Assembly (NCBI GenBank): GCA_003990765.1
Contig: RBNJ01000003.1
Location: 1-64,000, forward strand
Origin: Jimgerdemannia flammicorona
Lineage: Eukaryota
DNA: 64,000 bases
Reading direction: 5' to 3'
Part shown: in pieces, positions 1 through 64,000 of the stretch
Numbering within the stretch: the stretch's first letter is position 1
How the letters are laid out: every line of letters starts with the position of its first letter
Notes under the pieces: generated by a model
Database searches by the model: none
What the model was told of the DNA's origin: nothing
Seen by the model: the letters and a program-made list of their open reading frames with translations, nothing else
Translations under genes and position numbers: made by a program

Positions 1-3000
1 CCACTCCTATATAATGAAAGACAACTTTATCATTCCCCATTGCCACCTGCTCATTACTCTGTCTATAGATCTCTTCCATCAGATAGCAGCATCGCCAACT
101 CTGGGGACCCCAACCAATCCACCACTCAGTCACTAAATCTCTCATCAACCCCTCCCACCATAACGACTTCTTCTGTATATCTATCTATTGCCCCTCCTTG
201 AATACAAAGAGCCAATGTCCAGCCAGCCCTACCTACACCACTAAAACCACTCTATAGTGAGCTAACCATTGCCCACCCCACCCACTAACTGAGATCTCAA
301 ATCTTCCCAGTAACCTCTCTCTCCATTCAGCCTCCTCTCTACCCTCAGCCAGTCCCTACTACTATCCAAAAGTTCCCCAGAACTTCACACTCTCCTAGCT
401 AATGTTCTGGCATCTATACAAATCCCCCAACTTACTCTACATTATAACACTTCTCACAATCTAATTGGCCACCATCCACCAGATGTCTAGCATGAAGATT
501 CAACATGATATTCCTCTGCAGCATCTACTACCATACTACCCAGAACTTGGGAGGAAGCCACCTCTACACCTCAGTACTCTATGACCAGACTCCTGCCTAG
601 TCCCACTCCTCACCAATCCTCACTACCTACCAACTACTTGGCCAAAGATTCTGGCCAAGACCCTGCTAACACTCTACTCTATCACCAATATCAAACTTAG
701 CAAGTAGAATACCCCACAGAAGCAGTCTGTCCCATTGCCACATAGCTGGGTCCCACAGTATCTCCTCCTTATTGCTTCACTATCACAGACTAATGCAGAG
801 TGCTCTATCCACTACCCCCCACCATAAGCCCTTATACTGTAGCCATCGGCTTCCATCCAGAACCACCAGAGAGAACAGATCACTCAAGGACTCTTGTGGG
901 GAAAATCTCATCTCCTATACCTTCTGTATCAGTAGCACCCAACCCCAACCCTATAAATCAACAGCTCTCTTCAACCATCATGCTTGCAGACAGTGCAGCC
1001 TCTTAGAAAAGTCCACTAGGCCTAGCCCTCCCTGAACCACTAGTATTGCAGAGTATCCTAACTTATCTGTGACAACCTCTCTGCCCAAATCCAGTCTCTA
1101 GCCAGTTTCATCAGTCTCTTCACCACCCAAGCTGGAAAGTCCAAATGGTATACAATATACCTAGTGCTCCTAATGAGTCAATTTAATCCAGATTGGATTC
1201 GGATTGATTCAGATTGAATCCCATCCGAATCAACTCGGATGAGATTCGAAACAACCATTGTTTTGATTTCCAAATTAGATAATTAAATGTTTACATCAAT
1301 AACTCAATGAATAATCAACCAAATTTGATGATCTTGGTATCATTTGAAAGCCTTTAATAAGGCCTATCTAATGATACCAAGAACATTGAAATCCGATCAT
1401 GCGTTGCTGAGTAATGAAGGAACCCGTTGGAATCGCCGATTTTGGAAATTCTTTGATTTGCCGATTTTGGAAATTTCATCAAATAGAACGTTTTCCTTAA
1501 TATCTCGGCTACGCGTAATCCGATTTTAATTTTCTTGATATCATTAGAAATGCCTTATTAAGGGCTTTCGAATGACACCAAGATCATCAAATTGGGATGA
1601 TTATTCATCAAGTTATTGATGTAAACATTTAATTGTCCAATTTGGAAATCAAAACAATGGTTGATCGAATCCATCCAGATGGGATTCGATGGGATCCGAA
1701 TCCAATCCAAGTTGATCCAGATGGGATTCGAATCATCTGAATCCCATCTGGATTGACTCATTCGGAGCACTAAATATACCACAGCTAAGGGAACCAGTAG
1801 ACATTCAGAATTGAAACCTGGCCTGCTAGGGAGATGTGGTGACCTCCCCAACCTCTTAGAGCCTCCCCCCAAATGGCCACCCTCCTTTCCCACCACAACT
1901 GAGGCAAGACAGAACCATATACAGAAAGAAAGATGCCCAAATATCTCACCACCTCTCCTATAGAGACAATTGTTCCAATGATGTCCCCTCCCATAATCCT
2001 ATTCTCTAGCACTATTGTCTTACACATATGCCAGTTGAGTTTTGCTCCAGAATATGCCTCATACCATTCAACTGTCCCCTTAAGTATCTCAACATCTGCC
2101 ACCAAGCCAAGTCCAACTATTATATCATCTGCAAAGGTCCCCATCTTCTACACTATACTATATATAGAGAACCCTACCACCTTCTGTCTTATCCTATCCA
2201 TCAAAGATTCTAAAGAAAGAGCATAAAGGATAGAAGACAGTGGATCTCCCTGAGGAACTCCTCTTCCTAAGGGGAATGCCAGACCCTGGTGGCCATTACA
2301 CATCAGTGCTGCCCTACTGCCCTCCAACAGATTCAATATAGAGGCTCAAAATCATGGGGGAACACCAATTCTATCCAGCACCTTGTCCAGCCACACCCAC
2401 TGGATGTGGTCATAGGCCTTCTCCTGATCCAGAAGTATGATCAGTCTCCAGTTCTTCCAGTCCTCTCTCCTCTCCTTGTATTTATATAACAAGACCACCA
2501 ACCCCAAGTCCTGCTCTCCAACCCACTCACCATTCAGAAGAACATGATCACAGAGGGCTGCTATCTCTCCTTAAACTCCAGGAACCTTCATCAACTTCTT
2601 CCAAAAGTCCCAAGGTAACCCATTCTCTCCTGGTACCATCTTAAGCTTAGTGACTACCAGGACTCTTTGGATCTCCTCCTCTTGGACCAGTAAGATCAAG
2701 TCACCAAGGCTCTCTACTTGTAGCAGTTCCCAATCCTCTAGTGTTTCACCAATTGCCTCCTCATCCTCACCCCCTTCCTCCTCACTCCACAGACCCCTCC
2801 ATCTCTCCTTCAGTACCCCTAAGATCTATTGCATACCATGTACCATTTCCCCCTCTACATCCAGGACTTCATCCTATTGATGCCAGACCCTCCTGGCCAG
2901 GAGGAGCCATGACAAGTACCTAGTAGACCTCTCTCTCTCCTCAAGTCTCTGCTACTACAGCCTGGCTGCCATTCCTTTCATTCAGATCTCCTCCTCTTCC

Positions 3001-4020
3001 CTCAGCATCTGTTGCAGCTCTATTACCTCCAATTTTACATACTCTAACCTCCAATTATTGACCATGCTAGCATTTAAAAAATCAGCCCATTCCATCTACA
3101 GTCTAACCAACTGATTGGAAGCATACCTCACTGTTTTTCTTCTCTGCTTCTCTGCCTCTCTACCAGTCTCTCCCTACTAAACCCATACAGTCTCTTTCAA
3201 CTTTATCCATCAGACACCCACTGGCAAACCCTCATGTATCCAGCTGGCAATCTTCACTTGGATGTCCTCCATCTATGAGTCTGACAAAACCTTCTCAGCC
3301 AGCAGGGAGGAGTTAAGGTGCCAATGTCCAGGTCCATCTCCACTTCTCCCAAACTATTCCTGCCCCAACAGACCCCAGTGATCAGACCATGGGTACCATT
3401 CCACCTCTTGAGTTTTCCAGACATCCACACTCCAGCATTTAGCCATCAGAATCCAATCTATCCTTATCCTAAGGCCCTTCACCCAGTGTGTGTAGATCCT
3501 CTTTTCATCCCACCCCATATAGCCTATATCTCCTAAGGAGCTTAGGTTCTCGACCCACTCCTCCCACCTGCACTCCTCCCTCCATTGGTCCTATCCAACT
3601 CTAGATTCCACACCATATTAAAGTCCCCTCCCAGCACATTGATGCCCTCCTCCAAGAGCACACCCTCCTCCAAAAGCCCCTTAATCTATATGATCCTCTC
3701 ACTCCTGGCTATAGGACAGTAGTAAGAGCCAACTTTCACTGGCTCCCACCCAGGTCAATTCTATTCTCTCCATACCAAACAGTCTCTCCAGCTCCTGATA
3801 TCTCTTAAGTCACCTTTAATAGTTTACACCAAAATCACCACCTTGTCCATTTATGCTGTAGCCCCTCCTCATTCACTAGTCCATTCTATATAGTCATCAT
3901 CATCTTCACAATGTACATCTTATAGCAGAAAGAGATCAGCCTCCAATCCTTTAAGCCAAGTGAAAATATTCTTGCACTACCCAGATTCCCTTAACCTATT
4001 TATATTCAATGAAAAAATGT
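1..4020 (-). pseudogene. LINE ORF2 remnant: apurinic endonuclease + reverse transcriptase
   Basis: ORFs 2148-2336 and 1785-2144 carry RT motifs. By-eye translation gives FSLNIN (~4000), GGDFN (~3620) and SDH (~3380), typical of APE endonucleases. Interrupted by the MITE at 1162-1772. Confidence 0.88.
1162..1772. mobile_element. Non-autonomous hAT-type DNA transposon (MITE), 611 bp
   Basis: TIRs TAGTGCTCCTAATGAGTCAAT / ATTGACTCATTCGGAGCACTA (1 mismatch); perfect 8-bp TSD AATATACC at 1154-1161 and 1773-1780; long internal inverted repeat (~1254-1410 vs ~1505-1663). Confidence 0.93.
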
Positions 4021-5985
4021 TAGTTATACTGTTTATAGGAAATAGTATTTAGAAGTAATGTCTCACTCATCCTCCACAAATCTGCATCCTGCCTCTCCTG
4101 TGCCAAGTCTAAGTTATGCTCTGCTGCCAGCCCCTCCTGTTCAGCTTCCTTTGCCTCCAATCTTTCCAGAAGTTCCACTATCTTGTCATCCTCCTTCTCC
4201 TCAAATTCCTCATAATACTCCAGGCAAGTCTCTTGCCAAAGTTGCAAACTATGCCTCTCTCCTTATCAACCTCATACCCCTTTTCCTCCAGAAAAATTGC
4301 AAGCACCTCTGCCTTCAGTGCCTCCACCACACTATTCCCCCTCAGAATCTATATCCAGTACTCCTCACTCATCGCCCTCAGGTTTACTTCCCCCAATTCT
4401 TCAGCTGCAAAGCTGTTTATCATCTGATACATCTACAATAGATTACCCACCTCTTTCCTCTCTGGAGTCACTGGCCTTCCTGCATCCAGCATTGTGGTAT
4501 CAGCTCCTATACTTGTAGTCTCATTCCACTCCTCCTTCAGTACATCCACCAGCTCATCCTCTCCAACAGCCACCACCTGTCCCCCTTTTGCCAAATCTGG
4601 GACTCCAAAGTGGATCTGCTTGGTACCACACATTGGAATATCCTCCACTGCCCTACTCTTTGCAGCAGGACCCCACCTGATCAGAGGGGGAGTATCCTCC
4701 ATAATAGGCTCCCAGACTTCAAACATATTATCCTCAAATGGTTCTACCTATGGTATCTTCCCAGCCTCCTCCAGAACTCTCTCTACTGCTTCTCCTTCCT
4801 TACTGGCCCAGATACTTGTCTCTGCACCCCCAGACTTCTCAATATCACCATCATTCTTCTTCTATACTTGCCAACAGCTCTCTCTGTCTCTTATGCCCCT
4901 GAGCCCTTTCCCACTGCCTTCTGTTGGTGCAGATATGCTTTTCTTCCACAATCTCCAAAAGCATCAACTCTACATATCTCTTCTAGACCTTTGCCCTCTG
5001 CTCAATAGCTCAACTCATCTCTTTCAGAGCATCTAACAGATTCTCCTCCTCCTCCTCCTCACTCCCTTTTACCCTTAATACCTAACAGATAAAAGCCCCC
5101 CATAGCATCACTAACAGCCAGTCACTTATCTTTCCAGTGGCCTCCTTCTCTGCCAGCTGAATTCTGATGTCAACATCTCCAGTTCTGATGGTGGTCCCCT
5201 TCCATATCTAGAAACCAATATCAACCACATTACCATATTCTACCATTACCTCCTCAACCCTCCTTCTTGTCTCAACTACTATTACTATAGGCACCCCCTT
5301 CACTAGCAGCTGAACCACTCTGGGGTCTCACTGAAGATAGTATATCATAGAGACCACCACTTCTCTGATCATCACTCTATTCTTCAGAGCCTCATCTAGT
5401 GGGCCTGTCTCCTCAAAGCCCACCTCAACCCCCTCCAGACCCTTTAGGAACTTCACCAAAGCAGTCCCAGCCACCTGCTTTGAGATAAGCCCCAGGACTA
5501 TTCTCATCATCACTGCTTAGCCCCAGAAGCACAAGGTAGCCACAAACTCTGAGATTGACTTCTTGAGCAACAGTGCTACTGTCAGTCCTGTCATACTATC
5601 TGCCAGGTCTCCCTTCTACATTGGGAACCCTGGCCCCACCTTGCCATCAACTGTCACATCTCTTTTTTTTTCCTGATTCCCCATCACACTCCTATCAGTA
5701 GTCTTTCCTCAGCCACAGCACCTCTAGCCCCTATGCTCACATCTCTTATCTGGATACTGCACTCTCTGCCAATACTAGCCTTACTCTTCCCCTCAGCAAT
5801 ACTAGCCCTAGCTCCAACCAGCCATCTACTCTCCTTCACCTTGTCTGCAAAGCTAGGGAGGCTAGTCCTTCCCCTACTTCTACCTAACACTAGTCCTTTA
5901 TCAGATACCTCTCCACCCTTCAACCCTCTCCATCCCCAGTCTATAACCTCTCCCTACATTCTGCCAGCCAAATGTCCCACCATCT
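4020..5985 (-). pseudogene. LINE ORF1 remnant
   Basis: Fragmented Glu/Arg-rich minus-strand ORFs (4020-4247, 4433-4726, 5328-5513, 5684-5923) directly upstream of the APE domain; no diagnostic motif recognised. Confidence 0.55.
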
Positions 5986-8979
5986 GAACTCTTGCTCTAT
6001 GATATTTTTATAGTACCTTTTCTCTGAGTTGTATCAAAACCATTGCTTGAAGTTGGTGTAACATGAATTGTACAGGAAAAAGGTGTGTAGATATCTGAGT
6101 GTAGCTCTCTTTATATAGAGCAAGGGCCAGATTCTGATCTTGATCAATCAGTTAATGGTTTGAACTTCTCTGACTTTGAAAGTCCTATAGATAAGTAGTT
6201 ACTAGTGCTATATTTCTAAGGGAATGGTCCAGACAGATTGTCTGCTTGTTATAGAACATGCTGTTACAATTTGCAGACTAGAACCTTGTGGGTAGTCATC
6301 ATTTTTTACATCTTTTATATAGGTTCATAGTACTTCTTGAGTCTGTTTCTATATACTATAATAGACAGTATAGTCTTTGAGAATTTTCTAAGCCAAAAAG
6401 TAGTTCTCTTTATATCTTGTACATAGAAGAGTCTTTTTCATTAAGCTTTAGTTTTTATAAATATAAGGCTTTTATTATATTTTGATATAGTAGAACCTTT
6501 TCTTTAATTTGAATAGATTCTAGGGTCTTATAATTCTTTTCTACATTCTTTCTTATTAGTGTTTGTAACTTGATAATGTAATCTTCTGCCTTCTTCCTTA
6601 TTTTGTGTAGTTTCCAGATTTCTGAGTCAATCTATTGCCAAGTTAGGTCTAGATTTGTGGCTGAGGTTCCATCAGAATCTTCTTCTCTAAAGAGCAGTTC
6701 TTTTGGAGTAAAGTGTATACTCTGTGACCATATATCTCATAGGATAGAAAGGACAGTTGAGAGGTAGTTATTTTAATTCTCATATATGTCTGAGATCTTG
6801 GCCAGAATGTTCTTCAGGGTCTTGTTTGTACTTTCTGTCTGTCTATTTCCTTGAGAGTAATATGCAGTAGTCTGATTTACTAAATCTTATATTTCTGATA
6901 TATTATTTTATAGAATCCATTGGCAAATTCTGTACCACAGGCTGTGGTGATTTGTTTTGGTATCTTGTAGTAGCAGATGATTTCTCAGTGTAGGAAGTCA
7001 GCAATAGAGAGAGTATTGGCTTCTTGTAATACTCCTACTTCTACTATTTGGTAAAGAGATCTATAATAACTATAATATAGCAGTTTCCTGATAGAGTTAC
7101 TAGTAGTGTTTAACATTATCTATTGTGATGTAGTGGAAGGGAATGGGCTTAATTCTTAATGATCTGGGTGCTTGGTCTTACTGATCTTGTTTCTGTTTTA
7201 GTACTTATTACACTGTTTGACAAATTGGTACAGATCTTCTTTTATCTTAGGCTATCATATGATTCTTCTTACTTTGTTATATATATTGATTCCTCCTAGG
7301 TATTCTTATTTATACACTTCCTTTATTACTTGATACTTCTTGTATTTGGATATGATGAGCTTTTCTTCTTTTCTGAGTATGTATTATCTAGTTTGAATTG
7401 TTTCCAAGTCTGGTTGATAATGGTGATAGTCCAGAGTTTGAGGTGGTTTGGTATCTTCTGCTGCCCATGGTAGCTGATAAATCCATAGTATAGCTCCTTA
7501 TTCATATTGAATAGTCTTGATGGAAGTATTTTGGAGTATCTTTAAAAGTATATCAGTATTGACATTGGTTCTTCCTGAGTAGTATTTGATAGTATACATA
7601 GTCATACTTTTACAGTCTATAGATCTATATGACATATATTCCTTTGGAGTTCAGAGTGTAGAATAGCCAGACAAGAGTGGAATGGTCTGATGGAATGGTG
7701 AAGTATTTTCTGGCTAGATAATAGTAAAACTTATCTACAACCCAGATTACTGCTAAGCATTCAAGCTTGTATAACTTATAGTTCTGTTTTGCTCTATGAG
7801 TATCCCAGCTTGCATAGAAGATGACATATTTGTATCTATCTTTCTTCTGAGCTAGCACTACTATAAGTCCTATAGCACTTACATCTGTCTGCAAGATGAA
7901 CTCTAGATTCCAATCTGGTCTTCTGAGGATGGGTGCTTGGGTTAACTTGGTCTTGAGTTTATTGAAGGTTTCTTGACATTTCTTAGTCCATTTGAATTTG
8001 ATCTCCTTCTTCAGTAGCTTATAGATAGGTGCTGCAATATCAGAGTATTCTTTAATATAGGTGGCCAGTCTGAAGAAGGCATAGACTTCTGTAGTTATTC
8101 TGGATCTTCAGTAGGCTCAATCATCATGGGGTCTATATGAATTTCAGTCTGATTGATAATGTGTCCTAGATAGAGAATTTCTTAAGCTATAAACTTGCAC
8201 TTCTTGAGCTTAATATAGAGGCTATGCTCCTTGAGCTGCTATATATAGTTAATATATTTCTATGTAGTATTGCTGAAGATGATCATATTATCAATATAGA
8301 TAAAGAGCTATTGTCAATTTCATTGCTGATGACTCTATTAATTATTTACTGAAAACTTACTAGGTTATTATACATTCCAAATAGCATTTGAGGGTAGATA
8401 GAGTGGTATTAGATATGAAAAAGACTGATTTCTCACTGGTATCTTGAGTGAGACCAATCTGATGAAAGTCTGAGAATAGATCCAAGATGGTGTAATATTT
8501 GGCTCTACTTCCAAGAGTGGTAAGAATTTCTTAAATATTTAGCAAGGGCTACCTATCCTTCTTGATAATTATATTGAGCTTTCTATAATCAATATAGAGT
8601 CTTGGGGCAAACTCTCTAGACTTGCTTTCTTTCTTTGAAGTGAGAACAATAAGTGAAGTCCAGGGGCTGATAGCTTGCTTAATAATACTGGCTTCTGCTA
8701 TTTTCTTAAGTTCTGCTCACAGTCATTCTCTATAAGCAAGTGGTATGGGTCTGACTTTCTGATAGATAGACTTAGTATCACCAGTATCAACTTTGTAGTA
8801 GTACTTAGGTTCTTGATTATAGATATCTCTGAAGTCTGTTATGAGTACTCCTTTATTCTGATATAAGATCTTGAGAAGTTGTTCTTCTAAGGAAAGGTTT
8901 CTCTAATAGTATATATATACTTACTCTGGTTGTATTTTTTATACTTGAGTTCAGTAATCTTACTGATAGTATAGACTCC

Positions 8980-9350
8980 TCTTCTAGTAGATCTAAAGTC
9001 TTGTTCTCCTCTCTTAGTCTTGATGAGTTCAATGGCTTCAGTGGTCTTAGGCTTCTTGACTTTATGGATCAGTATCTGGCCAATTCTATCATACTTCTTA
9101 CTTCCAATAGGGTGGTGGGGTTGTGATTTCTGACTATAAGGAAGATCTCACCAGTATAATCAGGGTCAATGACTCCTCCTTCAACTGAGATTTTACTCTT
9201 GGCTAGATACTCCTAGTCTTGATAATTCTGATATAGTTCTCTGATAACTTGACTCCAATTCTAGTATCAAGTAGAGTGGTGGTCTGTAGTTTAAGGATAG
9301 TATCTTGGATACTGATAAGAATTTTTCCTACAGCTCCTTCAGTCTTATAT
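8980..9350 (-). pseudogene. dut: dUTPase domain within Gypsy A pol
   Basis: Motif 3 GGVIDPDYTGEI (~9145-9182) and decayed motif 5 RGEQDFRST (~8985-9013). Confidence 0.82.
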
Positions 9351-11567
9351 TTTGGGATCTTGGCTTTGGGGTAAAACTTCTTGACCTTGAGAGTGATGTC
9401 TGGTTCTTGTTCCTCCTCTGGGGGCTGGTCATCTTCTTTGGCTTTCTTTTTTATTTTAACAGCTTCTTGCTCATATCTTTACTGACAGATTTTTCTAACT
9501 TCACTGATATAGAACTGGCAGTCATTTAGATGTTTGGAGCAGTACATCCTGATACCATGGGGGTATCTTCCTTGCAGAGCATAGTCATCAATAATTTTAT
9601 TGTACCACTGCTCATCTGTAAGCTTGATTGTCTTACTCTTATTCTTATACACTGAGTGGATGAAGACTTCTGTGTCCTCTTCATCTCCTTCCTCTATATC
9701 TGGTAGTACTCCTTTGTAGATATTGATAGAGACTTGTACCTTTCATCCTCTATAGTTGATCTGTATCTTCTGGGCATTGAGGTCAATGATAGCCTTGACC
9801 TTATGAAGCCATTGGTTACTAATGAGGATATCATAGTTGGTGGTACTTATAATGATCACATCTACTGAGATAGTAGCTCCTCTAATCTTGATGGAGACTT
9901 CTTGGATCTTGTCTAGAGGGGTAGCTCATATATCATCTGCTGTGACATAGACTATTTTGGTGGATTTCTCAATATCTCAGCCTAGGTAGTCAATTGTTTT
10001 CTTGCTTATGAGGCATCCTTTAGCACTGATATCAATGAGAACATCAAAGATACAATCTTTAATCTGATATTGAGTACAGGCTGAGGTCTTGCACTGATCT
10101 TCAGATTCTTCATCTGAGTCTTCTTGTTTATCTTCTTGTACATTGTGAGCTTCTATGATCTTATACTCTAAGTTCTTGACAGTAGTTGTAAGTCCTGCTC
10201 TCAACTGCTATAGACTTCTGCTAGTTGTTCCTAAGTAGTATTGACCTTCTGTTCCTTAAGGTCCTTATAGATATCATACTGATGGATCTTGGTCTTATAT
10301 AGCTTCTATTCTTTCTTACTTTTACTTTCTTCTGAGACTGGAGTAGTGCCTTTAATAATTTGACAGGTAGCTTCATCTAACTTCATATCTTGATCAATCT
10401 TCTCAGATTGGGTCTTACTTTGGATAGTGATTGTTGAGGTCTTTCTAGATCTTCCAACTAGCTTACTGTTGCTCTTCTTATTATAGAGCTTGGACTGGGT
10501 TCTAGTATCTTCAGTATTAGGGTAAAATTCAGACTCCTCATAGTATTCTTCATTATCAGTATCAATAATCTCCTTAATGACTAGTGTATTGATTTGTTCT
10601 CTGGTTCTGGTAGTATCACTTAGTTGAGCTCTACATTATACAATTCTTTACATAGTGGCCTTCTTCTCCACATTTGAAGCATGTGATAGTATATTTCTCT
10701 ATAATAGCTGCAAACTTCTGCACTGGTCTCCTGTTGGCTCTTTGTACTTCTCTAACAATATTACCAAGATATACTATTATCTTGGCAAATTACTGGGCAA
10801 GTTCCTCTACTGGGTCAGCTTTGGTCATTTTGGGAGTAGGTGGAGATAGTTGTCTTTTGAGTGCTATGGTGAGTATGATACTGATTGGCTTTGGTGGCTC
10901 TATCTTGATACCAGTTATTCTTTACATTGAGTATTCAGCAGAGTGTCTGACAGTTCTATACATATCTCTGTACAAAGACTACTTTCTAATCAAGGATCAG
11001 AGCAGCTAGAGTATACTGGATGGCTAGGGCAATTTCTTGGTAGACTTCTTTAGGAAGATTGAATCAGCTATCTATTCCTTGAGGGTATTATCATAGTCAA
11101 CTAAGACAATCTGATAGCAGATTTGGGTGTAGAATGAGTTGAAGTCTTTATTGAGTCCTTGGCAGATAGTATTGAGTTGATCTTTGAGAGCTTGCTTGAT
11201 CTCTTTAGTATGATATATAGTTCTGAGAAAGTTCTTCATATTGGTGAGTTTGGCTATACCAGTATTAGTAAGAGTGGTTTACATTGAACTTATCTCTGAC
11301 AGGTCCTCTGAGGTTGATAAGTAGAAGTGTAAATTGTACTTCAACATTGAGAGCTTATACAGTAGCAAATTGTTCAAAGTCTTCAATAAAGGTCAGGATT
11401 AACTCTTAGTAGTAAATCTATAGAATGTGAGAGAATGCATTTCAATTTTATCTTGAATTCTTACAGGGGGTGACTCTTGTAGTTAGGGTAGTTGTTGTAG
11501 TGATTGTTTATTATTTAGCTTGAAAGTAAGAGATCCTAATGATATCACTAGCTAATAGGTACCAAGT

Positions 11568-13148
11568 TGTCATATAGGGGGTACTAAGTTCTCCAAGTAT
11601 ATCAGATTCTCTTCAAGATATATCTCTTAGACCAACTATAAGTTTCATATAAGTAAGTTCTATTAGAGTACCTTCCCAAGGTCTTATAGTCCTTAAACTT
11701 CATATCTTTAAACTATTCTATTGTTTCTTGGATTTGCTTATGTGGAATTGAGTACAGGACTGAAACTTTTGTACTCTTGAGTAGTTGGGTACTTAAATTC
11801 TTGAGAGTTTTTAATACTGGCTTTATTTCAAAAGAAATGAGAGGGGTATTTATACAAAATATAATTCAATGGTTACTAAGTTATAAAACTAAATATAAAT
11901 CCTAATAACCAAATAGATAAGATACTTGAACACAGAAAACTTCAGGTTGTAATTACAAATTTGAGTACTCATACAAATAGTTATATAAGATCAGAATACT
12001 AGAATAATTTCAACAGTTATACAAAGAACTTAGAGCAGAATGTTCAGAATCCTGAGGACTTTATCTTCATCACTATTATCAAGACCAGAGGTTGGGATAT
12101 CTTTGAAGGGACTAAGGTCAATAAATGTTTCTATAAGTATTCTGTTTATTTTATATATTGTGGGTATTTTGTACATTTTATATATGTCAATTAGTAGGAT
12201 GACATCATTGCTGATGATGTCATCACATTCAGTAGTAGTGGGGGGAGTAAGGAGATCAGAGGCTCTCTAATCTATGATATTTTCCTCCACAAAGTAGGGG
12301 ACAAAGGTGGGATCTTGAGGGGGTCTAACCTGGATACTGGGGTCTTAGAATACTGAGATTAATTCTTATAGGAATTGATTTGAGTTATAATTGAGAATGG
12401 AATTCTAGAACTCTTCTTTCTTATCACTTTTGAGAGTGATAGTAGATTGGACTTCTGTAGCCACTATAGCCTCCAATGTATCTGTGTGGCAGGCTGAAAA
12501 TTTCTTGAAGTCAGAGACTCTGGTATACTCCAAGTTGGGGATTGACCAAAGTATATATCTGAAATTTTTTATAGCTACTCTCAATTCACATATATCTATA
12601 GAGATAATATCTTGTATCTATTAGAGACTGATCTGAGGAAATTCTCAGCATAGAAGGTTTTCTAGTTTATATTCCTACCACATCTAGAGATATTTGGTAG
12701 CAGTAATAATCCTTATCTCTATTTCACAGCAGTAGAGAATATAGTGGTAAGAGTCACCAGTATCTAGGTTAATGCTAGAAATTCTTCTGATATGTGTCCT
12801 CATAGCTCCTCTGATGTCTTGAAATATCCTTTCTTTGACTGAGAATCCTTGGTAGTTCCTGGATCTTATAGTTTGGTGAGTGGTAGGCATTTTGTTTTTA
12901 GTGAGTCTTTTGAACTATTTCAGAATTTTGTGAGTCTTGTTTAAGGTGCTGCTGCTGTTGTTTCTTGGTCCTCTTTTATATTCTTGAGATATTCATCTTA
13001 TAGTCATTATGACTCATAGTTTGTCATCATTGCTCATCTTGTAGTCTGGGTGAGTTATGCCATATAATCCTCTTGTGCTCTGATCTGGTAGCTTGTAAGG
13101 AAAGACTATCTTCTATAATGATACCACTATTCTGAGATTACTGTTACA
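11568..13148 (-). repeat. Putative 5' LTR of Gypsy A (~1.58 kb) containing a decayed accessory ORF; possible alternative inner boundary at 12279
   Basis: Starts TGTCATA next to a TGG-initiated PBS-like sequence (11547-11563, minus); minus-strand TATA-like TATAAATACCCC at ~11845-11856; ends TGTTACA+ATAT. The partner LTR is not in the window. Confidence 0.6.
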
Positions 13149-13152
13149 ATAT

Positions 13153-13850
13153 AGATAGAAAGCTGGTCATGAAATTGATTATAGTATAGCTACATAAGGT
13201 GGCCCAATAGATGCTAGTTAAGGAGTAAAGAGACTTTGTTGAGAGCTAACTTATTAGAGATAAGACAGCTTAGATATAGAGTATAATTGAGGAGATAGGA
13301 GTTAAAGTAGGAGATGAAGATAGATCAGCAGTACTGGGTCCTGCTAGCATAATCTGGAGCACTGGTCCAGAGGTTTTAGTCTTATCCTTTTTGGAGGCCA
13401 CAGCTTTAGCAGCTGAAGATACAACTATAAGAGTTGACTTCTTTGATAATACACTAAACTGTAATATAGTGGCTTTAGCAGCTCACTTGTCTGTTCATTT
13501 CTGAGTCTTAGACTATATATTTATAATAGTATCTATTAGAGAGAGAGCTGAAGACTTGGAGAGAGTGATGGTAGATGGGGCAATACTATGGATTTCATTA
13601 TCCAGTTTCTCAAGATCTGGGTAGAATGAGATACCATTATAGTGTTTATAGACTATCTCATCAAGTAAGCCCACTTTATATCTACTAAGACTACTATAAT
13701 AGTATTTAAGATAGCTGAGACTTTCTGAACCAGATGTTTAGATGATATGATATACTAAGTATTATTATATCTGACTAAGATACTAAGTTTATTAGCAACT
13801 TTTAGAAGGCATTCTTTACCCTCTATAGATATATTGATTAATAATCCAGT
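13153..13850 (+). pseudogene. Chromovirus/Tf2-type Gypsy integrase fragment (target of Gypsy A)
   Basis: By-eye translation: TMDFII (~13585), IVFIDYLIK*AHFI (~13640-13680), IISD*DTKF (~13765-13790). Confidence 0.7.
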
Positions 13851-13859
13851 GACCTTTAA

Positions 13860-14000
13860 TTATAAAGAAGTGAGGGGTGGTTCCCCCAGGAGAATTGGTT
13901 AGGGGGTATTTCTATAATATATTCAGATTAGACTGGTTTGGTAATAAATGTAGAAGTCTGAGTAACTATAAAAAAAATAAAATAAAAAAAAAATAAAAAA
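13860..14000 (+). mobile_element. Short LINE 3' end with decayed poly(A) tail
   Basis: GTAATAAATGTAGAAGTCTGAGTAACTATA followed by an A-rich tail; nearly the same terminus occurs at 50222-50277. Confidence 0.65.
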
Positions 14001-14299
14001 TGATGAGAGCCTTAGTATAAGTCTAACTAGCTGAGAGGAGGTTTAAACCACACTAATGACTCCACTTCAGAGGGGTTAGTAGTACTTTATCTCTAGTAGA
14101 CCTCTTAATAAAATACTCTCTAGTCAGAGGTTATTGCTGTTAATAATTCAAGAGTAGCAACTCACAGATGATCAAATATTCTTCTTTTACTAGCTATAGT
14201 ATTTAATTATTTCTTTTATATTATTCTATATATTGATATATTCTGGATAATTATTAGTCTATTTTTCACTAGATCTTCTTTTTCTACATTAATTGGTTT

Positions 14300-15100
14300 A
14301 GAAGTTCAAACTATAGTTTCCTCCTTTATTAAGAGTCAGAGTATCTATATACTCCTATAGTGCTTCTTATATATTTTTCTAAGTTTCTTCCTTTTCTCAA
14401 ATTATATCATATATGGAGTAGTCTTTTTACTTGATTGAAAAAACTATTTTACTGTTTTCATATATCAGCTAATCTTGTAATTTAAGATTTCATCAATCTT
14501 AAATTCTTTATAATTATTAAACCTAACTAGGAGTTGGGGTGGTACTATATACTTTGAAAAAGAGTTTTTATGAAAGTTCACTAGTTAACTAATATGAAAT
14601 ACTAGATACATAGATATTATAAGAAAGCTCTAGTTTGTAGTTAACATTACTAAATTTTTCCAGAATTCAGCATAGTTCAATCCTTCTAGTTCAAAACTTC
14701 CTTAGTAGTTACTATACTAAGATATCTAGATATAAGTAGTCTGTTCTAATCATAACTTAGTTGCAAATATTATAAGAGACCTATCTTTACTTCTAGTTAA
14801 CATACTTGGTCTAATAGTTGTATACTTCTATTAAGACATCTTGAGACATTTATATAAGATCAGAGATAGTCTTAGCTAAGTTCTGTACTGCTGGAACCAT
14901 TGATTTCATAGTTATAATTTATGATCCTCAACTTCAGAATAAATGTAGACATTAATTTCTAAGAGAGAAAGAATATAATAGAATAAGTAAACAGATGAGA
15001 TATAATAATGAAGTAGAAGACATAAGAAGTGACTATATGATCTGATAAAAATATTATAATCAAGTATAGTATATGACAAACAATATAAATACCTCAAATA
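14300..15100 (-). pseudogene. Chromovirus integrase C-terminus with chromodomain remnant
   Basis: ILEKFSNVNYKLEL...VFHIS (~14590-14665), then FKIDEILNYKIS and a decayed W-E-x-E-E-N-L (~14340-14505). Confidence 0.65.
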
Positions 15101-15109
15101 CATACAACT

Positions 15110-16890
15110 AGTATCTAGCCAGCTCCATCCAAACTACTAAGACTCACTCAAAGTTGAGCTACTCATTATCAATATAATCCACCAGTTGCTCTCATAAATT
15201 ATTCCACCAGCCTCTCTTGCCATCCTCTCTTCTCACCACTTTTAGATAATTCTTAACTACTATTCAGAAGTTATCAGGAATCTTGTACTCTCTCAGCCAA
15301 TGTTCAGACATCTGTACAAGCTCCCCTTCTACCCTATATAATAGTACTTCTTATAATCAAAGTGTCCACTATCTACCAAGTGACTTAACTGAAGGGTCAG
15401 CATGATATTGCTCCTCAATAAATATTACTACACTACTCAGTACTTTGAAGAAAGTCACTATTGTACTTCAGTACTCCAGGATCAGATATCTGTCCAGTCT
15501 CACTACTCTACTCCAGTACTAATATCAAAGTCTACTAGAGAGAAATCCCCCAATAGTAACTGATCCTATCTCTATATCACTGGACTCTAATCAATCTCCC
15601 CCTCAATATCTGCTAGTATAGTCTAATATGATAGAAACTATCAGCCACTCTTTACTAGAAGTCCTTACACTACAAGCACTTACTACTATTTAGTTCAACC
15701 AATGACAACAGATTATCCAACAAGCCTCTGGGGAAAAACCTCCTCTCTCAGATCTTCTGTATCAGTAGCACCCACTCACTACTCTGTAGTTCAATATTCT
15801 GCTTCAACCACATAATACAACCTTTTAGAGAAGTTCATCAGACTAATATCACTTCTATTTACTAATATAGCTAAATTCTTCTCTCTTAGCTGATACTAAC
15901 TTCTAGCCCAGATCCAGTTCTTAGTCAATTTCAATAATCTCTTCATGACCTAGGTCAGAATAGTGGTAAGCCAGATATCATAGCTTTAGTAATTAGTAAA
16001 CATTTAGAATTAATATCTGTCTAGCCAGAGAGATATAGAACTTTCTCAGCTCTGAAGGTCTGCCCCCCAATTAGCAACCTTTCTCTTCTACCAAACTCTA
16101 GACAAAACAGATCTATATACTAACAAGAAGATAACCAGATATCTCATGGCTTCTCTTATAGTAACAATTGCCAATAATGTCTCCATCCACTAGTCTATTC
16201 TCCAATACTATTATCTTACACATATTCCAGTTAAGCTTTGCTCCAGAATATTTCTCATATTATTCTACCATTTCTCACAATATCTCAACATTAGTAACTA
16301 AGCCAAGACCAACTATTATATCATCTGCAAAGATACTAACCCTCTACACCATTCCAAAAACTGAGAGTCTAATCACCCTATAGCAAATTCTATTCATCAA
16401 TAGCTCCAATGACAGAGTATATAGAATATAGGACAATGGGTCTTTCTGAGAAATGCTCCTTCTCAATAAAAATATTATACTATAATGACCATTATATATA
16501 AGGGCCACCTGACTACCCTCTAGTAGACTAATTATTGAAACTCTAAACTGCTGAGAAATACTCATTCTTTCCATCATCTTTTCTAGCCAAACTCTTTAAA
16601 CCTGATTATAGACCTTCTTCTGATCCAGAAAGACCAATCACCCATTCAACTTACTTACTCTCACTCTCTCAATTGCACTATATACCCAAGCTATCCCATC
16701 TCTAATAAGTCTGTCTCTTAATAAAGTCTTATTTCTTCTCACTTAGTATCTGTTAGATCACTCTCAAGAATTACCTTTGTGACCAGCTTTCTGTTTATAT
16801 CTAGAAGTTTGATTGGTTACCAGTTCTTCTAATCCTCTCTCCTGTCCTTATCCTTAAACAGCAGGACCACCAGACTAAGTTTCTGCTCCT
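15110..16890 (-). mobile_element. Second decayed L1/Tx1-like LINE RT fragment
   Basis: ORF 16344-16577 (ISQKDPLSYILY), FADD at ~16320-16331, and clear similarity to the RT region at 1780-2620. Confidence 0.85.
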
Positions 16891-18864
16891 AATATATTAT
16901 CTAATAATCTATATTATAGAAATTCTAATTAAAAAGGTCATGATTACAAAGATCATCTATAGTTACTAAATTAGGCACTTGTACTTAATCAGAAATTGTA
17001 AACTAACTTGTATAAATATCCTCAGTATTCTATCTGAAATCAAGTAGTTATAGTTTAGTTCTTGATATAAGAATCAAGTCTCTCCTCTATATACATAAAT
17101 TCTTCTGAGTTTTAGTAATGATACCTAAGTATCTCTAGTGCTTTTAACTAAACTCTAGGAGTCTAACTATGTAACATTTACCAGAACTAAACACTGGTAT
17201 ATAAATCTAAAGACTTAACAGAACTCCTTATTAAATCTGAATTTCAAGATAATTTTAGTTTATATATAAATAAATAATAAGTCTCTTATAACTACAGTTA
17301 TCAAAGAAAGGGTATTGCTACTATAACTACTTTTAAGTAGATACTTCCTCATACTGAAGACTTCTTGATATACTTATATATTAAGTCTCTAAGTAATATC
17401 TTGTTTTTCTAATTATCCAAGAATAAGAGAGGGATTGAAATAAGTATTATTACATAAATCCTTAGATCATTTCCATCTTCAGATTCTTCTTCTTTCTCAA
17501 TAGTAGATTCTTTATAACTAGTATATTCTTTCTAGATAGTAATCTTCTTCTTCTTTAATTACTCATATCCAATTATATTAATTTAGTACTTCTTTTTCCT
17601 ATTGTAAAATTTGAGCACCTATTGGCCAATATTATTAACTGCATTTATTTCTTTTATCTTTTAGTACTAAGAATTATATTATGGGTGACAGCCTGAGTAA
17701 TAATAGCCTTCAGAATAGAGAACTAGAGATAATGGTAATATTTTGTACTTCTCTTAGGCATTGAGTTTAGGCTCTATCTACTACTATGATGCTGAGATTG
17801 AATAGCCTATTAATGGGCTACTAGAGGGTATCATGGATCTTTTAGTAATAATACATATAGTTTCTCCTATGTAAATGAGAATTTTTATCTTCTGTTCTTC
17901 AATATCTTAATGTAGATATATTCTGATGTCTTTCAGCAGTCTAGATAGTAGTTGGTTCAGGTTTTTGTTATGGAATTGAAACTCAGATAGTACTGAGATA
18001 TGGTAGTTCCTATAATTTGTTTTAAACTCCTGCAGATATCAGTTATAAGATTTTCAGGAGAGAGACTTCTATCTTGGTTTCCTGAATCTTTTTTCAGACT
18101 TTATTATAGATATCTTAAGACATAGTTATTGGTATAAACTTTTTCTTAGTTTTAGAATTTTTAGTTTTATTCTTTTAGCTTCATTCTTTATCTTCAGATA
18201 AAAGTTTTTTTCATAAGTTGTAGTTTTGAGAAAAAAAGATGAAAGAGACCAGAGAGATATTTCAACCTACTCTTCCTCATCTACTTCAACTTTCTTCTAA
18301 ATAGTTCTTCTGTCTACTCTTCTAGATGGTCTTCCTACTGGTCTTTTGCTTTTCTCAATAAAGTAGGGTGTCTTTTTGGAGATAATCTTAGTTGAGTATA
18401 AGTTCAGATCACTGTAGTATTTACTATTACTTACATCATAGTCTTCTATAGGATGGGCTTTAGTCTTTTGTACTAGGTGGCATTCTTTTGATTTAGTAGT
18501 TCTGAGTATTTTTTATTACTTTTCTATTATTACATTCTATAGTATAGTGTTCAAACTATCTATAGTAAAAGTATTTTATTTTGGCTCTATCTTACTTCTC
18601 TCTTTTTGTGACTAATAGCTCCTATTGTCTTTTGGTAGATAGTCTTGGTTTTTTAGTAGTATATACCCTCTGTTATCTTCTGGATAGCTCTAATTTTCCC
18701 ATATGATAAGTTTTTTAATTTGTCCATCAGTTAGTCTACTTTAGAGCTAAGGTCTTGAATTTTATTTCTTCTCTTTCTCTATACTTTTGTAGGCTTCTTT
18801 TTTCTTAGGTTTTCTTAGAGAATTTCTTAGAGGATCTTGACCAAGAGGTCTTCTTTATCTTCTT
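16890..18864 (-). mobile_element. Gypsy D, left part (gag C-terminus, protease, Cys-rich region); heavily decayed relative of B/C
   Basis: Colinear with B ~29500-31720, e.g. 18838-18864 matches B 31696-31722. Confidence 0.75.
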
Positions 18865-18989
18865 TATTAGGATGGCAACTCAATATATCAATATATAATT
18901 AGTGATTTCATCAGTCTTATGTTATACATCAGTAATATGTGAAATAAGCATTCTATATAGGTATAATAAAAACACTCCTCTTTCTAATA
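18865..18989 (+). repeat. Copia F 5' LTR
   Basis: Similar to 36281-36404; followed by the decayed PBS GATTATAAGCTC. Confidence 0.78.
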
Positions 18990-21046
18990 AAGATTATAAG
19001 CTCTACTAGCATTAAGTAGCTATAGCATATATACCTTATAAATATATACTACACAATTATATATACTAGAAATATTAAGTAATAAATAACCTAGAAATAT
19101 GGATATGCTAATTGGAAGTATTCTGATAACAGGAGCAGTCTCTATTGTAAGTATAAATACAGCCAAGAGATCCATCCTGATCTTCAATGGAAAAGATTAT
19201 ACTATCTAGACATTTTATATGATGAATCTCCTTGATGAATGCGGCTTGGGAGAGTATATATAACCACAGATTCAAGATTTACAATCTCAGAAATGATCAC
19301 TAAGCATTATACAAGATTATATTCATATTTTCAAATTTACAAACAAGCTCATAATATATGCAAATATGGCCAATGAGATATAGGAAGCTCTACACAATTA
19401 TTATATACAAGTATCTATATCAAATAGATTCTATCCTATTCAATCTTCAAATGAAGCCCAAGAAGAGTATTTACAAATATATCAGTCATATTAACAATCT
19501 GGTGAATTAAGTAAATTCTCTCAGTATATTTATAGATTATATTGGCAATAAAGATAAGGTTATTATACTCACATGGAGACTTCTGGATATGTATAATATT
19601 ATCATTATAGTCATATATGAGAGCAGCAGCCTTTCAGACTATGCCCACATGATAACAAGTCTCATGAATGAGGAAATACATATACTAAGGAAATAGTGCT
19701 GAAGACAATGATAATGAAATGGCATTTTATGGGTTCTGTGGACATAGTACCAAATAAGATCAAAGGTGCAGTCAATAAAGCCAATGAACTCAAATCCAAG
19801 CTCAACAATATAACAACCAATCAACTAAGTATGATGGTTATTATGAATACTGCAGCAAGTATGGACATAGAAAGCACCAATGTTATCACTGATAGAATAA
19901 TAAGGAGAGCAGTGAAAACAAGCATTAAAAAAGCCAGCATTGGTAATATAGATATGAGAACTATTTAGAAAAGTATGGTAATACAAATACTACAGAAACT
20001 GATAACAGCAGTAATCTATTTTTTGTACAAGTACCAGCTCTACTACCAATTCTATCAGCATGAGATCAATATTTACAAAACCTAGTTAGAAGGATGACAA
20101 TTTTGGACCAAAAAGTCCTACTAATTCTACCAGTAGTGCCAGTTCTGCCAATATAAGATCTATTACTAAATCTACCAACTTATCATCCATAAGCACCAGT
20201 CAGCCAAATACTTTGAACTGATGAAAAGTGGTAATAACATTAGTACCACCAGTAGTACAGATAGAAAAATCACCAATTATATGCCTAGTTATATATATAG
20301 AAAATACACCAATATAGCTAATAACAATAATGTCTAGTAATGAATTCTAGAGCTATATAATATATAATACCATACAGAAAATGGTTCTCCATATATCAAC
20401 TATTTGAGCATCCTGTATACATCAAGTTGGGAGATAATAATATCATCTATACTCAAGAAAAGGAAATTATTGATATACATCTCTACAGAAATATCATTGA
20501 GCTTGCTGCTACTCTTGTAGATGTACTATATACTCTAGAGATAGGAAAGAACCTCTTCTCTATAGACAAAATGATGATGTATAGTAACAAAGGGATATAT
20601 ATATATTCAAAAAATATAATAGTATATGATTCATATAATAATAAGAAGTTAATGACAGTCCCAAAATGTGGCAATCTTTACTCAATTAATAGGATATTGA
20701 GTAGTATGAAAGTCTCTGCATACATGACTACTATATCTGACATATCCAATATTTGGCATCAATGCTTAGGACAAATTGGCAAGATAAGTCTCAAATATAT
20801 GATAAGAAGTAGATCTATCAATAGATTACTGGTATATATACATATATATACATGGTAATTTCTTCTACAAGGATTATGCAGTAAATAAAACATTCCAGCA
20901 AATATTCAAAGAATGATTAAAGTATATATCTGTGATTCTTGACCTTATATATATGGATATATATGGGCCAATTCATATTCTGTCATACACCAGTAAGTGG
21001 TATTTTCTCACATTCATTGAAAATAATATATATAAAGTATATATAT

Positions 21047-23349
21047 TGTGGCGTTGGTTATGTATAATGAACTTCGACTGCATAGCTCAATGTGTGCCAC
21101 TGGTGAAGTGCACGATGGATAACTGAATGCATTGGTGACGTTCGTGGGTTGTTGATCACGTGATCGGCTCATTTGATTCGTGCCGTAATTGATAATAGCG
21201 AGAGATTGTTTGACAATAGTAGCTCAATATTCAGTGGAAAAAGGTGTTGTTGCTAACAGAGGGTGGTTACTTGGGTATGCTGGTGGCGATAGACCTTATC
21301 AGAATATGCGGTCGATTTGAAGCAGGCGACGGTCTTGACTTTAAGAGGTTCGTGGTGCAGTAGGTCGGGAAAATGGAGGTTGATGGCTTGCTCATCCATC
21401 TTGGTTAATCTTGAAAGGTTCCTGGCAGTCGTTCGGGTCTTTGGTAGTGGGTCAGTCTTTGGCGGTCTAGTATCCTTTGGCTGGGTATCCTTGGGTTCTT
21501 TAGCTATATTGCCAGGGTCTTGAATCCCGAATGGTGGTCTGAATGCACAGTGGTCGTGGTCTTGAATCCTTGGCTGGGTCTCGGATCTCGAATGGCGGCA
21601 GTCAAATAGTGGCAGTCGGGTAACATTTTCTTTCCATGGCAAGAGAAAATTCTTTAACTCAAACTTCCGAGTGATCTATTGCTCTAGGTTGTTATCTTGT
21701 TCTCAGAATTTATCCAGTCTCTTGGAGGCAGTGGTTATTTCTCAAAACCAGTTGACTGAGGTTTATTCACTCTAAGAATATGGGTTATTTATACAAGTTT
21801 GCTAGCTATGGGGGAGGGGGCACAACTAAGGCTAAGGTATACTACGTTGTGGCAAACTTCGCTATGCTATTGGCTTGTATGATGCGAGGTGCAGGCTATT
21901 GTTTACTATGGATTGGGTTATAGGGGATAGCAATGCTGGATTCGGATGAGCTGACAGGAATGCTGATTGTTGCCAGAAATGGTTGTGGAGGGTAGCAATG
22001 CTGAAAATGGGTGTTGCTGACTTGCTGACAAAATGCTGAAAACGGTGGTACTGGGTAGCAACCCTGGAAACAGACGAGCTAACATGATATGATGATTGTT
22101 GCCAGAAACGGTTGTGGAGGGTGGCAATGCTAAATTCGGACCTGCTGACAAAAATGCTGAGTTCTCACGGCTGATGGGTGGTACTCTAGAGGAAATAGTA
22201 CCCTTCGTCTGCAGTGGGCAAATCTTGCTGGGTTGCGATTTCTTCTTCATCATATCTCTCCTCAAAGGGGGGAAGTGCCGGCCAAGAGGTGAGGGGGTAG
22301 AAAAGTGGCCAGTCATCTTCAACAACATTTTCCAATCCCTGAACTGCTTGAATGCAGACAGAGGACTGGTAGACTCTCTGTTGCTCCTCTTCTTCTTCTG
22401 AAGACTCGTCAGTTTCAGTGTTAGAGGGGGTTTCTTCAGGGGCAGGGCCTTGGAGTTCTTGGGCTTCTTCTTGATTCGGTTCCCAAGTGATGAGATGTGA
22501 ATTGTGGCTGACAAGGTGGTGGGTGGTTGGGGTAGCTCCAACGGGTGCTTCTATAGTAATGGGTGATCCTTCAAATATCTCCATAAGACTCATTAGGTGA
22601 CCTTGATGGTTGTCTCGGAGTGGAGTGGTGTGGAAACCTGGCTGAGTAGGTTCAGTTTGTTGGCTTCCTACAGTGATGCAGTTGCTGCCAATAGTGTTGG
22701 CTACTTCAGATTCTATCCAGTCAGCATCTTCAGTTGAAAGGCGGGAGAGGCTGCCAGCTGTTACTCCTTGCAAGTGTGCTATAGCTCAGGGAATATGGTG
22801 AAAGATTTGGTGGACACGAAGGGCTCTCTTGATTAGCCAGCTGGTGGTTAACATTTTGGCAATGAGGTCTTCCTGGTCATCTTCTTGAGTCTCATTGCGA
22901 AGGTGGTGTCCGATTTCGTAGTCATGCCAGAGGGTCATTTGTTCAGTAGAGTCTTTGAGCTGTTGGGTCATTATATACTGGTAGTTGATGAAGTGTCCAA
23001 GGTCCTCGGTGTAGAAGTTCAAGTGTTTGGAAGTATCAGGATGCCAGATGGCCTTCTTGATAGCTTCAAAGATCAGGGTCTTTGGGCCAGGCAAAGGGGT
23101 AGAGTGGCGGGAGGTCTGGTTGGATTGGCGAATGGGAGGTATTGTGTAGTGGGTACTTGGTTCTTTGGTGCCGATCCCTGAGGTAGAGTATGGTTCCTTA
23201 AATAATGTGGTCTTCATTTTGGCTTGGATCATCTTGTCTTCTTTTGGGATGATCACCTAATAGGTCAGGCTGTCTATTTGATTGTCACGCCATTATGTTG
23301 TCTAATCTTAGCAGTCACTGGTACTCCATTGTCAATTGCGTATGTCATA
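21047..23349 (-). mobile_element. 2.3-kb solo LTR of a related Gypsy family, inserted in Copia F integrase
   Basis: TGTGG...TGTCATA termini with ATAT on both sides. The Copia integrase sequence resumes after removal. Carries the family TATA/AATAAA block (GAGGTTTATTCACTCT...TTATACAAG, ~21758-21797). No gag/pol. Confidence 0.8.
22186..23256 (-). pseudogene. ~357-codon ORF of unknown function inside the solo-LTR U3, with one internal TGA
   Basis: ORFs 22786-23256 and 22186-22773 are in the same frame, separated by a single TGA (probable CGA deamination); homologous by eye to ORF3 of B/C. Confidence 0.72.
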
Positions 23350-24099
23350 ATATATATATCTTTAATCAGTGAAAAGTAAAGTATTGGACAAATTCAAAGA
23401 ACTTAAAGCAATTACTGAGAATGAGACAGAATATAGAATATATGCTATATGATTAGATAATAAATACAAATATATCAATTATATATTTAAGCAGTTTCTG
23501 ACAAAATATGGTATAATCTATTAAATGATGGTTCCCTATATATCTCAGCAGAATGGTATATCTGAGCAATTTAATTATACATACATATAAATAACATGTA
23601 TGACAATCAATACTGCCAGACTATTTTATTCTTATTGAGCTGAAGCAATAAAAACTGTGGCATATATATGCAATTGATATAAATCTCAATCACTAAGCAA
23701 GATTTCCAGCAAAATAAATATTCCAGATATGATAATCTTATATCTGAAGAATTATAGAGTGGATCTAAGCTAGATGTATCACATCTATACATATTTGACT
23801 ATAAGACATATATTCTTAATAAAAGCAATATTATCTAAGATAAGTTCTAATCCAAGGCAAGCAAGAATATATTTCTTGAGTATCCTGGCAAAGCATATTG
23901 ATAATGGGATCCATACAAGTAGTATATAGTCATTTTATATAATATATAGTTCAGAGAAAAAGAAAATAGCTTGGAACTGTATATAGAGGTACCAGTTGAA
24001 ACCTCTACATCTATATCTCAGTTAGTATAAATATAGCAACCAGTGTAACTATCATCCACCTCTCTCGCAGTCAATCAAAATTATTTTCAACCACTATAT

Positions 24100-25366
24100 T
24101 GTAATGTACCTAACTCAATAGAGGCAAATTACAAGGTTGGGGGTTGATGTAGTTTGGCTTGAGCCCCCAGTTACTTTGTCAAAAAGCAAAAAATTTTCAA
24201 ATATTTCTGAGGTCCTTGTTGGTGTTTAGTAGTATAATAGTTAAAACTAGATCTCTGTAAGAAATTTCCTTATTGGGACAGTTCTCTGGGTATAGTAGTG
24301 ATTTGTATGAAATGTATTTTCTTCTTGGATCAACTGGGAATTGGTAGAAATTCATATATAGTATAATCTCCTAAAGTATGTGATTTCTGGGTGACAAATT
24401 CTTGTGTAGTATGATGATCTTGTGTGTGACAGTCTAGCAATTTAGTGGTTTCTTCTTCTTAGATAGCAGGCAATCTCTATATAGTGCAATGATCTTCTTA
24501 CTGGAAATAATACTGGTAGTGGGTAACTCAACAACTCAGGCTCACTGGGAACAACATATAACTTAGATGTCACATAACTTATATAACTTAGATGTCATGG
24601 ATTCTTCCTAAATTGGCAGCTTTAACTGGAAATATGAACAACTGGTGGCTTTGGGAAAGGGTCTCTTGGTAAATTTATGTTAAAGACTGGTTTTGTTTGT
24701 ATGATAGATTACTGCAAAGTTGTATCAGAAACTGGCTTGAGCAAGGCAGCTTTCTTTTAGGCTTTCTGGGAATGTGAATAACTTAGAAATAGTAGCAAAG
24801 TTCTTTCTTGAACTTGGGTAGCAAACTTGGATTCTTTAGACTAAGTCTGGCAAGTATACTAATAATTCTAAAGGCAGTGAAGTTCTTCACTCAAACTTGG
24901 TAACAAAATCAGCTTTGTATTGAAAAGTGGACTGAAGTGGAAAGGGGACCAATGCTCAATCTTTAGAGGCTTCTTTGGTGTTTGTATTTTGGACTGAGGT
25001 TTATTCACTCTTGTCTATGGGTATTTTTATATAGGTTAGTTTCTATCTGATTGCTATGTGGCTAGCTATAGATTTACTACTTCTGGAAATATTTGGGTAT
25101 ATTCTCTGGGTATCAGTATATCCATAGGACATGAGTGTGTCTGTAGGATATGAGTGTGTCTGCAGAACATGAGTGTGTCCACCAGACACAGGTGTGTCCT
25201 CAGGATTTAGATAAACAACCCTGGTGTGATATCCTGGCTAATTATAAGTATGGTGGGTGTGAGTAACTATGATATACTGGAAGTCATGTTATGCTGGCTA
25301 AATATACTAATTATTCACATCATCTGGCTAAGTTATAATTTAGGTGGTATATTTTGGTTTGTTACA
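24100..25366 (-). repeat. Gypsy B 3' LTR
   Basis: TGTAATG...TGTTACA; direct repeat of 32836-34088. Confidence 0.93.
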
Positions 25367-25405
25367 TCAGCTCTTACTAAAGGATAGTCTGTTCCAGACA
25401 ATTCT

Positions 25406-25921
25406 TTAGTCATTATTCCAATAGGTATAAGCAGCTTCTGCATCTATACATATTCTATCATCTTTATTATCTATACAAGAGTCACTCCATTCTAAAGGCT
25501 CCTCCTCTTCCTTAGAAAATAGAGTCTCAACATAGTAGATGATACTGAGGTAGGTGGGCAGAGTCATTCTTTAGAGATTGTTTAGGGAGAACTGGGCCTG
25601 GATTAGAGCTAAAGGGTTTTGTTTGTAGATTGTATATAATCTTTCTGCAGCAGTAGTATTCCTTCAGTTCAGACCAGTAGTGTTGCAGACATAGGTCAGG
25701 TCTGGGAGGGGGAGATTCTGCAATTGTTCTCCAATTGCATAGTATGTCTACAGCTGGTGGACTTAGAGTAATCTCTTAGCCAGAGTGAGGTTTTCTTGAT
25801 GAACCCAGATTCTCTGAAGGTATGTTCCATTGAGTTCTCTGAACTATAATAAAGGAACTAGTAGGGCTTGAAGGGAACTAAGGACAAGAGTCTGAAGGTA
25901 GTTGTCAATTCTCTGGTTCAT
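25406..25921 (-). pseudogene. Gypsy B accessory ORF3 (~170 codons) between integrase and the 3' LTR
   Basis: ATG at 25921 overlaps the pol end. Reads MNQRIDNYLQ...YYAIGEQLQNLP...AAERLYTIYKQNPLAL... with a few stops; conserved at protein level in C 52518-52948. Confidence 0.72.
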
Positions 25922-28768
25922 AGTATGGAGAAAGATATATCTTGAGATAATTGATATATACTAGTGTCCTCAGGGTTCATCCATTCATACTTCTTAAATA
26001 GATGCTGATTCCTCTGATGTTGTGTACAAAATAAGATCCTTCCCATTTGGGCTCCAATTTGGAGGCAAAATTCATTTCAATTATACTTCTCCAAATCAGT
26101 ACTTGATCTCCAATCTTAATCTTCTAGTCCTTCTGTTTCTGGTCATAGTACTTCCTTTGTCTTTCTTGGGCTTTGGTTATCTGAACTTGGGCCTGATTAC
26201 ATAACTGTTCTGCCTTCTTGAGGAGATCTCTGAGGTTCTCATGATCAGTAGTTCTGGTTTTCTTAGCAAACATTATTTCAAATGGCTTTTGTTTAGTGGA
26301 GGCAGTAGGGGTATTCTGAATCTTGCATAGGATCTCAGGTAAGCAAAGATCTCAGTTAGTAGGATTGATCTGGGTATGTTCTTTCTTGATGGTCTGGTTC
26401 ATTCTTTCTGTCATGCCATTGGTCTGAGGGTAGTATAATGTGGTCCATTTGAGGTGGATCTTGTGAATTCAGATATAACTTGTAATTACATTATTGATGA
26501 ATTCTGTGCCTCAGTCAGAGGTGAGTTCTTCTGAGTATCTATATCTGAGTGTAAGTCTATGGAGAAGATCTACAATGGTTAAGGCATCTGCGATTTCCAT
26601 TAGGAAAGCCTTGGGTCACTTGGTCAGATGTTCTACAAATATAAGGATGTATTTGTTTCATCTTAGTGTAACTGTTAGAGGTCCAATTACATCTACTCCC
26701 CATCTTTGAAAGATGTGAGTGGGTGGAGGAATTGGTTGCAGAGGAGCTTGATAGTTCTTCTTTCCTTGGTACTTCTGACAGATGTCACATTTCTGGATGA
26801 TGTCCCGAACTTGAGTTCTGAGGTGGGGCCAATGTTGATATTGTTTTCGAATCTTGTCTTCTATGCTTGTCTATCCTTGGTGGGTTTTCTGGTGTTCTTT
26901 TCAGATAAGATCTTCTTGTGCTTTGATAGTCTGAGGAGCTTCCTTTAGAGTGTAGTTCCTTGGGACACCCTTCTTCTGGTTTATTGGGGCTGGCAAGAAA
27001 GTATATCAACATTGTTGTGAGCTTTTCCTGCTTTGTGGATGATGGTGATTTTGTATTTCTGAAGGATAAGGATCCAGCAGGCTAGGATTCTGGTGGGTTT
27101 CTTGCAGTTGAATAGCCATTTGAGGGCTACATGGTCTGTGATCAGTGTGAACCTTTTTTTTGATGAGGTAATGCTTGAACAGAGTAACTACCGATATAAC
27201 TGTAAGATATTTCAGTTTGGTGCTACAATAGTTCATCTGCTGCTGATTGGTAGCTCAGCTTGCATAAGCTATCATATTGGGTTATTGGTCAGATCCTTCT
27301 TGGGCTAGAACTACTCCTAGGCCATCTTTAGAAGCTTCTGAATATAAGATAAATGGCTTCTGTAGATTGGGGTGCACAAGGATTGATGCTGTAGTCATAC
27401 AGTTCTTGAGTTCTTTGAAGGCTGGTTTTTGTAATTCTGTCTATTTTAATGGTACTTCTTTCTTAAGAAGGATCCAGATAGGGGTAGCAATTTGGGTGCA
27501 GTCCTTGATAAAACTTCTGTAGTAGGATACTAGCATCAGGATTAATAGTGTTTTCTTTGGGGTCTTGGATACTGTCAAATTGTTGATCTTCTCAGTTTTC
27601 TTTGAGTCTACATAAGTTCCTTTTTTTGAAACCATAAATCCAAGGAATTCGAGTTTCCGTTTTCCAAAGTAGCATTTCTTTGCATTTAGTCTCAAGTGAT
27701 TCTTGCGGGTGAGCTTGAAGAATTCATCTAGGTGGTGCAGGTGTTCTTCGAAATTTGCTGAATAGATGTTGGAATTGTCCATGTATACAATCAGGCAGTA
27801 GTGGATTAAAGGGGCATAGACTGAATTCATCATCCTCTAAAAGGTGGGGGGTATATTGCAAAGTTCAAAAGGCATTCAGAGGTATTCAAACAGTTGTCCT
27901 AAAGCAATAAAGGCTGTTTTTTGAATGTCTTTGGGATCCATGGAGATCTCATGGAATCCTTCAAAAAGATCCATACTGCTGAAGTATCTGGCATCCTGTA
28001 ACTAATCCAAAAGGTCATCAATTCTGAGCAAAGAATAGGCATTCTTTTCAGTGACTGAATTGAGTTTCCTGTAATCTACACAGAGTTTCCATCCTCCTTT
28101 CTTTGGTACAATAAGTATAGGGCTGGGCCAGAGACTGGTAGAGAGTCGGATGACTCTATTGTTTAAGAGTTCTTAAATGTGCTGTTTTTAAGTAATGGGG
28201 TATTCTATAGGGTTTCTGACAGTTGTGTGTTGTATTTCCTGTATTGATTCTGTGGTGATATGATGGATTGTATGGCAGGTTACCATAATCAGCAGTGAAG
28301 ATATCTTGATATTTGTTGAGAAGTTCTACTAGTTGTTGCTGCTACTGGGGCATCAATTCTTCTCCAATGTTGGTGGAAGGCTTCACTGTCTCCTGGGTCG
28401 CAGAGGGGCCTTTTCTTTCTTCTGGGACCTTTTGCCATTTCCCAATAGATTTAGTATGTAAACTTCTCTATGAGTTTGGTTGAGAAAAGGCACCAGATGT
28501 CCTATGATGATTTCCCAACTTTGGTTGGTTGCTTGGGAGTAAACCAGGTTCATCTTGTCAGGGAATGTGTGTCCTTCCATATCCAAGTGTGGGATATCTT
28601 CATTGGGTTCAAAAAAAAAATTCCTGGGGTTGGGTGGTACAAAGATTTCAAATGTAGTTTGTTCTCCAGGCTCTAGAATGAGATTCTTGTGCATTTGACT
28701 GGTTGGCAGTATACTTTCTGGGGAACATTCCTCTTGAGGTGGTTGACTTGAAGGAGATGTACTTTCTT

Positions 28769-29140
28769 TCTTCCAAATCCTTTGGCTTGTCTTGTTTCTC
28801 CAGTCAGTTTGGAGACCTCTTGTAATTGTGGGGTCTTGATCTTCATGAAGACTGCTTGGGCAATCTTCTGTCCTCTAATAATTTGGTACCACTCTGTGCC
28901 ACTGTTGTATAGGATGACCTTGATTTTGGCTGTATATCCTGGATCAATAGTTCCTCCATCTACAGTTATTCCTTATCTGACAAGTCCAGACCTTAAGGTC
29001 AGTTGGATATAAGCTACTTGAGGTGGCTGCATGGCTAGTCTAGTTCTGATTATGAAAGTTTTTCCAGGCTTAATGGATTCATCCTCCAGACAGTAAAGAT
29101 CATACTCTACATCTTCTGGGTGAGTCTTGGTTGGGAGTTT
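28769..29140 (-). pseudogene. dut: dUTPase domain within Gypsy B pol
   Basis: RSGL, GGTIDPGYTAKIK, GQKIAQ and RQAKGFG motifs on the minus strand. Confidence 0.88.
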
Positions 29141-32100
29141 GGCCTTGGGATATAGCAGGGCATACTGTGCAACATTCTTGCTGAGGTTGAGATATGGCTA
29201 TCTGGTTCCAGTGGAGGAGTCTCAGAGGTAGTTGATTCCTCTTCTTTCTGTTGGGTCCAGGGCTTCCATAAAGTTGATAGTATCTTCTACCCATTCTTGG
29301 CAGGTTATGTCTGATGAGAGCTAGAATGTCTTCTCTCAAATCATAAATCTTAAGGGTTCTTCTTCCTGGCTTCCTGGTCTGGCTTTTTCAGATCTGACTT
29401 CTATTGTCTCCTCTCTTCAAGATATGGATTGCAACATCATGACTGAGGTGAATCTTCTGATGTCTGCAATCTTGGCAGTCTGAGTGTCTTCTATGGTTAC
29501 AATATCCCATTGCTCAGAAATGATGTTCCCAGTTATTGATCTTTTGTTTTCTTGGAAATTGGTATCCATCTTGATCATAAGTTGGAGGAAGAGTAGATAA
29601 GGAGAATATCTCTGTTCAGGTAAAGAAGCCTTGTCCTCTATATTAGCTTTGTAATCTTGTAGTAACTTCTTGAAAGGTAGTTGACTGTGTAACTATAGTT
29701 GAGGGTTCCAGTCTTTGGGGTCTCTGTCTTTCTTGCTGGTCTAGTAGATGGCACTGATAGCAGTAGTCTTGGGGAGAATGGAAGACCATTTGGTGTAGAT
29801 ATCTTCCTAGCTGAAAAGCTCTTTCTTGGTGAGTTTCTTTCTTGGGAATAATGGGGATTATATTGGATTCTTCTTCCATATTCCAAGGGTCATTATCTTC
29901 AGGTGGTGTCCAACAAGAGTCATCTTAGGGAATAAGTTCAGAAACTTCTTCTTCTTCAGATACTTCTTGTCAGGGACTTTCTAGTCAGGAACTTCTTCTT
30001 TCTTGGATGATTCTTGACAACAAATTGCTTGTACTTCTGCAGCTTCGATTGCAGGTATTTCTGGAACATGTCTGTATTTCTTCTTCTTCTTTCTGCACTC
30101 TGGATAGGCTGAGCCAGGCAATTTCCTTATTCCCATGATCTTGGAGGAATGCTTGGGACACTTGTATCTATTGAGACAGATAGAGCATTCTTTGATTTCT
30201 TCTGCAATAGCTTCAATGGTGATAGGGATAGTGTTCTTGGCCCACACATTGTCTTCTAGTCTGTTATCTACGAGATTAATTCAGAGATTGAGTCTGGGAT
30301 CATTTCTATCTTCGGATTCTTTCTCTTTTTCTATGGTAGATTCTTCACTGCTGGCATATTCCTCCTGAATAGTGACCTTCTTTTTCTTCTTTGATTGCTC
30401 ATAGCTGGTCAACTTAACTCTGTACTTCTTGACTCAATAGTCAAACTTGAGTACTTGTTGACTAATATAAACAACTGCATTCATTTCCTTCATCCAGTTG
30501 GTGCCAAGGATCATATCATAGGTGACAGCTTTAGTTATACCTACTTTTGGGATGGGGAACTGAATGTGTCCAAGAGAGGTGGTGATGTTTCATACTTCTC
30601 CAAGAGGTTGAGTTCAGGCTCCATCTGCCACTATGATGCTGAGGTTGGATGGTCCATCAATGGGCCATTGGAGGGGATCCAGGAACTATTTGGCAATAAT
30701 ACAGATAGCTGCTCCTGTGTCTATGAGGATTTTTGCCTTTTGTCCTCCAATATCTCTATATAGGTAAGTGCTGACATATCTTTCTGTAGCTTGAATAGGA
30801 ATGGAAGCTGGCTCTTACTGTGGGATGTGAACTCAGCTAGTACTGGACCTGGTGGTTCTCAGCAATTTGTTTCAGACTCTAGCTGGTATCAGTTGCAGGA
30901 ACTGCAGGAGAGGGACTTCCATCTTCACCTCTTGAATCTTCTACCAGGCTTTATTGTAGATATCTCTAGGCATGATCTTTGGAGTGTACTTCTTCTTGGG
31001 CTTTGAAGCAGCAGGTTTCCATTCTTCTTATTCCATTTCTTCATCCTTTTGTAGTAGCTCATTTGTCTTGGGGACAAAAGGTGAAGGAGTTTGGGGTGGT
31101 ATTTCCACTTATTACTCTTCATATTCTTCATCTTCCTCTTGGATGATTCTTCTGCTGATATTCCTGGATGGTCTTCCTACAGATCTCTTCCTTTTCTCTG
31201 CTAGATAGACTGTTTTCTGAGTAGTAACCTTGGTAGAGTATAAGTCTAGAACACTATAGTCTTCACTGTTACTTGCTTTTTTAAAACTTTGACAGAATGG
31301 ACTTCAGTCTTCTTATACTGAGTGTCATTCCTTTGGTTTGGTGGTTCTGAGTCTCTTTGGTCACTTCTTTTATTGTCACATTCAGTAGTATAGTGTTCAA
31401 ATTGTCCACAGTGAAAGCATTGGACTTGGGCTCTATCTCAGACAGAGTACCTTCTTTTCTCTTACTGGTAGCTTCTATTATCTCTTGGTGGATAACCTTG
31501 GCTCCTCTGTGGCAGGCATCCTCTGTTGTCTTCGTAGCTCTGGTTTTTGTATGTGGTGAGTTTTTTAATCTGTCCAACCAATTGATCCAACTTGGAGCTG
31601 AGGTCTTGGATTTCACTCCTGTTCTTCTTTTCTTCTTTGGCTGGCCTTCTTTCTTCAGATCTCTCTTATCCTTGAAGGAGTCCTTGTAAGGCCTTGACCA
31701 GGATGTCTTCTTTATCTTCTTTCTTATCATGATCACTCCAGGTAGTTCTTTGTCTGATATTAAAGAATTCTTGGGCTACATCTACTTGCTCTTCAGACCT
31801 TCTGATGCCTAGGGTGTGGACATGCTGGGCAATGTTCAGGGGAATTCCATTCATGAAGGTCATTGGACCTATGATGTTCTAGTTGGTACCATTGAACCCA
31901 GTAGCAAATATTCTCTTCTGGATTCTTGTAAAGAAGACCCTGGATAATTCTTCAAGATTCATTTTCATTCTTATGATGGATTCTTGAGCCTTGTGGTGGG
32001 TTTCATTTCCTGCATACTTTTCAATGAGCCAGTAGACCATGGCTATATATTTTAGCTCATAAGATACTATTGCTTATATCTGTCTCACTAGTTCTGAATT

Positions 32101-32815
32101 TGGGTCATTTACTGTTTGGTGGAAAATTCCTCTGGATGGTTCTCTGAGCTGAATCTTATAGATGGTGATTTTTCTTTCATCTGAGAGATTTCTCAGGACT
32201 GCGATTTCTTCAATTCTATCAAGGAATTCTCTGGGGTCTTCTTTCAGATATCCTGCAAAAGTTGGCAATGAGGTGGCCATTTTGTTATCACTTTCTTCTG
32301 ATTCTGGTTCTGGTCCTGATTCTAATTCAGATTTACTCTCTGAACTGTCACTGGAAATACAGGTGCTTGGGTATCCTGAGGATAGTGTTCTGGATCTTGA
32401 GTGAAGTGGAATGAGTCTAGGTATTCTTGTAGGAGCTACTTCCAATTCTGCAAGGGCTTGTGGTAAAGGTTCTATTGATGAGATTGATGGGACTGGTATT
32501 GGGTATCTGGCTGTAAGATCTTGGGCTTGTATAATAAGATCTTCTAGTTCTTATATAAGTTCTTCAAAATCTCCAACAGGGCCACCTGTATTATCTGATT
32601 GATCTGGTTGAATATTTTCGACTATACTGATTTTTGGTTCTGGTTGGGATCCTTCTTATACTGGGTAGTTGATAAGTCTTGATGTGATTACTTCTCTTGT
32701 CTAGATACTGGTGATAACTAGTTCTCCTATAGTAGCAGAGATTTTTGTTGTATCAAATATATCCAGTTTGACTGTGAGTTCTTATGAGCTGAAAAGTCAT
32801 ATCAATTTTGAGATT

Positions 32816-32833
32816 TTCCCAGTTGAGCCCCCA
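32816..32833 (-). promoter_or_regulatory. Primer-binding site, tRNA-Pro-like
   Basis: TGGGGGCTCAACTGGGAA lies 2 nt inside the 5' LTR. It resembles the canonical Pro PBS TGGGGGCTCGTCCGGGAT once CpG decay is allowed for. Decayed copies at 59779-59796 and ~37511-37528. Confidence 0.75.
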
Positions 32834-32835
32834 AA

Positions 32836-34088
32836 TATAACATGCCCAGCTCAATAGAGGTAAATTACAAGGTTGGGGGTTGATGTAGTTTGGCTTGAGC
32901 CCCCAGTTATTTTGTCAAAAAGCAATAAAATGTTCTAAGATTCCTAAGGTCCTTGTTGGTATTTAGTGGCATAATAGTCAAAACTGGATGTCTGCAAGCA
33001 ATTTCCTTATTGGGACAGTTCTCTAAGTATAGCAGTTATTTGTGTATAAATGGATTTCCTTCTTGGGTCAACTGAAAATTAGTAGAAATTTAGGTGTAGT
33101 GTGAGCTCCAAAAGTATATGATTTCTGAGTGATGATTTCTTATATAGTATGATGATCTTGTGTGCAATTTAGTGGTTTCTCCTTCTTGGGTGGTAGGCAA
33201 TCACTATGTAGTACATATAATGATCTTCTTACTGGGAATAATGCTGGTAGCAGGTAACTTGATAACTTGGACTCACTGGGAACAATGAATAACTCAGATG
33301 TTGGATAACTCAGATAACTCAGATATCATGGATTCTTCCTAAATTAGCAGCTTCAACTGGAAATACAAACAACTGATGGCTTTGGGAAATGGTCTCTTGG
33401 CAAAGTTACATCAAAGACTGTCTTCATTTATATAATAGATTACTGTGAAGTTGTATCAGAAACTTGCTTGAGTAAGGTGGTTTTCTTTTAGGCTTTCTGG
33501 GAATACAGATAACTTAGAAATGATGGCAAAGTTCTTCCTTGAACTTGGGTGGCAAACTCAGATTCTTCAGGCTTAGTCTGGCAAGTATACCAATAATTCC
33601 AAAGGTGGTGAAGTTCTTCACTCAAACTTGGTGGCAAAATCAGCTTTGTATCAGAAAGTAGAACAAAGTGAAAAGAGGACCAATGTTCAAGCTTCTTTGG
33701 TATTTGTATTTCAAACTGAGGTTTATTCACTCTTGTCTCTGGGTATTTTTATACAAGTTGGTTGCTATCTGATTACTATGTGGCTAACTATAGATTTATT
33801 ACTTCTGGTAATGTTTGAGTATATCCTCTGGGTATGGGTGTGCCCACAGGACATGAGTGTGTCTACAGGACATGAGTGTATCTATAGGACATAAGTGTGT
33901 CTGTCAGATAAAGGTGTGTTCTCAGGACATAGATAAATAACCCTGGTCTGGTATTCTGGCTAATTATAAGTATGGCAGATATAAGTAACTATGATATACT
34001 GAAAGTCATATTATATTGGCTAAATATGCTAATTGTCAACATCATCTGGCTAAGTTATAATTCAGGTGGTATATTTTGGTTTGTTATA
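32836..34088 (-). repeat. Gypsy B 5' LTR
   Basis: Direct repeat of 24100-25366; adjacent PBS; 18-bp tandem repeats in U3. Confidence 0.93.
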
Positions 34089-36280
34089 ATATATACCCAA
34101 GCCTGAGCCAAGAATAATAGAGATCAAAGATGAAGATAGCAGTGAATCCTCTAATAATAAGAGATTCTCTATCTCTATAAAGTATAAAAAGAGCTCAAAC
34201 ATTCAGCAAGAAACTCATTCAGAATTGGGAAATTATTAGAATATATGTATCAACAAGCTCTCAATGGCAATATAAGAACCATGTGAGCTATGCTGAACTA
34301 TATGGATGCATATATATTGTAATATCTTCTTATAAGATAAGTATATATAATGAAGCTATAACCAATTCTGATAGCAAGAAATGGAAACAAGTAATGGATG
34401 AGGAATATAATTCACTTATCAAGAACAGTATATGGGATCTCATATTCCTTCTACTCAATTGTCAAGCAATTAGATCCAAGTGGGTATATAAGATAAAATG
34501 TAATACAAATAGTGATATATAGTAGTATAAAGCTTGTTTCATTACCAAGGATTATTGATAAGATTACAGCATTAATTATGATAAAACATTCTTATCAGTA
34601 TTCAAGCTTACTTTGCTTAGAATACTCCTTATGATTGATACACTATACAATCTAGAAATCTATTAGATGGACATTAAGATAGTTTTTCTGAATAGTGATA
34701 TTGATACCAAACTATATATTTATCAACTACAAGAATACAAACTATATGATAACCAGAATAGTGAGCTCATATACAGATTATATAAAGGATTATATGATAT
34801 CAAGCAAGTAGTATAGCTATGCAATAAAAGGATTGATAAATATCTTCTTAATAATGAATTCATTATGAAGCAGGTAATTGCATATACATCTAGCATTATA
34901 ATAATAGCATAGTATTCATTAGCATATGGGTTGAGAATATCATCATTGTAGCCAACAAGAATAGACTTAACGGAGTAAAGAAAACTCTATACCAAGAATT
35001 CAAGATGATTAACATGGATGACACATTCTTCCTTTTGGAGAATCCATCATATATAATAGAAATATGTGTGCCATATATCTCTTGCAAAAAACTTACACCA
35101 AAGCCATCCTTGAATACTTCAATATAAGTAAATGTAAGCCAGTTAGCAATCCTATGGATGCTTCTATAAAGTTAAGTAAACTATATACTATACCTGAGGA
35201 TGATGACAACAAAAATATTCCCTATTGGCAAGCAGTCAGCTCTCTTATATATCTTATACTTAGGATAAGACCTGATATATTATATACTGTAAATAAGGTG
35301 GTGCAGTATTCCTCCTACTATGATAATTTATATTATAGTATCATTAAGAGGATTTTCTGATACTAAAAGAGATTAGTATACTATATACTCATACTGGACA
35401 GTGACATTGAATTTAGCAGGAGCAATGGTAAGAGTAATAGTAAGAGTAACAGCATCTAGCTATCTGACATATGTGACACTGATTGGGCTGGAGACTTAGA
35501 TTACTACTGGTCTATAACTGAATATCTCTTCTACATTAATGACCAAGAATACCTCATTTTATAGCAAGTATATACATAAGTAATATCCTCAATACAGGCA
35601 GAGTACCAAATATTATCATTGATAACAAAGGAAGCCTTTTGGCTCTGTAAACTATTAAAAGAGCTTGGCTTTACTCAGAAGAACCTTATGCTGATCAAAC
35701 AAGATAATCAATTAACAATAGTACTCACCAAGAACTCAATAAACTATAGCAGAATGAAATATATCAATATATAGTACTATTTCATTTTTAAATATATTGT
35801 AAATAGTGCTATATACTCGGAATATATCCCCATAGAGTATAGGATTACAGATTTACTTACTAAAGCTCTTACAAGATCAAAGGTTGAGCAATACACTAAT
35901 GAAATAGATCTTATATCAGCACTTGATTGATCATGAGATATCTTTCAGACTATTGAAAGCCTTTACCACATTCTACATCTATATATATTAGTTATATCTC
36001 TCATCTATGAGTGGATAACATTATATTATATTTCTATAAATATTTCAGATATTTCAGAATACTTTTTGATCTGCAAAAATTCCAATATTGCTGGTCTTTT
36101 ACTATATTCTTTATCTATTTTCATGCTTATAAGCAGAAAATTTTGACCTTCTGCAGTTATCTAGATAGTACCCTGTTGGTCATATTTAGTTTACTCTAGT
36201 TTACTTCTATTCTAGTTTGTATTCTTCCTTTTTGAGTACATTTGATATTTCTTTTTGTATACATACTTATTAAGTAAGAG

Positions 36281-36404
36281 TGTTGAGATAGTAACTTGAT
36301 ATATCAATATATGATTGGTGATTTCATCAGTCTTATATTATCTATCAGTAATGTATGAAATATATATCCTATATAAGCTCAATAAAAAGCCCCTCCTTTT
36401 AACA
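36281..36404 (+). repeat. Copia F 3' LTR
   Basis: TGTTG...TAACA termini, preceded by a purine-rich AAGTAAGAG; contains TATATAA and AATAAA. Confidence 0.8.
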
Positions 36405-38519
36405 TTTTTCTCAATATTATTTGAAGTAGTTTCTTACTTGACATCAATATATATCTGGGCTATATCTACTTATTTATTAGGTTTCTTAATATAAATAGTA
36501 TGAATATACTAAGTAATATTGGAAGAGATTCCATTTATAGAGATTATTAAACTGTTAATATCTTAGTTAGCAGTACTGAAATCAGGAATATATATTCTTT
36601 TCTGAATTATTATACAGAATTCTTTTGGGGATTTCTGAGATTTATCTTCATTCTTATAATAGATTCTTAGATTTTATAGTAAGTTTCTGTTCCTATATAC
36701 TTTTTAATAATCTAGTAAGAGATGGCTTCATATTTATCTACATAGTAGTATATATTAGCTATATAAAACCTCAGATCAGAGTTTGGATTATTTCATATTC
36801 TAGTAAAGATTCTTTTAGCCAATTTTCTCAGTTATATCTTGAAGACTATAATTTGTTTTCTGGGATCAAGGTCCTTTAGAGATGTAATTTATTCAAGATT
36901 ATCTAGAAATTCTCTTGGAACTTTTTCTAAATATTCTACAAATATTGGTAGAGATGCTACTATTTCTTCATTACTATCTTCTAGATTTTCTTTAGTTTTA
37001 GGGCTGTTTTACTTATTGTAGATGAACTGAGTCTAGTTGAGCTACTGGGAGTTAATAAAGTTGAAGGATTATACTTGGTCTTTAGAGTACTGAGATACTT
37101 CTTACTATTCTTAAGAGTACTAAACTCAAAGAATCTGCTAGTCCAGATAGATAAGATAGGTGAGACTTTTAGAAAAATATGAAAATATGACAATATAGTT
37201 TGTATTAGTTTCTCAAAATTTTAGATAGAGTTTCTATATTATCTGGTTGATTATATCTCTTATAAGAAAGTCTGCTAGTACTTCTGGAGTATTCATAAGC
37301 TATACTCTTGGTAATTGGACTGGTTGAGAATTATATATAGTGCTGGCCTCTGGTTGAGATTCTTCTAATACTAGAGAGTTGATAAATCTTAAGGTAATTA
37401 CTTTTCTTTCTATTCTCCTATAGTAGTAGAGATTGGTACTCTATCAAATATATTTAATTTAACTATTAGATTCTTATGAGCTGAAAAGTTATATATATTT
37501 AAAGAATATCTTTCCAGTTGGGCCTCCAAATATAATATACTAGCTCAATAGAGATAAATAATAAGATAGGAGCTGTTGTGTAAATTGGCTTAAGTCTATA
37601 GTTACTTTGTCAAAAAGTAATAAAATTTTTATTTATTTTTCAAAAGTATAAGTTCTCTGATTTATATAGTATAAATGATTTCAGTAGTTTCATTATTAGG
37701 TGGATTTGGTATAATATAGCAATTTCAGCAGATTTCTTAAATAATATAAATTTATAAATAGCAGATTTCTCTTCTGGCTCAGTCTGACAAGTATACTAAA
37801 TATATTAAATTTCTCTTCTGATATAGTCCAGTAAGTATATTATATATATCTGATTTCTCTTCTAGCTTAGTCTGGCAATATACCAAAATATAATCAATTT
37901 TTTAAATTCAGGCTTAATCTAGTAAGCAGACAAAAATTATCAGACTTCTATTGATAAAGTTATATAAATTAACTACTTTATTTATATGAATAAGTTTACT
38001 ACAAAGATGTGTCTGATTAACTAGCTTAGGTCAGAGATAACAAAATTCTTTTCTTTATATCAAAAAGTAGATTAGAGTAGAAAAGAAAGCTCACAATCTT
38101 CTAAATATTAGCTATAGATTGAATATTTCTTCTAATTATTACAATTCTTTCTAGATCAAGGTAACTTTTGACAGATATATATATTTCTTAAAGTGTATTA
38201 GATAGACTTGTTTTTTACTTTAGAATATTTCAGATTGAGATCTATTAACTCTTTTCACTGAAGTATTTGATATAGTTATAGTTGCTAGCTAGTTACTATA
38301 TAACTACTTATATAATATATAATAAGATTAATTTTAAAAGATATTTTCTCAGAGAATAGATATTTCTTCAAAGTACAGATGTTACTCCAGAGTTCTATCT
38401 TGATATTATAGAATTTGTTCTAATTTAGTATATCAGAATATTTATACTATAGTAGTATATAAGGATAACAATTAAGATAATTATACTAAGTATTTTGTAC
38501 ATTATCTAATTATATTACA
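36405..38519 (-). mobile_element. Gypsy D, right part (gag N-terminus, PBS and 5' LTR 37531-~38519)
   Basis: Colinear with B from ~31723 into the 5' LTR; PBS-LTR junction TTTCCAGTTGGGCCTCCAAATATAAT at 37511-37536. Confidence 0.75.
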
Positions 38520-38953
38520 ATGTTTATTATATATAGAGTTAAAGTAAATATTGCATCAGAATTATAATATATTAAATAAGAGAAATATATATAGTATATC
38601 AGTTATTTAGTAATAAATTAAGTTACATATTTAAAAAATATAAATTATCTACTATGTATTACTTACTATATTCAATATATAAACATAGAGACAGTATATT
38701 TGAAATTTATATTTTTCAGATAAAATACTTAGTGAATGATACAAAAATAATATTTTTATAAATTTGTCATAATAAAGATTTCATTTATTATATATGAAAG
38801 ACTCTTACTATCTAATATTTAAAATATTAAAAAATTACAAAAGATTTAAATAGTTTAATATATAATTGTTAAGTAAAATAATTAATTTGAAGAGTTTTAT
38901 TAATTACATATAATGAAATTATACAAATGAATAAAGAGACATATATCAAATAA

Positions 38954-38955
<2 letters not shown>

Positions 38956-39038
<83 letters not shown>
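38956..39038 (+). repeat. 83-nt pure poly(A) tract
   Basis: Uninterrupted A run preceded by TAACT. Confidence 0.9.
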
Positions 39039-39043
<5 letters not shown>

Positions 39044-39265
39044 AACAAAAATAAAGAAAAAGATTCAAATATTAAAAAGTAAGCTAAAAAAATAAAATAA
39101 AATAAAAAAATTACTCTCTTACACAACTATCTGCTATATCAAAGCTACAAATGCTAATATAAAATTATATAAAAAAGAAAAACAGAAAGTTAATAATTTT
39201 TAAAATAGGGAAAAGTGCAGAATATTATTCTAAAGATTATAAAGATAGAATGAAACTCCACCTAC

Positions 39266-40063
39266 CTTCTTTCTGATACTGCCAACTTTCCCCTCATTAT
39301 CTTTATACTTGCCCTTGACTTCTTTCTCCCTCTCCTTCCTCTTCTTCCTCTCTCTCTCTCTTTTGCTCTTCACCGTCTCTCTCTCCCTCTCCCACTCCTT
39401 CTTTCTTTCCCTTACCTTCCCCTTCTCCCTTTCCCTCTCCTTCTCCTTCTCGCTTCGGCTATTTCTCGCCTTCTTATATGTCACACCCTGTGTTTTCGAA
39501 AATATTTTTGGTGAATTACGTGGCATGAATGAAACAAAATTACGGGCTGGATGGAGCGTTGATTACGTACTCGCGAAGACGACGGTCCTCCCTCATCATC
39601 GACCACCTTCGTGTGAAAATAATAAATACAAGAATGTTTAATATTGTTTCAATGATGAGAAAGTCAAAGAATCTCATAGAAATCCCACCTCGTCGAGATT
39701 CTTCCGCTTTCTTAAATTGGGTGCCGTTTTCTTCCGTCCAACTCTCGCATATTTCGCTGCCTTCTTCTCAGCATGTTTGCGTTCGGCCTCCGAGTTTTCA
39801 TCCGAACTAGCAAAAGTTTCAGGGTCCACGCTGCTGGCAGCCGCGACACGGTCCAACATTTTTCGAATCTCTGGCGTGATGATCATTTCCAATACTCCAT
39901 AAGTAACTGGTGGCGTCGAAAGAGCTGGAGGTAGAACCGATGGTGTGTCGGATGGGGGAGGTTCCCAAGGATGAGGTGGAGCGGAAGGGGATGTTGTCGC
40001 CTCGAAGGAGAGAAGTGGGCCAGCGGACCCCACAGTAGTCGATGTATTAGAAGCCGGGTTCAT
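39266..40063 (-). CDS. Spliced gene of unknown function (Pro/Ser/Thr-rich N-terminus, basic NLS-like stretch, Lys/Glu/Arg-rich exon). Exons 40063-39689, 39606-39571, 39487-39266; 3' end unresolved.
   Basis: Two phase-0 GT-AG introns of 82 and 83 bp (GAG|GTGGGA...GAAG|, CGA|GTACGT...ACAG|) join ORF 39674-40063 in frame to ORF 39230-39526. A further donor-like AAG|GTAGGT sits at 39265. CpG-rich. Confidence 0.65.
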
Positions 40064-40497
40064 TGTTGCTGTAAAGTGGTAGTTCTCCGGAATCTGGTGT
40101 ATAATTTTTTTTTGCTAACTTTGTGACTGCGTCATAATTACGTCTACCACGCCAAATATTGGTGCATGGGCGATTCGTTATTCTCTCCATTATGTGCGCC
40201 CCCATCTCCCCTTTGCAATCTAATCCGGTCGAGATTACTTTTCAACAACAACTTCTTTTATATTGCTTAACAGAATTATGATTCCACCATGCACTATGCT
40301 CGGTTTTTGTCGAATTTCACATCAAACACGCTTACATGATGAAATAAATGAGACATGACACGAAGCCTGGTGTCAATTTGCCTATACGACTGTCATGCGC
40401 ATTGTAATATAATCGCCCATAACAGCGGAGTTCAATGCTCTCTCCAGACAAATACAAAACATAATTTTCGACCATGGCATACACAATTGAACTTCGA
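39440..40497. promoter_or_regulatory. CpG-retaining island covering the 5' part and upstream region of the spliced gene
   Basis: Dozens of CG dinucleotides, against near absence in the adjacent old TE DNA. Confidence 0.75.
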
Positions 40498-40499
40498 TT

Positions 40500-40839
40500 A
40501 AGACTTTCGTTTATGTATCAGAAAGTGGACTGGAGTGGGAAAAGGAAGCTCTCTGCTTTTCTTTGACTTTTCAGACTGAAGTGTATTCACTCTTTTCTCT
40601 GGGGTATTTTTTACAGTTGTGGTTGCAATCTGGTTGATATCTGGATAATTAAAGAATGCCCAGTATGGCCAAATATGGTATATAACTTCCACTGTACCCT
40701 CAGGATACAGTACCTTCAAGGCACAGTACAGTGTCTTCAAGGTTCAGTCAACTCAATCTGGCTATTTATGCTCTTTATATATTTTCTGCCATAACTGAGT
40801 AACTATATAGGTGACTATAGTATACTAAGTATTTATATC
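40500..40839 (-). repeat. Partial LTR of the B/C Gypsy family; its terminus continues at 45945-45981 after the Copia E insertion
   Basis: Matches C LTR 52150-52275 (GTGGGAAAAGGAAGCTC, TATTCACTCT...GGGGTA); ends TATCACA at 45981. Confidence 0.72.
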
Positions 40840-43800
40840 TGTTGTGGAATGTGGACTTTGGAGAGAGAAGCAAACTGTTTATTGCTAATTCTTACATGCT
40901 TTTATACATCGCAATTAGTGACGTTTACATGATGACATAGTCAAGGAAGGCTGCACCACCATATATCGAGTTGTAACCTACATATTTCAATACTCCTGCT
41001 CTACGAGATATACAAATTCCCGAACTGCAATACTAAGCTATAACCACTGCAAATCTCGCTGCAATGTTCAGACCACTATCTAGAAAACAAAAAAACACCT
41101 GAATTGCCTGCTTAAAGCTCAAAAAATAGGTTGAAAAGTAGAGATGTGAACATTCGTAGATGAGTAATGTTGGTAAAAATCTGCAATATAGTGATAGGGA
41201 AAAGAAATGCATTGAATATGAAATAGATTTCGAAATTGATCCACCAAAATACTTCCATATAGCTCACTATTGTTGCTGTTTTTATTGCTGGCATATAGTT
41301 TTTGCTGCCGTAACTCCCATTCCCTTTACACATAGATCAAATCTTGTCTTTGAGAGGGCTTTCATTAATAAATCTGCTATCATATACTCTGTTGGAGTGT
41401 ATTCCAGATATATAGTATCATTTTCCATGCATTCCTATATGAAATGATACTGTATATCAATGTGTTTCATTCTAGCATAGTGTATAGGATTCTTTGTCAA
41501 AGCAATCATTGATTGGTTATCTTGCTGGAGTAGTATAGAGTGCCGTTGCTTATATCACAGCTCCTTTAACAGTTCTCAAAGCCAGATAGCCTCCTTTGTT
41601 GCCATTGACAATACTTGATATTCCACTTACATAGAGGATGTTGCCACTGAAGGTTGCTTACATGTTTGCCATAAAATAGCTCCATTGTTTACTTTAAAGA
41701 TGTATCCAGTCATAGACCTTCTGTCATCTAAGTCACTGGCCCAATCAGTGTCACAAGAACTGAATAGACATATAGTACTCCCACTTTGCTCATTATTACC
41801 ACCCAAACTGAGTGTATAGTCCGTGGTTCCTTTGATTTACCTGAAATTCACTTGATTGCCATCCAATGGCTATTGTCATAGCATGAAGAATACTGCGCCA
41901 CTTTGTTTACCACAAAAGAGATATCAGGTCTTATTCCTTGCATAAGATACATAAGAGATCCCACAGCTTGTCGATAGGGGATGTCATTTCCCTCAGGCAT
42001 AGTGTCAGACTTCTTTAGTTTCATGAATGTTTCCATAGGTGTCCCAACTGGTTTGCATTCACTCATCCTGAATCGCTCAAGAATATTTTGAATGTATGTG
42101 GCTTGCATTAGGTATATAGCATGCTCATACCTGTTATGTATAATTGATATTCCAAGGAGATAGGATGCTTTACCTAAGTCTGTCATTTTGAATTCCTGGC
42201 ATAGTGTAGCCTTTACATCATTGATTTCACTTGCCATTCTGACTAAAATAATATTGTCAACCCAAATTCCCAGGTATACCGTTCCTGAGAATGTATGTTA
42301 GGTATATATGCATGGATCGGCTTCACAATGCTTGAATCCATTATCTAGGAGATATCCATTGATCTTTCGATTCCACAACCTTGTCACTTGCTTGATTCCG
42401 TAGAGCCCTTTGCGTAATTTACATACGAGCTCGTTTCTATCATTGTCATATAGTTCGTATCCTTGTGGTTGTCATATGTATAACTCCGTGTCTATATCAC
42501 TATTCAAGAACACTGTCTTTATGTCCATTTGGTGTATTTCATAGTCATACTTGGCTCTGATCACAAGAAGTATTCTAAGTGAAGTCAACTTAAATACTAG
42601 GGAAAATGTCTCATTGTAGTCTACACCGTAGCCTTGCAAGTACCTCTTTGCTACAAATCGAGCCTTATACCGTTCTACATTGCCATTAGCCTTATGCTTG
42701 ATCTTGTAGACCCACTTCGATCCTATAGCTTGTCACTCTGCTGGAAGGCTTACTAGATCCCAAGTGTTGTTTTCGATGAGCGAACTGTACTCCTCATCCA
42801 TAGCCCTTCTCCACTCCTTCTTATCATTTGAGTGAATGGCTTCATCATAGTTCTCCAGTTCACCGGTCATTGCAATATATGTGCATTCATAAGAATCAGT
42901 ATAGTTCACGTAATGTCCACTATTGTTGCTATGATGGGATATCTTAGGCAGGTCCCAATAACCTCCTAAATCCATATCTAGAACTCTGGATTTGTACTTT
43001 TGTTTGCCCTTTGGAGAGGTATCCTCTTCATCATTCTTGTCCATAATTTCCATTATCCTTGGTTCTTGCAACTTCATTGCCATTTGAATGGGTTGCGCTT
43101 TTGCTGGCGTAGGTCCCAAGGATGTCTTTGGCATAGTCTTTGGTGTCGTTCTGGGTGTAGATATTGTTCCGCTAGCCTTTGCAGTTGGCATAGATGTCAC
43201 TGGCTATACCATAAAATTCACTGTCGGATTCACCGTCAGATTCGAGATAGGAATTTCCATGTAAATTTCCTGCTTAGTCTCCTTGAACTGTACATTGTAT
43301 GAAATGATCATATGTCATTTCTGTGGGTTCCAAAGTCTGTATCCCACTCCATTGTATCCAAGGAATATATGCTTATCTGCCTTAGGTTCAAACTTGCCTC
43401 AGTTGCCACCTTTGTCCAGAATGTATGCCTTGCTTCCGAATATATGTAAGTGTGAAATGTCAGGCTTGGATCTATTCCATAATTCCTCAGAGGTAAGATT
43501 GCTGTTGTTTCTGGATTGCTTGCCAGGATCCTTGCTTAGAGCTCAAGAGAAACAACGATTTTGAATATATGCCGCCATATTTACCACTTCCGCCCAAAAG
43601 GACTTCAGTAAGCCAGCCATATTCATCATCGTTCTAGCCATTTCTACTACCATTCGATTGAATTGTTCTGCCACACCATTTTGCTGAGGTGTATAAGGGG
43701 CTGTCGTAGAGTGCTGTATACCATTCTTCTTCAAGAAGTGTCTGAAACCTTTGTTGACATATTCTTTGCCATTATCTGAGCGTAGGGTTCATATTCTACA

Positions 43801-45944
43801 TCCCGTCTCATTCTCCATATCTGCCTTGAATTTCCGGAATTTGTCGAATGCCTTATTTTTTCCTGTAATGAGATATACATAGACTTTGCATGTATAATCA
43901 TCAATGAATGTAATAAAATACTTCTTCCTGGAGTATGATGCCATTTGCATGGGACTACAAATATCCATATAAATCAAATCGAGAATGCTGGCCGCTTGCT
44001 TCGTTCATTCCTGAAAAGGTTGCCAGGAAGCCTTGTTTGCTGCACATCCATCACAAAAGAAATCTGGTGGCATATAGTCCAGTAAACCATACACAGACTT
44101 GCTCCTTACCATCCGTTTGAGACTTATTTTACGAATATGTCCTAAGTATTCATGTATTATATGCCAGAAATTCTCTCCTGTCATAGTTGCAGAATATGCA
44201 GATGTAGTGTCACTTGGCGTGCCATTGATTGTGTATAGATTCCCCTTTTTCGATGCATATATTAACTCCTTATTGTTCTTCAGATTGATTACCATTATAC
44301 TGTTCAGGTGTATATTTACTCCTCTGTCCCCACGAGCCATCATCCAGCCTATCGAGAAGAGGTTCTTGCCTATATCTGGAGCATATAGTATGTCCATGAA
44401 GGTGCCTGAAGGTTCATCAACATTTCCATGTAGATATATGCCTACATTGCCTTTCTCTTGAGTATAAATGACATTGTTGTCGCCTAGCTTGATAGGTATG
44501 AGATGCTCAAACTTCTCGTATGTAGAGAACCACTCTCGGTGGGCCATCATATGCTGTATTGTGCCCAAATCCATGAGCCAGACCTCTTCGCTGTATGCAT
44601 AAGCACTGTTCGGTGTATAGCTTACATTTGTACTGGCGCTGACGTTGACATCACCATTTTTTGCTGTCTGAAAAGTATTTCCTTTATCAGGATTTATAGA
44701 TGTCAAATTGCCGCTGCATTTGCAACTGGCGTTGTTTTTCGAATTATTTCCTGCTTCTGCATATGGGTAGGTTGCCACTTCTGCAAAGAATAGATCTACC
44801 CCATTGCCGCCGCTGTCATTATTGACATCCACCGTATTTGTCTGCCATTGTCCACCTTTCTCCTTTTTCTTGCGGTTGCAGTCCTTTTCACAATGTCCAA
44901 GCTTGTCGCAATAGAAGCATTTCCCAGTGAATTTCTGACCATCACATTGCTGGCTCTTGCCTTGGCCTTTATTTGACTTGCCTTTGCCATTGCCTCATCC
45001 ACATGCTCTGCCATAAAAGGCTTTTTCCTTACCATCATTGTCTTCATTAGTGTTCAGTCTCATTTCCTTGTTTAATAGACTCGTAACAATGTGCTTGTAA
45101 TCCGATAATTTGCCAGACTCCCTCATAGCCACAACGATAATGTTATATGCCTCCGGAAGGCCTCGTGTAAGGGTCAGGATCTTGTCTTCGTCCCTAATGG
45201 TGCCCTGGCATAGTTGTAAGAGAATTCACTTGATTCGCCAGCTCGTTGACTCAGTTGGTGTATTCCTGGATGTTCTCCATTGACTTCATTCGAAGATTGA
45301 ATAATTGTGCCTTCAAGTGGAATCTGTTTGAAGTGGATGCTTGTTGGTGGTAATTCTGCAAGATGTCCCAGGCTTCGTTTGCCATCATAGCATTGATTAC
45401 GAGCTTCATTTGTATGTTCAAAAGGGTAAACATAATCTCCCTTAGTGCCTTATGATTGTTAGTAGCGTTGTACCCTGTAATCTGTGCCTGTGGCTTCCAA
45501 TAGTCCCCCAAACTGCATTCTTCAAGGAGATTCTTCATATGATATGCCCATATAGCATAATCTATGCTGTCAAAGACAGAAATCATCCTTTTTACCGTGT
45601 TTGTAGTTGTAGGTGTCACCATCGTTGTTGTTGTTGTCATCGTAATGGGGGCCACCATACCCGTGCTGGTACCCAAGCCTATGTTACTGCTGGGGCTTAG
45701 CATGCTGCTAGCACTGCTTGTATTCATATATAGCATAGTGTAGTGTATGTGTTAGAGGGTGTATTATAGCTGCTAAGTGGGGCTCATAACCTGTTGTGGA
45801 ATGTGGACTTTGGAGAGAGAAGCAAACTATTTATTGCTAATTCTTACGTACTTTTATGCATTGCAATTAGTGACATTTATATGATAATATAGTTAAGGAA
45901 GTCTGCACCACCATATATCGAGTTATAACCTACATATTTCAATA
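40840..45944 (-). mobile_element. Copia E: full-length, moderately decayed Ty1/Copia element
   Basis: 153-bp LTRs 40840-40992 and 45792-45944; TSD ATATC/ATATT; gag ORF 45251-45736; knuckle CFYCDKLGHCEKDC (~44880-44920); protease WLMDLGTIQHM; integrase TPQQNGVAE; RT PYRQAVGSLMY; RNase H ~41350-41760. Confidence 0.95.
45779..45791 (-). promoter_or_regulatory. Copia/Ty5-type PBS (internal fragment of initiator tRNA-Met)
   Basis: GGTTATGAGCCCC immediately after the 5' LTR; matches the GGTTATGRGCCC PBS of copia/Ty5. Confidence 0.8.
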
Positions 45945-45999
45945 ATATTATCTGATTATACTATGCTATTTGTATATCACAATTATCTTTAAATTTGTA

Positions 46000-48210
46000 T
46001 AGCAGCTTCTTGAGTTATTTCTAGAATGAAAATTCATTTCCAATAGTATAGCTATACATATCTGTAATTTTCTCCTTCTTGTGATCTAGTTTAGTAATAT
46101 TAGAAATGACAAAAATTCCTCTTACTTTAGATCCTTTTCTTTTCTTTCTCTTTCCATTTCTCTCAGCTTTTTACTTTCAAGATCTTGGATTGTAGTATTG
46201 AAAAGATCAGCATTTATACAAGTTAGTTTTTTCTCATGATAGCAAATAGAATTATAGAGAGTGATGAGCAGGATTTCTCTAATATAATCAAAATTAATAA
46301 CTTCTTCTTTGATTGAAATTTCACTCTTTACTAAACTGCTCCTTATTAAGAGTACTCCAATATAGTTCTTGGATATAGTTATCTTTAGATAAGTTACAAG
46401 TAGGATAATTGTCTGGATTATAAAATATATTTTCAACAATAGTGATATCTATTTCAGCTATATTTTCTAACTTATATTCTAGCAGGACTATATAAAAATG
46501 AATCTTCTAATTCTTGACTTTGATTTTCTCATCATCATTACTATTCTCTAAGAGAGCTGGTAGTTCATTCTCCTGGTCTTTCTTTTTTGCTACTTTTGTC
46601 TTCTCTTTTTCTTCTCCTAATAAATCTTATAAATCTTAGTAATATATTGATAGCACTTATCTCTATACTTTATACAATATATCTGAATTCTATGAAAACA
46701 AACTCTTTGTAGTATATATCCTTTTGGCAATCTTCTTGTATCAATCTTTTTCATTTATCTATCTGATCATCTTCTTATTCTTCTAAGTAATTACTATATA
46801 GGCTTCTTCTTATTTCCTGACTTCTTTCTCTATCTCAGTGAGTACTTCTTTATTGAAATTAATTAGAATTTATATCTATCATCCTCAGTAAACAATCTGT
46901 ATCTTCTGAAAATTTATTTTAATTATAGTCTTAGCTTAGGGAAGCCACTGATTACCAATAAGAATATATACTATAGTTGGTGATATTTATAATAATCACA
47001 TCTACTGAAATAGTTACTCCTCTAAACTTAATAGTTATATCTCAAATCTTTCTCAGAGAAGTGGCTCTTATACTATCTACTGTAATAAATATTAATTTTA
47101 TAGCTTCTTTTATTTTCCAACTAAAGCAGTTTACTGTTCTCTACTGAGAAGATATTCTTCTATTTTTATATCAATAATAGCTTCAAAGATCCTGTTTTTG
47201 ATCTAGTAGAGAGTATAGGTAGAGGTTTTATAATCATCCTTCTCACTCTCTTTATCTAAATATTTTTATATATTATTAGTCTCTACTATCTTCTATCTTT
47301 GATCCTTAACTATTTCCACAAGTCCCAGTCTTATTTGTTGTCTGAAGATAGGGATTTCTGCCAACTGTCTAAAGGTTATATTAACTTTTTGCTAGCTGAG
47401 ATACTTAGATATGTTATACTTAAAGATCCTGCTCTTTTATAGCTTCTTCTCTATCTCTCCTTTACTGATAGAAGTAATGTATTAAATAATATCTTTGACT
47501 ATTTATTTAAGTTCAATATTTTGTTCTATTTTTTCAGCTATGGTTTCACTTTCTATAAGTACTTCTGTTTGTCCTTCTAGAGACTGTTGTACTGAGTTCT
47601 TCTTGAATCTTTCTAAGTGTCTCTTGTAAGATTCTCTGTAGACATCTCTCTTAGAGATAAGAGTAGGATAAGTTTCCCATTCTTACTCTTTCTCAGAATC
47701 TTCAATATTATCAAAGGTGATAGTATTGATCTGTTTACAGTATCTAATAGTATAGCTCAGCTGGACCTTATACTTAAGTTCACTTATGTATTTATAGAAG
47801 TAGTGGCCTTCTTCTCTACAAGTATGGCAAGTTTCTCTAGTGGTAGCAAACTTCTGAACTAAGTGAGTCTCTTCTTCTAATTTCCTTCAGAATATCTCCC
47901 AGATATATAGTCATTTTGGCAAAATTCTTAACAAATTTCTCTATAGGATTGCTGTTCTTCTACTACTCTATAATTTTTGCTTGAGAAATGTTTCAATTAA
48001 TTACAGTTGTAGGAATTATACTAGTCATCTTGAGTATTTCACTTCTGACTCTACTGACTCTCTCTATTGTATAGTTCTGAGAGTATCTAACTATTCAATA
48101 TTTAGTAAAAGTCATCTTCAGTATTAAGTTCAGAACTATTCATATTGATTAAATTCACATAGCTATCTCTGGGTAAATTTTTTTTAAAGAGATTACTCTA
48201 GCTACTTGAT
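46000..48210 (-). mobile_element. Heavily decayed Gypsy gag-protease fragment (family A-like)
   Basis: Knuckle remnant CHTCREEGHY (~47800-47830); protease region ~46930-47190 colinear with A 9780-10050. Confidence 0.65.
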
Positions 48211-48213
<3 letters not shown>

Positions 48214-48249
<36 letters not shown>

Positions 48250-49860
48250 CCAGGAACTTCCACTATATTACTCAACTACCTATAATATATTAATATATAT
48301 GACCTCCTCACCAAATTCCACAAGAAAGCCCCTCCTCTCTTATACTATTTTTTCAAAATACTACTATCTTCTCTATCACTCTAATTCTCTCTCCACTCTT
48401 CCTACAAAGTGTCTCCACTGTTACTCTCTAATATACACTCCACTCCCTTTACCATCTATTCATTAAGTCCAATATCAACCACTCCCATCTAGCAACCCTT
48501 GTCCCCAGCATCAGCTATTAACTATTCTCAAATATATATAACCAATGATGAGTAAGCCTGACCCAAATAGCCAGTACACATTCCAATATTAGTCACTTAT
48601 CCCCCAACCCCCCCACCAGCCTACTCTAGAGATCACCCCACCTCCCTCCCACTACCAGTTCAGATGAGCACACTCCCAGCCACTCTTCAATTGTACTCCA
48701 AAAATCTCTCATCACCTTATACTCCTCTAGCCAATGTTCAGATATCTGTACTGCTCCCCTCTTCTATCTGATGTTTAGATACTCCTAATACTCCCAGGTA
48801 CCTTCTTTTACCAAACGATCTGACTAGTAGTTCAACATCACATTATACTATAGAAGTCTCTATCATACTACTCAGAACTTGAGAGAAATATATCTTACCA
48901 CCTGTTTGCTCTACAACTAAATGTCATTACAATCCTACTCTTCTCCAATTTCTACCCTCTGTCATGCCTCAGACCACAGATCCCTTCCATGCTCCTATAG
49001 ATACTCTATACCATCCTCTAAGTAGAAGTTCTTTACTTGTGTTCTATCTAACTAAAGGTGGTCCCATCTCAATATCTGGAGTCCTCTGTCCTCCTCTCTC
49101 TTATCACCTTATTATTAGAGACCAATATAGTGAGCCCCATTAACCACTTCTCACTAGAATCCTCAAAAGTACATCCTCTGACTCTCCTCCAAAGCTGCCA
49201 GAGATAGTAGGTCCCCAGTTACATCATATGGAGAGAACTGGGCCTCCCACACTCTCTATATGAGAGGAACCCACTCTCCACCCCTCAACTTACTAGCTCA
49301 CTTCAGCTATCATGCCTACAAACAATGAAGGCACTAGGAAAAATTCACTAAACCTAGTCCTCTCTAGTCTACTGATAAGGTAAACATCTTCTAACCTATC
49401 TGACTCCATTGCTCTTCCCATATTCAGATCCTGGTCATCTTCAACAATCACTTGACCACTTATTCCAGAAAGTTCACGTAGTACTTCAGATACCATATCT
49501 TAGGCAACCAGTATATATTCAGCAATGTCACCCTCTCTGTCAGAGATATATAATAACCCCTCCATTTCAAGAGAGTACTCTCCCACTCCATCAACTGCTG
49601 CTCTCACTATCTGTGAGATAACAAAGAGCCATATACTGAGAAGTAGATCTCCAGATAATGAACAACCTCTCCTGCAGAGAAAATTATTCCAATCACATCT
49701 CTACCTACTATTTCTTCTCTCAACACCAAAATCTCACACATATTCAAGTTGAGCTTAGCACCCAAGCACTTCTCAGCAACAATGACCCCCATCTTCCAAT
49801 TAGCTCCCAGAATGTCCAATCCCCTCACCCTTTACCAAATCCTGTCCAAAAGAGGCTCCA
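48214..49860 (-). mobile_element. 5'-truncated LINE with 30-nt poly(A) tail
   Basis: T30 at 48214-48243; ORF 49607-49828 (LGAKLNLNMC...VHYLEIYFS) matches the RT C-terminus at 1785-2144. Confidence 0.85.
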
Positions 49861-49869
49861 GAGATAGTA

Positions 49870-50277
49870 TATATAGAATTAATAATAGTGGAGTCTATTT
49901 GGATTGGGTTTGCCAGATATTAGCTATATATATTTGAAGATAATCAGTAATTATCACTGGGGGTACAGGTTGTGAAGTTGAAATGGTTGATGCTGAACCT
50001 TTTGAATGGTTAGTGGTAGGGGTGGAGAACTGGAGAGAGGCTTCAAAGAAAGCTTATGGAGAAGATTTATAGAAACAGTAGAGGGAAAATTGGGGTAGCT
50101 GGGGGATTGATGACCTTTCAGAGAGATAGAGAGGGGGGGTAGAGGGGCTCTTTGTAGGATTGAGTAAGGGATATATAGATATATCTATATTAATATAATA
50201 GGAAGATAATATAGAAGAGTTAGTAATAAAGTAGAAGTCTAAGTAACTATAAAAAAAAAATAAAAAAAAAAATAAAA
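49870..50277 (+). mobile_element. 5'-truncated LINE 3' end with decayed poly(A)
   Basis: Purine-rich plus strand ending GTAATAAAGTAGAAGTCTAAGTAACTATA + A-rich tail. Confidence 0.65.
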
Positions 50278-50329
50278 GAGACTATATAGTATCAAAAAGT
50301 AGTATAGCTATAGAATAAAAGAATCAATA

Positions 50330-51200
50330 AATATCTTCTTAACAATGGATTCACAAATTACAAAGTAGACAATTGTATATATATCTAGTATTATGATAAT
50401 AGAAGTATAGTTTTCATCAGTATTTAGATTGATGATATAATTTTCATTAGTAATAAGAATAGACTTAATAGAGTTAAAGAGAGAATTCAACATGACATAT
50501 ATGAGTGATATATTTTTCTTTTTGGGAATATCTATTATATTTAATAGAAATATATATACTATATATCTCTTACATATAATATATACTCAAACAATCCTTG
50601 AATATTTTAATATAATTAGATATAAGGCCATTGGTACTCTTATAGATACCTCTGTAAAGTTAAGAAAGCTAGTTATACTGCCTATAGAAGATGATAATAT
50701 ACTAATAAAAAACAGTGTAAAAGATAATGACAAATATATTCTCTATTGATAAATAGTAAGTTCTCTTATATATCTCATACTCAGAATGAGGTCCAATATA
50801 TCATATGCTATAAATAAGATTGTATAGTATTCCTTCTACTATAATAATTCATATTAGAGTATCATTATGAAATTTTCAGATATCTTAAGAGTACAGTAAA
50901 CTATATACTCACTCTTGGCAATATTAGATTAAGTGAGAGCAATAGTAAGAGAAATAGTAACTGGCTATCTAGTATATATGATACTGATTGGACAGGTGAT
51001 TTAGATGACCACTGATCTACAACCAGGTATCTCTTCTATATTAGTAAACAAGGATCTGTCATTTTATGATAGATGTATAAGTAATTATTTATAATAACAT
51101 CTTCAATCCAGGTTAAGTATCAGATATTGTCAAACATAATAAAGAAAGCTATTTGGCTTTATAAGTTATTAAAAGAACTCAGATTCACTAAGGAATATAT
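50330..51200 (+). pseudogene. Copia RT/RNase H fragment
   Basis: Colinear with Copia F ~34990-35680 (DTDWTGDLDD, TTRYLF, KKAIWL). Confidence 0.8.
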
Positions 51201-51459
51201 ATGTAATACTAATAGAAGTATAACACAGTATGAGCAACTAATTATAGTTCTTAAATAACATAATCTCAAATTCACTTTAAATTATACAATCTATAAACTA
51301 CTTTGAATTAATCCTAAAGGAGCAAAGCTTTATTTATAGCTAATAATAGATGATGATATATATTACAGTATCTCTGACTAGTCAATTAGCTTATATCTAT
51401 ATAGAATCACTATTTGGTGGGAAATAATATTTTTTTGTATATGAAACTTAAATGTATAT

Positions 51460-52477
51460 TGTAATGTGCCCAGCTCAATAGAGGCAAATTACAAGGTTGG
51501 GGGATGTGTGAATTTGGCTTGAGCCCCTAGTTACTTTGTTTAAAAGCAACAAAATGTTCTAAAATTCCTGAAGTCCTTTGATGTTTAGTAGTATAATAGT
51601 CAAATCTGGATATAGCAGTTAATCATATGTCGATTTCCTAATTGGGTCGGTTCTCTGAATATAGTAGTGATTTGTGTATGAATAGGATTCCCCAATTAGG
51701 TCAACTGGAAATTCCTGTGTAGCGTGATGATCTCTTGTTGACTGGGAATAGGTGGATAATTTGTGTAGTATGAGCGGTTTCCTTCTTTAACTGGGAATGC
51801 GGGTGATTTATATAGCATGACAATCTCCAAAGTAGATGATTTCTGGGTGATGACAGATAACTTGGGCAGATTTTTGGCAAAGTTACATTAAAGACTGGCT
51901 TTATTTGCATGGAGTTATGTTGAAACTGGCTCTACTGCGAAGTTGCGTCAAAAGACTGGCTTTGTGGCAAAATTCCTAAGGTGGCAGGTTTGAACTTAGA
52001 TAGATTTCTCTTCAAATGGCAGCTCTTCTTGAGTGGCAGAATTCGGATTCTTCAGGCTTGTAATTTCTTAGCAGTGGCTCATTGGCAGGTTTCTCCTCCT
52101 AAGTGTACCAGACAATTTACTTTTATATTTCAAGCTTTCGAACTCAAACTTTGTATTGGAAAGTGAACCAGAGTGGGAAAGGAAGCTCCTGCTTTTTGAT
52201 TTCAAACTGAGGTTTATTCACTCTAGCTTCTGGGGTAATTTATACAATTTGGTTGCTATCTGGTTGCTATAAGGCTAACTATAGGCCTGCTATTTCCAGT
52301 AATAGTGTTCCACTTGGGATGGGTGTTCTGCTTGGAACAGGTGTTCTACTTGAGATGAGTGTTCCACTTGGGATGAGTATACAGATTTGGTATTTGGGTT
52401 AATTATAAGTAGGTAACTAGGTAACTATATTTATACTGAAAGTTTGCATCATCTGATTATGTACTTGGCTCATCACA
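51460..52477 (-). repeat. Gypsy C 3' LTR
   Basis: TGTAATG...ATCACA; direct repeat of 59799-60778. Confidence 0.93.
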
Positions 52478-52517
52478 TTAGCCCCCACAAAAGGGTAGTC
52501 TGTCCCCAGACTGTCCT

Positions 52518-52948
52518 TTAGTCATCATCCCAGTGGGGATAAGCATCATCTGCATCTATTCCTGTCCCATCATCTTTATCTAAGCTGCAGTCACTCCATT
52601 CTAAGGGTTCTTCTTTTTCTGGGGATAGGATTTCAACTTGATGAATGATGCTGAGATAGGTAGATTGGTTCATTCATTATATATCTCTGAGAGAAAACTG
52701 TGCCTGTCCCAGGGCTGAGAGATTTCTTTTGAAGATTGTGTACAGTCTGTCTGCTGCAGTGGTGTTCTTTCTGCTCAGACCAGTGGTGCCACAGATATGG
52801 ATCACATCCAGGGTGGATAGGTTCTGCATCAGTTCTCCAATTGCATAGTGGGCCTAATGCTGATGGATTTGTAGAAGCCTTTCTGCCAGAATGAGGTTTT
52901 CTTGGTGATTTCAGATCTTCTGGATATAAGTTCCATTGGGTTCTTGGA
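52518..52948 (-). pseudogene. Gypsy C accessory ORF3, N-terminus deleted
   Basis: Reads QEPNGTYIQKI...HYAIGELMQNL...AADRLYTIFKRNLSALGQAQFSL...YPHWDD*. Confidence 0.72.
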
Positions 52949-54136
52949 ATACTTCTCCAGACTAATACTTGATCTCCAATCTTGATCTTCTGATCCTTCT
53001 GCTTTTGGTCATAGTACTTCTTCTGTCTTTCTTGAGCCTTGATTATCTGGTCTCAGACTTGATTATGTAACTGTTCTGCCTTTTTGAGGAGGCCTCCAAG
53101 TTCTCATGGTCAGCAGTTCTTATCTTCTTGGCAAACATCATCTCAAATGGCTTTTGTTTGGTGGAGGCAGTAGGGGTATTTCGAATTTCCCATAGGATCT
53201 CAGATAAGCAGAGGTTCCAATTGGTAGGATTGACTCAGGCAAGTCCTTTCTTGATGGTCACATTCATTCATTCAGTCATGCCATTAGTCTGGGGGTGGTA
53301 TGATATAGTCCTTTTGAGGTGGATCTTGTGAATTTGGGCATAACTTGTGATTATATTGTTGATGAATTCTGTGCCCCAGTTAGAGATAAGTTCTTCAGGG
53401 GGTCCATATCTGAGGGTCAGACCATGGAGGAGGCCAACAATGGTCAGGGCATCAGCAATTTCCATTGGGAAAGCTTCAGGTCATTTGGTCAGATGTTCAA
53501 CAAATACTAGGATATATTTGTTCCTTCTTGGTATCACTGGTAGTGGTCCAATAATGTCTACTCCCCATCTCTGAAAGATGTTGTCTGGTGGTTTGATTGG
53601 CTGGAGTGGTGCTTGATAATTCTTTTTTCCTTGGTACTTCTTTCAGATATCACACTTCTTGAAAATATCTCTAACTTGTGCTTGGAGAGTGGGCCAATAT
53701 TGATATGTTACTCACAGCTTTTCTTTTACATTTGATTGTCCTAGGTGGGCCTTCTGGTGTTCATTTTGGATAAGATCTTCTTGTGCCTTGATGGCTTGAG
53801 GAGCTTCCTTCAGAGTGTAGTTCCTCAGGACACCCTTCTTCTGGTTCATTGGGGCTGGTGGGAAAGCACATCTACATTGTTGTGAGCTTTCCCTGCTTTA
53901 TGAATGATGGTGATTTTGTAATCTTGTAAGATAAGAATCTAGCAGGCCAAGATTCCAGAGGGATCCTTACAGTTGAATAGCCATTTGAGAGCAGCATGAT
54001 CAGTTATCAAAGTGAATCTTTTTCCAATAAGGTAGTGCTTGAACAAGGTTACTGCCTATATGACTGCAAGGCATTCTAGTTTGGTGCTGCCATAATTGGC
54101 TTGTTGCTGATTGGTAGCTCGACTTGTATAAGCTAT

Positions 54137-54162
54137 TTTTTTTTTTTTTTTTTTTTTTATAG
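54137..54162 (-). mobile_element. Minimal LINE TPRT insertion (CTAT + poly(A)) in Gypsy C RNase H
   Basis: T-run + ATAG flanked by the 18-bp duplication TCGACTTGYATAAGCTAT (54119-54136, 54163-54180). Confidence 0.85.
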
Positions 54163-55711
54163 TCGACTTGCATAAGCTATCACATGGTATAGGCCATCTG
54201 ATTCTTCTTGGGCTAGAACTGCACCAAGACCATCTTTGGAAGCATCTGTGTACAGGATGAATGGCTTTTATAGGTTGGGTCGCACAAGGATGGGTGCTGT
54301 TGTCATTTTGTGCTTGAGTTTCTTGAAGGCTTGTTCTTGGGATTCTGTCCACTTGTATGGCACTCCTTTCTTGAGAAGGGCTTGGATTGGAGTGGCAATT
54401 TGAGCAAAGTTCTTGATGAATCTTCTATAGTAGGACACTAGTATCAGGAATGATAGTGTTTCTTTTGGGGTCTTGGGGACTGGCCAGTTGTTGATCTTTT
54501 CGGTTTTCTTCAGGTCTGCATGTGTTCCTTCTTTTGAAACTACAAATCCAAGGAATTCAAGTTTCTGTTTCCTGAAGTAGCATTTCTTGGAATTGAGCCT
54601 CAGGTGATTCTTACAGGTGAGCATGAAGAATTCCTCTAGGTGCTGCAGATGGTCTTTGAAATTTGTTGAGTAGATGTTGGAATCATCCACATAAATGATC
54701 AAGCATTTGTGGATCAGTGGGGCATATACTGAGTTCATCATTCTCTGGAAGGTGGGTGGTACATTGCAAAGTCCAAAGGGCATTCGGGTATATTCAAACA
54801 GTTTTGCTAGGGTAAGGAAAGTGTTTTCTGGATATCTTTGGAGTCCATAGAGATTTTGTGGAATCCTGCAAAAACATCCATACTGCTGAAGTATCTGGCT
54901 TCTTATAGTTAATCCAAGAGGTCATCAATCTGGGGCAAGGGGTAAGTATCTTTTTTGGTGATTGATTTGAGCTTCCTATAGTCTATACAGAGTCTCCATC
55001 CTCCTTTCTTGAGTACAATAAGTATAGGGCTAGCCCATGGGCTGGTGGAGGGTTGGATGACTCTATTGTCTAAGAGTTCCTGAATGTGTTCCTTCTCAAA
55101 TGTTTTCAGATAGTGGGGTATTCTATAAGGTTTCTGTCAGATGAGTGTTGCATTTCCTGTATTTATACTGTGGTGATATAATGGATTGTATGGCAGGTTG
55201 CCATAGTCTGTGATGAAGATGTTCTGATATTTATGCAAAAGTTCTATCAATTGTTGTCACTGCTGAGATGTCAATTCTTCTCCAATGTTGGTGGAAGGCT
55301 TTACTTTCTCCTGGGTCGCAGAGGGGCCTTTTCTTTCTTCTGGAACCTTTTGCCATTTCCCGATAGATTCAATTCATAGACCTCTCAGTATGCTCAGTTG
55401 AGATATGGTACCAGATATCCTATGATGGTTCCTTTTGGCAGAATGATGTTTCCCCAACTTTGGTTGGTTGCTCGGGAGTGCACTGGATTCATCTTATCTG
55501 GGAATGTGTGTCCTTCTATTTCCAATCCTTTGATGTCTTCAATGGGTTCAAAGAAAAGATTTCTGGGGTCAGGTGGGGCAAAGATTTCGAAGGTTGTTTG
55601 CTCCCCTGGTTCCAGAATGACGTTTTTGTGCACTCTGACTGGTTGGTAGAGGTACTTGCTGGGGGGCATTTTCTTTGAAATGGTTGATCTGGAGAAGGTG
55701 TACTTCTTTCT

Positions 55712-56084
55712 TGTCTGAGCTTCCAAATCCTTTGGTTTGTCTTGTTCCTTGCATCAGTTCACGAACTTCTTGTAGCTGGGGAGTCTTGGCCTTCATGAAG
55801 ACTGCTTGTGCAATTCTTTGTCCTCTGAAAATTCAGTACCATTCAGTACTACCATTCTTCAGGATAATCTTGATTTCGCCTGTATATCCTGGGTCTATGG
55901 TTCCTCCTTCCCCAGTGATTTCTTGCTTGGCTAGCCCAGACCTTGAGGTCAATTGGATGTAAGTTCCTTTGGATGACTGTATGGCTAGTCCAGTTCTGAA
56001 TACTACAGTTCTTTCAGGTTTGATTGGTTGATCCTGCAGACTATAGAGGTCATAGCCTACATCCTCCTGGTGAGGGTGCGGCAA
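55712..56084 (-). pseudogene. dut: dUTPase domain within Gypsy C pol
   Basis: All five trimeric dUTPase motifs: VGYDL, SRSGL, GTIDPGYTGEI, GQRIAQ, RQTKGFGSSD; one internal stop. Confidence 0.92.
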
Positions 56085-59000
56085 GACATATTGGGCAATA
56101 TCTTTGCTCAGTTTCGGCTATCCATGTGCTGAGGCTCCAATGGTGGTAAATCTCCATGCTCTGATATTGAGGTGGGGCCATCTGGCTCCAGTGGAAGGGT
56201 CTTGGATGTAGTTGATTCCTCTTTTTCCCATTGGATCTAGGGCCTCCATGAAGTTGATAGCATCATCTAGCATTCCTTTACAAGTTGTATGTCTGATTAA
56301 GGCCAGGATATCTTCTCCTAGATCATAGATCATGAGGGTCTTCTTTTTTGGCTTTTTTGACTTTTTTGTGTCTGCATTCTACCATCTCCTCTCTTCAGTG
56401 TATGTACAGCAATATCTTGGCTAAGATGGATCTTCTGGTGGCAGCAGTTTCTGCTATCTGGGTGTCTTCCATGGCTGCAATATTCCATTGCTTGAGAATG
56501 TGACTCCCGATCAGTAATTTATTTTTGTTTAGGAAATCGATATCTTTCTTCATCATAGATTGGAGGCATTGTCATCAGGGGCTGGATTTCTGTTTGGACA
56601 AACATATCATGTCCAATAGCTCATTCTTTCAAACATGAGGTTGCTTGTTGAAAGGTAATTAACTAGGCAATTGTCATTGAGACTCTTGGTCACACAGGTC
56701 TCTGTCTTTCTTATTGATCCAGTAGGTAGCATTCATAGCAGTAGTCTTGAGGAGAGTGGAAGGTCATTTGATATTGGTATCTTCCTACCCGAAAGGCTTT
56801 CTCTTGGTATGTTTCTTGCCTTTGGATAATAGGGATTGTACTTGGTCCTTCTTCAATATTCCAGGGCTCATTATCATCTTCGGGTGGTGTCCAGTGGGGA
56901 TCATCCCAGGGGATGAGTTCTGGTGGTTCTTCCTGTTCAGGGACCTCTTGTTTAGTTGCTTCTTCTTCTTGTTCAGACACTTCTTCTTCAGATGATTCTT
57001 GATCCCAAATCACTTGTACTTCTGCTGCTTCATCTGTAGGTGTTTTTGGAAGATGATTGCACTTCTTCTTCTTTCTCCTGCACTCATAGCAGGCTGTGTC
57101 AGGTGATTTTCGGGTTCCAATGATCTTGGATGAGTGCTCAGGGCACTTGTGTCTCTTGAGGCATATAGGGCATCCTTTGATCTGTCCTGTGATGGCTCCA
57201 ATAGTGACAGGGATAGTGTCCTTGGCCCATACATTGTCTTCTGGCCTGTCATTTACTAGGTTGATTTGTGGGCTAAGTCTGGGATCATTTCCATCTTCAG
57301 ATTCTTCTTCCTCTTCTGTAGTGGATTCTTCACTGCTGGCATATTCCTCTTGAATGATAACCTTCTTTTTCTTCTTTGACTGTTCATAGCTAGTGACCTT
57401 CATTCTGTACTTTTTTCCTCTGTAGTCGAATTTGAGGACTTGTTGGCCAATGTCTATGACTGCATTCATTTCCTTCATCCAATTTGTGTCTAGGATCATA
57501 TCATAGGTGATAGCTTCAGTGATAACAGCTTTTGGGATTGAGAACTGAATATGTCCTAGAGAGATGGTGATGTTTCAGACTTCTCCAAGGGGATGGGTTT
57601 GGACTCCATCTGCTACTATGATGTTGAGATTGGATGGTCCATCAATGGGTCATTGGAGGCTGTCCAGGAATCATTTGGAGATCACACAGATAGCTGCTCC
57701 TGTATCTATGAGGATTTTCGCCTTTTGTCCTCCAATATTTCCATGCAGATATGTGCTGACATGTCTTTCTACAGCTTGGATAGGGGTGGGCTCTTGCTGT
57801 GGGATTGGGACCCAGCCAGTGCTAGACCTTGTGGTTCTCAATAATTTGTTTTGGACTCCAGTAGGTGTCAGTTGCAAGAACTGCAAGAGAGGAACTTCCA
57901 TCTTGGCTTCTTGAATCTTTTGCCAGGCTTCATCATAGATATCCCTGGGCATGGTCTTTGGGGTGTACTTCTTCTTGGGCTTTGGAGGAGTGGGTTTTTG
58001 TTCCATTTCTTCATCTTCTGCAGGCAGTTCACTTGTTTTGGGGATTAAAGGTGAAGGTGACTGAGGAGGTGTTTCAACTTGATCCTGTTTGTCGTCCTCC
58101 TCTTCATCTTGAATGATTCTTCTGCTGGTATTCCTATAAGGCCTTCCTACTGGTCTCTTTTGTTTTTCTGCTAGATATACTGTCTTTCTGCTGATGACCT
58201 TGGCTGAGTATAGATCTAGGTCACTGTACTCTTCTTGGTCACTCTCTTCAAAATCTTCAACAGGATGTACTTCTGTCTTTTTGTACTGGGTTTCATTCCT
58301 TCAGTTTGGTGGTTCAGAGCTCCTTCAGTCATTTCTTTTGTTGTCACATTCTGTGGCATAATGTCCAAATTGTCCACAGTGGAAGTATTGGACTTGGGCT
58401 CTGTCTTAGATAGGATATCTTCTTTCTTCTTAGTAGCTCCTGTTGTCTCTGGGGTAGTCCTGGTTCCTTCATGGTTGATATCCCCTGTTGTCTGGCAGAT
58501 AGTTCCGATTTTCACATATGGTGTGTTTTTCAATCTGACCCACCAATTGGTCTAGTTTTGAGTTGAGATCTTGGATTTCGTTTTTCTCCTTCTTCCACTC
58601 CTTGGCTGGCCTTCTTTCCTTGGATCTTTCTTGTCCTTAAAGGAGTCCTTGCAGGGCTTTGACCAGAATATCTTCTTTATCTTCCTTTTTGTCATGATCA
58701 CTCCAGGTAGTTCCTTGCCTGACATCAAAGAATCCTTGGACTGCATCTACTTGCTCTTCAGACCTTCTGATGCCTAGGGTGTGGATATGCTGGGCAATAT
58801 TTGGGGGAATTCCATTCATGAAGATCATTGGACCTATGATGTCTTGGTTGGTGGCATTGAATCTGACAGAATGCATTCTCTTCTGGATTCTTGTAAAGAA
58901 GGCTCTGGGTGATTCTCCAAGATTCATCTTCATTCCCATGATGGATTTCTGAGCCTTGTGACAGGTTTCATTTCCTGCATATTTTTTGATGAGCCAATGG

Positions 59001-59798
59001 ACCATGGCTTCATATTCTAGCCCATCAGACATTGCTGCTTGTATCTGTCTTGCTAGTTCTGAATCTCAGTTGTTTGCTATTCGATGGAAAATCCCTCTGG
59101 CTGGTTCTCTGAGCTGAGCTTTGTAGATAGTGATTTTTCTTTCATTTGAGAGATTTCTCAAGACTGCAATTCCTTCAATTCCATCAAGGAATTCTCTGGG
59201 GTCTTCCTCCAGGTATCCTGGCAAAGGTTGGCAATGAGGTGGCCATTTCATCATCACTTTCTTCTGATTCTGGTTCAAGTTTGGATTCTGATTCACTTTC
59301 TGAACTATCACTAGAGATGGGGGTGCTTAGGTATCTTGAAGATAGTGTTCTGGTTCTTGGACAGAGTGGAATAGGCCTAGGTATTCTTATAGGAGCTACT
59401 TCTAGTCCTACAAGAGATTGTGGTAGGAGTTCTATTGGTGAGATTGGTGGGACTGGTGTGGGCTGTCTGGCTGTATAGTATTGGATCCATGTGATGAGGT
59501 CTTCTAGTTCTTGTATGAGTTCTCCAAAATCTCTAGCAGGGCTGCCTGTATTGTCTGGTTGATCTGGTTGTGGATTTCTGACTGTACTGCCTCCTGCTTC
59601 TGATTGGGATCCTTCTGATACTGAGTAGTTGGTAAGTCTTGAGGTGATTACTCCTCTTTCTGTCCAAATGCTAGTAATAACAGATTCTTCTGTAGTGGCA
59701 GAGGTTGGTGTTGTATCAAATGTATCCAGTTTGACTGTGGGTTCTTGTGAGCTGAAAAGTCATATCAATTTTGAAATCTTCTCAGTTGAGTTCCCAAA

Positions 59799-60778
59799 TA
59801 TAATGTGCCCAGCTCAATAGAGGCAAATTACAAGGTTGGGGGATGTGTGAATTTGGCTTGAGCCCCCAGTTACTTTGTTTAAAAGCAACAAAATATTCTA
59901 AGATTCCTGAAGTCTTTTGGTATTTAGTGGTATAATAGTCAAATCTGGATATGGCAGTTAATTGTATATCAATTGCCTAATTGGGTTGGTTCTCTGAGTG
60001 TAGTGGTGATTTGTGTGTAAATAGGATTCCCCAATTAGGTCAACTGGGAATTCCTGTATAGCGCGACAATCTCTTGTTGACTGAGAATAGGTGGATAATT
60101 TGTGTAGCATGAGCAGTTTTCTTCTTTAACTGAGAATGTGGGTGATTTGTGTAGTATGATGATCTCCAAAAGTAGACGATTACTGGGTGACAGTGGATAA
60201 CTTGGGCAGATTCTTGGCAAAGTTATGTTAAAGACTGGCTTTGTGGCAAAATTCCTAAGGTGGCAGATTTGAACTTAGATAGATTTCTCTTCAAATGACA
60301 GCTCTTCTTGAGTGGCGGAATTTGGATTCTTCAGGCTTGTAATTTCTTAACAGTGGCTCATTGGCAGGTTTCTCCTCCTAAGTGTACCAGACAATTGACT
60401 TTTGCATTTCAAGCTTTCAAACTCGAACTTTGTATCGGAAAGTGAACCAGAGTGGGAAAGGAAGCTCCTGCTTTTTGATTTTGAACTGAGGTTTATTCAC
60501 TCTAGCTTCTGGGGTAATTTATACAAGTTGGTTGCTACATATCTGGTTGCTATAAGGCTAACTATAGGCCTGCTATTTCCAGTAATAGTGTTCCACTTGG
60601 GATAGGTATTCTACTTGGAACAGGTGTTCCACTTGGGACGAGTGTTCCACTTGGAACAGGTGTCCCACTTGGGACGAGTATACAGATTTAATATTTGGGT
60701 TAATTAAAAGTGGGTAACTAGATAACTATATTTATGCTGAAAGTTCGTGTCATCTGGTTATGTACTTGGCTCGTCACA
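59799..60778 (-). repeat. Gypsy C 5' LTR
   Basis: Direct repeat of 51460-52477; adjacent PBS; ends GTCACA+ATAT. Confidence 0.93.
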
Positions 60779-62567
60779 ATATAGATAAGTATAAGATATA
60801 TAAATAAGAGAGAATCTTATTTATATGTGAAACTCAGAATCTAGAAATATGTAAAAAACTGATTAGTAAAAAATATGAATGAAAGAATATAAATAAAAAA
60901 AAAACATAAATAAAAATGAAAAATTTTAATAAAAAGGAAAAAGTATAAAAAAGAGTATAAGGTATAGTATAATGCCATTGAGGCTTAAGAGCATAGGAGC
61001 TCTTTCCTCTTATAATTATTATTCAGATCTCTCATTCTATAAAACTCAATTTGGAATATCTGAGAATACCCTTTAGATCAATATCACAATAATATAAGTA
61101 GTTTCTGATCTAGAAGATAGGTGGTAAACTATTTAGGCCAAAATTGTGAGAGGTCTAGAAAAATTAGAATGTGAAATACAGCCCACCAACTATTAATTGT
61201 AGCTTGTAATTTAAGACAACAGAATACTCCTATAGAGTAGAGTTTTAAAATATAAATGCTAAGTAGAATATATATAAATAGGATCAGCATAGTAGAATAT
61301 ATATGAGATCTATATGGTAGAATATAAATGAGACTATATAATAAAATTTAAATGAGATCTACATGATTTATATAGATTCAAATAGGTATAGAAGAATAAT
61401 ATAAATAGATATAGAAATATAAGATATATATCTTAGTAAAATGACATTTAATTTCAATAATCTTAGACTTGTTTAAAAGCTCTGAATTGTGAGTGATTTT
61501 CCAATAAGCTCAAGAACTTCAAAATCAGATATCATTTCATTGAGTTATCGTCATATATATCAAATAAATTGAAGGAGTCCAAACTCATAGGCCACTAATA
61601 GGCTCCAGATATTAATTGTTTAAGTAATTCTACTATGTTCCCTGCTCCATCTCTAGAACCTAAACTAGTATGGTATATTATTATTAAAGTCTATAGTAGT
61701 TGTAGCAATTATAAATTCAGCTTTGGATATATAATCTCAGTCTAGGTAAATGATTAGATGATCTATTTTGGTTGGACTAACTCAGTAAGCCAAAGCAACT
61801 ACTCTGATGTATAGAAACATAATCACACATCCTTTTTTCTATATATACTCCTCCTCTCCTCTCTTTATATCTGATATTTATATATTTCATCTATAGCAGC
61901 CCCCCTCTTAATATCAAGGTATATTTAGTAGACAATCTTATATTTTTATATTCATTCAAACAATGAGACCAGTAAGGAGCTTGTGTTTCTGTCTTGAATA
62001 TATATACTATCTTTTAGTATTTTGGCATATTTTTGCTTACATATTTATTTTACCATTTATATTGATATTATTAAATACTACCACAGTTTAATTTCTTTAT
62101 GAATTATAATTTGTTATTCTTTAAAATATATTCAGACCTTCTACTATTATAGAGTACTTAATAGTATGAACTAAATAGGTTGCAAAAAAGTCAATATTGG
62201 GCTAGCTGGCTGAGGAAGCCTGAAAACTGTTCTCAATCTTACATCTACTAAGACCAGACCTATACCTTCTACAAAGATATCTAGACATACTAATACAAAC
62301 TTCAAAATCTGTACAACTATTATAATGATTTCACCAGTATTTCAGATATATTATAGAGAGAGAGGGGGGTTTCTATTCTTCAATTCTATTTTTTAAATAG
62401 ATTATATATTATATCTGACTATATATCTGTCTCTGATTCTATTCTTTGATTTCTATCTTTTTTGATAGGTTATATATTGTGTCTGAACTGAAGATTATAA
62501 GAGGGAGTTTCTATATTATATTTGGGATTAGCAGATATCTCTATGACTGGAGATATCTAACTATCTT

Positions 62568-63760
62568 ACTATATAGTTAGTAAATATCTCTGTGACTATA
62601 GCCATTAGACTATATAATTATATATTATTTCAATTTATTCTTCTGGTCAGTAAATATCTCTATGACTGATGCAATTTATGATCATTTACTATATAGTTGA
62701 TGAATGTCTCTATAACTATAACTGTTAGACTATACAATTATATATAATTTCAATTTAGTCTTCTAGTTAGTAAACATCTCTATAACTGATACTATTTTAC
62801 TATATAGTTGGTAAATATCTGATTGCAGCTGTTAGATTATATAATTATATATTATTTTATTTATTCTTCTAATCAGCAAACATCTCTGAAACTGATACTA
62901 TTTATGATTATTTACTATATGATTAGTAAATGTCTCTGTAACTATAGCTATTAGACTATATAATTTATATATAACTATTTACTATATGGTTAGTGAATAT
63001 CTCTATGACTGCAGCCATTAGACTATATAATTATATATCATTTCAATTTATTCATCTGATTAGCAAATATCTCTATAACTGATGCTATTATAACTATTTA
63101 TACTATAGGGTGAATGTCTCTATAACTGTAGCTGTTAGACTATATAATTATATATCTTTTCAATTTATTGTTCTGGTCAGTGAACATCTCTGTGACTGAT
63201 ATAATTTATATATAACCATTTACTATATAGTTGGTGATTATCTCTATAACTATATCTATTAGACCATATAATTATATATCATTTCAATTTATTCTTCTGA
63301 TCAGTAAATATCTCTATAACTATAGTTATTAGACTATATAATTATATATCATTTTAATTTATTCTTCTGGTCAGTGAATGTCTCTGTAACTAAAGTAATT
63401 TATATATAACCATTTACTATATAATTGATGAATATCTCTGTAAGTGCAGCTATAGATCATATAATTATATATTATTTCAATTAATTCTTCTGGTCAGTAA
63501 ATGTTTCTTTAACTAATGCAATTTATGACTATTTATGATATTATTGATGAATATCTCTATAACTGTAGCCATTAGACTATATAATTATATATTATTTCAA
63601 TTTATTGTTCTGATCAGTGAAAGCCTCTATGACTGATACTATTTATAACTATTTACTATATAGTTAGTTAACATCTCTGTGACTGTAGCTATTAGACTAT
63701 ATAATTATCTATTTTTTTATATTTATTCTACTTGGTCAGTAAATGTCTCTTTGACTAAAG
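62568..63760. repeat. Tandem array of ~120-bp dimeric units (~10 units)
   Basis: ACTATATAGTT... recurs at 62568, 62688, 62799, 62914, 62981, 63102, 63222, 63415, ~63535 and 63655; each full unit has two copies of the core GTRAATATCTCTRTRACT. Confidence 0.88.
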
Positions 63761-64000
63761 CTTTTATATTTATTTATTTTATTATATTATATTTTCCAAA
63801 CCACTATATTTTTATACAAATCTTACAAGTTGGTCATTACTGTTTTATTATTTCTGCAATATTCAGAGATCTTGGACTATTGACATTGAATATATCTATA
63901 GTACCATATGCCATCTGTGTAAGATAGATGGCTATATTCTAGAAGAATACTAAATTGACAACTGTTCTAATACTGTCTGTATTGAGAATGATCAAAATCA

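Follow-up and report, generated by a model that had tools for sequence, protein, structure and literature searches.

Long terminal repeats (LTRs) are generally seen as control regions that code for no protein, and a solo LTR as an inert remnant or a stray promoter. In MMTV, a complete accessory ORF, sag, lies inside U3 and hence in both proviral LTRs. Spumavirus bel/bet and Tas, along with lentiviral nef, are accessory genes at the 3' end whose sequence extends into U3; the activator Tas has an acidic domain and is served by an internal promoter of its own. PMC2118998 refers to an ORF region in the 3' LTR of MMTV. Among LTR retrotransposons, the extra ORF captures described in the available part of PMC6431247 lie downstream of pol, and the same text places a dUTPase between PR and RT in fungal and rotifer elements. 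For crapaud, the available text of PMC10787394 states that LTR subfamilies differ chiefly in U3 upstream of the TATA box, and that RIP can convert the terminal TG to TA. Within the partial body of main-text literature searched, genes residing in an LTR turned up only in retroviruses and in no LTR retrotransposon outside them.

The window, i.e., the whole 64-kb stretch of DNA analysed here, has the character of a retroelement nest in AT-rich DNA. It contains two full-length Ty3/Gypsy-type elements on the minus strand, element A (LTRs at 24114-25364 and 32850-34086, 83.5% alike) and element B (LTRs at 51462-52480 and 59801-60781, 84.5% alike). In both elements, dUTPase, RT and RNase H domains are present, the dUTPase being in the same PR-RT placement as in the elements covered by the available part of PMC6431247. 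Their LTRs, whose start positions were fixed by LTR-pair alignment, begin with TGTAAC or TGTGA[CT] immediately 3' of a purine-rich tract and end in ...CATTACA, after which the PBS follows (TTTGGGGGCTCAACTGGG in A), and ATAT is present at either flank.

Between positions 21047 and 23349, a minus-strand insert of 2303 nt with the features of a Ty3/Gypsy-type solo LTR splits the AT-rich integrase frame of a Copia element. The uninterrupted Copia paralogue at 43650-44030 has neither the insert nor about 6 extra AT bases, and this empty-site comparison fits a short ATAT-type duplication whose exact length is uncertain within the AT repeat; the ATAT at 23350..23353 and its partner at 21043-21046 are the presumed copies of the target duplication. 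The 5' terminus, TATGACATAC (23340..23349, minus strand), reads T[A]TGACATAC as compared with TGTGAC/TGTAAC in A and B and TGTAAC in a third element, C. It thus carries TA against the TG of the family consensus, TG also being present at this place in a relative from sequencing run X2, and this is the same change as that attributed to RIP in the available crapaud text (PMC10787394). The 3' end is ...CGCCACA, versus ...TTACA in A and B. When the insert was compared with the LTRs of A and B by blastn, the sole similarity was a conserved promoter/polyA block of 45-56 nt (21755..21809, minus strand), in which TATAAATA (21793-21786) is followed 26 nt later by the insert's only AATAAA (21767-21762). 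This TATA/AATAAA block is common to the LTRs of A, B and E, and a diverged version occurs in C. The first-pass annotation had described LTR-like ends, an ATAT duplication, the TATA/AATAAA block and an absence of gag and pol at 21047-23349, all of which were confirmed: no gag or pol domain was found in the insert, where comparison of four ORFs with Pfam gave no match better than E 0.07. A PBS pattern was likewise absent from the insert, and neither Rfam nor TRF returned a match in it.

The proportions of the insert show where its unusual length resides. From the block to the LTR 3' end, the R-U5 portion (21047..21754, minus strand, terminating in ...CCACA) measures about 708 nt, compared with 744 nt in B and 865 nt in A, whereas the block stands about 1540 nt from the LTR start in the insert and 221-371 nt from it in B and A. 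Since the 3' distance is typical of the family and the 5' distance is long, the extra length of the insert is all U3, and the bulk of it consists of a reading frame at 23256..22186. Between the stop of this frame and the TATA block lie two imperfect repeats of about 115-128 nt (21925..22160, minus strand, 77% alike, and not reported by TRF), which are possible enhancers and whose copy number varies among relatives, as seen at contig joints.

The reading frame is composed of two minus-strand frames, 23256..22786 (156 codons) and 22785..22186 (199 codons), which form a single frame interrupted once, by a TGA at 22786-22788, and ending at a TAG at 22186-22188. A frame of about 357 codons with a single TGA had been proposed from inspection of the sequence; we count 356 codons, and 1000 first-order Markov simulations of the insert produced none of that length with one stop or fewer (0/1000; simulated maximum 287), placing its length beyond chance in simulation. 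The acidic tail that had been proposed for the frame is also present at its end (ETDESSEEEEEQQ).

Proteins related to the frame form a small family of intact sequences. A word-indexed search recovered two clusters comprising 7 sequences, all intact and 324-331 aa long where complete, and the window frame is 74-79% identical to intact relatives that include P0001, P0003 and P0007. Searching 1.84 billion representatives exhaustively with the family profile gave 8 proteins at E up to 0.001. These include the diverged intact members P0009 (342 aa), P0011/P0016 (247 aa), P0008/P0015 and P0014/P0017, giving a length range of 247-342 aa among intact relatives, and a metagenome locus, L001, encodes a further intact member of 291 codons; P0011 matches the insert protein at E 1e-17. 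The subfamilies are mutually 25-56% identical, retain an MPP/MPA start, and share the motifs W-H-x-Y-E-I-G-H-x-L, A-x-[KR]-x-H-Q-[IV]-F-R-H-x-P and F-E-G-P-P-I as well as an acidic tail, with YEI..L and H..P..I invariant in intact relatives. Comparison of the DNA of the insert, element C and L001 by blastn-short detected nothing past the 20-nt core of the TATA block. Because these DNAs are unalignable yet their proteins match, conservation operates at the protein level. Judged by its intact relatives, their conserved motifs and its length beyond chance, the frame is a genuine gene, as had been supposed.

The family has no annotation. Pfam assigned no family to any of the 12 members tested (12/12), profile comparison with the PDB gave no match at E up to 5, an AlphaFold model had a mean pLDDT of 40.3, and ESM Atlas gave no usable match. 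Fused or longer forms of the family were not found, which is weak evidence. Among contig collections, the first scan of metagenome_contigs yielded no relatives and the second L001 only, and scans of viral_contigs and genome_contigs yielded none. Relatives appeared in 7 sequencing-run rows from 4 studies, with no RNA run among them and all at shares too small to bear on expression or habitat. The only name carried by the listed members is "hypothetical protein". Their sources are JGI/IMG or ENA only, so that no host paralogue is evident from an annotated genome record.

The copy in the window is a pseudogene. The start methionine of the relatives aligns with 23142-23140 (in 3/3 of those covering the column), which places the gene proper at 23142..22186 on the minus strand (318 codons plus stop; profile match 23142..22219, E 9e-191), and the codon found there in the window is ATA. 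At the in-frame TGA (22786..22788, minus strand), Trp is the residue in each of the 5 relatives spanning the column. A CGA codon had been predicted for relatives at this place, and that prediction was wrong: all 4 sequencing runs compared with the window show T>C at 22786, and the residue is Trp rather than Arg. With the start codon lost and one in-frame stop gained, two disabling changes have accumulated and the copy is dead. In run X1, 154 of the 172 differing places are transitions, with the window having A/T where the contig has G/C at 100 of them and the reverse at 54. This bias is in keeping with decay of the window copy by deamination or a RIP-like process. The differences between the window and the runs are mostly the dead window copy's own changes.

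Besides the termini and proportions of the insert, evidence on the position of the gene within the LTR comes from two contigs of one soil metagenome (run X2), one contig for the PPT-side junction and one for the PBS-side junction. The former, a contig of 330 nt, spans 23044-23347 with 18 mismatches (~94% identity) and continues for 26 nt past the LTR end, where it reads ...TTTTGCAAGGGGCAGA and then TG. This tract closely resembles the pre-LTR tracts of A (...TTTAGTAAGAGCTGA) and B (...TTTTGTGGGGGCTAA). The second contig extends 245 nt beyond 21047 and into the family PBS (TTTTGGGGGCTCAACTGGGAAA); the PBS TGGGGGCTCAAC in this contig is shared with A and B, with 0 mismatches in the core to A (32816-32835) and 3 to B. 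The ORF therefore lies 3' of a PPT-like tract and within U3, as indicated by the X2 contig together with the A and B tracts. The expectation that a PPT would be found upstream of the ORF is borne out insofar as a PPT-like tract adjoins the ORF-side end of the LTR in X2.

A second LTR in the window also carries a member of the family. Element C, of a related subfamily, has a 5' LTR at 11478..13148 (minus strand; the 3' end at ~11478 is tentative, since aligning it with the corresponding LTR-end/PBS regions of elements A, B and E scored no better than shuffles and fixed neither the end nor the PBS). This LTR begins at 13148, at the junction ATAT|TGTAACAG (TGTAAC), and contains a heavily decayed ORF (12890..12030) 258 nt downstream of this start. 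The family member in C matches the full length of P0011 over 12827..12033 (53% identity, E 7e-68, nine in-frame stops) and the family profile at E 4.6e-51. A TATAAAA box at 12980 precedes the ATG at 12890, and the ORF is followed by TATAAATA at 11854 and AATAAA at 11827. Downstream of these are gag, with a zf-CCHC at ~10687-10640 (E 3.6e-5), and then pol to 6271, collinear with B. The DNA upstream of the LTR start at 13148 encodes a LINE-like RT (16676-16209) rather than a gypsy integrase. Of the elements in the window, C alone has an ORF-bearing 5' LTR adjoining gag-pol. This layout of C, together with the PPT-like and PBS junctions in X2, upholds the first-pass placement of the ORF within the U3 of an LTR. 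The arrangement may differ at L001, where the stop codon is directly followed by GGAGGGAGGA-TTGTAAT, a possible PPT and LTR start. With a purine run and TGTAAT in this position, the gene in the L001 subfamily may be internal; alignment was too weak to place an LTR start in L001.

Elements A and B contain a candidate relative of the gene outside their LTRs. ORF3 of A (25367..25885, minus strand) and its equivalent in B (52482-52982, minus strand) are located between integrase and the 3' LTR; the two stretches, of about 150 codons, are 55% identical in one frame and contain stops in both elements, one of them shared. They are the best non-family matches of the family profile (profile positions 70-122, E 0.3-2), and hhalign placed 122 columns of the family and ORF3 in collinear order (P 0.012, probability 3.5%). 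At these values, homology between the LTR gene and ORF3 of A and B is possible, and the "ORF3 domain" that had been assigned to the frame is not established. If the homology is real, these sister elements keep the gene outside the LTR, while the lineages of the insert and of C hold it inside.

In our view, 21047-23349 is likely a solo LTR, and the accessory gene of which it holds a dead copy is likely a genuine resident of the LTR. The insert could instead be an internally deleted element or a chimera, in which the ORF is an internal ORF3 that stood between pol and a short 3' LTR and was fused by a deletion to the opening bases of the 5' LTR. The short U3 of A and B would accord with such an origin, as would the weak, collinear similarity of their pre-LTR ORF3 to the family and the PPT-like run with TGTAAT that adjoins the stop of L001. 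However, from the stop at 22186 to the TATA block the insert has neither a purine tract nor a second LTR start, and its first 250 nt do not recur downstream (terminal-repeat score 14 versus 11.9 +/- 1.4 for shuffles, 22/200 of which reach 14). Furthermore, the independent X2 contig has the identical junction of LTR start, leader and ORF, preceded by a PPT-like tract and not by a target site, and the ORF of C lies upstream of gag, a position that is impossible for an internal ORF3 preceding a 3' LTR. We therefore regard a deletion or chimera as unlikely. Short LTRs that exclude the ORF, which had been named as the observation that would speak for this origin, are found in the distant neighbours A and B but not in the insert's own family.

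A further explanation accepts that the ORF resides in the LTR but sees it as a passenger, captured or arisen de novo, useless to the element and decaying. That both copies in the window (in the insert and in C) are dead, that the family is tiny in databases and that it has no recognisable domain are all compatible with this view, which nevertheless appears improbable given that ORFs remain intact in subfamilies that share just 25-56% identity, and that their start, core motifs and type of tail are conserved while flanking DNA is unalignable. The gene is also found with two distinct LTR lineages, those of the insert and of C, and no host paralogue is evident among the listed sequences from JGI/IMG or ENA. 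Finally, as just 45-56 nt of the insert can be aligned to the known LTRs of the window, it might not be an LTR but a mobile or duplicated segment of another kind, such as a retrogene or a non-autonomous element sharing the promoter block; this we regard as very improbable, because the insert agrees with the LTR family in its termini, in its target site, in the position of the block and in the PBS/PPT junctions.

For an LTR-resident accessory gene, the arrangement of the insert suggests a route of spread. A gene of about 320 codons would have enlarged U3 to about 1.55 kb. Lying between the LTR 5' end, i.e., the plus-strand priming site, and the TATA/AATAAA block, it would be copied into both LTRs by reverse transcription, and LTR-LTR recombination would leave one gene copy per solo LTR; an ORF inside the LTR is in this way both duplicated and left behind in solo LTRs.

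Two TATA-like boxes may serve different transcripts. A candidate promoter box for the ORF, TATTTAA (23198..23204, minus strand), stands 62 nt upstream of the start position, and TATA-like boxes are found 90 nt upstream in C and 80 nt upstream in L001, where they read TATAAAA(G). In the insert and L001 (both 47% G+C) this box is the only such motif 5' of the gene, and C and L001 have the start context ACAAA(G)ATGCC in common. The upstream box would be expected to give a monocistronic mRNA of about 1.4 kb ending at the single AATAAA of the LTR. The second TATA box stands 26-31 nt upstream of AATAAA, so that genomic RNA initiated from it would begin at or after the signal and would presumably continue as far as the 3' LTR. 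Such read-through fits the strong conservation that the block shows among LTRs otherwise unalignable.

The protein has a core of about 190 aa that is conserved and probably helical. Its first 30 residues are basic in 3 of the 4 members examined (pI 10.8-12.0). The tails have a pI of 4.1, with 18-29 D+E against 2-5 K+R and 18-40 hydrophobic residues, and contain repeated DLIxF-like or P[LWM][IV]LNF motifs; this composition suits a candidate activation domain or some other short-motif interaction. Our best guess, held with low confidence, is that the protein is a putative nuclear regulator of the element's own transcription. We tentatively propose, as a possible yet doubtful scenario, that the LTR is a self-contained cassette of promoter, gene and shared poly(A) signal, such that any LTR, solo LTRs included, could make the protein, with genomic RNA starting past the signal. 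Under this scenario, the gene would derive from an ORF3 of the A/B type, would have come to lie in U3 through an upstream shift of the priming site and LTR start, and would encode a trans-activator acting on the repeats before the second TATA box.

The family to which the insert belongs resembles MMTV in having the whole accessory ORF inside U3. MMTV belongs to the vertebrate betaretroviruses and has env, whereas the element of the insert is of the Ty3/Gypsy type, with a dUTPase and no env seen, and sag has no sequence relation to the family (no Pfam family in 12/12 members). Likewise, bel/bet, Tas and nef merely overlap the LTR, whereas here the entire ORF and a candidate promoter are inside it, and searches of Pfam and of PDB by profile detected no homology of the family to spumaviral or lentiviral accessory proteins. 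The family and ORF3 of A and B are extra ORFs of Gypsy-type elements, as are the additional ORFs known from other LTR retrotransposons; those in the available part of PMC6431247 are internal, whereas that of the insert family is in the LTR. Similarly, the U3 of crapaud, according to the available text of PMC10787394, is shorter than 200 bp and non-coding, in contrast to the coding U3 of about 1.55 kb in the insert.

An LTR-embedded accessory gene, an arrangement known mainly from retroviruses, probably occurs here in a retrotransposon, by way of a protein family that lacks annotation. For genome annotation, this means that masking LTRs would conceal a protein family. For gene dosage, each transposition would add two copies of the gene, one of which would remain after recombination. 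In evolutionary terms, the family provides a non-retroviral parallel to sag, nef and bel, and its sister elements may show the step that preceded entry of the gene into U3.

The insert at 21047-23349 (minus strand), a solo LTR of a Ty3/Gypsy-type element carrying a decayed accessory gene, differs chiefly by transitions from the contigs of the four sequencing runs with which it was compared (X1-X4). At most of these transitions the window has A/T and the contigs have G/C (100 versus 54 in the reverse direction for X1), and we therefore read the insert copy as bearing a deamination or RIP-like signature. Element C, a gag-pol element with a second decayed member of the accessory-gene family, looks even more affected by this type of decay; it has 33% G+C and nine stops. 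At 21463-21631, in the U5 of the insert, three of the runs have relatives that lack 99-133 nt, so this U5 contains a variable internal repeat.

In the full-length Ty3/Gypsy-type elements A and B, ORF3 lies on the minus strand between integrase and the 3' LTR, outside the latter (25367-25885 in A and 52482-52982 in B). Its terminal stretch is acidic (EEEPLEWSD...DDD), an in-frame stop about 13 codons ahead of the LTR start is common to both elements, and in A the final stop of the frame adjoins the first TG of the LTR.

In the metagenome locus with an intact accessory-gene member (L001), two copies of a motif roughly 34 nt long (GTCAGGCGGAAC...CAGAACA...) stand about 1310 nt apart, upstream of the gene (171-204) and near the 3' end of the contig (1481-1514); they could be repeats of an enhancer or else reflect an arrangement in tandem units. 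An AT-rich tandem array at window positions 62566-63776 (unit of about 120 nt, sub-periods of 67-70 nt, matches of 75-90%) resembles a satellite. There is also an inverted repeat at 1252-1663, with 177-nt arms that are 86% complementary and a 58-nt spacer, and GC skew is negative and unusually strong across 1-6000. A LINE-like reverse transcriptase (RVT_1) is present twice on the minus strand, at 1989-2459 (E 1e-14) and 16209-16676 (E 5e-5); the two copies are 69% alike across about 640 nt, and one of them is directly upstream of the LTR start of element C.

LTRs without other alignable sequence have in common a conserved block some 55 nt long (TAGCAACCA..TTGTATAAATA..AGAGTGAATAAACCTCAGT), with copies at 21755-21809, 33715-33768, about 24993-25046, 52206-52259, 60485-60529, 40569-40655 and 11822-11854. 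The copy at 40569-40655, together with 36287-37638, looks like the remnants of another A/B-type element, E, of which a gag start, an LTR end and a PBS (37511-37530, three mismatches) are present; the TATA block of E is some 2.9 kb distant, so its LTR was probably interrupted by another insertion. In the copies of the conserved block, the TATA box always stands about 26 nt ahead of AATAAA, a spacing which suggests that transcription of these LTRs starts at the poly(A) signal or just downstream of it.

Follow-up and report, generated by a model that had tools for sequence, protein, structure and literature searches.

A probable lineage-specific accessory gene downstream of pol in a narrow family of dUTPase-bearing Ty3/Gypsy retrotransposons

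What is encoded in the short interval between the integrase and the 3′ LTR of an old Ty3/Gypsy element, how would it be expressed, and is it shared with other Gypsy families? These questions were raised by a stretch of 64,000 nucleotides from Jimgerdemannia flammicorona (the window, by which the whole stretch is meant), where two elements, called B and C, carry an open reading frame, ORF3, downstream of pol. Both are Ty3/Gypsy elements with a dUTPase placed between the protease and the reverse transcriptase, as seen in Pfam matches to their longer open frames, and their features are listed in Table 1 with those of a third Gypsy element, A. A preliminary description of the locus had noted a separate frame of about 170 codons after the integrase of B. 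Such a frame was indeed found, 171 codons long without its stop and containing the peptide stretches that had been quoted, and it occupies the entire interval from the integrase to the 3′ LTR, its end lying 41 nt from the latter. The internal stops are TAG26, TAA53, TAG58, TGA86 and TAA117. In the integrase, Pfam recognises zf-H2C2, rve and an MLV-IN-C-like stretch, and nothing further; a chromodomain following this C-terminal module was looked for with Pfam and is absent, the integrase stopping at the ATGA with which ORF3 begins.

Table 1. Positions in the window of the features of elements A, B and C
Feature	Positions	Strand	Remarks
Element B, 3′ LTR	24114..25364	minus	83.5% identity with 32850-34086
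Element B, spacer from ORF3 stop to 3′ LTR	25365..25405	minus	polypurine tract expected here, inferred from position
Element B, ORF3	25406..25921	minus	171 codons + stop; decayed, 5 internal stops; 64% identity with P0003/P0004 over full length
Element B, ORF3 tail (codons 136-171), acidic, two tryptophans conserved	25409..25516	minus	from comparison of intact relatives
Element B, ORF3 codons 30-84, long central helix	25670..25834	minus	highest conservation; antiparallel homodimer contacts predicted here
Element B, ATGA (ORF3 start codon and following base)	25918..25921	minus	its TGA ends the integrase frame in the metagenome copy L001
Element B, integrase (zf-H2C2, rve core, C-terminal module)	25922..27080	minus	Pfam; 8 stops in 386 codons
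Element B, 5′ LTR	32850..34086	minus	self-comparison of the window
Element C, 3′ LTR	51462..52480	minus	84.5% identity with 59801-60781
Element C, ORF3 remnant	52518..52943	minus	141 codons + stop; 4 internal stops; first 28 codons deleted
Element C, 5′ LTR	59801..60781	minus	self-comparison of the window
Element A (minus-strand Gypsy), RNase H	~7694-7990	minus	
Element A, protease	~9758-10093	minus	
Element A, CCHC knuckle	~10640-10684	minus	

Element C encodes the same protein in a shortened form. A deletion of about 244 bp, equivalent to positions 25839-26082 of B, has taken the end of its integrase together with the beginning of ORF3, which is why 141 of the 171 codons are left. The two ORF3 proteins are 58.6% identical over 145 residues, and 61% identical in a second comparison. 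It had been proposed that the protein was kept across families whose DNA no longer aligns; for B and C this proved incorrect, as a self-comparison of the window aligns 7157 bp of their DNA at 77.1% identity, with 71.2% across the ORF3 region. The two elements therefore represent a single family, of which both are old and dead copies.

Intact relatives were found outside the window. A search of 5.8 billion proteins gave five matches among 57 candidates, some of them full-length at 171 and 172 residues, and the clusters to which the matched proteins belong add copies of 171 and 170 residues. The intact full-length relatives, of 170-172 aa, are P0003, P0004, P0013 and P0015; the alignments of the first two with the ORF3 of B cover 100% of its length. 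An exhaustive HMMER search with a profile of B and C against 1,835,955,588 representatives likewise gave five proteins at E<=0.001. The relatives form two subfamilies with a mutual identity of about 50%, and all of them are environmental entries of ENA or JGI, which lie on contigs of 662-11765 nt and bear no informative name. At the DNA level, a metagenome scan based on P0004 yielded a sole locus, L001, on a contig of 1569 nt, and a scan with the ORF3 family alignment yielded 593 pattern matches with no relative among them. No relative was contained in any of 48 stretches of viral contigs or 100 stretches of genome contigs. Pfam has no family at E<=1 for the ORF3 of B or C and none at E<=0.01 for the intact proteins P0003, P0004 and P0008, and the best match in a PDB sequence search had an E of 0.26. 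The searches of Pfam, the PDB and known folds gave no match to a characterised domain. The family is narrow, and it has no detectable relative outside itself.

The pattern of differences among the DNA copies is that of a protein-coding gene. Between B and C, differences at codon positions 1, 2 and 3 number 35, 25 and 60, each of 142 sites (chi-square p 1.2e-5); the counts for L001 and B are 41/26/66 of 118 (p 3.9e-7), and those for L001 and C are 35/23/48 of 92 (p 6.5e-4). When transversions only are counted, which makes the test immune to transition-biased decay, the periodicity is significant for L001-B and L001-C (p=0.0029 and 0.0096) and not significant for B-C (13/10/17, p=0.36). The B-C comparison has a pS of 0.64 against a pN of 0.19, and pN/pS is 0.30-0.46 in the ORF3 frame versus 0.79-1.14 in both shifted frames of the same alignment. 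Jukes-Cantor dN/dS values of 0.13-0.25 were obtained, these estimates coming from three decayed copies (B, C and L001) whose synonymous sites are close to saturation. The integrase, used as a control, shows a like periodicity under tighter constraint (30/18/59 of about 183). The earlier statements that C carries the same protein with many synonymous differences, and that the protein was kept under selection, with dN/dS not near 1, both agree with these values. A gene is present that was subject to purifying selection and is intact elsewhere, and we consider it highly probable that ORF3 is a real, selected and family-restricted accessory gene.

The stops in the window fit the decay of such a gene. 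All three DNA copies have stops in ORF3, L001 having three in 118 codons while the final 183 codons of its integrase are free of stops. At the stop positions of B, the intact relatives carry Q, E, P, L or R; at the two codons where B and C have stops in common, they have Q or E. The LTR pairs show a strong transition bias (ts/tv 5.2 and 12), the C/T differences in the LTRs of B are concentrated at CpA (71 of the 103 scored), and the observed/expected ratio of CpG in the window is 0.14. A change of CAA or CAG to TAA or TAG is exactly the C-to-T change of the CpA type, and since this change dominates LTR divergence, parallel hits are a plausible source of the stops common to B and C. These two copies may otherwise have descended from one that was already broken. 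Three other interpretations of the stops or frames were considered and rejected. The common stops do not mark a non-coding frame, given the Q and E of the intact relatives at those codons. Another frame, which is open over 82 aa in B and over 139 aa in C, was rejected as a real gene for its pN/pS of about 0.8-1.1 and its larger number of stops, and an alternative code in which TAA and TAG specify Q was rejected because in-frame TGA stops are present too and the copies are decayed in other respects.

The protein itself was modelled from an alignment of 15 sequences. The resulting AF2 model is all-helical and of low confidence (pLDDT 49.9), with helices at residues 2-18, 34-69, 72-81, 86-101, 103-109, 113-118 and 121-134. 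The predicted layout is a leucine-rich N-terminal helix, a proline-rich linker, a long central helix, shorter helices and a tail, and conservation is strongest in two blocks, the leucine-rich N-terminal stretch with the P-x-P-L-P that follows it and the central helix. The ESM Atlas contains P0003 letter for letter, with a model of pTM 0.68 and pLDDT 0.76. Its best structural matches, to helical hairpins of histidine kinases at TM 0.37, were taken as no lead, as were feature matches to unnamed clusters at 0.93. Foldseek comparison of the low-confidence AF2 model with the PDB gave nothing at E<=0.001 (best E 1.3), and no fold or sequence relative found in these searches points to a role.

In four full-length relatives, residues 1-135 have a pI of 8.8-9.6, making the body mildly basic, and the last 35-37 residues have a pI of 4.05, with 15-18 D/E and zero K/R; this acidic, tryptophan-bearing tail is probably disordered. 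The proteins have at most one cysteine (0-1), and the top 19-residue Kyte-Doolittle mean is 0.94-1.46 in all five relatives measured, which is under the usual level of a membrane helix. ORF3 therefore lacks both the membrane segment of an envelope protein and the cysteine cluster of a zinc-finger protein and is neither of these, and Pfam has no env or fusion protein profile that matches the decayed or the intact forms. The preliminary description of a small, helical, non-env protein that lacks a signal peptide and a transmembrane helix is upheld in these respects.

A prediction of the complex of two copies, for which the alignment was made from database proteins only, scored 0.64 versus 0.00 for the best of three controls. 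Contacts agreed between runs to at least 92%, and the pLDDT of the partner was at least 66. The predicted interface comprises residues 30-84 of both copies in antiparallel arrangement (for example, residue 41 with 59-60, and 52 with 52). In calibration, 21 of 30 proteins with structures solved as pairs of one chain attained the mark for a dimer, and none of 23 solved as single chains did. Among eukaryotic proteins, 17 of 29 attained it, but only one of the seven that have no older solved relative, and so did none of 30 single chains. The score expresses the confidence of a model, and ORF3 is thus predicted to form an antiparallel homodimer, on a calibration that is weak for eukaryotic proteins without solved relatives.

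The reading that we prefer, with a probability of about 0.55 for the statement taken as a whole, is that ORF3 is a lineage-specific accessory gene of a narrow family of dUTPase-bearing Ty3/Gypsy elements and that its product may serve as a dimeric adaptor. Such an adaptor would support the expression of its own element: the helical body would bind the nucleic acid of the element or a host factor, and the acid-aromatic tail would recruit host machinery, either for transcription activation or for the handling and export of RNA. The body is only mildly basic and has no recognised nucleic-acid-binding motif. In its make-up the tail resembles acidic activation domains, and the conserved L-S-S-F-Q-S-L-P-x-P-L-P fits the spacing of a leucine-rich export signal; we take both to be resemblances of pattern. 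Self-association, a property looked for in the class of Rev, CERV and Tas, is predicted for ORF3 by the model (0.64 against 0.00). The adaptor role, drawn by analogy with retroviral regulators and with CERV, is judged less likely than not and is given far less confidence than the existence of a selected gene. The roles first suggested, as transactivator, anti-silencing or targeting factor, are likewise candidates.

A close parallel in kind is CERV, the accessory protein of the Cer1 element of C. elegans, which is made from a spliced mRNA and is required for the export of genomic RNA (PMC10309623). CERV too is a novel, non-envelope accessory protein of a Ty3/Gypsy-type element, and it self-associates and supports the expression of its own element, properties that in ORF3 are at the stage of a predicted dimer. 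The role of CERV was shown by experiment and its mRNA is spliced (PMC10309623); the likeness proposed for ORF3 is one of kind.

Extra genes after pol are of an already known kind. In bdelloid rotifers, the LTR elements Juno, Vesta and TelKA are reported to have non-env ORF3s of several kinds (PMC5408684). Like B and C, these elements are of the Gypsy type and carry a dUTPase that separates protease from RT. Downstream of pol each family has an ORF3 of its own, in many cases no envelope gene, and small coiled-coil or uncharacterised types are among the variants. Their ORF3s are listed as GDSL lipase, DEDDy exonuclease, TM/env-like or 'CC', a comparison by description only; unlike the enzymatic ones among them, the ORF3 of the window has no enzymatic domain by Pfam (PMC5408684). 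The rotifer genome is TE-poor, and the source of the window looks unlike that. Among fungal Gypsy elements, a dUTPase is reported between PR and RT, and an 'add. ORF' of unknown function is drawn for some families (PMC2864245); a relative of ORF3 may be present among the elements with such an extra frame. The env genes of errantiviruses and retroviruses occupy the same place, after pol and before the 3′ LTR, but ORF3, at 171 aa, has no signal peptide, no transmembrane segment and no match to an env family. ORF3 belongs to a known kind of gene, as a new member, and matches no described family. The single feature that could make it more than another accessory ORF is its junction with pol.

The integrase frame of L001 is open over its last 183 codons, which close with CCA TGA. 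The ATG of ORF3, which lies in the -1 frame, overlaps this stop by having the T and G in common with it, giving ATGA, and L001 is the one copy with a readable end of pol where start and stop overlap or lie within about 20 nt of each other. B retains the ATGA, with its integrase frame shifted by a 1-nt deletion 4 nt upstream, and C has lost the junction through deletion. All 13 readable N-termini start with M-T or M-N, the second codon of which begins with A in the standard code. This constancy is compatible with conservation of the ATGA, the database copies being seen as protein and not as DNA.

Two routes of expression have to be weighed. The ORF3s of LTR elements are described as usually expressed from spliced messages (PMC5408684), and by this analogy a spliced subgenomic RNA would be the source of the protein, a route that is favoured by precedent over restart at the ATGA and to which we give slightly less than even odds. 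It is possible, with a lower likelihood, that ORF3 is translated from the full-length RNA by ribosomes that finish pol and restart at the overlapping AUG, which would keep the amount of the ORF3 protein in a constant, low proportion to that of Pol. Consistent with such a restart are the overlap at the ATGA in L001, where the integrase frame is open, the ATGA kept in B and the A at position +4 in 13 of 13 N-termini, and the mechanism is documented elsewhere. Termination-reinitiation at AUGA or UAAUG overlaps is known from caliciviruses, influenza B, victoriviruses, hypoviruses and SART1, and an AUGA overlap like that of L001 precedes calicivirus VP2, influenza B BM2, the victorivirus RdRp, hypovirus ORF B and SART1 ORF2 (PMC10275272, PMC5972666). 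As with ORF3, the downstream AUG in those systems is out of frame and near the 3′ end of the RNA (PMC10275272, PMC5972666).

Several observations weigh against the restart, besides the precedent of splicing. The overlap with a readable end of pol was found in one copy only, and the conserved second residue could reflect the needs of the protein. The documented systems have a demonstrated stimulatory RNA element (PMC10275272, PMC5972666), whereas none is evident at the ORF3 junction. Folding of 171 nt around the junction, in a model limited to structures free of pseudoknots and with too few copies for covariation, did not surpass shuffled sequences: z was +0.38 for L001, with 127 of 200 shuffles as good, and -0.29 for B, with 66 of 200. 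A lone word of the UGGGA type, seen by eye about 125 nt upstream, is dictated by the conserved W-E codons of integrase. The retrotransposons named for stop/start reinitiation in the portions of PMC10275272 and PMC5972666 that were available are SART1 and LINE-1, both non-LTR elements, and no LTR-retrotransposon example was found in the literature searched, where one may nevertheless exist in print. The full combination, with AUGA reinitiation after gag-pol producing, at a fixed low ratio to Pol, a dimeric regulator like Rev, CERV or Tas with a fold not seen before, is considered improbable.

A different role was weighed as well. ORF3 could be an integration cofactor, a separately encoded tether that replaces the missing chromodomain of the integrase and guides insertion. 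The integrase does end directly after its C-terminal module with no chromodomain in Pfam, ORF3 adjoins it and is possibly coupled to it in translation, and a dimer with an acidic tail is predicted. We nevertheless judge this role to be as doubtful as the combined scheme just given, because similarity to chromatin readers was sought in Pfam, the PDB, the Atlas and Foldseek and was not found in any of them, and the adjacency of two genes is by itself weak grounds for a common function. An adaptor that supports the expression of the element is preferred.

It is very unlikely that ORF3, instead of being a separate gene, extends Pol at its C-terminus, whether through -1 frameshifting or through an ancestral change of frame. 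The -1 position of ORF3 relative to integrase and the overlap of the two frames would suit such an arrangement. In L001, however, the ORF3 frame has a stop eight codons upstream of the ATG, and no slippery heptamer is evident by eye at the junction. A methionine is found at the same position in 13 of 13 readable copies, and a search for a longer, fused form gave no scoring match in 1108 candidates, which the tool itself rates as weak evidence.

More far-reaching was the proposal in the preliminary description that one accessory protein is conserved in at least three diverged Gypsy families, namely that of B and C, an element represented by a solo LTR, and element A. An alignment by eye had related ORF3 to an ORF of 356 residues in the solo LTR (22189-23256, minus strand) and, more weakly, to element A. 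Neither relationship was recovered. A tblastn search of the whole window with the ORF3s of B and C found only B and C, the other matches having E values of at least 1.5, and a seven-sequence ORF3 HMM run on all six frames with filters off again found only B (E 3e-96) and C (E 9e-80); its next-best match in the window, at E 0.5, was in an unrelated copia region. In Smith-Waterman comparisons with the solo-LTR ORF, all five members of the ORF3 family scored within the range of shuffled sequences, the shuffles that reached or exceeded the observed score numbering 148 of 500 for B, 31 for C, 96 for P0003, 197 for P0004 and 309 for P0008. An hhalign comparison of the two family alignments, which together with the shuffles is the kind of check that had been named for the claim, gave a probability of 0.46% and an E of 0.13 over 15 columns.

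What speaks for a common protein is that hhalign and Smith-Waterman converge on one short patch, L-x-K/R-R-x-L-x-V-H-Q, and that a core of 66 residues, chosen by hand in the preliminary description, does better than shuffles in a global alignment, where two of 1000 reach its score. The latter test is biased in favour of the claim, since the segment was picked by eye for its matches. The solo-LTR ORF has, moreover, a family of its own: it is 74% identical to the 325-aa protein P0016 (E 7e-146), and its profile matches element A at 12315-12848 on the minus strand (E 2.9e-6, 180 aligned positions). This region is 1.6-2.2 kb 5′ of the CCHC knuckle of A, and its 5′-proximal place therefore sets it apart from ORF3, as another gene at another point of the element. 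Of the grouping first put forward, the part that joins the solo-LTR ORF to element A holds, and the tie of either to ORF3 does not. A relationship of the solo-LTR ORF to the ORF3 of B and C is not supported by any whole-ORF or profile test, the single pan-family protein is accordingly given hardly more than token weight, and with its loss the window offers no evidence for an ancient accessory gene common to Gypsy elements. That ORF3 is a chance open frame in a spacer, as the stops in every DNA copy might suggest, is the least credible of all the readings, given the intact copies on independent contigs, the third-position excess and low pN/pS confined to the ORF3 frame, and the retention of the same start and core in the second subfamily.

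Genes added after pol reveal how retroelements acquire regulatory or infectious abilities, and very few of those that do not encode an envelope have a known role. The lineage-specific ORF3 described here is a clean and tractable case, being short, selected and available as intact public copies with a predicted dimer interface, and it is free of known relatives that might bias its interpretation. Its ATGA junction would also allow restart to be tested in an LTR element, and if ORF3 is in fact translated in this manner, an LTR retrotransposon would be using a form of coupling known until now from descriptions of RNA viruses and of non-LTR elements.

The reading frame annotated as lying in a solo LTR, which belongs to a gene family distinct from the ORF3 that follows integrase in elements B and C, was assigned no family in the Pfam search. 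Close relatives are present in the protein database, among them P0016, a protein of 325 amino acids with 74% identity to the frame. A profile of the same frame also matched a region of element A, a minus-strand Gypsy element whose CCHC knuckle lies 1.6-2.2 kb 3' of the match (see the table). Given these relatives and the position of the profile match, the frame looks, from its sequence, like a conserved 5'-proximal ORF, or the N-terminal part of Gag, of A-like elements.

The window also contains collinear direct repeats at 201-2500 and 15097-16872, which share 66-78% identity at a spacing of ~14.9 kb. Their plus strand is markedly rich in C, with a GC skew as low as -0.5. Possibly they are the two LTRs of a very large element built around the minus-strand Gypsy pol (~6300-10700). 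Between the left repeat and the integrase end of A lie ~3.5 kb (2500-6000) of GC-richer, strongly skewed sequence with several plus-strand ORFs of 100-200 codons, antisense to the pol of A, for which the Pfam search returned no match.

Features located in the window and in L001, a 1569-nt metagenome contig carrying a third copy of the B/C family
Feature	Coordinates	Strand	Detail
Region of A matched by solo-LTR ORF profile	12315-12848	-	E 2.9e-6
Solo-LTR ORF	22189-23256	-	356 codons, one stop
Paired words in B	~25925-25940 and ~26035-26045	-	minimum-energy fold
dUTPase of B	28676-28972	-	E 1.5e-11
Copia-type element	39200-46000	-	RVT_2, Pol_BBD, gag_pre-integrs, Retrotran_gag_2
Third dUTPase fragment, weak	46125-46448	-	E 0.0017; adjoins copia-like element
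dUTPase of C	55836-56117	-	E 5.2e-15
Paired words in L001	1086-1094 and 1195-1210 (contig)		minimum-energy fold

In both B and C, two decayed copies of one Ty3/Gypsy family, the dUTPase domain sits between protease and reverse transcriptase. Within 56714-59759 (minus strand), some 2.6 kb separate the 5' LTR of C from its Gag zinc-knuckle region, a distance that points to a Gag or leader of unusual length, with acidic and serine-rich stretches when read by eye. The copia-type element carries short 154-bp repeats (40839-40992 and 45791-45944) of 92% identity in the self-comparison, and a tandem array with a unit of roughly 120 bp (61-85% identity) occupies AT-rich sequence at 62486-63800.

In the minimum-energy folds of L001 and B, the integrase W-E-G codon word GGGAAG pairs with a CUUCCC-like word directly upstream of ATGA, where, in L001, the integrase stop overlaps the ORF3 start. 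Because neither fold as a whole was better than shuffles, this predicted pairing ranks only as a lead for a restart signal.

Across the window, CpG observed/expected is 0.14. The LTR pairs of B and C differ almost entirely by transitions (ts/tv 5.2 and 12, respectively), and their C/T differences cluster at CpA, which accounts for 71 of the 103 scored in B and 24 of the 54 in C. Together, CpG depletion, transition-dominated LTR divergence and the focus on CpA constitute a RIP-like or methylation-deamination signature, which accounts for glutamine codons having been turned into stops.
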